A DNA stretch of 39,905 nucleotides from a bacterium (lineage in GTDB: Bacteria > Krumholzibacteriota > Krumholzibacteriia > LZORAL124-64-63). The notes below the pieces were generated by a model, which ran no database searches, was not told the origin of the DNA, and worked only from the letters and a program-made list of their open reading frames with translations. Below are positions 1 through 39,905 of this stretch, piece after piece. Position 1 is the stretch's first letter, and the number at the start of each line of letters is the position of its first letter. The stretch lies in assembly GCA_031441465.1 (NCBI GenBank), contig JANOEP010000048.1:1-39905 (forward strand), given 5' to 3'. The position numbers and the translations under genes are program-made.

Positions 1-104
1 GCCCGGAGCGCTTGGCCTTCCGGCTCCTCCGCCATCCTGGCTGCGGAGCCTCCAGGACACCCCTGTCACGCTCGTCTCGATGGGGCGCAGGCGGGTATTG
101 CGGG

Positions 105-144
105 TTGACTCGCGACGGTCTGGGCTATACTGTGCATATGCACA
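105..144 (+). promoter_or_regulatory. Putative sigma70 promoter with an overlapping 14-bp palindromic operator upstream of the DUF134 gene
   Basis: TTGACT (105-110), 17 nt spacer, TACTGT (128-133); perfect palindrome TGTGCATATGCACA at 131-144; RBS GAGGAGG follows. Confidence 0.55.
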
Positions 145-159
145 CTACGAGGAGGACGC

Positions 160-450
160 GTGCCTAGGCCCTGCAAGCAACGCTGCTGCCGCCGCTACGA
201 CGCCGACCGGGTCTACAAGCCCCGGGGCGTCCCCATGGGAGAGTTGAACACGACGCGGCTGGCGCTGGACCAGTTCGAAGCGCTGCGGCTGTGCGACCTG
301 GAGGGCCTGGACCAGCAGGCGGCGGGCGCGCGGATGGGCGTGTCGCGGGGCACCGTCCAGAGGCTTCTGAAGAGCGCGAGAAGGGAACTGATCGCGGCGA
401 TCCTGCGCGGCGACGCCCTGCTGATCGCGCTCGCAACCCGGGAGGATTGA
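160..450 (+). CDS. DUF134 domain-containing putative DNA-binding protein (96 aa)
   Basis: MPRPCKQR N-terminus, YKPRGVP, EALRLCDLEGLDQQAAGARMGVSRGTVQRLL (HTH-like); GTG start with a strong RBS. Confidence 0.9.
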   Translation: MPRPCKQRCCRRYDADRVYKPRGVPMGELNTTRLALDQFEALRLCDLEGLDQQAAGARMGVSRGTVQRLLKSARRELIAAILRGDALLIALATRED

Positions 451-451
451 C

Positions 452-835
452 ATGAGGGTCTGCATCCCCACCAACGAGGGCACCGGCCTCGCCGACACGC
501 TGTGCGGCCACTTCGGCTCGGCGCCCTGGTTCACCCTGTGCGACAGCGAGAGCGGCGAGGTGGAGGTGCTGCGCAACACCAACGCCCACCACTCCCACGG
601 CACCTGCCACCCGCTTAGCCAGCTCGACGGGCAGAAGTTCGACGCCCTGGTGTGCTTGGGCATGGGGCGGCGAGCCCTGGATATGTTGAACGCCCAGGGC
701 ATCAAGGTCTACCATCCGGCGTCCACCGTAGTCGGCGAGGTGCTGGCGGAGATCCGGGCGGGATCCCTGAACGAACTCGACGCCGCCCACGCCTGCGGCG
801 GGCACGGCCACGGTCACCGCTCGCACGACGCCTGA
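452..835 (+). CDS. NifB/NifX family (dinitrogenase FeMo-cofactor biosynthesis domain) protein (127 aa)
   Basis: MRVCIP start, HFGSAPWF motif, GMGRRA, GIKVY; His/Cys-rich segments; starts 1 nt after the DUF134 stop. Confidence 0.85.
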   Translation: MRVCIPTNEGTGLADTLCGHFGSAPWFTLCDSESGEVEVLRNTNAHHSHGTCHPLSQLDGQKFDALVCLGMGRRALDMLNAQGIKVYHPASTVVGEVLAEIRAGSLNELDAAHACGGHGHGHRSHDA

Positions 836-865
836 CCGACGGGCGTCGCCGGATCCCCATGGAAG

Positions 866-897
866 AAGCCCGGCGCGTCCGCTGACGCGCCGGGCTT
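866..897. terminator. Likely bidirectional intrinsic terminator hairpin between convergent genes
   Basis: Perfect 14-bp stem AAGCCCGGCGCGTC / GACGCGCCGGGCTT with a 4-nt loop. Confidence 0.7.
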
Positions 898-925
898 GTG
901 CTTGTCGAGCGCGTCGCCGCGCCCC

Positions 926-3900
926 CTAGTTCGCCAGCACCGCCCCGCTCATCCCGGGCAGCGTGACCGTGACGTCGCCCTGGCCGAGGTCCAGGGTGCG
1001 GCCGCTGGTCAGCGTGCCCCCCTCGACGCTCGGGAACCAGTCCGGCCCGGCCACGACCTTGTAGACCGTGCTGCCGCCGACGGGCAACGCCGCGCCCAGC
1101 TGCGCCGCGGTCAGGGTCAGGGTGACCGGCTGCGCGCCGTTGTTCAGCAGGACGACCGCGCCCTTGGTGCCGAGCCGGCGGGCGAAGGCGTAGAGCGGTC
1201 CCTCGGCGGCGAGGGTCGCGAACTCGCCGCGCGCCAGCATCTGGTGGTCGCGGCGGAAGCGCGTGATCGTGCCGTAGTAGTCGCGCAGCTTCGCCTTGCG
1301 CGGGTCGTTCTCGTAGCGCCAGTCGAAGGGGCGGCGGCAGTCGGGGTCCTTGTCCCCCTCCATGCCGATCTCGTCGCCGTACCAGATGTGCGGCATGCCC
1401 ACGTAGGTCATCGCGAACATCGCGGCCAGCATCTGGCGGCGGACGTCCTTGCTGGTGGTCAGGTAGCGCACGGTGTCGTGGCTGTCGATGAGGTTCATCA
1501 TCGTCTGCACCGACTGCGGCGGGTAGACGAAGCGGCCCGGGGACAGCCGCTGGTCGAAGGTCGCGGCGTCGATGCGGCCCTGGCCGAAGAACTCCATCAC
1601 CGGGTCGCGGAAGTACTTGTAGTTCATCGTGGCGTCGAAGCAGTGCGGCCCGATCCAGCTGCCGGCGTTGCCCCAGATCTCGCCCACCAGCCAGCTGTCC
1701 GGCTTGACCCGCTTGCAGGCGGCGTTGAACTCCTCCCAGAACCAGAACGGCACCTCGTTGGGCACGTCCAGGCGGAAGCCGTCGATGTCCAGGTCGCCCA
1801 GCCAGTACTGCGCAACGCTGAGCACGTAGTCGACCAGCGGCTGGTTGACCTGGGCCTGCGCGCGGTCGCTCACGGCGTTCTCGGCGCTGTTGGGGCGCGA
1901 GAGGTCCCAGTTCAGGTTCGGGTGCAGCCCGAAACCCCACCAGCAGTCGTAGTAGTCGGCCGCCGTGAAGTCGCGCGAGGCCGGCAGCGGCCAGCGCTTG
2001 AACTCGTACCAGTTCCAGTACTGCGAATCCTTGCCCTTCTCGACCGCGTCGCGGAAGGCGAAGTGCCAGTTGCCGGTGTGGTTGAAGGCCATGTCCACCA
2101 CGATGCGGATGCCGCGGGCGTGCGCGTCCTGCACGAAGGCCTTGAAGCCCGGCTCGTCGGCGAAGTGCGGGTCGACCGTGTTGTAGTCCACTGGGTCGTA
2201 CTTGTGGTTGCTCATCGCCTGGTTCAGCGGGTTGAAGTAGATCACCGTCACGCCCAGGTCCTGCAGGTAGTCCAGCTTCTCGCGCACGCCGGCGATGTCG
2301 CCGCCGTAGAACGAGTAGTAGTCGGGCTTGCCGTCGGTGCGGTAGGGGCTGCGCACCAGGCCCGCGACGTCGTACCAGTCGTCGACCAGGTGGAAGTACT
2401 CGCCGTTGGTGGTGCCCGCGGCGGGCAGCTTGTTGACCCCCTGGTACCAGGCCTCCGAGAAGTCGGGATCGTTGGCGGGGTCGCCGTTGCGGAAGCGGTC
2501 GGCGAAGATCTGGTAGATCACGCCGTCCTTGGCCCAGTCCGGCGTCAGGAACGGCGGGTGCTCGGCGCGGGTGTAGCGGAAGGCCGCTGCGGGCCGCTCC
2601 GGCGACGGGCCCGCGGCGCCGAGCCAGGCCTGCGCCGCCCCGTCGGCGTAGCGCACGGCGTACTCCAGGACGGAGTCCGCCCCGGGAAGCGTGACGCGCG
2701 CGCGGTAGTACTGGTAGGCGGGGTCGCGCTCGGCCGCGGTCATCGGCGCGGTCCGCCAGTCGCCGCCGTCGACGCGGTACGACAGCTCGACGCCCTCGAC
2801 GTCGTTCAGGTGCGCGCGGGCGGTCAGCTCGATCTCGGTCGGGGTCAGGGGGTTGCAGGTCGAGTAATCGAAGATCGGCTCGAGGTCGTCGGTGTAGACC
2901 TTGCCGTCGCCGCGGGCGATGGCCACGGCCGAGAAGCTGTCGTCCACCTCAAGCACCGAGTTCTGGCCGCCGAAGCCGTCGTCGCGACCCTCGGGGTTGG
3001 ACGGATCCTGCTTCCACTGGCCGTCCACCACGAACTTGTACTGGTAGCTGCCGGGCTGCAGCAGCAGCGAGGTCTCCCAGACGCCGTCGCCGTCGGCGTC
3101 GGCCAGGCGCTGCTTGCTGTCGTTCCAGTCGTTGAAGGTGCCGGCCAGGAACACGTCCTTGGCGGACTTACCCGCCGCGTACTTGAACGGCACGGTGCGG
3201 GTGCCCGTGGCGGCGCGCGCGGCGGCCGTTTCCGCCGCCTTGAGGGGCGCCGCGCCCGCTTTGACCGCGACCAGGGAGTTGTTGCCGCCGAAGCCGTCGG
3301 ACTCGACCGCGGCGTTGCCCGGGTCCTGCTGCCAGTTGCCGTCGACCACGTACTTGTACTGGTGGTTGCCCGGGGCCAGGGGGACCACGACGCTGTAGGT
3401 GCCGTCGTTCTCGGGATCGGTCAGGCGCAGGGCCGAATCGCTCCAGCCGTTGAACGAGCCCGCCAGGAACACGTTCTGCACGCCCGAGATGACCGGCGTG
3501 TAGGTGAAGGTCACCTCGACCGGGGCGCCGCCCGCGGCGGGAGCGGCGGGAGCGGGGGCCGGTGTGACGGCGAGTGCCGGTGTGACGGCAGGGGCCGGCG
3601 CCACGGCGGCGCCGCCCGCGCCCACGGTGATCACGGAGTTCTTGCCGCCGAAGCCGTCGTCGACGCTCTCGGGATTCGCCGGGTCCTGCTTCCAGTTCCC
3701 GTCGACCACGAACTTGTACAGGTAGCGGCCGGGCTCCAGGGCCAGCTCGGTGGTGTAGACGCCGTCGCCGTCGGGATCGGTCATGCCCTGGCCGGTGGGA
3801 TTCCAACCGTTGAACTCGCCGGCCAGGAAGCACCCGCCCACCTCGCCGCCCGCATCGAAGGCGAAGCGCGCCTTGCCGCCGGCGCCGACGGCGGGGGCGG

Positions 3901-4636
3901 CGGGAGCGACGGCGGCGGCGGCCGGCTTCGCGGCCGCGGCGCCCGCCCCGACGGTGACCACGGAATTCTGTCCGCCGAAGCCGTCCTCGGCCGACTCGGC
4001 GGCGGCGGGATCCGCGAGCCAGTTCCCGTCGACGACGAACTTGTACATGTAGCGGCCCGGGGCCAGCGCCAGCGCCTTGGTGTGGACGCCGTCGCCGTCG
4101 GGATCCTCCATGCGGTCGGAGGTCGGGTTCCAGCCGTTGAACTCGCCCGCGAGGAAGCAGGCGGCGCCCTTGCCCGCGTTGTGGGAGAACAGGGTCGCGC
4201 CCGCCGGCGCTGCCGTCGGCGCCACGGAGACGGCCACCGCCGCCTTCGTGACCACCGCGCCGGCCGGCGCCTCGCCGCCACCCGCGGTCAGTTTGGCGGT
4301 CCCGGCCGGCACGACCACGACCGAGTTCTGCCCGCCGTAGCCGTCGTCCTTGCCCACGGGGTTGGCCGGGTCCTGACGCCAGGCGCCGTCGACCACGAAC
4401 TTGTACTCGTAGGTCCCCTCGTCCAGGGGCACGACGACGGCCCACACGCCGCCGCCGGTGTCCTTCAGGGCCAGATCGAAGGCCTTCCAACCGTTGAAGC
4501 TGCCGGCCAGGGTGACCTCCTTGGCGCCGGGGGCGCGGTGGACGAAGGTCACGTCGGCGGCGGGCAGCGAACCGGCCGCCAGGACGATGCCGATCAGCAG
4601 GACAATGAGCGACGACAGCACTGGACGATGGCGCAT
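926..4636 (-). CDS. Secreted multidomain GH13 alpha-glucan hydrolase (neopullulanase/cyclomaltodextrinase/amylopullulanase-like) with five N-terminal CBM48-like modules (about 1236 aa)
   Basis: Signal-peptide-like MRHRPVLSSLIVLLIGIVLAAG; five LAGxFNxW...YKFVVDGxW...DGFGGxNS modules; GH13 regions DMAFNH, GFRLDVP, GEIW, DSHD; TPDWAKDGVIYQIFADRF and WYGDEIGM. Start moved to ATG 4636, which has a GGGAG RBS. Confidence 0.9.
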   Translation of the reverse strand: MRHRPVLSSLIVLLIGIVLAAGSLPAADVTFVHRAPGAKEVTLAGSFNGWKAFDLALKDTGGGVWAVVVPLDEGTYEYKFVVDGAWRQDPANPVGKDDGYGGQNSVVVVPAGTAKLTAGGGEAPAGAVVTKAAVAVSVAPTAAPAGATLFSHNAGKGAACFLAGEFNGWNPTSDRMEDPDGDGVHTKALALAPGRYMYKFVVDGNWLADPAAAESAEDGFGGQNSVVTVGAGAAAAKPAAAAVAPAAPAVGAGGKARFAFDAGGEVGGCFLAGEFNGWNPTGQGMTDPDGDGVYTTELALEPGRYLYKFVVDGNWKQDPANPESVDDGFGGKNSVITVGAGGAAVAPAPAVTPALAVTPAPAPAAPAAGGAPVEVTFTYTPVISGVQNVFLAGSFNGWSDSALRLTDPENDGTYSVVVPLAPGNHQYKYVVDGNWQQDPGNAAVESDGFGGNNSLVAVKAGAAPLKAAETAAARAATGTRTVPFKYAAGKSAKDVFLAGTFNDWNDSKQRLADADGDGVWETSLLLQPGSYQYKFVVDGQWKQDPSNPEGRDDGFGGQNSVLEVDDSFSAVAIARGDGKVYTDDLEPIFDYSTCNPLTPTEIELTARAHLNDVEGVELSYRVDGGDWRTAPMTAAERDPAYQYYRARVTLPGADSVLEYAVRYADGAAQAWLGAAGPSPERPAAAFRYTRAEHPPFLTPDWAKDGVIYQIFADRFRNGDPANDPDFSEAWYQGVNKLPAAGTTNGEYFHLVDDWYDVAGLVRSPYRTDGKPDYYSFYGGDIAGVREKLDYLQDLGVTVIYFNPLNQAMSNHKYDPVDYNTVDPHFADEPGFKAFVQDAHARGIRIVVDMAFNHTGNWHFAFRDAVEKGKDSQYWNWYEFKRWPLPASRDFTAADYYDCWWGFGLHPNLNWDLSRPNSAENAVSDRAQAQVNQPLVDYVLSVAQYWLGDLDIDGFRLDVPNEVPFWFWEEFNAACKRVKPDSWLVGEIWGNAGSWIGPHCFDATMNYKYFRDPVMEFFGQGRIDAATFDQRLSPGRFVYPPQSVQTMMNLIDSHDTVRYLTTSKDVRRQMLAAMFAMTYVGMPHIWYGDEIGMEGDKDPDCRRPFDWRYENDPRKAKLRDYYGTITRFRRDHQMLARGEFATLAAEGPLYAFARRLGTKGAVVLLNNGAQPVTLTLTAAQLGAALPVGGSTVYKVVAGPDWFPSVEGGTLTSGRTLDLGQGDVTVTLPGMSGAVLAN
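2945..4555 (-). repeat. Five tandem intragenic repeats of about 80 aa (CBM48/AMPK-beta glycogen-binding-like) separated by Ala/Pro-rich linkers
   Basis: Recurring DNA such as gaccacgaacttgtac, ccgccgaagccgtc and ccgttgaa, and recurring protein motifs; boundaries approximate. Confidence 0.85.
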
Positions 4637-4719
4637 GATGATCTCCCGGTTGGCGGCGCAGGCGCGCGACGGGGGTCTCCCCCGCCTGGCGATCACGCCG
4701 GAAATGGTCCAAGACATGG

Positions 4720-4805
4720 AGAGTAACACGCGCTGCAGCGGCGTCAAGGGGGCCCGTCGGCCCGGTCGGAGGCGGCTGGGATCCCATCGGTATTTGTGTT
4801 ATCAT
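4720..4805. promoter_or_regulatory. Divergent promoter region for the two GH13 genes
   Basis: Minus strand: TTGACG (4747-4742), 16 nt spacer, TACTCT (4725-4720) with an extended-10 TG. Plus strand: TGtTATCAT (4797-4805). Palindrome TGGGATCCCA at 4777-4786 lies between them. Confidence 0.45.
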
Positions 4806-4838
4806 TAGATGAACTTCGACCCACCCGACGGGAGTCCC

Positions 4839-6719
4839 ATGAACGCGCTGCGGTCCCTGCTGATTTCGTCCGCCTTGCTCGCGACGGCTGCCCTGATGCA
4901 CGGCTGCACGGCCGATCGTCCCGTGGCCCCGGCAGGCGCCGAGGAGGCTGCCACGATCACGACCGCCGCGATGGTCCAGGTCCAACCCGACAGCTTTGTT
5001 CTGCGCGTCTACGCCGCCGATTCGGTCCACCTCGCCGGCGCCTTCAACAGCTGGGCCACCCAGAACCCGGCCTACGCCTTCGTCCCCGACGGCGACGGCC
5101 GCACCTGGCGCTACGGCACCGACCTGCCGGCGGGCGTCCAGGCCTACAAGTTCGTCCTGCGCAGGGGCGGCGTGGTCACCTGGCTGACCGATCCCATGGC
5201 CGCCGAAGTCCAGAGCGGCGGCGATCCCGCACAGGCCAACGCCCTTTACGGGCGGACCCTGCCGTCGATCCGCGACCTGCCGGCGCCGGTCGACCGCACC
5301 AAGCTCGTCATCTACGAGATCGCACCGAACGACTTTTCCGCCGCCGGCTCCTTCTCCGGGATCATCAGCGGCCTGGACACGGGCGCGAACCTGGTCGACC
5401 TGGGCGTCAACGCGATCGAACTGATGCCCGTCAACGCCCCCTCCTACAACGGCTGGGGCTACGACCCGGTGCTGTACGCCGCGCCCAACCCCGCCTACGG
5501 CTCGCCCTACTTCTTCGCCCTGCTGGTGGATCGCTGCCACGAGCGAGGCATGGCCGTCATCCTGGACGTCGTGCTGAACCACCAGGCCGGCGGCGGCGTG
5601 CTGCGCCAGCTGGACACCTTCGCCGGCAGCTACCACTTCACCACGACCGAGTCGAACCCCTGGGGCATGGTCGAGCTGAACTGGAGCGATCCCGCCCTGA
5701 AGGCCCACGTCCGCGACGCGATGCTGCACTGGGTCGACACCTACAAGGTGGACGGCTTCCGCTTCGACTACGTGGCCGGCGAGGGCTGGGCCACCTGGGA
5801 GTACCTGCGCGACGAGCTGCGCGCCGCGCGCCCGGACCTGCTGCTGATCGGCGAGGACTTCCGCTACCCCAACGAGGGCAACGCCGTCACCCACGGCTAC
5901 GACGCCCAGTGGGGCGGCAACCACACCGACGGCTGGGGCGGCGGCGGCAACAATTTCCTGCAGGTGATGACGACCAACCTGACGCAGAACGGCTTCGCCT
6001 GGCGCGGCTCGACCGCGACCAGCCTAGGCTGCTGGAGCTTCGGCTGCCGCAACATGTGGGCCACGGCCAACGTGATCGGCGCCAACAGCCAGTACAACGG
6101 CACCAACGGCGACGGCTTCAGCGACGTGAAGTCCCTCGAGACGCACGACGAGAACCGCATCGCCTGGGCCGTGGACGCCTACGGCTCGGCCGACGCGCAG
6201 GCGGTCGGCGGCCGCCAGAAGTCGGAGTTGGGCGCCTTCGCCCTGCTGACCAGCGTCGGGATCCCGATGCTCTACAACGGCCAGGAGATCGGCTGCGACG
6301 AGTTCCGCCCGAGCGACCCGACCACCTTCAAGATCGACTGGGCCGGCGGCGACCAGGACCTGCGCGACGTCTACCGCAACCTGATCCGGCTGCGGCGCGA
6401 CGAGGCCGCCCTGGCGTCGGAGCGTACCTGGTTCACCTGGCGCGCCGCCGACGCCGACCACGTCGACCGCACACTCTGCTACTGGCGCGGCGGGGCCGTG
6501 TCGTCGCAGGCCGAGATCGTCGTGGCCTTGAACTTCGACCACAACGCCCACACCTGGCCGGTGGCCTTCCCCGCGAACGGGACCTGGCACCGGTACCATC
6601 CTGAGAACGGGGCCTGGGAGGCGGTCGAGATCACGGGGAACCAGCTCGTCATCGCGCAGCCGGCCTCTTCGGGCGCACTCTGGCGCAAGGCCGACGGGAC
6701 CACCGGCGTACCAGACTGA
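4839..6719 (+). CDS. Putative lipoprotein: CBM48-like module + GH13 catalytic domain (trehalohydrolase/branching-enzyme-like alpha-amylase family, about 626 aa)
   Basis: Hydrophobic signal ending LMHG-C (lipobox-like); VHLAGAFNSW...YKF module; IYE, WGYDP, DVVLNH, DGFRFD, IGED, THDE, GIPMLYNGQEIG; GGGAG RBS before ATG 4839. Confidence 0.85.
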   Translation: MNALRSLLISSALLATAALMHGCTADRPVAPAGAEEAATITTAAMVQVQPDSFVLRVYAADSVHLAGAFNSWATQNPAYAFVPDGDGRTWRYGTDLPAGVQAYKFVLRRGGVVTWLTDPMAAEVQSGGDPAQANALYGRTLPSIRDLPAPVDRTKLVIYEIAPNDFSAAGSFSGIISGLDTGANLVDLGVNAIELMPVNAPSYNGWGYDPVLYAAPNPAYGSPYFFALLVDRCHERGMAVILDVVLNHQAGGGVLRQLDTFAGSYHFTTTESNPWGMVELNWSDPALKAHVRDAMLHWVDTYKVDGFRFDYVAGEGWATWEYLRDELRAARPDLLLIGEDFRYPNEGNAVTHGYDAQWGGNHTDGWGGGGNNFLQVMTTNLTQNGFAWRGSTATSLGCWSFGCRNMWATANVIGANSQYNGTNGDGFSDVKSLETHDENRIAWAVDAYGSADAQAVGGRQKSELGAFALLTSVGIPMLYNGQEIGCDEFRPSDPTTFKIDWAGGDQDLRDVYRNLIRLRRDEAALASERTWFTWRAADADHVDRTLCYWRGGAVSSQAEIVVALNFDHNAHTWPVAFPANGTWHRYHPENGAWEAVEITGNQLVIAQPASSGALWRKADGTTGVPD

Positions 6720-6736
6720 AAGGGATTCCGCTCTTC

Positions 6737-6769
6737 GGGCGGTACGACCCCGGCGGGGCCGTACCGCTC
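6737..6769 (+). terminator. GC-rich hairpin downstream of the GH13 lipoprotein gene
   Basis: GGGCGGTACGACCCC / GGGGCCGTACCGCTC, 15-bp stem with one mismatch and one G-U pair; no U-tract. Confidence 0.45.
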
Positions 6770-6895
6770 TGCATGTGTGTCCGACATACTCGTCACGAGG
6801 CCTCATCGCGAACCCGGCCTGATCGAAACGTTGGCCGCTGCCGCATCCGAGATGTGCGTCGTCCGGAATCATTTTATCATTGCGAGAATTATCGG

Positions 6896-6947
6896 TTGAT
6901 TTGGGCCCATCAGATGGAATAGTATGCGTTTGTTAATATATTAACGT
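6896..6947 (+). promoter_or_regulatory. Putative sigma70 promoter and Rex-like operator of the hdr/mvh operon
   Basis: TTGATT (6896-6901), 18 nt spacer, TAGTAT (6920-6925); TTGTTAATATATTAACGT (6930-6947) contains the perfect palindrome GTTAATATATTAAC; AT-rich island in a GC-rich genome. Confidence 0.6.
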
Positions 6948-6971
6948 CTCTCTGTGCGAGAGGGGGACTCC

Positions 6972-8792
6972 ATGGAATGTGATCCCCGCACCGCGGTCTA
7001 CCTGTGCCAGCGCGGAACCGGGCCGTCCGTGACCCTCGACCGGGCCGAAATCGTCCGCTACGCGTCCGGACTTCCCGGCGTCGTCCACGTCCGGGACCAC
7101 GGACTGCAGCCGAAGCTCGACCCCGCACTAGTGGCGGTAGAATTGCGCGCCCTGCGCATCGGTCGCATCGTCATCGCCGGCGACTCACCCGGGTACTTCA
7201 AGCCGGCCTTCACCTGCGCCCTGGCCGAGGCGGGTGGCGATCCCGACGAGGTCCACCTCGCTTCCTTCCGCGAACACGGTGCCGGCTGGGGCGACGCGAC
7301 CGAGCGTGCGAAAGCCGTCCTCGCCTGCGCTGTGTTCGCCGTGCCCTACGGATTGGCGGCCTTGCCCGAGACGACCCGGGTCCATCCGGACACCCTGGTG
7401 ATCGGCGGCGGCGTGGCGGGCATCCAGGTGGCGCTAGAAATCGCCGAGGCGGGCAAGAAGGTCTACCTCGTCGAGAAGTTGGGCACGATCGGCGGCCACA
7501 TGGCGATGTTCGACAAGACCTTCCCCACCCTGGACTGCGCGGCGTGCATCCTGACGCCGAAGATGGTCGCCGTCAGCCAGCACGAACAGATCGAATTGAT
7601 GACCTGCGCGGACGTCGTAGCCATGTCGGGCACACCAGGTGACTACCGGGTCAGCATCCGGAAGCGGGCGCGCCTGGTGGACGCCGACGCGTGCGTGGCC
7701 TGCCACGCCTGCACGGAGGTGTGCCCGGTCAAGGTCCCGAGCGAGTTCGACAACGGCATCACAACACGCAGGGCGATCTACATGCCGTTCCCACAGGCCG
7801 TCCCCAACGCCTACCTGATCGACGGGGACGCCTGCAGCTATGTCCAGAGCGGCGGGCAGAAATGCGGAGCCTGCCTGAAGAAATGTGCGAAGGAGTGCAT
7901 CCACTTCGACATGCCTGACGAGACGGTGGAGATCGAGGTCGGCAACGTGGTCGTCGCCACGGGCTTCGACGTCTTCGACGCGCGTCGGATCGAACGCTAC
8001 GGTTACGGGGCCCTGCCGAACGTGCTCACCGCACTCGAATTCGAACGGCTCACCAACGCGTCCGGCCCGACAGGCGGCGCGATCGTGATGAAGACCGCGC
8101 GGCTCAACAAGCGCACCGGCCAGGAGGAGTGGGCGTTCGACAGCGACGGCCCGCGTCCGCGCCGGATCGCGATCATCCACTGCGTCGGCTCCCGGGACCA
8201 CAACTACAACCCTTACTGCTCTCGTGTCTGTTGCATGTACTCGCTCAAGTTCGCCCACCTGGTGAAGGAGAAACTGCCCGACGCGAGCTGCTTCGAGTTC
8301 TACATCGACATGCGCGCGTTCGGGAAGGGCTACGAGCAGTTCTTCGAGCGCGTCAAGGACGAAGGCGTATTCATCGTGCGCGGGCGTTCCGCCAAGGTCG
8401 CCATGCACGGCGACCAGATGTTCATCAAGGGCGAGGACATCCTCCACAACCGGGTGCGCGAATACCCCGTGGACATGGTGCTGCTGTCAGTCGGCCTGGA
8501 GCCGGCGGCCGACGCCGGCGCGCTGGCGGGCGTGCTCGGCATCGGGCGCGGGACGGACGGCTTCTTCAGCGAGCACGACTACAACATCGATCCCACCGGC
8601 ACCGAGCGCGGCGGCGTCTACGTGGCGGGCGTCTGCCAGGGGCCCAAGGACATCCCGGACACCGTGGCCCAGGCGTCGGCGGTGGCGGCCCGCGTACTGC
8701 GCGCCATTCTCAGCGGGCACGGCCGGAGCCATCATGCGACAGTCTCCCTCGAGACGATCGAGAACCGCGCGGCGGCGCTCGCGAACAGATAG
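6972..8792 (+). CDS. hdrA: HdrA-family FAD/Fe-S protein, paralog 1 (degenerate N-terminal Fe-S domain, inserted 2x[4Fe-4S] domain, no C-terminal ferredoxin domain; 606 aa)
   Basis: GGGVAG FAD motif, DKTFPTLDCAACILTPKM, CVACHACTEVCP / C...CGACLKKC, LEFERL, HCVGSRD...YCSRVCCMYSLK, YIDMRAFGKGYE, GVCQGPKDIPDTVAQA. Confidence 0.9.
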   Translation: MECDPRTAVYLCQRGTGPSVTLDRAEIVRYASGLPGVVHVRDHGLQPKLDPALVAVELRALRIGRIVIAGDSPGYFKPAFTCALAEAGGDPDEVHLASFREHGAGWGDATERAKAVLACAVFAVPYGLAALPETTRVHPDTLVIGGGVAGIQVALEIAEAGKKVYLVEKLGTIGGHMAMFDKTFPTLDCAACILTPKMVAVSQHEQIELMTCADVVAMSGTPGDYRVSIRKRARLVDADACVACHACTEVCPVKVPSEFDNGITTRRAIYMPFPQAVPNAYLIDGDACSYVQSGGQKCGACLKKCAKECIHFDMPDETVEIEVGNVVVATGFDVFDARRIERYGYGALPNVLTALEFERLTNASGPTGGAIVMKTARLNKRTGQEEWAFDSDGPRPRRIAIIHCVGSRDHNYNPYCSRVCCMYSLKFAHLVKEKLPDASCFEFYIDMRAFGKGYEQFFERVKDEGVFIVRGRSAKVAMHGDQMFIKGEDILHNRVREYPVDMVLLSVGLEPAADAGALAGVLGIGRGTDGFFSEHDYNIDPTGTERGGVYVAGVCQGPKDIPDTVAQASAVAARVLRAILSGHGRSHHATVSLETIENRAAALANR

Positions 8793-8810
8793 CAGAGGAG
8801 GACAACCACG

Positions 8811-9956
8811 ATGGCGGTTCTGTCGAACCCGCGGTTGGCGGGAGAACTCGAGCAGTACGGCGCCGACGACGTGTCCAAGTGCTACCACTGCGGCAACTGC
8901 AGCGCGACCTGCCCCTTCTCGCGGGAACCCTTCCTTTTCCCTCGCATGTCGATGCGCTACCTCCAGATGGGCCTCGAGGAGAAGCTGCGGGGCACTCTCG
9001 AACCCTGGCTTTGCTACTACTGCGGCGAGTGTTCGCAGGAGTGTCCGCGCGAAGCCGAACCCGGCGAGACGATGATGGCCATGCGCCGCTGGCTGACCGC
9101 CCAATACGATTTCACGGGCCTCTCCCGGCTGTTCTATCGATCCTGGCGGCTCGAGCTGGGCGCGCTGCTCGCGGTCGCGCTCCTGACGGGAATCGGCTTC
9201 GCGCTATGGGGACGGCACAACGGCAGCCTGACGATCTACGACGGCCCGGGCGCCTTCCTCCCGAGCGAGAAGGTGCACGTCTTCGACTGGGTGATGGGCG
9301 GCGTCCTCGGCGGGCTATTGCTGGTCAACTGCCTGAGGATGTGGTGGTACACGTTGGGACGCGAGAAGGGACTCCGGGTGCCCCTGGCCGCCTACCTGCG
9401 TCACGCCTGGCTAATGCCGTTGCATTTCATGACCCAGAAGCGTTACCGCGAATGCGAACGGAAGGCGCCCTGGGCCTTGCACCTCGCGCTGATGCTCAGC
9501 TACCTGACGATGCTCGTCCTGATCATGTTCTTCCTGCACGGGATGCAGTCCGGTCCCGGGATAAGCTGGCGTCATCATGGCCTCGGTTACCTGGCGTCGG
9601 CGGGTCTGCTGTTCACAACCGGGTGGGCTCTGCGGGGCCGGTGGCAGCGGCACGAAATCCACTGGCGGCATTCCCACGAGACGGATTGGCTCTTCCTGGT
9701 ACTGATCCTGTACGTCGCGACGACCGGGATCGTGCAGCACGCGCTGCACCGCCTCGGCCAGCCGCAGGCGGCCAATCTGGTGTACCTCGCGCACATGATG
9801 GGGGTGGTGCCCATGCTGGTGCTGGAGGTCCCCTTCAGCAAGTGGTCCCACCTGGCCTACCGGCCGCTGGCCATGTACTTCTCTACGCTGCAGGCTGAGG
9901 CGATCCTCGCCCGGGACGACGCGCGCGAACCCGCACCGGACGCCCTGACGGCCTGA
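8811..9956 (+). CDS. QmoC-like membrane protein: HdrC-like 2x[4Fe-4S] domain fused to a multi-TM cytochrome-b-like domain (381 aa)
   Basis: CYHCGNCSATCP and WLCYYCGECSQECPR; about 6 hydrophobic helices with His residues (WALHL, RHHG, YLAHM, PFSKWSHLAYRP); GAGGAGG RBS. Confidence 0.8.
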   Translation: MAVLSNPRLAGELEQYGADDVSKCYHCGNCSATCPFSREPFLFPRMSMRYLQMGLEEKLRGTLEPWLCYYCGECSQECPREAEPGETMMAMRRWLTAQYDFTGLSRLFYRSWRLELGALLAVALLTGIGFALWGRHNGSLTIYDGPGAFLPSEKVHVFDWVMGGVLGGLLLVNCLRMWWYTLGREKGLRVPLAAYLRHAWLMPLHFMTQKRYRECERKAPWALHLALMLSYLTMLVLIMFFLHGMQSGPGISWRHHGLGYLASAGLLFTTGWALRGRWQRHEIHWRHSHETDWLFLVLILYVATTGIVQHALHRLGQPQAANLVYLAHMMGVVPMLVLEVPFSKWSHLAYRPLAMYFSTLQAEAILARDDAREPAPDALTA

Positions 9957-9966
9957 GGAGGTGACG

Positions 9967-11682
9967 ATGAGCGAATGCAGGATCGGCGTCTTCATCTGCA
10001 ACTGCGGGTCGAACATCGCCAGGGTCGTGGACTGCGAAGAGGTCGCCGGCTGGATCCGGGACGAGCCGGGGGTCGCCGTCACCCGCACCTACAAGTACAT
10101 GTGCTCGAACCCGGGCCAGGAAATGATCGTCCAGGACATCGGGGCGCATCAGCTGGACCGTGTCGTGGTCTCCGCCTGCAGTCCGCGCATGCACGAGCCG
10201 ACGTTTCGCAAGACGCTGCAGAAGGGCGGCCTCAATCCCTACTACCTGGAGATGGCCAACATCCGGGAACAGTGCAGCTGGGTGCACGACGACCCGCGCG
10301 GGGCCACCGACAAGGCGACCGCGCTCACCCGGGCCGCCGTGCGCCGGGTCGCCCACCACGAACCGCTGGAGAAGCGCTTCGAGAACATGAACCCGGCCAC
10401 GCTCGTTCTGGGAGGGGGCCTCGCCGGCCTGACCGCCGCCCTCGAATTGGCCGGTGCGGGACAGCCCGTGTTCCTTGTCGAGAGCGAGGAGCGGCTCGGC
10501 GGCAATGTCGCGCGGGTGGACCTGACGGCGCCGTACCTCGACTCCGCACGCGACATGCTGGCGGACCGAGTCGCCCGCGTGCAGGAGAATCCGCTGATCG
10601 AAGTCCTCCTGGTGAGCGAATTGGTTGAGCTCAGTGGATTCGTGGGCAATTTCACGGCCCGCGTCCGTTCGACCGGCGAAGACGGCCCGACGCGCGTCCT
10701 GCCTGTTGGGAGCATCATCGTGTGCACCGGCTACCAGCCTTTCGACGCCGGACGCATCGCCGCCTACGGTTACGGCAGGCTGCCGGACGTGGTCACCTCT
10801 TTCGAGTTCGAACGGATGCTGCGCGAGGGCCGGATCCGCACCAGCACGGGCCGCGTCCCGCGCTACGTCGCCATCGTCCACTGCGTCGGCAGCCGCAGCG
10901 AACGGCACCACACGTACTGTTCGCGGGTGTGCTGCATGACCGCCCTGAAATACGGCCACGAGATCAAGTCGGCGATCCCGGATGCCTTCGTCTACGACCT
11001 GTACATCGACATGCACGCCTTCGGCAAGGGATGCGAGGACTTCTACCTCCGCAGTGCGGAGATGAAGACCATCTTCCTCATGTACAAGAAGGGCACTACT
11101 CCCGAGATCATACCGGCCGGCTCTCGTTACGACAGCGAGATGCTGGTCACCGCTCACGACCTGCTGTGCGGCGAAGACATCGAGATCCCGGCCGACCTGG
11201 TGGTGCTGATGGTCGGCATGGAGGCGCGGCGGGACGCCGGGGCGGTCGCCCACCTAGTCAACATCAGCCAGGACAAGGACGGCTGGTTCATCGAGAGTCA
11301 CCCGAAGCTCGACCCCGTCGCGACCACCACCGACGGCGTGTACATCGCCGGCGCCTGCCAGGCGCCCAAGGATATCCCCGACTCCGTGGCCCAGGCCCGC
11401 GCGGCCGCCGCACGCATCCTCCAGAAGATCGCGCGCGGCCGCATCGAAGTCGATGCCGTCTATGCCGAGGTCGACCCCGATCTCTGCTCCGGCTGCCGCA
11501 TCTGCAACGAACTGTGCCCCTACGTCGCCATCGATTTCGACGCGGACAAGAGGCGCAGTCGCGTCATCAGCGCTCAATGCAAGGCCTGCGGCGCCTGCGT
11601 GGCCGCCTGCCCTAGCGGAGCCATCACGGGCCGGCACTTCACCGACGAGCAGATCTATGCCCAGATCGAGGGGGTGCTCTGA
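9967..11682 (+). CDS. hdrA: HdrA-family FAD/Fe-S protein, paralog 2 (intact N-terminal Fe-S domain, no inserted ferredoxin domain, C-terminal 2x[4Fe-4S]; QmoB-like without fused MvhD; 571 aa)
   Basis: IGVFICNCGSNI, YMCS, SACSPRMHE, ANIREQCSWVH, GGGLAG, FEFERM, HCVGSR...YCSRVCCMTALK, CSGCRICNELCP, CKACGACVAACP; GGAGGTG RBS before ATG 9967. Confidence 0.9.
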   Translation: MSECRIGVFICNCGSNIARVVDCEEVAGWIRDEPGVAVTRTYKYMCSNPGQEMIVQDIGAHQLDRVVVSACSPRMHEPTFRKTLQKGGLNPYYLEMANIREQCSWVHDDPRGATDKATALTRAAVRRVAHHEPLEKRFENMNPATLVLGGGLAGLTAALELAGAGQPVFLVESEERLGGNVARVDLTAPYLDSARDMLADRVARVQENPLIEVLLVSELVELSGFVGNFTARVRSTGEDGPTRVLPVGSIIVCTGYQPFDAGRIAAYGYGRLPDVVTSFEFERMLREGRIRTSTGRVPRYVAIVHCVGSRSERHHTYCSRVCCMTALKYGHEIKSAIPDAFVYDLYIDMHAFGKGCEDFYLRSAEMKTIFLMYKKGTTPEIIPAGSRYDSEMLVTAHDLLCGEDIEIPADLVVLMVGMEARRDAGAVAHLVNISQDKDGWFIESHPKLDPVATTTDGVYIAGACQAPKDIPDSVAQARAAAARILQKIARGRIEVDAVYAEVDPDLCSGCRICNELCPYVAIDFDADKRRSRVISAQCKACGACVAACPSGAITGRHFTDEQIYAQIEGVL

Positions 11683-12116
11683 TGGCCTTCGAACCCAGGA
11701 TCGTGGGGTTCCTGTGCAATTGGTGTTCGTACACGGGCGCCGACCTCGCCGGCACCAGCCGCATCAAGTATGCGCCCAACGTGCGCGTGGTCCGGGTGAT
11801 GTGCTCCGCCCGCGTGGATCCCACCTTCGTCATCGAGGCCCTGCGGATGGGGGCGGACGGCGTACTCATCTGCGGCTGCCACCCCGGAGACTGCCACTAC
11901 GCCGAGGGCAACTACAAGACCAAGCGCCGCTACCCGCTGCTGAAGCGGCTGCTCGCGGGGTACGGCATCGAACCGGCGCGGGTCCGCCTGGAGTGGGTCA
12001 GCGCCAGCGAGGGGCAGCGCTTCGCGGACATCGTCAACGAGATGACCGAGCAGGTCCGGGCCCTGGGACCCTGCCGCGTTCGGCAGGTCCTGGAAGCCGA
12101 CCTGTCGGAAAGGTGA
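11682..12116 (+). CDS. mvhD: MvhD/FlpD [2Fe-2S] subunit (144 aa)
   Basis: FEPRIVGFLCNWCSYTGADLAG, VMCSARVDP, GCHPGDCHY, WVSASEG; TGATG overlap with the upstream gene. Confidence 0.95.
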   Translation: MAFEPRIVGFLCNWCSYTGADLAGTSRIKYAPNVRVVRVMCSARVDPTFVIEALRMGADGVLICGCHPGDCHYAEGNYKTKRRYPLLKRLLAGYGIEPARVRLEWVSASEGQRFADIVNEMTEQVRALGPCRVRQVLEADLSER

Positions 12117-12119
12117 GCC

Positions 12120-13082
12120 ATGGCCGACCGCAAGCTCCAGATCGCGCTCTACTGGGGGGCCGCCTGCGGCGGCTGCGATGTCGCCGTCCTCGACACGAAC
12201 GAATTCATCCTGGAACTCGCGGCGGTCGCGGACATCCGCTTCTGGCCGATCGCCGTCGACGGCAAGTACGCCGACGTTGAAGCGATGGCCGACGGTGAGT
12301 TGGATCTGGTCATCTTCAGCGGGGCGGTCCGCAACAGCGAGAACGAGCGCCTGGCGAAGCTGCTGCGGCGCAAGACCAGTCTGCTGGTGGCCTTCGGCTC
12401 CTGCGCGCACATGGGCGGCATCCCCGGCCTGGCGAACTCGGTGACGCGCGAGGAGATCCTGGCGTGCGCCTACCTGGACAATCCTACGATCGAGCCCGGC
12501 AACCGCACCGTGCCACGGACGACGACACCCGCCGGGAACGGCAACGATCTGGAACTCCCCCAGTTCTACAAGCGCGTCTACCGCCTCAGCGACATCGTCG
12601 AGGTCGACTACACCGTGCCGGGGTGTCCGCCCGCCCCCGCGCAGGTGAAAGCCGTCCTGCAGGCGATCGCAGGCGGGAGCCTGCCGCCCCGGGGCTCCGT
12701 CGTGGGCGCGTCGGAGCGGACGGTCTGTGACGACTGCCGGCGCACAAAGGAGGAGAAGCGGATCAAGCGGTTCCACCGCCCGTGGCAGATCATCCAGGAT
12801 CCGGAACGCTGCCTGCTCGAGCAGGGGATCCTATGCGCCGGCTCCGTGACGCGTTCCGGGTGCGGCGTGAGATGCCCGGACAGCAACATGCCCTGCCGCG
12901 GCTGCTACGGCCCGGCGCCGAACGTGCGCGATCAGGGCGCCAAGTTCGTGAGCGCGGTCGCCTCGATCGTCGACAGCAAGGATCCAGCGGAGATCGACCG
13001 CATCTTGGACGGCGTGCCGGACATCCTGGGCTACGCCTACCGTTTCGGTCTGCCCGGCTCGAAACTGCAGAGGAGCCTGTGA
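12120..13082 (+). CDS. mvhG: F420-non-reducing (group 3c) [NiFe]-hydrogenase small subunit (320 aa)
   Basis: YWGAACGGCD, AFGSCAHMGGIPGL, PGCPP, VCDDC, CLLEQGILCAG, CGVRCP...PCRGCYGP. Confidence 0.92.
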   Translation: MADRKLQIALYWGAACGGCDVAVLDTNEFILELAAVADIRFWPIAVDGKYADVEAMADGELDLVIFSGAVRNSENERLAKLLRRKTSLLVAFGSCAHMGGIPGLANSVTREEILACAYLDNPTIEPGNRTVPRTTTPAGNGNDLELPQFYKRVYRLSDIVEVDYTVPGCPPAPAQVKAVLQAIAGGSLPPRGSVVGASERTVCDDCRRTKEEKRIKRFHRPWQIIQDPERCLLEQGILCAGSVTRSGCGVRCPDSNMPCRGCYGPAPNVRDQGAKFVSAVASIVDSKDPAEIDRILDGVPDILGYAYRFGLPGSKLQRSL

Positions 13083-14548
13083 TGTCCCGAACGATCCTGA
13101 TCGATCCGATCACCAGGCTGGAAGGCCACGGCAAGATCCACATCTTCCTGGACGACGAGGGCGCGGTCACCGACAGCTACTTCCAGATCCCGGAACTGCG
13201 GGGTTTCGAGCGTTTCGTGGTCGGCCGGCCCATCGAGGAACTGCCCCGCATCGTCACGCGGATCTGCGGGGTCTGCCCGGCGAGCCATCACCTAGCCAGC
13301 GCCAAGGCGGTCGACGGCTGCTTCGGCGGCGAGGTACCGCCGCTCGCGCACAAGCTGCGCGAAATGTACTACCAGGCCCACTTCATCCACAGCCACATCG
13401 CGCATTTCTACGCCCTGGCGGCGCCGGACTTCGTCTGCGGACCGGATTCCGACCCGGCGCTGCGCAACATCCTGGGCGTCGTCCAGAAGGTCGGGCTGGA
13501 CGTGGGCGGCGCCGTGATCAAGGCACGGGCCATGGCGCAGGAGATCCAGAAGACCATCGGCGGCCGCTCGACCCACCTCGTCTGGTGCCTGCCCGGCGGC
13601 GTTTCCAAGGGTCTCACGCCGGCCGAGGTCGCGGGCATCCGCCCACTGGCCGGCGAGCTTTACGACTTCGCGCAGTTCTCGCTCCAGGTCTTCCGTGACA
13701 TCGTCCTGGGCAACCCGGCCTACGTCGACCTGATCGTGAACGGCCCCTACACGCTCGACGTGCACAACATGGGCCTGGTCGACGGGGACAACGCGCCCAA
13801 TTTCTACGACGGCCTGGTGAGAGTCGTCGACTACGAGGGCCGTGAGATCTGCCGATACGCACCGGCGGACTACCACCTCCACGTCGCCGAGCACGTCGAG
13901 TCCTGGTCCTACCTCAAGTTCCCGTACCTGAAGCAGCGGGGCTGGCGGGGCTTCACCGAGGGGTTGGATTCGAGCCTGTACTGCGCCACCCCCCTTGCTC
14001 GATTGAATGTGGCGGACCGCATGGCAACACCCAGGGCCCAGGAAGCGTATGAGGAGCTGTTCACGACCCTGGGCGGCCATCCCTGCCGGGCGCTCCTGGC
14101 CAACCACTGGGCCCGGCTCGTGGAGATGATCCAGAACGCCGAGGTCCTCCTGCGCTACGCGGACGACCCGGAGATCGCCGGCCCCGATTACCGCGTCGTT
14201 CCCCGGAGCATCACCGGCGAAGGCGTGGGCATCGTCGAGGCGATGCGCGGCACCCTCACCCACCACTACACCTGCGACGAGAACGGGATCTGCACCAGCG
14301 CCAACCTCATCGTGGGCACGACGAACAACAACGCGCCGATCCACATGGTCACCAACAAGGTCGCCAAAGCGATGATCAAGCCTGGGCGCGAGCCCGAACC
14401 GGGAATGCTGAACATGATCGAAATGGCGTTCCGTGCGTTCGACCCCTGTTACAGTTGCGCCACCCACTCCCTGCCCGGCCAGATGCCCCTCGAGGCGATC
14501 GTGCACCGGGGCGGCGAGATCTGGCGGGTGCTGCGGAAGAACTGCTGA
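13082..14548 (+). CDS. mvhA: Group 3c [NiFe]-hydrogenase large subunit (488 aa)
   Basis: IDPITRLEGHGKI, L1 RICGVCPASHH, HFYALAAPDFV, EAMRGTLTHHY, L2 RAFDPCYSCATH followed by a cleavable C-terminal extension; TGATG overlap with mvhG. Confidence 0.95.
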   Translation: MSRTILIDPITRLEGHGKIHIFLDDEGAVTDSYFQIPELRGFERFVVGRPIEELPRIVTRICGVCPASHHLASAKAVDGCFGGEVPPLAHKLREMYYQAHFIHSHIAHFYALAAPDFVCGPDSDPALRNILGVVQKVGLDVGGAVIKARAMAQEIQKTIGGRSTHLVWCLPGGVSKGLTPAEVAGIRPLAGELYDFAQFSLQVFRDIVLGNPAYVDLIVNGPYTLDVHNMGLVDGDNAPNFYDGLVRVVDYEGREICRYAPADYHLHVAEHVESWSYLKFPYLKQRGWRGFTEGLDSSLYCATPLARLNVADRMATPRAQEAYEELFTTLGGHPCRALLANHWARLVEMIQNAEVLLRYADDPEIAGPDYRVVPRSITGEGVGIVEAMRGTLTHHYTCDENGICTSANLIVGTTNNNAPIHMVTNKVAKAMIKPGREPEPGMLNMIEMAFRAFDPCYSCATHSLPGQMPLEAIVHRGGEIWRVLRKNC

Positions 14549-14551
14549 CCG

Positions 14552-15028
14552 GTGCACACCAAGATCGTGGGCATGGGCAACCCGATCATCACCGACGACG
14601 CCATCGGCGTGCGCTTGGTGCGCGGCCTGCACGAGCGGCTGGGCGAGATCGAGGGGGTTATCTGGATCGAGGAGTGCTCGGTCGGGGGACTAAACCTGCT
14701 GGACGTGGTCGGCGACTGCGACCGCCTGATCGTGGTCGACTCGCTGAAGACCCGCGGGGCCGGGCCGGGCGACTGGCACCGCTTCACGGCAGTTGATCTG
14801 CGCCCGACGCTGAACCTCTCCAGCGTCCACGACGCGAACTTCGCGACGGCGCTGGCGCTCGGGCGCCGGCTGGGCATTCCCTTGCCGCGGGACGAAGAGA
14901 TCCACATCTTCGGTGTCGAAATCATCGACAACACCAGCTTCGGCGAGCAGATGACGCCGGAACTCGAACAGCGCTTTCCCGCCTTGCTGAACGAAATCCG
15001 CGCCCAAGTGCGCAATCTGCTGGATTGA
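14552..15028 (+). CDS. Hydrogenase maturation endopeptidase (HycI/HyaD family, 158 aa)
   Basis: GMGNPIITDDAIG, LIVVDS, SSVHD motifs; directly after mvhA. Confidence 0.92.
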   Translation: MHTKIVGMGNPIITDDAIGVRLVRGLHERLGEIEGVIWIEECSVGGLNLLDVVGDCDRLIVVDSLKTRGAGPGDWHRFTAVDLRPTLNLSSVHDANFATALALGRRLGIPLPRDEEIHIFGVEIIDNTSFGEQMTPELEQRFPALLNEIRAQVRNLLD

Positions 15029-15091
15029 CGTCCCGCCCGGACACCACGTCCCGGCACCCACGGCCGACTTCGGTTCAACCGGTCCCGCCGC

Positions 15092-15985
15092 TCAGCACAG
15101 AGGCAGGCTCTTCGCCGGGAGGCCTCCGGCGCCGAGCAAGGCCGCGGCATGCCCCCCCATCGTGACGAACGCCCCCTGCCTCAGCACGCCCTCCAGCTTG
15201 GCCACCGTCGAGTCCTGCCCGCCCTGGCTAAGCAGACGCTTCACCGGCGACTGGCCGATGCGGCCGGGCCGCCAGTCATCCAGTTCCCAGGGATGCAGGT
15301 AGGTGACGATGGACTGGCCCTGACGGCGGGCAAGCGAGCGCAGTGCGCGGGAGGCGGGCACCGGCAGCAGCCGCAGGTAGGCGCCGCCGGCGAAGCCGAT
15401 GTTCACACCCAGGACACGCGCGGTGGTCATGGGCATCACCAGCAGCGGCTCTCCCCCGTTGGTGCCTGACGGCTGCAGCAGGAATGGTCGCCGCGGCGAC
15501 GCGGGCTGACCGTAGTGCGGGTGGTGGACGGGGAACAGGGAGCAGTCGTAGGTGAAGCCCTCCTCGCGCAGCACGTGCAGGTAGTCGTGCACCGGCGGCG
15601 TGATGGTGAAGCTCGGGGCGCGGTAGCCGTCGACGCGGTCGATGCCCGCGGCGGCCAGCGCCGCGCGCGCTTGTCGCAGATCGGCGCGGAACTCCGCCGC
15701 CGTGAGCCGGTGGACGACCGGGTGGGCATAGGAATGGCAGGCGATCTCGTGGCCGGCGTCGGCGATGCGGCGCACCAGCTCGGGGTGGCGCTCGGCGGTC
15801 CAGCCCAGGACGAAGAAGGTCCCGGTCACGCGGTGCCTCGCCAGCAGGTCGAGGCAGCGCTCGGTGTTGCCGACGACGCGGCTCTCGCGCCCCTGCCAGG
15901 TGTCCGGCGGCGCCTGGTCGAGGTAGTTGTGGCCGTGGAACCACTCCTCGACGTCGATGGTCAGGATGTCGGGTGTCGCGTTCAC
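15092..15985 (-). CDS. Polysaccharide deacetylase (CE4/NodB fold, DUF3473/PEP-CTERM-associated type, about 297 aa)
   Basis: LTIDVEEWFH, TFFVLGW, HEIACHSYAH, GYRAPSF, YLHPWELD; GTG start at 15985 with a GGAGGGG RBS. Confidence 0.85.
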   Translation of the reverse strand: MNATPDILTIDVEEWFHGHNYLDQAPPDTWQGRESRVVGNTERCLDLLARHRVTGTFFVLGWTAERHPELVRRIADAGHEIACHSYAHPVVHRLTAAEFRADLRQARAALAAAGIDRVDGYRAPSFTITPPVHDYLHVLREEGFTYDCSLFPVHHPHYGQPASPRRPFLLQPSGTNGGEPLLVMPMTTARVLGVNIGFAGGAYLRLLPVPASRALRSLARRQGQSIVTYLHPWELDDWRPGRIGQSPVKRLLSQGGQDSTVAKLEGVLRQGAFVTMGGHAAALLGAGGLPAKSLPLC

Positions 15986-16139
15986 GTCCCCTCCGTTCGG
16001 CCCCCAGTCTACGCGCAGGCTGTCACACCCGCCCCCGTCCGTCAATCCGTGGTCGCCAAGCGGGACCGTCCCCCTTACTCTGGCCGGAGCCGGACGGGGT
16101 GCTCCCGGGCGGCTGCGATCACACCGACGGGGAGACTTC

Positions 16140-18830
16140 ATGCCGCAGCGCCACCTCGCCTCCCGCGGGCAGATGGGCGGGGCCGTCACGGCCCGCCTGA
16201 CCAACGGGATGCGCCTGATCGTCATGGAGGACCGCCGCAGCCCCGTCGCGGTCTGCAACATCTGGGTGCGCGTCGGCTCGAACCTGGAGCCCGATGGGGT
16301 GCGCGGCTGGGCGCACGGCATCGAGCACCTGCTGTTCAAGGGCACGCAGCGACGGGCCGAGGGCGATTTCGCGCGCGAGGTCGCCGACCTCGGCGGCACG
16401 ACCAACGCCGGCACCGGCTACGAGACCACGAACTACCACATCACCGTGCCGGCGGAGCACCTGCCGGCCGCGGTCGACATCCTGCACGACGCCCTGTTCC
16501 ACTCGGAGTTCGAGCCCGCGGCGCTGGACGCCGAACGCCAGGTGCTGGTCCACGAGAACCACATGTACGACGACCAGCCCTCGGGCTTCGGCGTGACGTG
16601 GCGCTGGGGTCTGGAGCTGGCGCGCGACGTCAGCCCCTACCGCCACCCGATCGGCGGCAGGGACGAGGACCTGCTGTCCACGCCCCGCGATCGCATCGTC
16701 GACTTCTGGCGGTCCGCCTACCAGCCCGACCGCATGACCGCGGTGGTGGTGGGCGACGTCAAGGCCGGGGCGGTCCTGGACCTGCTCGCCGCCACCTTCG
16801 GACCCGAAGCGCCGCCGCGCCCCTACGAGCTGCCCACGCCGGCGGGCGAACCGCCCCACGACCGGCTGCGCGCGCAATTGGCGCGGGGCGACCTGCAGCG
16901 CGTCTACGCCAAGCTGCTGTTGCCGGGCGTGGCCGAGAACGATCCCGACCAGCCGGTGCTGGCCGTCGTGCAGCAGATCCTCTCGGACGGTCGCAGCGCG
17001 CGGCTCTACCGCCGCATCCAGGAGGAGAAGCAGCTGGTCGGCGGCATCGGCCTGCTGAGCGAATCCGGCCCGCGCGAAGGGCTGCTGGTGGTGGACTTCG
17101 AGACCGACGCCGCCCAGGTCGCGGCGGCCTTCGCCGAGATCGGCGGCCTGTTGCAGGAGATGAAGGACGCCCCCCCGGACGAGACCGAGCTGGACCGCGC
17201 CCGCGTCCGCACCGAGCGCGGCCACGCCTTCGGCCTCGAAACGGTGCAGGGCCGGGCCGCGAACCTGGGCTGGCACGACGCCATGGGCGACCCGGCGGCC
17301 GCCTTCGACTGGCCGCGGCGGGTGGCGGCGGTGACCGGCGCCGACGTCCAGCGTCTCTGCCGGCGCTTGTTCGTGCGCGAGGAGGCGGCGGTGTTCGTCT
17401 ACGCCCCCACCGGCGACGGCGGCGATGGCGACGGCGGCGATGGCGGCGCGATCCCCGCGGACGCCGCCGCCTGGGAGGCGCTGCTGGCGCCGCGGCTCGC
17501 CGGCCGCACGGGCGGGGACGGCGCGGCGACGATCGCGAAGGCTCCGACCCCGGCGGAACCCGTGCAACCGGCGGCCAAAGCGACCGCGAAGAACGACCGA
17601 CCCTTCGAGGAGATCCTCCTGCGCGGCGGCCTGCGCCTCTACGCGCGCGAGGACCGCAGCCTGCCGGTCGCGACGCTGAGCCTGTACGCCGCCGGCGGCG
17701 TCTGCCACCAGCAGCCGGGCCGGGAAGGCCTGGCCAACCTGACCCAGCAGGTCCAAGCCAAAGCGACGGCTCAGGAAGACGCCGCCGCGCTGCACGCCGC
17801 CGTCGAGAGCTGCGGCGCGTCGCTCTCCCCCTTCTCGGCCCGCGACCACACCGGCCTGTCGCTGTCGGGCCTCACGGCTCGGCTGGACCCCCTGCTCGAG
17901 CGCCTGGGGAGGTTGGCCTGCGCGCCGGCCTTTCCCGCCGACGAGTTGGAACAGGAACGCCGGCTCGCGCTGGACGACCTGCAGGCCCAGCAGGACGATC
18001 CTTTCCAGGCCGCGGCGCGCACCCTGCGCGCCGCGATGTACAGGGACCACCCCTACGGCTCGCCGATGGCCGGCACCGAGACCTCGCTGCCGAGCCTGAC
18101 CCGCGACGACCTCGTCGCCCACCACGCCCGTCTGTGGACGTCGCGCAACGTGCACGTCGTGGTCTCGGGCGACATCGACCGCGACCGCCTCGCGGCGAGG
18201 ATCGAGGCGGTCCTCTGCGACCTGCCCGACGCCCCCTCGCCGCCGCTGCCGCCGCTGGACCGCGTGCCGGCCGCCGACGGCGTCGAGCGCGCGCGCATCG
18301 CGCGCGACGTGCGCCAGAGCGTGGTGCTGTGCGGCTGGCGTGGTCCGCTGGACCCGAACACCAACCGCGCCGCGCTGGCGCTGCTGCAGAGCCTGCTGAA
18401 CGGCCAGAGCGGCCGCCTGTTCGAGGCCCTGCGCAACCGCCGCTCGCTCTGCTACACGACCGGGATGCAGGCCGCCCGCGGCTTCGCGCCGGGGATGCTG
18501 GTCGGGTACGTGCTGACCGATCCCGCCACCGAGGCCGCGGCCGCAACCGCCCTGGTCGAGGAGCTGCAACGCGCCGCCGCCGAACCGGCGCCGGCGACCG
18601 AGTTCGCACGGGCCCGCGCGCGGCTGCTGGGCAACCTGCTGATCTCGCGGCAGAGCAACGCCGCGCGGGCGAGCCGCTGCGGCGCCGACGTGCTCTACGG
18701 CCGGGCGCCGAACAACATCGCCCACCACCTGCAGGAGATCCGCGCGCTGACGCCGCGGCAGGTCCGCGACGCCGCCGCGCGCTACCTGGGGACCGAGGAT
18801 CACTGGGAAGTGGTGCTGGGGCCCGCCTGA
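16140..18830 (+). CDS. M16 family zinc metallopeptidase (pitrilysin/PqqL-like, fused two-half form, about 896 aa)
   Basis: Inverted zinc motif HGIEH LLFKG, NAGT, HPIGG; second half has no HXXEH (ANLTQQ) but has HPYG and RLFEALR. Confidence 0.9.
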   Translation: MPQRHLASRGQMGGAVTARLTNGMRLIVMEDRRSPVAVCNIWVRVGSNLEPDGVRGWAHGIEHLLFKGTQRRAEGDFAREVADLGGTTNAGTGYETTNYHITVPAEHLPAAVDILHDALFHSEFEPAALDAERQVLVHENHMYDDQPSGFGVTWRWGLELARDVSPYRHPIGGRDEDLLSTPRDRIVDFWRSAYQPDRMTAVVVGDVKAGAVLDLLAATFGPEAPPRPYELPTPAGEPPHDRLRAQLARGDLQRVYAKLLLPGVAENDPDQPVLAVVQQILSDGRSARLYRRIQEEKQLVGGIGLLSESGPREGLLVVDFETDAAQVAAAFAEIGGLLQEMKDAPPDETELDRARVRTERGHAFGLETVQGRAANLGWHDAMGDPAAAFDWPRRVAAVTGADVQRLCRRLFVREEAAVFVYAPTGDGGDGDGGDGGAIPADAAAWEALLAPRLAGRTGGDGAATIAKAPTPAEPVQPAAKATAKNDRPFEEILLRGGLRLYAREDRSLPVATLSLYAAGGVCHQQPGREGLANLTQQVQAKATAQEDAAALHAAVESCGASLSPFSARDHTGLSLSGLTARLDPLLERLGRLACAPAFPADELEQERRLALDDLQAQQDDPFQAAARTLRAAMYRDHPYGSPMAGTETSLPSLTRDDLVAHHARLWTSRNVHVVVSGDIDRDRLAARIEAVLCDLPDAPSPPLPPLDRVPAADGVERARIARDVRQSVVLCGWRGPLDPNTNRAALALLQSLLNGQSGRLFEALRNRRSLCYTTGMQAARGFAPGMLVGYVLTDPATEAAAATALVEELQRAAAEPAPATEFARARARLLGNLLISRQSNAARASRCGADVLYGRAPNNIAHHLQEIRALTPRQVRDAAARYLGTEDHWEVVLGPA

Positions 18831-18851
18831 GAGCGAACCGTCCTACGGAAC

Positions 18852-18881
18852 GGGGCCGGAGCGCGCGGGCGTTCCGGCCCC
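18852..18881. terminator. Hairpin between the convergent M16 and cupin genes
   Basis: GGGGCCGGAGCGC / GCGTTCCGGCCCC, 4-nt loop, followed by TGTT on the plus strand. Confidence 0.6.
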
Positions 18882-18897
18882 TGTTGGCGTCGGGCCA

Positions 18898-19251
18898 CTA
18901 GCCCCGCAGGGGGTAGCGGTGCGGGTCGTCGCCCATGTCGATCACGTGCGACGTCTGGCTGAACGAGGTGCGGTGCTTCTTGCCGGCGGGGATGTAGTAG
19001 ACGTCGCCGGCCTGGTACAGCTCGGTGCGTCCCTCGATTTCCAGGGTCATCTCGCCGGTGACGAGGTAGCCCCACTGGGCGCCGTGGCTGTGGTCGGGGA
19101 CGGTCACGCCTTCGTCGAAGCGGAAGAACGTCACCTGCTTCTCGTGGTTTTTCAGGGAGTGTCCGGTCACGCCGGAGACGTGGAACTCGATGGCGGGGAG
19201 CTTCAGGACTTCTTGGGGCCACACGGTGCTGGCCACTTGCAGTCTTTCCAT
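18898..19251 (-). CDS. Cupin domain protein (117 aa)
   Basis: VPDHSHGAQWGYLVTG and AGDVYYIPAGKKH cupin motifs; GGAGGT RBS. Confidence 0.85.
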   Translation of the reverse strand: MERLQVASTVWPQEVLKLPAIEFHVSGVTGHSLKNHEKQVTFFRFDEGVTVPDHSHGAQWGYLVTGEMTLEIEGRTELYQAGDVYYIPAGKKHRTSFSQTSHVIDMGDDPHRYPLRG

Positions 19252-19334
19252 GGAGACCTCCCGAGTTGGGATGGGGTGGCAGGTTCCACTGCGGTCAGGA
19301 TACCGGATTCCGGGTCGTTTGCAACCGACTCTCT

Positions 19335-19817
19335 TCAACCTCGCGGAGCATAGTCGGTTCCGCGCATCGGCAGCGCGGGGCCACCCCCGACGACCTCCGA
19401 GGCGATCACCTCCCCGACCAGCAGTTCGTGATCTCCGGCCGGGTGGCGGCCCACCAGACGGCACAGCAGCCGGGCCGCACAGTCCTGCAGCGCCGGCACG
19501 CCGCCGCCCAGCAGAACGGCGGGCGCACGCTCCCATTTGTCGAGATCGCGACCCGACTGCAGGCCGAACAGGCGCGCGACCTCCACTTGCCCCTCGCGCA
19601 GCACCGAGACGCTGAATTCCCCCCCGTCGCGCAGCAGCCCGTACGTGTGGCGCAGCGGCGAGACGGAGACCACGAGCAGGGGCGGCTCGGCCGACACCCG
19701 GGACACCCAGGCGGCGGTCAGGCCGCCGCGGCGTGGGCCGTCCGCGGCGCCGACGACGACCACGGGCGAGGGCAGCAGTTGCAGGGCAGGATCGTGGGGT
19801 GAAGACACCAGGGCCAT
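19335..19817 (-). CDS. Flavin reductase-like family protein (160 aa)
   Basis: TAAWVSRVSAEPPLLVVSV, FSVSVL, AGDHELLVGEV. Confidence 0.88.
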   Translation of the reverse strand: MALVSSPHDPALQLLPSPVVVVGAADGPRRGGLTAAWVSRVSAEPPLLVVSVSPLRHTYGLLRDGGEFSVSVLREGQVEVARLFGLQSGRDLDKWERAPAVLLGGGVPALQDCAARLLCRLVGRHPAGDHELLVGEVIASEVVGGGPALPMRGTDYAPRG

Positions 19818-19862
19818 GGGAACCTCCCGGGGACCGGGGACGGGGCGACGACCACCTGCAGG

Positions 19863-21512
19863 TTAACCGTCGCGCAGGTCGCAGTCCAGCGCGCCCTCCT
19901 GGCCGCCGGCGTTCTCGGGGAGGACCTCGGGAATGGTGAAGCTGAAACAAGAACCCCGGCCGACCTCGCTCGAGACGGTCAGCTGGCCGCCCATGGCCGC
20001 GACGGTGCGGTGGGCGATGGCCAGGCCGAGGCCGCTGCCGCCGTGCTTGCGGGCGATGTCCCGGCCGGCCTGCTGGAAGGGCTCGAAGATCCCGTCCAAA
20101 CGGTCGGCGGGGATGCCGGAACCCGTGTCGGTCACCGAGATCTCGAGCCAGCCGGCGACGGCCGCCCGCCGGCAGACGACCGTCACCGCGCCGCGATTGG
20201 TGAATTTCAGCGCGTTGCCCACGAGGTTCATCGCCACCTGGCGCAGCCGGGTCGGGTCGCCCACCTGCTCGGCCGACACGGCGGGATCCACGGCGAGTTC
20301 CAGCGCGACACGCTTCTCGCGCGAGGACGAGGCGAAGATCCCGCACACCTCCTCGAGCACGTCGCGCGCGCTGTAGGGGATGCCTTCGAGATCGAGACGG
20401 CCGGCCTCGATGCGCGACAGGTCGAGCACGTTGTTGATCAGGGACAGCAGGACCTGCCCGCTCTCCTGGATGGAGGCCGCGAAGTCGCGTACGTCCTGGT
20501 CGCCCAGGTTCGGCATGGTCAGCAGGTCGGCGAAGCCGACGACGCAGGTCAACGGCGTGCGGATCTCGTGCGACATCGCCGCCAGGAACATGCTCTTGCT
20601 GCGGTTGGCCAGTTCGGCGCCGCGGCGCGCGTCGCCGGCTTCGGCCAGCGCGCGTTCGAGATCGGCCTTGGCCCTGGCCAGGTCGGCGGCCACCTGCGCG
20701 TAGCGTTGCATCGCCGCGCGGGCGGCTTCGGCGGCATGCGCCTTCTCCTGCGTGTAGCGGACGATCATCCCGGCGACCTGCAGTTGGAGCACGGCGCCGG
20801 CCTGCCGGGCGTACTCCTCGCTGGCGCGGCGGCCCGCGAGGTTGGCCACCAGTTCGACCATGCGGCGCTGCGCGTCGGATTCGGCGAGCGGCCCGTGGCC
20901 GACGAGCCGGCCGAGCACCGCCCGCTCCTTGTCGTGCGACAAGAGCACCGGAACGTGCCACAGCGCGGCCCCGCACTCCGGACAGAGCGCACCGGCCGGC
21001 CGCGCGCCGGGGTCGGGGTCCGGATCGGCCTCCAGCAGTTCCGCCACGGCCGCGATGCACGCGCCGCCGCAGACGGCACCCCCGGCGACCTCCCCGGCGT
21101 CCAGGAGGCGGCCGTCGTCGATCGGGCGGTAGCCGCGTCCGTCGCGCAGCACCAGGCAGGTGCACAGCCCGACGCCCCGGGCCAGGACGTGACGCCAGTA
21201 GGCCAGCTCGGCCAGATCCAGGACGGCTTCCGGCGGCACGTCCCGCACCGGCAGGAGACGACCGTCGCACCAGAGGTCCGGCCGCTGCTGGGCCTCGCGC
21301 AGGTAGTGGCGCAGGTCCTCGAGATCGGCGGCGCCGAGGTGCTCCACCAGATCCCCGCCGAACAGCTCGGCCTGCAGATGTTCCCGGACCAGTTGTGCGT
21401 TCTCGAACTCGAGACGGCGCACGCGCGTCTCGAGGCGCTGCTCGCGCAGGAGCGCGGGCTCGGCGCCGACGGTGTCGGGTGGCGAGGGGATATCCAGGGT
21501 GCGGTCGCTCAT
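19863..21512 (-). CDS. Cytoplasmic sensor histidine kinase with a Cys-rich N-terminal input region (about 549 aa, no receiver domain)
   Basis: H-box FLAAMSHEIRTPL, N-box NLVGNALKF, DTGSGI, IFEPF, GSGLGL; coiled coil before HisKA; no TM segments seen; start codon uncertain. Confidence 0.88.
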   Translation of the reverse strand: MSDRTLDIPSPPDTVGAEPALLREQRLETRVRRLEFENAQLVREHLQAELFGGDLVEHLGAADLEDLRHYLREAQQRPDLWCDGRLLPVRDVPPEAVLDLAELAYWRHVLARGVGLCTCLVLRDGRGYRPIDDGRLLDAGEVAGGAVCGGACIAAVAELLEADPDPDPGARPAGALCPECGAALWHVPVLLSHDKERAVLGRLVGHGPLAESDAQRRMVELVANLAGRRASEEYARQAGAVLQLQVAGMIVRYTQEKAHAAEAARAAMQRYAQVAADLARAKADLERALAEAGDARRGAELANRSKSMFLAAMSHEIRTPLTCVVGFADLLTMPNLGDQDVRDFAASIQESGQVLLSLINNVLDLSRIEAGRLDLEGIPYSARDVLEEVCGIFASSSREKRVALELAVDPAVSAEQVGDPTRLRQVAMNLVGNALKFTNRGAVTVVCRRAAVAGWLEISVTDTGSGIPADRLDGIFEPFQQAGRDIARKHGGSGLGLAIAHRTVAAMGGQLTVSSEVGRGSCFSFTIPEVLPENAGGQEGALDCDLRDG

Positions 21513-21674
21513 GCCACCACCATCGCAGCCTGTCGGGAATGACGGTCCGGTGCCGGAGGCGTCCCGACCGTCTCGTGAGGAATCTCTCCTGGAGAGGATC
21601 GGCGGGCGGGCCGCGTTCTTGAGCGCGGATACCGCTTTCAACCGCAAGAAGTTGGGGATAACGGCGCGGGCGGC

Positions 21675-22247
21675 TCAGCCGTGCCGGCCGAGGCCGTTGA
21701 AGAGGTCGAGCTGGGGGGAATGGCGGGGCAGGCCGACCGCCTCGAGGACCTGGCCGATCCAGCCGTTGCGGTCGTCCGGGTCCAGCTCGAGCCGCGACTG
21801 GTCGAACTCCGTGAGGAGGTCCCGGATCAGGGCGTCGATGCCCAGCTGGAAGCCGGCCGAGGTGTCGCGCGTGCCGTCGAAGGCGGGCATCCCGAGCACC
21901 GGGACCCGCACCAGCAGCGTGTAGGTGCCCAGCCAGTGGCGCAGCAGCGGCTCGAGGTCGGGCCGGCGGCCGACGGCGTGGACCATGTAGGCGTAGTTGT
22001 CGAGCACCGAGCGGTCGCACACCACGGCCTGGTAGTTGGCGGCCGTGGCGATCTCCCAGGCGATCTGCGTGTGGAGGATCCACTCCTGGGCGCCGCTGGT
22101 GGTGTCGCGGTTGATGGGCAGGGGGCAGTGCCTTGCGACCTCCTTCACGACGTCGACGCCGATGTCGAGCCGCTTCAGGCAGGCCGCCAGCTCGAAGCAG
22201 AGGGTCGTCTTGCCCACGCCGTGGGTGCCGATGAACGCGATCTTCAT
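21675..22247 (-). CDS. P-loop NTPase of the AAA_28/NadR-kinase-like family (190 aa)
   Basis: MKIAFIGTHGVGKTT Walker A, EVAR, VCDRSVLDNYAY. Confidence 0.75.
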   Translation of the reverse strand: MKIAFIGTHGVGKTTLCFELAACLKRLDIGVDVVKEVARHCPLPINRDTTSGAQEWILHTQIAWEIATAANYQAVVCDRSVLDNYAYMVHAVGRRPDLEPLLRHWLGTYTLLVRVPVLGMPAFDGTRDTSAGFQLGIDALIRDLLTEFDQSRLELDPDDRNGWIGQVLEAVGLPRHSPQLDLFNGLGRHG

Positions 22248-22445
22248 GATGAGCGACCATAGCGGCCCGGCGGCCCGCCGTCCAGCCCGGAGTCGCCCGC
22301 CCGGTATCGTCGTACCGGAGCCTGCGAACGCTGGCGGCGGAGCCGCTCCGATGGTATCTCTATGGGCTCCGGTCCGCCCCGCGGCGGCCCGGGACCGGCG
22401 ACGAACGAGACGGCGCCCCGGCAGGGGCGCGTTCAGGAGGTTACG

Positions 22446-22823
22446 ATGAGGACACGGGACCTCGAACGCATCCGCGACGACCTGCACGCCGAACGGGACC
22501 GCGTCCAGCGGATCATCGCCCGCCACGCGAAGGCAATCAAGCACGCCGACGACCAGACGGGCGAAGGCTCCGGGAAGGCCCACTCCAACCACATGGCCGA
22601 CCAGGGTTCCGACGAGATCCACTACGAGACCATGATCCATCTGGCCGGCGCCGAGACCGACTACCTCTTCGACATCGAGGAAGCCCTCGCGAAGCTCGAG
22701 AACGGGACGTACGGCCGCTGCGAGGCCGGCGACCACCCCATCGCGGTCGAGCGCCTGCTGGCCGCGCCGACGGCGCGCCTGTGCATCGCCTGCCAGGAGA
22801 AGCGGGAGAAGATGTCGGCCTAG
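22446..22823 (+). CDS. TraR/DksA family protein (125 aa)
   Basis: Coiled coil with NHMADQGSDE tip, IEEALAKLENGTYGRCE...I..ERL.A.P.ARLCIACQ; AGGAGG RBS. Confidence 0.88.
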   Translation: MRTRDLERIRDDLHAERDRVQRIIARHAKAIKHADDQTGEGSGKAHSNHMADQGSDEIHYETMIHLAGAETDYLFDIEEALAKLENGTYGRCEAGDHPIAVERLLAAPTARLCIACQEKREKMSA

Positions 22824-22864
22824 GCTTCGGTCGGGACCCGTACCCGGCTGGAACCAGACCGGTC

Positions 22865-22896
22865 GACGGCCGGCTCCTCGGGGAGCCGGCCGTCTT
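22865..22896. terminator. Intrinsic terminator-like hairpin between convergent genes
   Basis: Perfect 13-bp stem GACGGCCGGCTCC / GGAGCCGGCCGTC, loop TCGG, followed by TT. Confidence 0.65.
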
Positions 22897-22921
22897 CATG
22901 TGTCCACGTTGTCGTCGGGCT

Positions 22922-23242
22922 TCAGTGCGTCAGGCTGGCGGCCTTGCGGAGGCATCTCTTGAGGCGGTGGATCTCGCGGCGGTGACGGTTGCGTTGGCTG
23001 TCCTCTCCCGCCGCAGCCGCTTCGTCGCGACGGGACTTGAGCGCGCGAATCCTGCCCTTGACCGCGGTCTTGTCCAGCCCGACCACGATCTTGTGGGGCT
23101 TCTCGATGCCGAGCTTGGCCGCGAGCAGCTCCACCAGTTCGTCCTTCTTCAGACCGATGACGCCGGTGACCCCGGGAAGATGGGTCTTCATCATCTCGCG
23201 CAGATCGTTGACCTTGTGCTTGTGCAATTCGTGCCAGTCCAT
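22922..23242 (-). CDS. Small basic hypothetical protein with a Rho-N/HeH-like N-terminal helix-extension-helix (106 aa)
   Basis: ELHKHKVNDLREMM...GLKKDELVELL resembles the Rho N-terminal motif; Arg/Lys-rich C-terminal helices; GAGGAGG RBS. Confidence 0.65.
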   Translation of the reverse strand: MDWHELHKHKVNDLREMMKTHLPGVTGVIGLKKDELVELLAAKLGIEKPHKIVVGLDKTAVKGRIRALKSRRDEAAAAGEDSQRNRHRREIHRLKRCLRKAASLTH

Positions 23243-23643
23243 GCGGAGCCTCCTCGGCAGCCGGCCCGGATGGGGTCGACAGTTCGGCGTGGGTGGATGG
23301 ATACCCCGATCCTAGCCGATCTCGTCGCAAATTGCACGTTGGCGGTCCCACCGACCCGGCCGTCCCCGGGGTGCCTGATTTTCTACCATCCCGCCTCAGG
23401 GGCGCGGTCCCGCACATCGACGCATCGGCGCCCGCATCGCCAGCCTGGCCTGCTTCGGCGCTCGACGACCCCGTCCCGCGTACCCCGCTCTCGCTCGACA
23501 GCACCGGGGCCGGGCCTTTCCAGCAATCCCTTGCCTTCGTGCAAGTTGCCGGGGGGCGACTCTACCTGAATCAGGAGAGTCAATATCCTGATTAAGCCCC
23601 CCTCGAGGCACGCCGGAGCCCCACACGCCCCGTCCGGACACGA

Positions 23644-23659
23644 TGGCACGCCCGTTGCA
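23644..23659 (+). promoter_or_regulatory. Sigma54 (RpoN) -24/-12 promoter of the type IV pilus operon
   Basis: TGGCACGCCCGTTGCA matches TGGCACG-N4-TTGCW exactly (GG-N10-GC), 75 nt upstream of pilB. Confidence 0.8.
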
Positions 23660-23733
23660 GCCCTGCTCCCCGACGGCACACGTCCGGCATCTTGCCGGTC
23701 GTGACGCACACCGGGCACGGGGGAAGTCGCTTG

Positions 23734-25452
23734 ATGCACACGAAGGCGCCGGGTCTCGGCGAATTCCTGATCAACAAGGGTGTCATCGACCAGGATCAAC
23801 TGGCCGAGGCGCTCGTCGAGCAGAAGCGCTCCCACGAGCGCCTCGGCGAGATCCTCCAGCATCGGGGCCTGATCACCGAGTGGGACCTGCTCGACGCCCT
23901 GGGCAACCAGCTCGGCCACCGCCTGTTCGACACCGCGCGCGACGAGGTGACGCGCCAGGCCCTGGAGCTGGTGCCGGCCGAATCTGCGCGGCGCTACGAC
24001 CTGCTCCCGGTCTGCGTGGACGAGCACCACCTCGTGGTCGCCATGAAGGACCCGCTGGACGTCGAGGCCCTCGACCATCTGCAGCACGTGGCCTCGCGCG
24101 TCGACCGCGAGCTGTCGATCCTGCTCGCGCCCGCCGAAACCTTGGCGCAGGCGCGCGAACTCCACTACGGCCGCCTGCAGGGCGACCGCAACGTGTCGCA
24201 GCTGATCGAATCGGTGATCGACGAGATCGGCGGCGGGCACGACCTCGAGATCGATCTGGAAGGGGACGGCTCGTCGGCGCAGGACGCCGGCGTCGTCACC
24301 CTCGTCGACCAGATCATCGGCAAGGCGATCCAGGAGCGGGCCACCGACATCCACATCGAGCCCCAGGAACACAGCCTGATCATCCGCTACCGCGTCGACG
24401 GCATCCTCTACGACGCGCTGACCCCGCCGCGGGCGGTCTACGCGGGCGCCGTCAGCCGCCTGAAGATCATGGCCAACATGGACATCGCCGAGCGGCGCAC
24501 CACCCAGGACGGGCGCTTCACCTTCAAGCGTGACGGCCGCGAGGTGGACATGCGCGTCTCGGCCATCCCGACGGTGCACGGCGAAAAGATCGTCATGCGC
24601 CTGCTGGACAAGACGAACTTCAACTACTCACTGACCGACCTGGGCCTCGCGCAGCAGGACATCGCCTCGATGCGTCAGGCCATCCACCGCCCCCACGGCA
24701 TGATCCTGCTGTCTGGCCCGACCGGCTCCGGCAAGACCACGACGCTGTACGCCGCCATGAAGGAACTGGACAGCCTCAGCCTGAACATCACGACCATCGA
24801 GGATCCGGTCGAATACCAGATCGGCCGCATCAACCAGGTCCAGGTCAACAAGCGCAAGCAGGTGACGTTCGCCAACGCCCTGCGCGCCTTCCTGCGCCAG
24901 GATCCCGACGTGATCATGGTCGGCGAGATCCGCGACCAGGAAACGGCCGACATCGCGATCCGGGCCGCCCTGACCGGCCACATGGTCTTCAGCACCATCC
25001 ACGCGAACGACGCCCCGAGCACGGCCGCGCGCCTGGTTTCGATGGGGGCCGAGCCCTACATGGCCGCCAGCGCCCTGAGTCTGGTGGCGGCGCAGCGGCT
25101 GGTCCGCCGCAACTGCCCCCGCTGCCTGGAAGAGTACGAACCCGCGAAAGAATTGCTCATGGCCCTGGGCGAAGACGCCGATGACTTCGGTGCCCTGCCG
25201 GAGAAGTTCGTACGCGGCAAGGGCTGCGCCGCCTGCCGTGGTCGCGGCTATGCGGGGCGTGTAGCGGTCATCGAGAAGATGGAGATGACGCCGGCGCTGC
25301 GGGAACTCGTGGCCCAGAAGCGCCCGTCGGGCGTCATGAAACAGCAGGCCGTGAGCGAAGGCATGTTGACGCTGCAGCAGGCGGGACTGACGAAGGTCCG
25401 CGACGGCGTCACGACTCTGGAAGAAGTGCTGCGGGTCTGCATCAGCGACTGA
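23734..25452 (+). CDS. pilB: PilB/GspE-family assembly ATPase with an N-terminal MshEN-like domain (572 aa)
   Basis: LGEFL...QLAEALVEQ...RLGEIL; ATDIHIEP; Walker A GPTGSGKT; TIEDPVEY; LRQDPDVIMVGEIRD; TGHMVFSTIH; CPRC...CAAC zinc motif. Confidence 0.92.
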   Translation: MHTKAPGLGEFLINKGVIDQDQLAEALVEQKRSHERLGEILQHRGLITEWDLLDALGNQLGHRLFDTARDEVTRQALELVPAESARRYDLLPVCVDEHHLVVAMKDPLDVEALDHLQHVASRVDRELSILLAPAETLAQARELHYGRLQGDRNVSQLIESVIDEIGGGHDLEIDLEGDGSSAQDAGVVTLVDQIIGKAIQERATDIHIEPQEHSLIIRYRVDGILYDALTPPRAVYAGAVSRLKIMANMDIAERRTTQDGRFTFKRDGREVDMRVSAIPTVHGEKIVMRLLDKTNFNYSLTDLGLAQQDIASMRQAIHRPHGMILLSGPTGSGKTTTLYAAMKELDSLSLNITTIEDPVEYQIGRINQVQVNKRKQVTFANALRAFLRQDPDVIMVGEIRDQETADIAIRAALTGHMVFSTIHANDAPSTAARLVSMGAEPYMAASALSLVAAQRLVRRNCPRCLEEYEPAKELLMALGEDADDFGALPEKFVRGKGCAACRGRGYAGRVAVIEKMEMTPALRELVAQKRPSGVMKQQAVSEGMLTLQQAGLTKVRDGVTTLEEVLRVCISD

Positions 25453-25476
25453 CCCGGGCCGGGAGGGATACGGGAG

Positions 25477-26721
25477 ATGGCGAATTTCACCTACGTGGCG
25501 AAGGACCGCAGCGGCGTCGAGCTGACGGGCTTCCTGTCCGGCGCCAGCGACGACGAGATCATCCAGCGGCTGCACCAGCAGGGGCTGGCCGTCATGCACG
25601 TCGCCGAGGACCGGCGGGGCCAGGCCAAGGCGGCCTGGAAGGCCCAGGCGGCCTCCTGGAACCTCCGCCGGGCGTCGACGCGCGACCTGGCGCTGTTCAG
25701 CCGTCAGCTGGCCACGGTGCTGGAGTCGGGCATCCCCCTGGTCAAGGGCCTGCGGGGCCTGTCCGCCGACTCGGGCCGCGGCCCGGTGGCGAAGGCGGTG
25801 GACGATCTGGCCACGCGCGTGGAGCGCGGCGAGAGCATCTCGGACGCCATGGCGGCCCACCCGGCCGTCTTCAACTCGATGTACCTGAGCATGATCCGCG
25901 CAGGCGAGCGCGCCGGCACCCTGGACAAGATCGTCGTCGAACTCTCCAACTACCTGGAAAAGGTCGACGACATCAAGGGCAAGGTGAAGGCGGCGATGAC
26001 CTACCCGGTCTTCATCCTGACCTTCACGATCCTGGCCACCCTGTTCCTGATCCTGAAGATCGTGCCGACCTTCTCGGACATCTACAAGGAACTCGGCCAG
26101 GAACTGCCTGCGCTGACCCGCGTCGTGCTGAGCATCTCGGACGCCGTGCGCGCTCACGTCGTGGTCGTGCTGGGCGGCATGGCGGCCCTGGTCGTCGCCA
26201 CGTTCGCCGCCCTGCGCACCCGCCGCGGCCTGCGCACCTGGCACGCCATGATGCTGCGGATGCCCATCTTCGGCTCCATCGTCACCAAGAGCGTGATGAG
26301 CCGCTTCGCCCGCACCTTCGGCATCCTGATCGGCAGCGGACTGCCCATCCTCGAGAGCCTCGACCTGGTCAAGGGGGCCGCCGACAACCTGGTGGTCGCC
26401 GACGCCATCGACGAGGTCAAGGCCAAGGTCGCCGCCGGCCAGGGCGTGACCGAGTCCTTCCGCGCCACCGGCGCCTTCCCGGAGATGATCCTGCAGCTGA
26501 TGGCCACCGGCGAGGAGGCCGGCGAGCTGGACACGATGCTGAACAAGTCCTCGGACTTCTACGACCGGCAGGTCGAGGCGTCCGTGCACGGACTGTCGTC
26601 GCTCATCGAGCCGATCATGATCGTGGTCGTGGGCGGCATCATCGGCTTCATCGTGCTGAGCATGTTCCTGCCCATCTTCGGGATGGGCGACGCGATGATC
26701 AAGGGGTCGGCGGCCATGTAG
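25477..26721 (+). CDS. pilC: PilC/GspF inner-membrane platform protein (414 aa)
   Basis: FSRQLATVLESGIPL, AGERAGTL, AMTYP, TGEEAGELDTML, LIEPIMIV, MFLPIF. Confidence 0.93.
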   Translation: MANFTYVAKDRSGVELTGFLSGASDDEIIQRLHQQGLAVMHVAEDRRGQAKAAWKAQAASWNLRRASTRDLALFSRQLATVLESGIPLVKGLRGLSADSGRGPVAKAVDDLATRVERGESISDAMAAHPAVFNSMYLSMIRAGERAGTLDKIVVELSNYLEKVDDIKGKVKAAMTYPVFILTFTILATLFLILKIVPTFSDIYKELGQELPALTRVVLSISDAVRAHVVVVLGGMAALVVATFAALRTRRGLRTWHAMMLRMPIFGSIVTKSVMSRFARTFGILIGSGLPILESLDLVKGAADNLVVADAIDEVKAKVAAGQGVTESFRATGAFPEMILQLMATGEEAGELDTMLNKSSDFYDRQVEASVHGLSSLIEPIMIVVVGGIIGFIVLSMFLPIFGMGDAMIKGSAAM

Positions 26722-26825
26722 GCGCCGATTCGCATTTGGAGGTGGCACTCAATCACCCGGACTGGCTGCCACCTGGGACAAGGACGTCCGGGGGAATCGT
26801 CTGCGCAAGCAGAGGAGGGACCAAG

Positions 26826-27260
26826 ATGAATCGCTTCCGTCGCAAGCCCGACCAGAAGGGCTTCACCATGATCGAGCTGATGGTCGTCGTCGTGATCGTC
26901 GGCGTCCTGGCCGCCATCGCCGTGCCGATGTACGGGAAGTACGTCAAGAACGCGCGGCTCACCGAGGCCACCAGCCGCATCGGCGAGATCGTCACGAGCT
27001 CCAAGTCGTGGGCGCTCGAGAACGAGAGCGCCGCGGGCAACCCGATCTGGCCGTCCGGAGCCGGCGGTCTCGTCGACCTGACCGCCTCGGCCAACTTCAC
27101 CTACGCGATCAGCAGCGGCGGCGGCAGCAACGCCAGCACCACGGCCTTCGTGCTGCGCGCCACCGGCGTGGCCGGGACGCGCATGGCCGGCGTCACGGTG
27201 ACGCAGACCGTACCGAACATCAACAGCAACGGCAGTGCGCCGGTCATCGCCGGCCTCTAG
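26826..27260 (+). CDS. pilA: Type IV major pilin, copy 1 (144 aa)
   Basis: Prepilin site QKG|FTMIELMVVVVIVGVLAAIAVP with E5 and P22; GAGGAGG RBS. Confidence 0.92.
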   Translation: MNRFRRKPDQKGFTMIELMVVVVIVGVLAAIAVPMYGKYVKNARLTEATSRIGEIVTSSKSWALENESAAGNPIWPSGAGGLVDLTASANFTYAISSGGGSNASTTAFVLRATGVAGTRMAGVTVTQTVPNINSNGSAPVIAGL

Positions 27261-27359
27261 CCGCTGCACACTTCGGGTGGCACGCGTTCGTCCGGACTGG
27301 CGGCCACCGGGTTCAGTCGTCCGGACGGGCACAATCGTAACAACGCAGGAGGTAGGATA

Positions 27360-27794
27360 ATGAACCGATTCCGTCGCAAGTCCGACCAGAAGGGCTTCAC
27401 CATGATCGAACTGATGGTCGTCGTCGTGATCGTCGGCGTCCTGGCCGCCATCGCCGTGCCGATGTACGGCAAGTACGTCAAGAACGCGCGGCTCACCGAG
27501 GCCACCAGCCGCATCGGCGAGATCGTCACGAGCTCCAAGGCGTGGGCGATCGAGAACGAGAGCGCCGCGGGCAACCCGATCTGGCCGTCCGGCGCCGGCG
27601 GCGTCGTCGACCTGACCGCCTCGGCCAACTTCACCTACGCGATCAGCAGCGGCGGCGGCAGCAATGCCAGCACCACCGCCCTGGTGTTGACGGCCACCGG
27701 CGTGGCCGGCACGCGCATGGCCGGCGTCTCGGTGACGCAGACCGTGCCGAACATCAACAGCAACGGCAGTGCGCCGGTCGTCGCGGGCCTGTAG
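27360..27794 (+). CDS. pilA: Type IV major pilin, copy 2 (144 aa; 8 substitutions relative to copy 1)
   Basis: Same prepilin motif; near-identical tandem duplicate; AGGAGG RBS. Confidence 0.92.
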   Translation: MNRFRRKSDQKGFTMIELMVVVVIVGVLAAIAVPMYGKYVKNARLTEATSRIGEIVTSSKAWAIENESAAGNPIWPSGAGGVVDLTASANFTYAISSGGGSNASTTALVLTATGVAGTRMAGVSVTQTVPNINSNGSAPVVAGL

Positions 27795-27809
27795 CCCGCT
27801 CAGTCGGCT

Positions 27810-27842
27810 CGGGTCGGGAGGCCGCATCGGCTTCCCGACCCG
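27810..27842 (+). promoter_or_regulatory. Strong intra-operon hairpin after the major pilins (mRNA stabiliser or partial terminator)
   Basis: CGGGTCGGGAGGCCG / CGGCTTCCCGACCCG, 15-bp stem with one G-U pair; no U-tract. Confidence 0.6.
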
Positions 27843-27869
27843 CCACACACCGGCAGGAAGTTCAGTACG

Positions 27870-28292
27870 ATGTTGCGGAACAACAGCGTCGGCAGGCAGG
27901 ACGGTTTCACCCTGATCGAGGTGATGGTGGCCTCGGTGGTGCTGCTGTTGGCCTGCTTCGGAATGGCCCACTACGCCGTCGGCAGCCGCACGCAGCTGTC
28001 GCTGGAGGAGGGCCGCCGGCACGCCGTCGCGGTGGCGCAGGGGCGCCTCGAGACGATCAAGCGCGGCGAGACCTACGACACGCTGGATTCGCTGTCCGAT
28101 CGCGACACCACCTACACGGTGGACGGGCGGCCCTACGCCGTGACGCACACGGTCGGCCTGAACACGCCGGACGAGCACGCCGCCACGGTCGCCGTGACGG
28201 TGACCTGGAGCGAGATGATCAGCGGCAACGCGACGCCGCGCTCGATCGGCCTGGCGACGATCGTCAGCCGCAGCCTGCTCTGGGAGGGATAG
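27870..28292 (+). CDS. Minor pilin, PilV/GspI-like (140 aa)
   Basis: QDG|FTLIEVMVASVVL; A..AQGRLE; VAVTVTW. Confidence 0.85.
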   Translation: MLRNNSVGRQDGFTLIEVMVASVVLLLACFGMAHYAVGSRTQLSLEEGRRHAVAVAQGRLETIKRGETYDTLDSLSDRDTTYTVDGRPYAVTHTVGLNTPDEHAATVAVTVTWSEMISGNATPRSIGLATIVSRSLLWEG

Positions 28293-28296
28293 AGCC

Positions 28297-28800
28297 GTGA
28301 CGAAGAGCCGCACCGGACTACCCCACCGCTGTCACCGGCCCGACCAGGCCGGCTTGACGCTCATCGAGATGATGGTCGCCATCGTGGCCTCGGGCGTCGT
28401 GGTCATGTCGCTCGGCCGGCTGGTCACCACGAACCAGACCATGGTCTTCGGCGGCCGCAGCCGGGCCGTCCTGCAGCAGGACATCAGCCGGGTGATCAAC
28501 GTGATCACCCAGGACGTGCGCGAATCCCGCTGGGTCATGGCCCAGTCGGACGCCGAGTTCCGAACCTACGACCACGCGGGCGGGGTCACGCACGTCTACC
28601 TGGTGACCGCCGTCGACGGCGGCAACCTGGTCACCCGCGACGGCGTCGCGCTCGCGCAGAACGGCTGCGACAGCCTGACCGTCGCGGCCAGTCCCGATTC
28701 CACGATCCTGACGGTCTCGCTCGGGCTCTCCGACAACCGCCAGAACGCCACGGCCGGCTTCACCGCCGTGAGTGTGCGCAACCACGCGATGGAGTTCTGA
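28297..28800 (+). CDS. Minor pilin, PilW/GspJ-like (167 aa)
   Basis: QAG|LTLIEMMVAIV; ITQDVRE; C-terminal VSVRN. Confidence 0.85.
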   Translation: MTKSRTGLPHRCHRPDQAGLTLIEMMVAIVASGVVVMSLGRLVTTNQTMVFGGRSRAVLQQDISRVINVITQDVRESRWVMAQSDAEFRTYDHAGGVTHVYLVTAVDGGNLVTRDGVALAQNGCDSLTVAASPDSTILTVSLGLSDNRQNATAGFTAVSVRNHAMEF

Positions 28801-30140
28801 TGAGCAGGCGAAGGGACACGGACACCATGGGCAGGACGCGCGCCGGCCAGGCCGGCTACGTCCTGCTCGCGGTCACCGTGTTCGTCTTCGCCCTGATCGT
28901 CGGCGGCATGGCCCTGTTCGCCACGGCTTCCTACGAATCGAAGCACGCGCTGCGCGACTACGACAGCGCCGAGGCCTTCTACCTGGCCGACGCCGCCATC
29001 GAGCGCGCCCGAGCCATGCTGCTCGAGGACCGTGCCTGGCGCGACGGCTGGAACGACGTCGCCTTCGACCGCGGCACCTACGACCTCGCCATCGTCGACA
29101 CCACGCTCGTCAACCAGCCGGGCGCCTTCGTGAGCCTGACCGGCACCGGCACCGTGAACCAGACCAGCCGGCGGGTCACGGCCGTCGCCGAAGTCCCGCC
29201 GGCCGGCCTGAATCTGGGCCTGCTGGGGATGGACGATGCGGTGTCGCTGTTCAACCCCTTCTGCGTCAACGGCCGCGCCCATATCAACGGCTGGTGCTTC
29301 TTCGGCTTCCGCAACCGCAACTTCCGCTGCGGGACCCTGACCCAGGGATTCGACCTGACCCCGCCGCACCTGTATACCGACGCCGCGCATTTCCCGGGCT
29401 CGACCTACTACGAGGTGCGCCCGACCAGGACCGGCGCCGTCCACAACGCCCGGATCTTCGACGCGAGCGGGGTCGACATCACGACCGCACGCGGAGACAG
29501 CCTGACGACGGTCCTGGCCTACAGCCCGCTGCTCGGCACCTACATCTACACCTTCAGCGGCGATGCGGCGATCGACCGGTACTTCGCCGAGGACACCGGC
29601 GTCTTCCGCCGCGCGGCGGGCGACTCCTCCGTGGTGGTCAACTTCGGCGGCGCGCCCCTGGTTACGCCCCCGGGGCCCAACGCCGTGAACCAGTTGTTCA
29701 TCGGCAACACCTCGCGCGTCGTCCGCGCCACCATCATCAACACGCGCTTCACGGGGATCACGGTCGAACAGCGGCTGCAATACGGCAACTGGCGCGCCGG
29801 CCTGACGATCCTCGACGGCGTGAGATTCGCGCCGCGCAACGGCATGACGCTGATCTGCGGCATGTTCCACTCGTTCGGCACTGCGAACTACGGCAACGCC
29901 CAGTATCCGGGTCTGGTCTACATCACGGGCTACCTCAACTCGTTCTGGGGCAACTTGAACGCCCGCGGCAGCATCATCATGATGGGCGACTTCGTCAGCC
30001 TGGCCAACGTCACCATCACCTACGACCCCCTGATGCTGGACCGCATGCCCGCCTACATGGAAGAAGAGTGGCCGGACCGCGTGTCCGGCAGTTCCAGGAT
30101 CGTCACGTGGCGCGAAGTCGGCGCCCCGACCGGCGGCTGA
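28800..30140 (+). CDS. Large PilX/GspK-like minor pilin with a beta-rich C-terminal domain (446 aa)
   Basis: QAG|YVLLAVTVFV without E5; AFYLADAAIE PilX-type motif; C-terminal IVTWREV; TGATG overlap with the upstream gene. Confidence 0.8.
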   Translation: MSRRRDTDTMGRTRAGQAGYVLLAVTVFVFALIVGGMALFATASYESKHALRDYDSAEAFYLADAAIERARAMLLEDRAWRDGWNDVAFDRGTYDLAIVDTTLVNQPGAFVSLTGTGTVNQTSRRVTAVAEVPPAGLNLGLLGMDDAVSLFNPFCVNGRAHINGWCFFGFRNRNFRCGTLTQGFDLTPPHLYTDAAHFPGSTYYEVRPTRTGAVHNARIFDASGVDITTARGDSLTTVLAYSPLLGTYIYTFSGDAAIDRYFAEDTGVFRRAAGDSSVVVNFGGAPLVTPPGPNAVNQLFIGNTSRVVRATIINTRFTGITVEQRLQYGNWRAGLTILDGVRFAPRNGMTLICGMFHSFGTANYGNAQYPGLVYITGYLNSFWGNLNARGSIIMMGDFVSLANVTITYDPLMLDRMPAYMEEEWPDRVSGSSRIVTWREVGAPTGG

Positions 30141-30154
30141 CAAGGAGGACGGTA

Positions 30155-31132
30155 GTGTTCCGAACCCGCAACGCCCGTACGGGCATCGACATCGGAGCCA
30201 CCAGCATCAAGCTGGTGCGGGGAGAAGGGCGCTCCGCGCTCGACTCCGTCACGCACGCCGGCACCGAGCCGTGGGACGGTCTGGTCCGCGAGAACCGCAC
30301 CGAGCGAGCCGGTGCCGCCCTGCGCGAGTTGCTTCACAAGCAGGGCCTGGGCCGCGCACAGTTGGGCCGCGTGGCCGTGGGCGTGGGCTGGAAGGAGACG
30401 GCGCTGCGCGAGACCGAGTTGCCGCCGATCACCCCCGCCGAACTGGCCCGCGCGCTGCCCTACGAGGCCCGCAACCACCTCGAGCTGGAGAACATGGATT
30501 CGCCGGTGCTCGCAGGGCAGGTCCTGGGAGCCACCACCGCCTTGCTGGACGCCGAGCCCGCCGCAGCCGGGACGCGGGTCCTGATGGCCGCCGTGCCGCG
30601 CGCACGCCGGGACTGGGTCGTCGCCGTGCTGGCCCAGGCCGGCCTCGAGCCCGAGGTCGTGGACCTCGAGCCGCTGGCCGCCCTGAACGCCCTGTTCGCG
30701 GAGTTGCCGCCGCAGACGGCCCTCGACGAGGCGGTCGGTCTGCTGGACCTGGGCGGCCGCCATGCATCCCTGCACATCGCTTCGCGCCGCGGGGGCCTGT
30801 TGACCCGCACGGTCGGACCCGACGCGCCCGCCGACCCCGCCTCCCCGCAGGAGCACGGGTTCCGACTAAAGCTCTCGGCGGGCATCGAGCAGACGATCAC
30901 CTTCTACCGGGGACGCTACCGGCAGGAGATCTCGACCATCCACGTCGCCGGCGGCGGCGCGCTGGCCGCCGGGCGTCTCGAGGCGCTGCAGGAGTCGACC
31001 GGCAAGCGGTTCGAGCTGTTCCGGCCCCTGGCCAGCCTGGGCGCCCGCGGCGAGATCGACGGCCGGCCTCTGGGTCCGCAGTACCTCATGGCTTGCGGCC
31101 TCTGCCGCTGGTGGGACGGTGCCCATGTATAG
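30155..31132 (+). CDS. pilM: PilM-like actin-fold alignment protein (325 aa)
   Basis: GIDIGATSIKLV, VLMAAVPR, VVDLEPLAALN, LLDLGG, IHVAGGGA; GTG start after an AAGGAGG RBS. Confidence 0.88.
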   Translation: MFRTRNARTGIDIGATSIKLVRGEGRSALDSVTHAGTEPWDGLVRENRTERAGAALRELLHKQGLGRAQLGRVAVGVGWKETALRETELPPITPAELARALPYEARNHLELENMDSPVLAGQVLGATTALLDAEPAAAGTRVLMAAVPRARRDWVVAVLAQAGLEPEVVDLEPLAALNALFAELPPQTALDEAVGLLDLGGRHASLHIASRRGGLLTRTVGPDAPADPASPQEHGFRLKLSAGIEQTITFYRGRYRQEISTIHVAGGGALAAGRLEALQESTGKRFELFRPLASLGARGEIDGRPLGPQYLMACGLCRWWDGAHV

Positions 31133-31682
31133 GATCAACCTCTACCCCGAGTACCAGGAACGCCGCCAACGGCAGCGGTCCAAGACCATGGCGGGCGGCG
31201 TGCTGCTCGCGCTGCTGGGCCTCGAGGTGCTGATGGTCGGCGCGCTGCTGGTCAGTGACCACCTGCTGAACGAACGCGCCGCGACGCTGCGCGCCGAACT
31301 GCCCCAGCTGACGTCCCGGCTGCAGGCGAACACGCGAGCGCGCCCAGAACTGGACTTGGCGCTCGAGCTGATCTCCCTGAGGGAGAAGCGCGTGGACTGG
31401 ACGCCCAAGCTCGCCGCCGTCGCCGAGCAGTGCGCCCTCGGCATGAAGCTGGTGGAGATCCAGGGCCGCACCGCTTCGAAGCGGGAGCGGCCGAGGTTCG
31501 AGATCAACGGCGAGGCGCTCGACGCGAACGGGGCGCTCACCGTGGTGTCGGCCTACCTGGAGCGGCTGCGCGCCGACGTGAGGATGACGGACGATTTCCC
31601 GCGGGTGGACCTGGGCAACATCCGCGGCGGCGGCTCCGGCGAGTTCGCCGTCATCTGCGCCCCCCCGGAGGTGAAGGAATGA
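31125..31682 (+). CDS. pilN: PilN-like protein (185 aa)
   Basis: N-terminal RINLYP (INLLP-like) motif, one TM helix, coiled coil, INGEA; position after pilM. Confidence 0.8.
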   Translation: MYRINLYPEYQERRQRQRSKTMAGGVLLALLGLEVLMVGALLVSDHLLNERAATLRAELPQLTSRLQANTRARPELDLALELISLREKRVDWTPKLAAVAEQCALGMKLVEIQGRTASKRERPRFEINGEALDANGALTVVSAYLERLRADVRMTDDFPRVDLGNIRGGGSGEFAVICAPPEVKE

Positions 31683-32209
31683 AGATCCGCTGTGCGGGCA
31701 CGCGCCTGCCCGTCGTGCTGGCCACGGCCGGCCTGCTACTCGTCGTCGGCCTGGTCATCGAGATGGCCTTCGCCCGGCCGCGTTTGCAGGAGATCCAGCG
31801 TCTGACCGGCGAGTGTGCAAGTCTCCAGTCCCAGATCCAGGACCAGCTGCGCTTCGAGAGCGCGAGCCGGCAACTGGCCGTCCACTTCGACCTGCCGGGA
31901 TTGTCCGAGCTGACCGGCCGCTCGCAACCCGACGCCGTGGCCTACCTGGGCCAGGCGCTCGACCGCGCCGGCCTGCAGAGGCTGGACATGACCACCAACG
32001 GCGGCGAGGACTTCGGCAAGCTGCGCCGCAACGACTTCCTCATCCGCGCCTGCGGCGACTACGCGGAGATCCAGACCTTCGTCCGCGACCTCGAAAGCGG
32101 CCGGCGCCTGGTAAGCATCGACGCCCTGGCGATCAAGTCCATGCTGGAATCGAGCGACCTCGAGGGACGCTTCAACATCTCGATCTACGACCCGACGGGG
32201 GTGCAATGA
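31679..32209 (+). CDS. pilO: PilO-like protein (176 aa)
   Basis: N-terminal TM helix, coiled coil, GDYAEIQTFVRDLE..RRLV motif; ATGA overlap. Confidence 0.8.
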   Translation: MKIRCAGTRLPVVLATAGLLLVVGLVIEMAFARPRLQEIQRLTGECASLQSQIQDQLRFESASRQLAVHFDLPGLSELTGRSQPDAVAYLGQALDRAGLQRLDMTTNGGEDFGKLRRNDFLIRACGDYAEIQTFVRDLESGRRLVSIDALAIKSMLESSDLEGRFNISIYDPTGVQ

Positions 32210-32685
32210 CCATGGCGCAGGATCTTCAGGAGAAACGCACGTTCCGGATCGGGCTGGCGGTCATGCTGGTCCTGGTCCTGGTGCTGGCCCTACGCAGCCA
32301 GCGCACCGTCAGCGCCGTGCTGGCGAACCCGGCCGTGGCGGCCGAAGCGGCGGCCGCCGTTCCCGGCGACGACGTCGACATGGCATCGCTCGACCGGCGC
32401 GACAGCCTCATCGCGGCCGCGCAGCCCGTCGGGCGCGACCCGTTCAGCGCCCGGCGGACCGAGCCGACGGAGCGGGTCACCCGGCAGATCGTGGCGGTAG
32501 CGACCGCTCCGACCCTGTCGGCCCTGCTGTTCGACCACGTCAACCCCTCCACGCAGATCAACGTCGAGGGCCAGCGCTCCGGCTGGCTGCATCAGGGTGA
32601 GACGTTCCAAGGATGGAGAGTGACCGCGATCACGAGCGACACGGTCACCATCACCAAGGGTGGCGAGACCATCGTCTTACCCTGA
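32206..32685 (+). CDS. PilP/GspC-like protein (159 aa)
   Basis: TM anchor, GRDPF motif, C-terminal beta domain GETFQGWRVTAITSDTVTI; lies between pilO and the secretin. Confidence 0.7.
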   Translation: MTMAQDLQEKRTFRIGLAVMLVLVLVLALRSQRTVSAVLANPAVAAEAAAAVPGDDVDMASLDRRDSLIAAAQPVGRDPFSARRTEPTERVTRQIVAVATAPTLSALLFDHVNPSTQINVEGQRSGWLHQGETFQGWRVTAITSDTVTITKGGETIVLP

Positions 32686-32704
32686 CCGCAGGAGGGATTC
32701 CGAA

Positions 32705-34063
32705 ATGAACCTGAAGCGAACGCACCTGCGCCGGCCCGTGCTGGCGTTCCTGGCCCTGGCCCTGCTCACGCTGCCGTGCGCGGCCGCAGCCGCCGGCAAG
32801 GATCTGGTGACCCTGCAGGCGTCCGACACGCCGGTGGGCGAAATCCTGAAGATCCTCGCCGACCGCGGCGGCATGAACATCGTCACCAGCCCCGAGGTCT
32901 CCACGCGGATGATTTCGATCCGGCTGACCGAGACGCCGTTCGAGGAGGCGCTGAACCTCGTCGTGCGCGCCGCCGGGCTGGCCTACGAGCGGGTCGGCGG
33001 CACGATCCTGGTCGCCGACGTCGAGCGGCTGGTCACGCGCACCGGCCTGGTGACCCGAGTCTTCGACCTGCAGCACGCCGACCCCGAGCGGGTGCGCGAA
33101 GCGCTGGAAGTCGTGACCGAGAGCGTCTCGGTCGAGCCTGACCAGCACCGCGTCGTGGTCCGCGCCACCCATTCTGAACTCGAGCAGGTCGCCGCGGTGA
33201 TCCTGGAATTGGACCGCCGTCCCCAGCAGGTCCTGCTGGAGGCCCGCCTCATCGAGATCAACACCTCCTCGCTCAAGGAGGTCGGGATCGACTGGGAGAA
33301 GCTGACCAAGTGGTCGACCAAGATCGTCGAGGGCTACAACGGCGTGTCGCAGCCCGGCGAGTTCCCCGTCGACATCGACTACGTGCGCATGACCAGCGGT
33401 TCGGGCTTCTTCCGCCAGTACGCCACCTTCGATCTGGCCATCGACGCCCTGATCACGGACGAGCACGCCCGCCTGCTGTCGAACGTCAAGATCGCCACCC
33501 TGGACGGGTCCGCCGCCGAGATCTTCGCCGGCGAGACCGTGCCGGTGGTCATCACCTCGCTCCAGTCCCCGGGCGCCTCCGGCGGGACGATGCAGTCGAT
33601 CCAGCTGGAGAAGATCGATGTCGGCGTGAAGCTGAGCATCACGCCGCGCGTCACCGACGACGGGTTCATCACGGCCCTGGTGGAGCCTGAAGTCTCGCGG
33701 ATCCTGAAGTTCGTGGGCCCGGACGAGGACCTGCCCCAGACCTCGACGCGCCGGGCCTCGGCCACCGTCCGCGTCCGCGACGGCGAGACGATCTACCTGG
33801 GCGGCCTGCTGTCCGAAGAGAAGCGGTCGACCGCCAAGAAGGTCCCGCTGTTCGGCGACCTGCCGCTGCTGGGCGCCCTCTTCCGCTACAGCAAGGACGA
33901 GATGAACCGCTACGATCTCGTGATCGAGATCACGCCGCGGATCATCGGCGACGCCGGCTCGGCTCTGCCCCAGGCCGCCCTGGAGAGCCCCTACCTGGCG
34001 CCGACCCTGCAGGACGTCGAAGCGCTCGAGAACAACGTCCCGCCGGCCCCCGGCACGGACTAG
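32705..34063 (+). CDS. pilQ: Secretin (PilQ/GspD family, short form, 452 aa)
   Basis: Signal peptide; N0/N3-like domains; LDRRPQQVLLEARLIE, VGVKLSITPRV, VRDGETIYLGGL, KVPLFGDLPLLGALF, ITPRII. Confidence 0.92.
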   Translation: MNLKRTHLRRPVLAFLALALLTLPCAAAAAGKDLVTLQASDTPVGEILKILADRGGMNIVTSPEVSTRMISIRLTETPFEEALNLVVRAAGLAYERVGGTILVADVERLVTRTGLVTRVFDLQHADPERVREALEVVTESVSVEPDQHRVVVRATHSELEQVAAVILELDRRPQQVLLEARLIEINTSSLKEVGIDWEKLTKWSTKIVEGYNGVSQPGEFPVDIDYVRMTSGSGFFRQYATFDLAIDALITDEHARLLSNVKIATLDGSAAEIFAGETVPVVITSLQSPGASGGTMQSIQLEKIDVGVKLSITPRVTDDGFITALVEPEVSRILKFVGPDEDLPQTSTRRASATVRVRDGETIYLGGLLSEEKRSTAKKVPLFGDLPLLGALFRYSKDEMNRYDLVIEITPRIIGDAGSALPQAALESPYLAPTLQDVEALENNVPPAPGTD

Positions 34064-34077
34064 CGCCCACCCGGCGA

Positions 34078-34106
34078 GGCGCGGCGCCCTTCGGCGGCGC
34101 CGCGCC
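34078..34106 (+). promoter_or_regulatory. GC hairpin with a CTTCGG-containing loop between pilQ and pilT
   Basis: Perfect 11-bp stem GGCGCGGCGCC / GGCGCCGCGCC. Confidence 0.45.
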
Positions 34107-34188
34107 CGCACAGCCCAGGCGGCGGACCTTGCTATTTCGCCGACGCGACGACCCGCCAGCGGGACCAGGCACGAAAGGGACAGCCGAC

Positions 34189-35316
34189 ATGGAAGCGACG
34201 CTGACCGCATCACCCACGACGTCCGTCGCCGCCGAGACGCACGGGCGGACGGCTCTCGACGAAATCCTGCGGGAGGGCGTGCGCCGGCAGGCCTCGGACA
34301 TCCTGATCTCGGCCGGCTCGCCGGTCACCTTCCACATCCACGGGCGTCTCGAAGCCATGGATCCGCACCACCGGCTGACGCCGCAGGAGAGCCGGGAACT
34401 GGCCTTCTGCCTGCTGGGACCCGACCAACGCCAACGCTTCGAGCGCGATCTCGACGGGGACATGTCGCTGGAGCTGTTCGACGTGGCGCGCTTCCGGGCC
34501 AACGTCTTCCAGCAGCGCGGCTCGGTGTCGGCCGTGCTGCGCCACGTGCCGCTGGAGATCCCGCATTTCTCGACGGTCGGTCTCCAGGAGAGCCTGGTCA
34601 AGCGGATGCTCAACATTCCCAACGGGCTGATCCTGGTCACGGGCCCCACCGGCGCGGGCAAATCCACGACCCTGGCCTGCCTGCTCGAGTACATGAACAC
34701 GGTCGACGGCTACGCCAAGCACATCGTGACCATCGAAGACCCGATCGAGTTCCGCATGAAGAGCAAGAACTGCGTCATCGACCAGCGCGAGGTGGGCACA
34801 GACGTCCACGACTACGCCACCGGCCTGCGCTCGGCGCTGCGCCAGATGGCGCACGTCATCTTCGTCGGCGAAATGCGCGACCGCGCGACCATCGAGATCG
34901 CCTTGACCGCGGCCGAAACCGGCAACGTCGTGATCAGCACCCTGGCCACGCAGTCCGCGGCCAAGACCATCAACCGCATCATCGACGTCTTCCCGATCCA
35001 GGACCAGGAGGAGGTCCGCACCCGCCTGGCCCTGACGCTGCGCTGCGTCATCTCCCAGGTCCTGCTGCGCCAGCGCGACGGCCTGGGCCGCGTCGCCGCC
35101 CGCGAGGTCCTGTTCGTCAACAGCCCGGTGTCCAACCAGATCCGCGAGGGCAAGGTCCACATGATCAACAACGTCATCTCCAGCAGCTCGTCCGAGGGTA
35201 TGTGCCTGCTGGACGACTCCCTGCTGCGCCTCTACCGCGAGGGGCTGGTCGACGCGTCCACGGTGCTGCCGCGCTTCAACGACCCGGAAAAGGCGCGCCA
35301 GGTCGTGCAGGGCTGA
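34189..35316 (+). CDS. pilT: PilT/PilU-family retraction ATPase with an atypical His box (375 aa)
   Basis: ASDILI, RFRANVFQQRG, GPTGAGKSTTLA, TIEDPIEF, QREVG, VGEMRD, AAETG, NQIREGK. Confidence 0.88.
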   Translation: MEATLTASPTTSVAAETHGRTALDEILREGVRRQASDILISAGSPVTFHIHGRLEAMDPHHRLTPQESRELAFCLLGPDQRQRFERDLDGDMSLELFDVARFRANVFQQRGSVSAVLRHVPLEIPHFSTVGLQESLVKRMLNIPNGLILVTGPTGAGKSTTLACLLEYMNTVDGYAKHIVTIEDPIEFRMKSKNCVIDQREVGTDVHDYATGLRSALRQMAHVIFVGEMRDRATIEIALTAAETGNVVISTLATQSAAKTINRIIDVFPIQDQEEVRTRLALTLRCVISQVLLRQRDGLGRVAAREVLFVNSPVSNQIREGKVHMINNVISSSSSEGMCLLDDSLLRLYREGLVDASTVLPRFNDPEKARQVVQG

Positions 35317-35317
35317 C

Positions 35318-36118
35318 GTGGGCGCCCTGTCGCACCTGACCTCGGCCTCGGGACTGCCGGCGGGCCTGCTGCTCGCCGGCGTCCTGCTGTGGGGCCTGCT
35401 GTTCGGCAGCTTCCTGAACGTGGTGGCCTGGCGGCTGCCCCGCGGCGAGTCGCTGGCGTGGCCCGGCTCGCACTGCCCCGCCTGCGGGCACGCCGTGCGC
35501 CCCCGCGACAACATCCCGCTGCTGGGCTGGCTGCTGCTGCGCGGACGCTGCCGCGACTGCGCCACCCCCATCAGCCCACGCTACCCGCTGACGGAACTGG
35601 GCGGCGGCCTGGCCGCCGTCGCGGCGGTCCTGGCGGCGCCCTCCCCGGCGGCGGCCGCCGCTGTGCTGCTGCTACTGCTGGCCCTGATCGTCATCTTCCT
35701 GATCGACCTCGACCACCGCCTGATCCTGGACGTGATCACCCTGCCGGGCGTCGCGGCGGGTCTGCTGCTGTGCCCCCTGCTCGGGACGTCGCGGCTCGAC
35801 GCCCTGCTGGGCGCCGCCGGCGGCTGGCTGCTGCTGGAGGGGATCCGCCGGGGCTACCGGCGCTGGCGCGGCGTCGACGGTCTCGGCGGCGGCGACGTCA
35901 AGCTGGCGGCCATGCTGGGCGCCTGGTTGGGCTGGCAGGGCGTCATGCTGACCTTCCTGCTGGGATCCTTCGTCGGTGCGGCTTGGGGTCTGGCGCTGGC
36001 CTCGCGCGGCCGCGCCGGCCGCTGGACGGCCCTCCCCTACGGCGTCTTCCTGGCCCCCGCCGCCGCCGCCGTCGTCTTCTGGGGCCGCGCCGCCTGGGCT
36101 TGGTACCTCGCCCTGTGA
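35318..36118 (+). CDS. pilD: Prepilin peptidase / N-methyltransferase (A24A, 266 aa)
   Basis: GSFLNVVAWRLP, SHCPAC, NIPLLGW, GRCRDC, IDLD and GGGDVKL catalytic Asp motifs, PYGVFL. Confidence 0.93.
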   Translation: MGALSHLTSASGLPAGLLLAGVLLWGLLFGSFLNVVAWRLPRGESLAWPGSHCPACGHAVRPRDNIPLLGWLLLRGRCRDCATPISPRYPLTELGGGLAAVAAVLAAPSPAAAAAVLLLLLALIVIFLIDLDHRLILDVITLPGVAAGLLLCPLLGTSRLDALLGAAGGWLLLEGIRRGYRRWRGVDGLGGGDVKLAAMLGAWLGWQGVMLTFLLGSFVGAAWGLALASRGRAGRWTALPYGVFLAPAAAAVVFWGRAAWAWYLAL

Positions 36119-36140
36119 GCCGTGGACGTGGGCGACCCGT

Positions 36141-37010
36141 CTACCAGTGATTGCTGTACATGACCATCGGGAACGCGATGAAGCTGCCGTTGTCGCCGGT
36201 CAGCGGACGGAACCCGCTCAGGGAAAACGAGTGGGAATCGCCGAAGATGCGCACGCCGAGGTTGATGAAGCCTTCGAGGTCGCCGTCCTCGCCCTCGAGC
36301 AGCGAAGCGGAACTCATGTATTCGGCGAAGAGCTTGCCGCGTTTCGAGCCTTGGTAATCGGCGCCGAACAGGAAGACGGTGTCGGTGTCGCCATCGTCGT
36401 CGAAGGTGCGATTGACGGCGAGATTCAGGCTGTGGCGCTTGTCCCCGACGCCCACCGTCATCCCCACCGCCCCGAACTGGACTTCCTCGAGCCGCGTGTA
36501 GCTGCCCACGAGCGCCAGGCCCACCGGTTGCGTTTCGCGGTCGGCGAGGCGCAGCTTGCCGCCCAGGGAGATCATCAGGACTTCAGACGAGACGGGGAAC
36601 AGGGTGCCGACGCTCAGATTGAAGGCGTCGGTGATCGAGGTGCCGTAGTTCAGGATGAAGAGTTCGAAGTCGCGGAAGTAGCTGTCGCCCTTGGCCAGGG
36701 TCGCCGGCGTCGGGCAGAACATCAGGGAATTGTAGTCCGGGTCGGTCAGCGCTCCCGATCGTTCGCCGCCGCGGGCGAGGCGGACGATGTCCGCTCGCGC
36801 GATCTCCATCCGGCCCAGCGCCACGGTCTCGAAGACGATCCGGTCCGCGAATTCCTCCAGGATCCGCCCCCGCAACAGCGTGCCGTCGGTGAGCAGCACT
36901 TCGTCCCACGACGCGACCCGCACCGTCCGGTCGTTGCTGAAATCGTTCGGGGCGGCCTGGGAGTTCGCGCTGAAAAGGATCATCACGAGGATCGTGATCG
37001 TGAGTCGCAT
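36141..37010 (-). CDS. Hypothetical exported protein, probable outer-membrane beta-barrel with a small N-terminal domain (about 289 aa)
   Basis: Signal peptide MRLTITILVMILFSANSQA; alternating amphipathic strands; terminal aromatic residue (YSNHW). Confidence 0.6.
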   Translation of the reverse strand: MRLTITILVMILFSANSQAAPNDFSNDRTVRVASWDEVLLTDGTLLRGRILEEFADRIVFETVALGRMEIARADIVRLARGGERSGALTDPDYNSLMFCPTPATLAKGDSYFRDFELFILNYGTSITDAFNLSVGTLFPVSSEVLMISLGGKLRLADRETQPVGLALVGSYTRLEEVQFGAVGMTVGVGDKRHSLNLAVNRTFDDDGDTDTVFLFGADYQGSKRGKLFAEYMSSASLLEGEDGDLEGFINLGVRIFGDSHSFSLSGFRPLTGDNGSFIAFPMVMYSNHW

Positions 37011-37144
37011 CGGTGCTCCCTGTCCGGTTGATGAGGCTGCGGATCCTGACCATGGTGACGCCACCGGCCTCGAGGCACCACTGATCAATGCGATCGCCTG
37101 TTCACCCGACTCCTTAGGAGATGCATCGCCGGCACCGGAGGGAG

Positions 37145-37492
37145 TCAAGCAGGTCGGCGATGCACCAGGGCCTTGATCTGCTTAGCCAGGGGCGGGAAAT
37201 CCGCCGTCACGATGTTCCAGAGGATGTCAAAGTCCACGGCGTCGTAGCCGTGAATCAGGCGGTTGCGCGTGCCGATGAGTTCGCGCCAGGGAATTTCCGG
37301 ATTGGACGTCTGGGCGGCTTCGGAAACCCGAGTGCCCGCTTCGCCGACGATTTCGACCAGCTTCAGCAGGGCGAGGAAGAACACACGGTCGGATTCAAGG
37401 TCGGTGCGCGAGCGGTTCATGGCCAGGGCGACGGCTTCTTCGATGTGATCGAACATCTGCCGAAGGGCAATGCCGTCGTCATGCCGCGACAT
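37145..37492 (-). CDS. HEPN (DUF86/HepT-like) RNase toxin (115 aa)
   Basis: EIVGEA, PEIPW, RNRLIHGY (RX4HXY) motif; overlaps the MNT gene. Confidence 0.9.
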   Translation of the reverse strand: MSRHDDGIALRQMFDHIEEAVALAMNRSRTDLESDRVFFLALLKLVEIVGEAGTRVSEAAQTSNPEIPWRELIGTRNRLIHGYDAVDFDILWNIVTADFPPLAKQIKALVHRRPA

Positions 37493-37781
37493 AGAGCGTC
37501 TCCGCCTCCTCGAGAACCACGTCTCGGAAGTACCGGCTCAGACCGCCCGGGGTGTTCAGATCCACTCTACGGCCGAGTATCGCCGAGAGTTCATCCTGCA
37601 TTCGGATGAATGCCAGCCCGACTCGAACGCCAGGATGAAACTCGACCAGTACGTCAATGTCACTTTCGGGCCTGAAATCATCCCGGAGAATGGACCCGAA
37701 CAGCGCCATCCGGCGGATGCCGTTGGCGCGACAAAACACCTCGATCCTCTCCAGTGGAATCTCGATGCCATGCAATATCAT
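37479..37781 (-). CDS. Minimal nucleotidyltransferase (MNT/MntA-like) antitoxin (100 aa)
   Basis: LFGSILRDDFRPESDIDVLVEF (GS-X10-DXD), LGRRVDL. Confidence 0.9.
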   Translation of the reverse strand: MILHGIEIPLERIEVFCRANGIRRMALFGSILRDDFRPESDIDVLVEFHPGVRVGLAFIRMQDELSAILGRRVDLNTPGGLSRYFRDVVLEEAETLYVAA

Positions 37782-37866
37782 GGTTCCTTCTCCAGCTCGA
37801 TCACGAATCTGGCTTCATGCCGGACAGGACGGTGCCGGCGGTTCGGTCGCCCCCGCGCCGCTTGAT

Positions 37867-37914
37867 CGCTTGGGCGCTTGGGCGCTCGGGCGCTTGGGCG
37901 CTTGGGCGCTTGGG
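37867..37914. repeat. Tandem repeat, 6 x 8 bp (CGCTTGGG; third unit CGCTCGGG)
   Basis: Read directly from the sequence. Confidence 0.92.
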
Positions 37915-38218
37915 CCACCTCGTGTCCCTAGGACGCTCATGTCACTTCGCATCGCTGTGCGCCCTTGCAGGCATCTCGCGAGGCATTTTCTAGAATAGCA
38001 CGAATCCGCCCGATAAGAAACCCCATCGCCTCTCCGGTATGGTGGCAGTCCCCCGGCTGCTCGACCAGTCGGTCAGGCCCGACTCCCGGCCGGAGATGGA
38101 CCAGACGGTGGGAGTTCTACGCTCAGCTGAAAACGCCGGTCCGAGTGCGGATCCTCTCGGCCGGGGAGCTGCGGTACCGGCGGACGGAGACCGGTATTCT
38201 TGACGACCGCCGCGCGAA

Positions 38219-38250
38219 GAAGCCCCCGTCTCGGCCGAGACGGGGGCTTC
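38219..38250 (-). terminator. Terminator-like perfect inverted repeat downstream of porB
   Basis: GAAGCCCCCGTCTCGG CCGAGACGGGGGCTTC is a perfect 32-nt palindrome, followed by TTC on the minus strand. Confidence 0.7.
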
Positions 38251-38270
38251 ACGCTTCGACTGCCGGCGGT

Positions 38271-39209
38271 TCAGGCCTCGCCGCAGAGCTTCAGGAGCTT
38301 CCTCTGCTCGTCGTCGACCCAGCACTGGATCTCCACGATGAGCGCCTCGTTGCCCGGCTTGAACAGGTGCTTGAAGCGCACCTGCTGCTTGAGCCACTCC
38401 TCGATGGGCGTGCGGTCGGCCTTCGGCTTGTAGGTCAGCTTGTACTCGCCGTTCTCGACCTCGAACAGCGGCCAGAAGTTGCATTCGGTGGCCATCTTCG
38501 ACAGCTCGATGCCCAGCGCCGGGTCGAAGCCCCAGCCCACGGTGCACGGCATCAGGATGTTGATGAAGGCCGGCCCGTCGACGTCCAGCGCCTTCTGGAC
38601 CTTCATCTGCAGGTCCTTCCAGTGGAAGGGCGTCGTCTGCGCGACGTAGGGGATGTTGTGCGCCACCATGATCTTCGTGAGGTCCTTGCGGTGGCGGTCC
38701 TTCCCCTGCTTCACCTTGCCCGCGGGCGCGGTGGAGGTGTGCGCGCCGAACGGGGTGGCGCCCGAGCGCTGGATGCCCGTGTTCATGTACGCCTCGTTGT
38801 CGTAGCAGACGTACAGCATGTTGTGGCCGCGCTCCATGGCGCCGGACAGCGACTGCAGGCCGATGTCGTAGGTGCCGCCGTCGCCGCCGAAGGCGATGAA
38901 GTTGATCCGCTCGCGCGGCACGGGCAGCTCGCCGCTCTTCTTCAGGGCGCGGTACGCGGTCTCGGCTCCCGAAATCGTGGCCGCGCAGTTCTCGAAGGCC
39001 GAGTGGATGAACGGCGTCTTCCAGGCGGTGTAGGGGAAGATCGTGGTGACGACCTCCATGCAGCCCGTGGCGCCGCCCACGACCGTGTCGCGGCCCGCGG
39101 TCAGCATGATCTGGCGCAGGATGTTCGACCCGGTGCAGCCGGCGCAGGCGCGGTGCCCGCCGGTGAGGAGGTCCTCGTGCTTGGAAAGCGATTGCAGGTT
39201 GACAGCCAT
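38271..39209 (-). CDS. porB: Pyruvate (2-oxoacid):ferredoxin oxidoreductase beta subunit (312 aa)
   Basis: GHRACAGC, ATGCMEV, AFEN, TPP motif GGDGGTYDIG...YDNEAYMNTGIQRS, PCTVGW. Confidence 0.92.
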   Translation of the reverse strand: MAVNLQSLSKHEDLLTGGHRACAGCTGSNILRQIMLTAGRDTVVGGATGCMEVVTTIFPYTAWKTPFIHSAFENCAATISGAETAYRALKKSGELPVPRERINFIAFGGDGGTYDIGLQSLSGAMERGHNMLYVCYDNEAYMNTGIQRSGATPFGAHTSTAPAGKVKQGKDRHRKDLTKIMVAHNIPYVAQTTPFHWKDLQMKVQKALDVDGPAFINILMPCTVGWGFDPALGIELSKMATECNFWPLFEVENGEYKLTYKPKADRTPIEEWLKQQVRFKHLFKPGNEALIVEIQCWVDDEQRKLLKLCGEA

Positions 39210-39222
39210 GACGGTCCCTCCT

Positions 39223-39905
39223 TTACAGCCGGACGCCCAGCAGGTTGACGGTTTCGGCCTCGCGGCCCTTGGCGATCGCCTGCAGCTGGTGGATCAGCGA
39301 GACGATCTGCTTGGTGTCGGTGTCGCGGCCGCCGAGCCCGTAGATCCAGTTGTGGATCTTCGGCCGGGCCGGCAGGTCGTAGAGGGCCGAGCGGATCTCG
39401 TTGAACAGCGGGCCGCCCCAGCCGCCGAAGCTGGCGGACTTGTCCATGACCCCGACCACCTTGGCCTTCGACAGGGCCTTCGCGAGTTCCACCGCCGGGA
39501 AGGGGCGGAACATGTGGATCTTGAGCAGGCCGACCTTGACGCCCTTCTCGCGCTGGGCGTCGATGACGTCCTTGGCCGTGCCGGCCGTCGAGCCGAGCGC
39601 CACGATGACCAGGTCGGCGTCGTCGGTGCGGTACTCCTCGAAGAACGAGTAGTGGCGGCCGGTGAGCTGGCCGAACTCCTTGTAGATCTCGGCGATGTAC
39701 TTCGGCGCCCGCTTGAGCGCCTCGATCTGCGAAACCTTGTGCTCGAAGTAGTAGTCGGTGAGGTCCAACGGCCCGACCGTGATCGGGTGGTCCATGTCCA
39801 GCAGAGAGTAGCCGGTCTTGAGATCCTTGGGCCCGATGAATTTCCAGGCGTCCTCGTCCGGCAGGATGTGCAGCGACTCGGACGTGTGGCTGATGATGAA
39901 GCCGT
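39223..39905 (-). CDS. porA: Pyruvate (2-oxoacid):ferredoxin oxidoreductase alpha subunit, 3' part (runs off the window end)
   Basis: GFIISHT at the window edge, DYYFE, DADLVIVALGS, FRPFP, YGLGGRD; directly upstream of porB. Confidence 0.9.
   Translation of the reverse strand, partial: GFIISHTSESLHILPDEDAWKFIGPKDLKTGYSLLDMDHPITVGPLDLTDYYFEHKVSQIEALKRAPKYIAEIYKEFGQLTGRHYSFFEEYRTDDADLVIVALGSTAGTAKDVIDAQREKGVKVGLLKIHMFRPFPAVELAKALSKAKVVGVMDKSASFGGWGGPLFNEIRSALYDLPARPKIHNWIYGLGGRDTDTKQIVSLIHQLQAIAKGREAETVNLLGVRL

Follow-up and report, generated by a model that had tools for sequence, protein, structure and literature searches.

The question raised by this locus is what a hydrogenase of the type known from methanogens does in a bacterial operon that also encodes two HdrA flavoproteins and a QmoC-like membrane protein. 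The genes lie in a stretch of 39,905 nucleotides (the window) from a bacterium of the Krumholzibacteriota. The answer put forward here is that their products probably form a membrane-anchored complex for the reversible bifurcation of electrons from H2 to menaquinone and ferredoxin, with assembly, haem binding, substrates, bifurcation and direction all inferred.

The Operon and Its Hydrogenase

Seven genes occupy positions 6972–15028 of the forward strand, in the order hdrA1, QmoC-like gene, hdrA2, mvhD, mvhG, mvhA and maturation protease. They are spaced, from 5' to 3', by 18, 4, −1, 3, −1 and 3 bases, and the tightly packed operon described in the first-pass annotation of the window was recovered in full, with no gap longer than 18 bases. 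The first gene, hdrA1 (6972..8792), starts with the ATG at 6972, its longest open reading frame running from a GTG at 6954, and a ribosome-binding site, GAGGGGG (6959–6965), lies 6–7 nt 5' of the ATG. The leader (6870..6971) is AT-rich, presumably holding the promoter and 5' UTR, and contains a perfect palindrome, TTAATATATTAA (6932–6943), that was absent 5' of hdrA1 in the 12 relatives inspected. A sigma-70 consensus scan of positions 6600–15300 returned no sites.

The hydrogenase module begins with the [2Fe-2S] connector subunit gene mvhD (11682..12116), whose start shares one base with the hdrA2 stop and whose product matches Pfam FlpD over the entire profile (positions 1–123 of 123, 185 bits) and NCBIfam VhuD (130 bits). 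The [NiFe]-hydrogenase small subunit, encoded by mvhG (12120..13082), scores 199 bits against NCBIfam VhuG and matches PDB MvhG (5odc_E) at E 7.5e-59, the next hydrogenase type following at E 2.5e-19. The N-terminus of MvhG shows no twin-arginine signal, and the subunit should therefore be cytoplasmic. The large subunit gene, mvhA (13082..14548, 488 aa), starts at what is residue 101 of a long open reading frame (12782–14548), and the protein carries the nickel–iron motifs RICGVC and, at the C-terminus, DPCYSCATH. Its best NCBIfam family is VhuA, at 365 bits, under the family cut-off of 800, and in the PDB the two top chains, 9sw2_F (E 8.4e-113) and 5odc_F (E 1.9e-108), are both subunit A of an F420-non-reducing hydrogenase; its score of 381 bits with Mvh/Vhu only moderately exceeds the 354 and 321 bits obtained with other large subunits of group 3. 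Both MvhA and MvhG thus find their best NCBIfam and PDB matches among F420-non-reducing subunits, in keeping with the group 3c assignment anticipated for MvhA. The last gene (14552..15028) encodes a maturation endopeptidase (85.7 bits against TIGR00072, cut-off 47, with a match to Pfam HycI as well) that should cleave the MvhA C-terminus. The input path from Mvh to HdrA is complete in its parts and co-translationally packed.

A Complementary Pair of HdrA Proteins

HdrA1 matches the NCBIfam HdrA2 model at 550 bits (profile positions 1–567 of 777) and the HdrA chain 8rvu_a of the PDB at E 9.5e-140 (chain residues 8–575). HdrA2, encoded at 9961..11682 with an alternative start ATG at 9967, reaches 602 bits against the same model and E 2.8e-144 against the same chain, in two segments that leave out chain residues 244–326. 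The FAD motifs and the flavin-proximal cluster are kept in both proteins, and the remaining parts are divided between them. HdrA1 has the N-terminal domain with its cluster cysteines lost, keeps a cysteine pair in the region of M. wolfeii Cys197, bears an inserted 2x[4Fe-4S] ferredoxin domain with eight cysteines and lacks the C-terminal ferredoxin domain. HdrA2 keeps the N-terminal cluster cysteines, has a C-terminal 2x[4Fe-4S] ferredoxin domain and is without both the inserted domain and the Cys197-region cysteines. The same complementarity recurs in both further pairs tabulated (loci L011 and L036), and the two proteins should form a single asymmetric heterodimer; Chadwick et al. (2022; PMC9012536) interpreted such complementarity as pointing to HdrA heterodimers. 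[quoted passage not shown]

The first-pass annotation had proposed trees of the HdrA proteins with QmoA and QmoB, and these show that the pair is not QmoA/QmoB by descent: in a tree taken without methanogen HdrA and without reference 'type II' Qmo sequences, HdrA1 and HdrA2 separate from QmoA and QmoB at a split with SH-aLRT 100, and an AU test rejects the grouping of HdrA1 with QmoA (p 2.4e-5). The subtrees of HdrA1 and HdrA2 agree in topology and cut across phyla, from which it follows that the two genes travel together.

The QmoC-like Membrane Subunit

The gene between the two hdrA copies (8811..9956) encodes two CxxCxxCxxxC motifs in an HdrC-like 2x[4Fe-4S] domain (about residues 1–100), together with six predicted membrane helices. 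Its product, a putative di-haem b, quinone-interacting subunit, scores 162 bits against the NCBIfam qmoC model (NF038018), below the cut-off of 300, whereas 49 canonical QmoC proteins score 361–525; it matches HdrC chains in the PDB at E 1.8e-12. In an AF2 model (pLDDT 93, pTM 0.90), VIA-align identified the N-terminal domain as an HdrC fold (Z 13.7, rmsd 2.0 Å over 100 residues). The top matches of the membrane part were EtfD (Z 10.7), NarI (Z 8.5) and CybB (Z 8.5), values within the range that helical bundles can reach through arrangement alone. All three are di-haem b quinone-interacting proteins. Foldseek gave no match to the model at E <= 0.001.

Eight FeS cysteines, C215, H224, H328 and H347 are conserved both in 77 diverse representatives and in 13 canonical QmoC proteins. 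H205 is invariant in 119 of 120 sequences and Q209 in all 120, the Q209 position being His in canonical QmoC (13/13). The idea of a QmoC-like subunit with conserved putative haem-b histidines was upheld for the HdrC-type N-terminal domain and for three of the four canonical histidines; the fourth is replaced by the invariant Gln, with a His displaced four residues earlier, or one helical turn. The three universally conserved histidines have no simple mapping onto the two-helix pattern of NarI.

Genome Context and Conservation

The genome is 96.8% complete. The CCG (HdrB) domain PF02754 is absent from the window, and its five genome matches lie on contigs C27, C9 and C58, with a separate hdrC-hdrB-hdrA-mvhD(Fer4)-Fer4_22 cluster on C9, so that 'HdrB-less' is a fitting term for the operon and window and not for the genome. 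Searches of the genome found neither aprA nor dsrA, and no Rnf. Menaquinone synthesis, another point raised at the outset, is represented by futalosine genes (two MqnA/D-family matches). Also encoded are two haem-copper oxidases, a bd-type oxidase, two NuoD, HypD, 2-oxoacid:ferredoxin oxidoreductases and a group 3b hydrogenase. Metagenome runs with this sequence are labelled freshwater sediment metagenome.

A synteny survey covered 80 related loci spread over many bacterial phyla. The six genes hdrA1-qmoC-hdrA2-mvhD-mvhG-mvhA stand in this order in 59, and 49 of these have the protease too; two further operon loci are cut upstream, and two have a fragmentary hdrA1 match with all else present. 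Among the others, 11 run out of contig before the hydrogenase genes are reached, five lack mvhGA although there is space for it, and one has another order. Hydrogenase gene order is thus kept across phyla in 63 of the 69 judgeable loci; the operon arrangement is not due to chance, and the design is common in bacteria.

Proposed Mechanism and Its Alternatives

The stoichiometric core would be one membrane-anchored complex, MvhA-MvhG-MvhD-HdrA2-HdrA1-QmoC. [quoted passage not shown] From there, the high-potential electron may travel by the flavin-proximal [4Fe-4S] to the HdrC-like domain of QmoC, the b-haems and menaquinone, and the low-potential electron by a composite N-terminal cluster, with ligands from HdrA2 and from the Cys197 region of HdrA1, to the inserted ferredoxin domain of HdrA1 and ferredoxin. 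The net reaction would be 2 H2 + MK + Fd(ox) = MKH2 + Fd(red) + 2 H+, with menaquinone in the role of the methanogens' CoM-S-S-CoB/HdrB. The H+/H2 potential is −414 mV at 1 bar and rises by 29.6 mV for each tenfold decrease in H2, with MK at −74 mV and Fd at about −450 to −500 mV. By arithmetic from these textbook potentials, bifurcation is near equilibrium at 1–10 Pa H2, so that it would run forwards at higher H2 and possibly backwards (MKH2 + Fd(red) to H2) in H2-poor sediment.

The same potentials make the step from H2 to menaquinone strongly exergonic and coupling unneeded, and with oxidases and complex I present, simple hydrogenotrophic respiration would fit. The complex could then be a plain cytoplasmic H2:menaquinone oxidoreductase that reduces no ferredoxin, the HdrA flavins converting electron pairs to singles and the inserted ferredoxin domain being a relic or internal wire. 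However, the eight cysteines of that domain and the composite N-terminal ligands are kept here and in the two tabulated pairs, the HdrA1 and HdrA2 genes as wholes retain 61–78% identity across phyla, and two flavoproteins with a [2Fe-2S] connector are costly next to a three-subunit cytochrome-b-anchored uptake hydrogenase; a non-bifurcating complex is unlikely.

Bifurcation might also work in reverse, with menaquinol and reduced ferredoxin confurcated to H2 as an electron sink in a sediment bacterium living by fermentation or syntrophy. A sink for ferredoxin is required, since no Rnf was found though 2-oxoacid:ferredoxin oxidoreductases are encoded, reversal is predicted below about 1–10 Pa H2 and fits the freshwater sediment label, and confurcation was proposed at Qmo by Ramos et al. 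(2012). Yet the reaction is uphill except at very low H2, the group 3b hydrogenase could vent reductant, and the aerobic respiratory genes fit H2 uptake equally, which leaves confurcation an improbable main direction.

A Qmo-type complex could instead feed a third soluble partner on HdrA1, as QmoA does AprAB, with the hydrogenase and menaquinol as co-donors. HdrA1 and HdrA2+MvhD exactly repeat the QmoA/QmoB domain split, Ramos et al. (2012) show a QmoA–AprAB contact and postulate a hydrogenase co-donor, and close QmoC relatives occur with other partners, as in a cluster (L085) whose QmoC is 58% identical. Against this, the genome yielded no aprA or dsrA, no eighth gene is conserved 3' of the operon across the 80 loci, and its neighbours here encode amylases and a polysaccharide deacetylase, so a third partner seems very doubtful. 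That MvhAGD serves the HdrABC of contig C9, with HdrA1-QmoC-HdrA2 a separate Qmo-like unit sharing the operon, can be given hardly any credence: the C9 cluster encodes neither a hydrogenase nor a dehydrogenase catalytic subunit and could draw on MvhAG, and an hdrCB cluster lies within 8 kb in 7 of the 80 loci, but an MvhD is encoded within the C9 cluster itself, mvhD overlaps hdrA2 in the operon, the six genes stay together in 63/69 judgeable loci, no hdrB is nearby in 73/80, and each system has its own hydrogenase in L013, L019 and L075, because a second, separate hdrA-mvhD-mvhG-mvhA set adjoins the operon there.

Relation to Known Systems

Bifurcation to menaquinone and ferredoxin, the preferred reading, had been offered in the first-pass annotation for a hybrid Mvh–Qmo module, and it was already in print. 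An 'Mvh-Qmo-Hdr' gene cluster is described in Ca. Methanoglobus nevadensis and Ca. M. hypatiae (Archaeoglobi), for which bifurcation of H2 to menaquinone and ferredoxin is a published hypothesis, and in Ca. M. hypatiae its transcription is high, 995–2431 RPKM (10.1101/2022.12.01.518715; PMC10945360). By described gene content, MvhAGD, two HdrA homologues and a QmoC-HdrC fusion cytochrome b are shared, as is the absence of AprAB and Dsr. Those hosts are described as thermophilic archaeal methanogens, whereas the host here is a freshwater-sediment bacterium with aerobic respiratory genes, its RpoB being closest to proteins labelled Krumholzibacteria; a bacterial member is added to a gene set and an idea that are not new.

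With methanogen MvhADG-HdrABC (PDB 5ODC, 8RVU) the operon shares a group 3c-type MvhA, MvhG, MvhD, an HdrA with FAD motifs and the same cluster-binding motifs, and the HdrC fold. It differs in lacking HdrB (CCG), in the fusion of HdrC to a six-helix membrane domain, in a predicted heterodimer of two half-equipped HdrA copies in place of a homodimer, and in menaquinone as presumed acceptor instead of CoM-S-S-CoB. Like type I QmoABC of sulfate reducers and sulfur oxidisers, it has two HdrA-like flavoproteins with the common domain split and an HdrC/cytochrome-b fusion with all FeS cysteines; unlike QmoABC, beyond the lower QmoC score and the His-to-Gln change, the order is A-C-B and not A-B-C, MvhD is a separate gene, a hydrogenase is attached and no aprBA is adjacent. 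The 'type II' Qmo of Neukirchen et al. (2023; PMC10504309) is described as nearer to typical HdrA than bacterial QmoAB are, occurring with or without Dsr/Apr and with no role assigned there; the tree position of HdrA1 and HdrA2 agrees, membership being by description only, and the word Mvh does not occur in that paper's main text. In ANME, tandem or fused HdrA paralogues with the same Cys197/N-terminal-domain complementarity are treated as obligate heterodimers (PMC9012536, whose main text never uses the word QmoC); in HdrA1 the N-terminal domain is kept with its cysteines lost, and the partners differ.

The survey also revealed loci with other inputs. One (L069) combines mvhD with Flx-like FeS and NAD/FAD subunits, a layout found by tblastn in L062 and L076 too; another (L074) has a molybdopterin (formate-dehydrogenase-like) enzyme, and L020 has mvhD without mvhGA. 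The core is modular, its electron input being exchangeable as in Mvh/Fdh/Flx-HdrABC, and MvhGA is the input in most loci.

The operon and its surroundings

On the forward strand, seven genes follow one another closely: hdrA1 (6972-8792), with an ATG start and a GAGGGGG site 6-7 nt upstream, the QmoC-like gene (8811-9956), hdrA2 (9961-11682), mvhD (11682-12116), mvhG (12120-13082), mvhA (13082-14548, whose true start is residue 101 of a long open reading frame) and a maturation protease (14552-15028). They are separated by 18, 4, -1, 3, -1 and 3 bases, and the operon is real and intact. Two alpha-amylase genes stand upstream and a polysaccharide deacetylase gene follows downstream on the opposite strand, and the operon is therefore a self-contained unit. 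The reading of it set out below is well supported at the sequence level.

The window has a G+C content of about 66-74%. Rfam at gathering thresholds gave 0 matches over the whole window, and so no known riboswitch or leader, and a scan of 6600-15300 returned 0 sigma-70-like promoter sites and 2 terminator-like sites, both on the minus strand, against 3.6 in shuffled sequences. A perfect 12-bp palindrome, TTAATATATTAA, occupies 6932-6943, 29 nt before the hdrA1 start, in an AT-rich leader that contrasts with the genome G+C of about 68%; it was absent upstream of hdrA1 in the 12 relatives examined. As to the neighbouring genes, 926-4747 (minus strand) encodes an alpha-amylase of 1273 aa, which carries five glycogen-binding repeats of the AMPK1_CBM/CBM48 type together with X25 and CBM53 modules, and the second amylase lies at 4809-6719. 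A type IV pilus/type II secretion set spans 23692-36118 and comprises a GspE/PilB-like ATPase, a PilC-like protein, a prepilin, a PilM-like protein, a secretin, a second ATPase and a prepilin peptidase.

The hydrogenase subunits

The first-pass annotation had expected a hydrogenase of the group 3c type, and the sequence matches agree with this: MvhA and MvhG are nearest to Mvh/Vhu proteins in both NCBIfam and the PDB, the nickel-iron motifs are present and MvhD is co-encoded. The MvhA translation contains RICGVC and a C-terminal DPCYSCATH, and we take RxCGxC (N-terminal) and DPCxxCxxH (C-terminal) to be the nickel-iron ligand motifs of the large subunit. The best NCBIfam family for MvhA was VhuA at 365 bits, short of the equivalog cut-off of 800, and its best PDB chains were F420-non-reducing hydrogenase subunit A (9sw2_F, E 8.4e-113; 5odc_F, E 1.9e-108), with a modest margin of 381 bits against 354 (7t2r_D) and 321 for other group 3 large subunits. 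MvhG reached 199 bits with VhuG, below the cut-off of 450, and matched the MvhG chain 5odc_E at E 7.5e-59, the next-best small subunit following only at E 2.5e-19. MvhD is a full FlpD domain, with 185 bits across the whole Pfam profile. No twin-arginine leader was seen in the translated N-terminus of MvhG, and the hydrogenase should therefore face the cytoplasm.

The two HdrA proteins

Against HdrA chain 8rvu_a (659 aa), HdrA1 aligned at chain residues 8-575, ending before the C-terminal ferredoxin domain, and HdrA2 aligned in two blocks that omit residues 244-326, the inserted ferredoxin domain, and extend to 652. A cysteine-by-cysteine table, with the full-length HdrA of another contig of the same genome (C9) as reference, gave the same division of parts. 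HdrA1 keeps a single cysteine of the N-terminal domain, the cysteine pair in FPTLDCAAC (the region of M. wolfeii Cys197) and the full set of 8 cysteines in the inserted domain. In HdrA2 the N-terminal cysteines are retained, as are all 8 of the C-terminal domain, whereas the Cys197-region positions hold Ser/Asp and the inserted domain is missing. Both carry the flavin-proximal CxGSR...CSRVCC cluster and the GxGxxG FAD motif, and the HdrA pairs of two related loci (L011 and L036) have a pattern identical to that of the window. Whereas the HdrA of HdrABC has all four domains, HdrA1 thus has neither a C-terminal ferredoxin domain nor the cysteines of the N-terminal cluster, and HdrA2 is without the inserted ferredoxin domain.

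In M. wolfeii, as set out by Chadwick et al. [quoted passage not shown] Because the same complementarity logic applies here, HdrA1 and HdrA2 would by homology form one asymmetric dimer, with exactly one point of entry from MvhD, a single composite N-terminal cluster and a single exit to ferredoxin.

The membrane subunit

Residues 1 to about 100 of the QmoC-like protein have the HdrC fold, with a phmmer match to 7bkb_C at E 1.8e-12 and a VIA-align superposition on HdrC at Z 13.7 (rmsd 2.0 A over 100 residues). The AF2 model, a confident one (pLDDT 93, pTM 0.90), places helices at 112-137, 152-183, 219-246, 253-279, 290-314 and 318-342, followed by a C-terminal helix. VIA-align matched the membrane part to M. 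smegmatis EtfD (Z 10.7, 225 residues, rmsd 5.4), to NarI (Z 8.5, 181 residues, rmsd 5.6) and to E. coli CybB (Z 8.5), all of them Z values that helical bundles can reach by arrangement alone. These three are all di-haem b proteins. Foldseek with the whole model gave no PDB match at E <= 0.001; what stood out were HdrC at probability 1.00, EtfD at 0.99 and NarI at 0.94, the last two at E > 0.001.

With the NCBIfam qmoC model NF038018 the window protein scored 162 bits, below the equivalog cut-off of 300. Scores with this model are bimodal in 151 genomes of one phylum (49 matches at 361-525 bits and 14 at 161-213, below which the next score is 97), and the protein belongs to the low-scoring class at 161-213 bits. 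When 77 full-length representatives (of 150 listed) were aligned for Cys and His with 13 canonical QmoC, the 8 iron-sulfur cysteines, C215, H224, H328 and H347 (numbered as in the window protein) were conserved in both sets. The fourth membrane histidine, found in 13/13 canonical QmoC, is a glutamine (Q209) in 120/120 close relatives, and H205, four residues before it, is kept in 119/120; the other fixed histidines among these relatives are H156 (119/120), H256 (120/120) and H289 (120/120). A lack of conserved histidine pairs for haem b, which at first pass was to count against the proposed role of this subunit, was thus not seen, H224, H328, H347 and H205 being conserved. The set of putative ligands nevertheless differs from that of canonical QmoC at Q209, and the histidine set of the membrane subunit is non-canonical in these alignments.

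Distribution and variants

Relatives of the QmoC-like protein are numerous, with 3016 at E <= 1e-10 among 8000 candidates scored, the best 120 of which are 64-100% identical, and 2034 proteins at E <= 0.001 in a library of 1.84 billion representatives. A genome scan found 155 stretches encoding such a protein, and synteny was read from the best 80 of the 155. Carriers among these 80 loci are MAGs labelled Eisenbacteria and Krumholzibacteriota, together with Terriglobia, Thermoanaerobaculia, Holophagae, Vicinamibacteria and Aminicenantes; Thermoleophilia and Actinomycetota; Anaeromyxobacteraceae, Polyangiaceae and Geobacteraceae; and Sumerlaeota, Latescibacterota, Leptospirales, Bdellovibrionales and others. 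The gene order first seen in the window was kept through many phyla, with all six genes in order in 59/80 loci, 49 of which also have the protease. Two further loci are cut upstream with the remainder present, another two have a fragmentary hdrA1 match with the remainder present, in 11 the contig ends before the hydrogenase genes, five have room downstream and no mvhGA, and one (L085) has a qmoA/B/C-like order. An apparent in-frame stop in the hdrA1 match of locus L024 lies upstream of the true start and was set aside as an alignment artefact.

The loci without a hydrogenase carry other genes at the same core. In L069 (2855-6082), mvhD, an iron-sulfur protein, a Fer4_22 protein and a Flx-like NAD/FAD/2Fe-2S protein stand upstream of hdrA1-qmoC-hdrA2, with a short remnant of a HycI-like protease after hdrA2, and tblastn gave a like layout for L062 and L076. 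In L074 (10581-14158) mvhD is followed by a molybdopterin oxidoreductase with no mvhGA, and L020 has mvhD and lacks mvhGA. The core thus accepts different electron-input modules, an exchangeability that it shares with HdrABC. In L085 the qmoA-like/qmoB-like/qmoC genes lie at 4381-9128; the QmoC is 58% identical to that of the window and the flavoproteins only 39%, and the QmoA-like copy is without the N-terminal domain. From this composition, the QmoC-like subfamily is common to different flavoprotein pairs.

Of 80 other genomes sampled from its own phylum, each with a completeness of 90% or more, just 2 had a close copy (73% and 64% identity) and 14 had only a 40-46% paralogue, and in its own family a match was found in 1/27 genomes. 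The subtrees of HdrA1 and HdrA2 agree with each other in topology and do not follow phylum boundaries. This points to transfer of the operon as a unit. This kind of operon is widespread and mobile, with interchangeable donor modules.

Relation to Qmo and to published clusters

Canonical QmoA and QmoB, taken from genomes whose QmoC exceeds the NCBIfam cut-off, have the same domain split as HdrA1 and HdrA2. QmoA has the inserted domain and is without the N- and C-terminal domains, and QmoB has the N-terminal cysteines, the C-terminal ferredoxin domain and a fused MvhD and is without the inserted domain. The orthology that this identical split suggests, HdrA1 with QmoA and HdrA2 with QmoB, was rejected by the flavoprotein tree and by an AU test. 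The tree had 66 rows after one short fragment was dropped and was a quick IQ-TREE run (LG+G4, SH-aLRT support only, midpoint root) made up without methanogen HdrA or reference type II Qmo sequences; it joined QmoA and QmoB in a single clade (SH-aLRT 100), apart from HdrA1 (100), HdrA2 (100) and ordinary HdrA. A clade of HdrA1 with QmoA was rejected at p 2.4e-5, this group having been named after the tree was seen.

The surroundings differ from those of type I QmoABC as well, which is linked to aprBA, whereas the operon is flanked by amylases and a deacetylase and no aprA was found in the genome. The "type II" Qmo proteins described by Neukirchen et al. 2023 (PMC10504309) are nearer to HdrA than to bacterial QmoAB and occur with or without Apr/Dsr, in a role given as unknown, and the main text of that paper never mentions Mvh. 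The tree position of HdrA1 and HdrA2 agrees with this published description, which is the level at which the two were compared.

The closest precedents are archaeal. In Ca. Methanoglobus, MvhAGD, two HdrA and a QmoC/HdrC fusion occur in one cluster with Apr/Dsr absent, and electron flow among H2, ferredoxin and menaquinone has been proposed (PMC10945360; bioRxiv 10.1101/2022.12.01.518715); in M. hypatiae the Mvh-Qmo-Hdr cluster is highly transcribed (PMC10945360). Matched against the published description, that cluster has the gene content of the operon. A hydrogenase had earlier been proposed as a possible confurcation partner of Qmo (Ramos et al. 2012). No bacterial description of this operon was found in the open-access literature searched, supplements aside. 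The operon is a bacterial member of a kind of gene cluster already noted in print and never characterised; the idea is already published for two archaea, and the present analysis adds an example from a bacterium, shows how broadly the operon is distributed and supplies details of ligands and domains.

Proposed electron flow and its alternatives

The genome comprises 3.49 Mb in 74 contigs, of which the window is one in full (C48, 39,905 bp), and is estimated to be 96.8% complete. Its RpoB shares 98% identity with a protein from a MAG; the named matches, at 78-86%, carry the labels Candidatus Krumholzibacteria or Krumholzibacteriia, apart from one at 78% labelled Gemmatimonadales. Searches at that completeness gave no match to aprA or dsrA, in agreement with the absence of such genes first noted in the window. 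As to menaquinone, the quinone that had been supposed, there was no match to the classical MenA (TIGR00751), and two to the MqnA/D family (PF02621), by which the futalosine route is indicated. The respiratory genes include two haem-copper oxidases, one bd-type oxidase and two NuoD. A 2-oxoacid:ferredoxin oxidoreductase, beta (TPP-binding) and alpha, is encoded at 38271-39903 on the minus strand of the window and runs off the contig end, and further genes of this kind are on contig C3. A second hydrogenase cluster, group 3b-like and of the [NiFe] type, lies at positions 55265-59730 of contig C39 (L091 5265-9730) and consists of a Fer4_22 subunit, an FAD/NAD subunit, the small and the large hydrogenase subunit and a protease. 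Next to it come genes for a response regulator and a histidine kinase, and HypD is at C39:66256-67293.

The best reading is that H2 would drive bifurcation, with menaquinone reduced through the QmoC-like subunit and ferredoxin through HdrA1, menaquinone probably standing in place of heterodisulfide. On textbook values H+/H2 lies at -414 mV under 1 bar; at 10 Pa it is about -296 mV, and at 1 Pa -266 mV. Arithmetic from such potentials gives an average for the two acceptors, menaquinone and ferredoxin, of about -262 to -287 mV. The acceptor average is close to the H+/H2 potential at 1-10 Pa, and at H2 levels like those of sediment the reaction would therefore lie close to equilibrium and could proceed in either direction. 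Four sequencing runs contain window DNA and are labelled freshwater sediment metagenome; all are DNA runs, and no RNA run was listed. Release of H2 to dispose of electrons from ferredoxin and menaquinol is then a real alternative to H2-driven bifurcation, favoured by the failure to find Rnf in the 96.8%-complete genome. A plain H2:menaquinone oxidoreductase is a further rival, one with the quinone branch and without the ferredoxin exit that the eight retained cysteines of HdrA1 would provide. A Qmo-like donor to a separate soluble partner is another; it is in keeping with the domain split shared with QmoA and QmoB.

In a broader and more tentative form, which we hold to be possible and on balance rather unlikely, HdrA1-QmoC-HdrA2-MvhD would be a general, horizontally mobile bacterial platform, a quinone-linked bifurcase with interchangeable donors (H2, formate, NAD(P)H) working near equilibrium at environmental H2. 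Such a platform could charge ferredoxin during H2 scavenging, and in reverse it could release electrons from menaquinol as H2, a step that has long been sought in the electron flow of syntrophs and fermenters. Many bacterial hydrogenases listed in metagenome surveys as "group 3c, heterodisulfide-linked" would then be mis-assigned.

Reports of group 3c hydrogenases are common for bacterial MAGs, and the accounts consulted draw them as soluble MvhADG-HdrABC reducing a heterodisulfide that such organisms do not produce. Were the usual bacterial form anchored to the membrane by a QmoC-like cytochrome, the high-potential acceptor would be the quinone pool, and H2 oxidation, ferredoxin supply and energy conservation would have to be remodelled for Acidobacteriota, Thermoleophilia, Krumholzibacteriota, Eisenbacteria, Myxococcota and others. 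The operon would also offer a concrete analogue for the orphan MvhD domain of QmoB and a tractable test case for quinone-dependent flavin-based bifurcation.

HdrB and the second cluster in the genome

In HdrABC, HdrB with its two CCG domains is encoded beside HdrA and HdrC, whereas the operon is without HdrB. The first-pass description of it as HdrB-less stands for the operon and the window, where no protein has a CCG (HdrB) domain, and does not extend to the genome, which has an hdrB on contig C9. No hdrB-like gene occurs within 8 kb in 73/80 related loci, and in the other 7/80 an hdrCB cluster does, never inside the operon. The C9 cluster (77719-83575, minus strand; L090 7719-13575) is a canonical hdrC-hdrB-hdrA, with two CCG domains in hdrB and a full-length hdrA, after which come a fusion of mvhD with a 4Fe-4S dicluster domain (453 aa) and a Fer4_22 protein of 343 aa. 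Its neighbourhood encodes no hydrogenase, no formate dehydrogenase and no NAD-binding subunit, as would suit the last rival, in which the operon's hydrogenase is shared with this HdrABC; three related loci (L013 323-5712, L019 1-4797 and L075 622-5930) have, immediately before the QmoC-type operon and in the same orientation, another hdrA-mvhD-mvhG-mvhA(-protease) set that is more distantly related (44-70% identity), and these separate adjacent sets argue that, where the HdrABC-type and the QmoC-type system are both complete, each has a hydrogenase of its own.

Elsewhere in the genome, CCG-domain proteins are encoded once on C27 and once on C58. The C27 protein (26251-29598, minus strand; L092 6251-9598) has 1115 aa; Pfam matches nothing in the first 700 or so residues, and the C-terminal part holds a 4Fe-4S dicluster and two CCG domains. 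Its length is near that of M. smegmatis EtfD (9ojn_A, 1042 residues), the protein to which the membrane domain of the QmoC-like subunit also showed its closest structural likeness.
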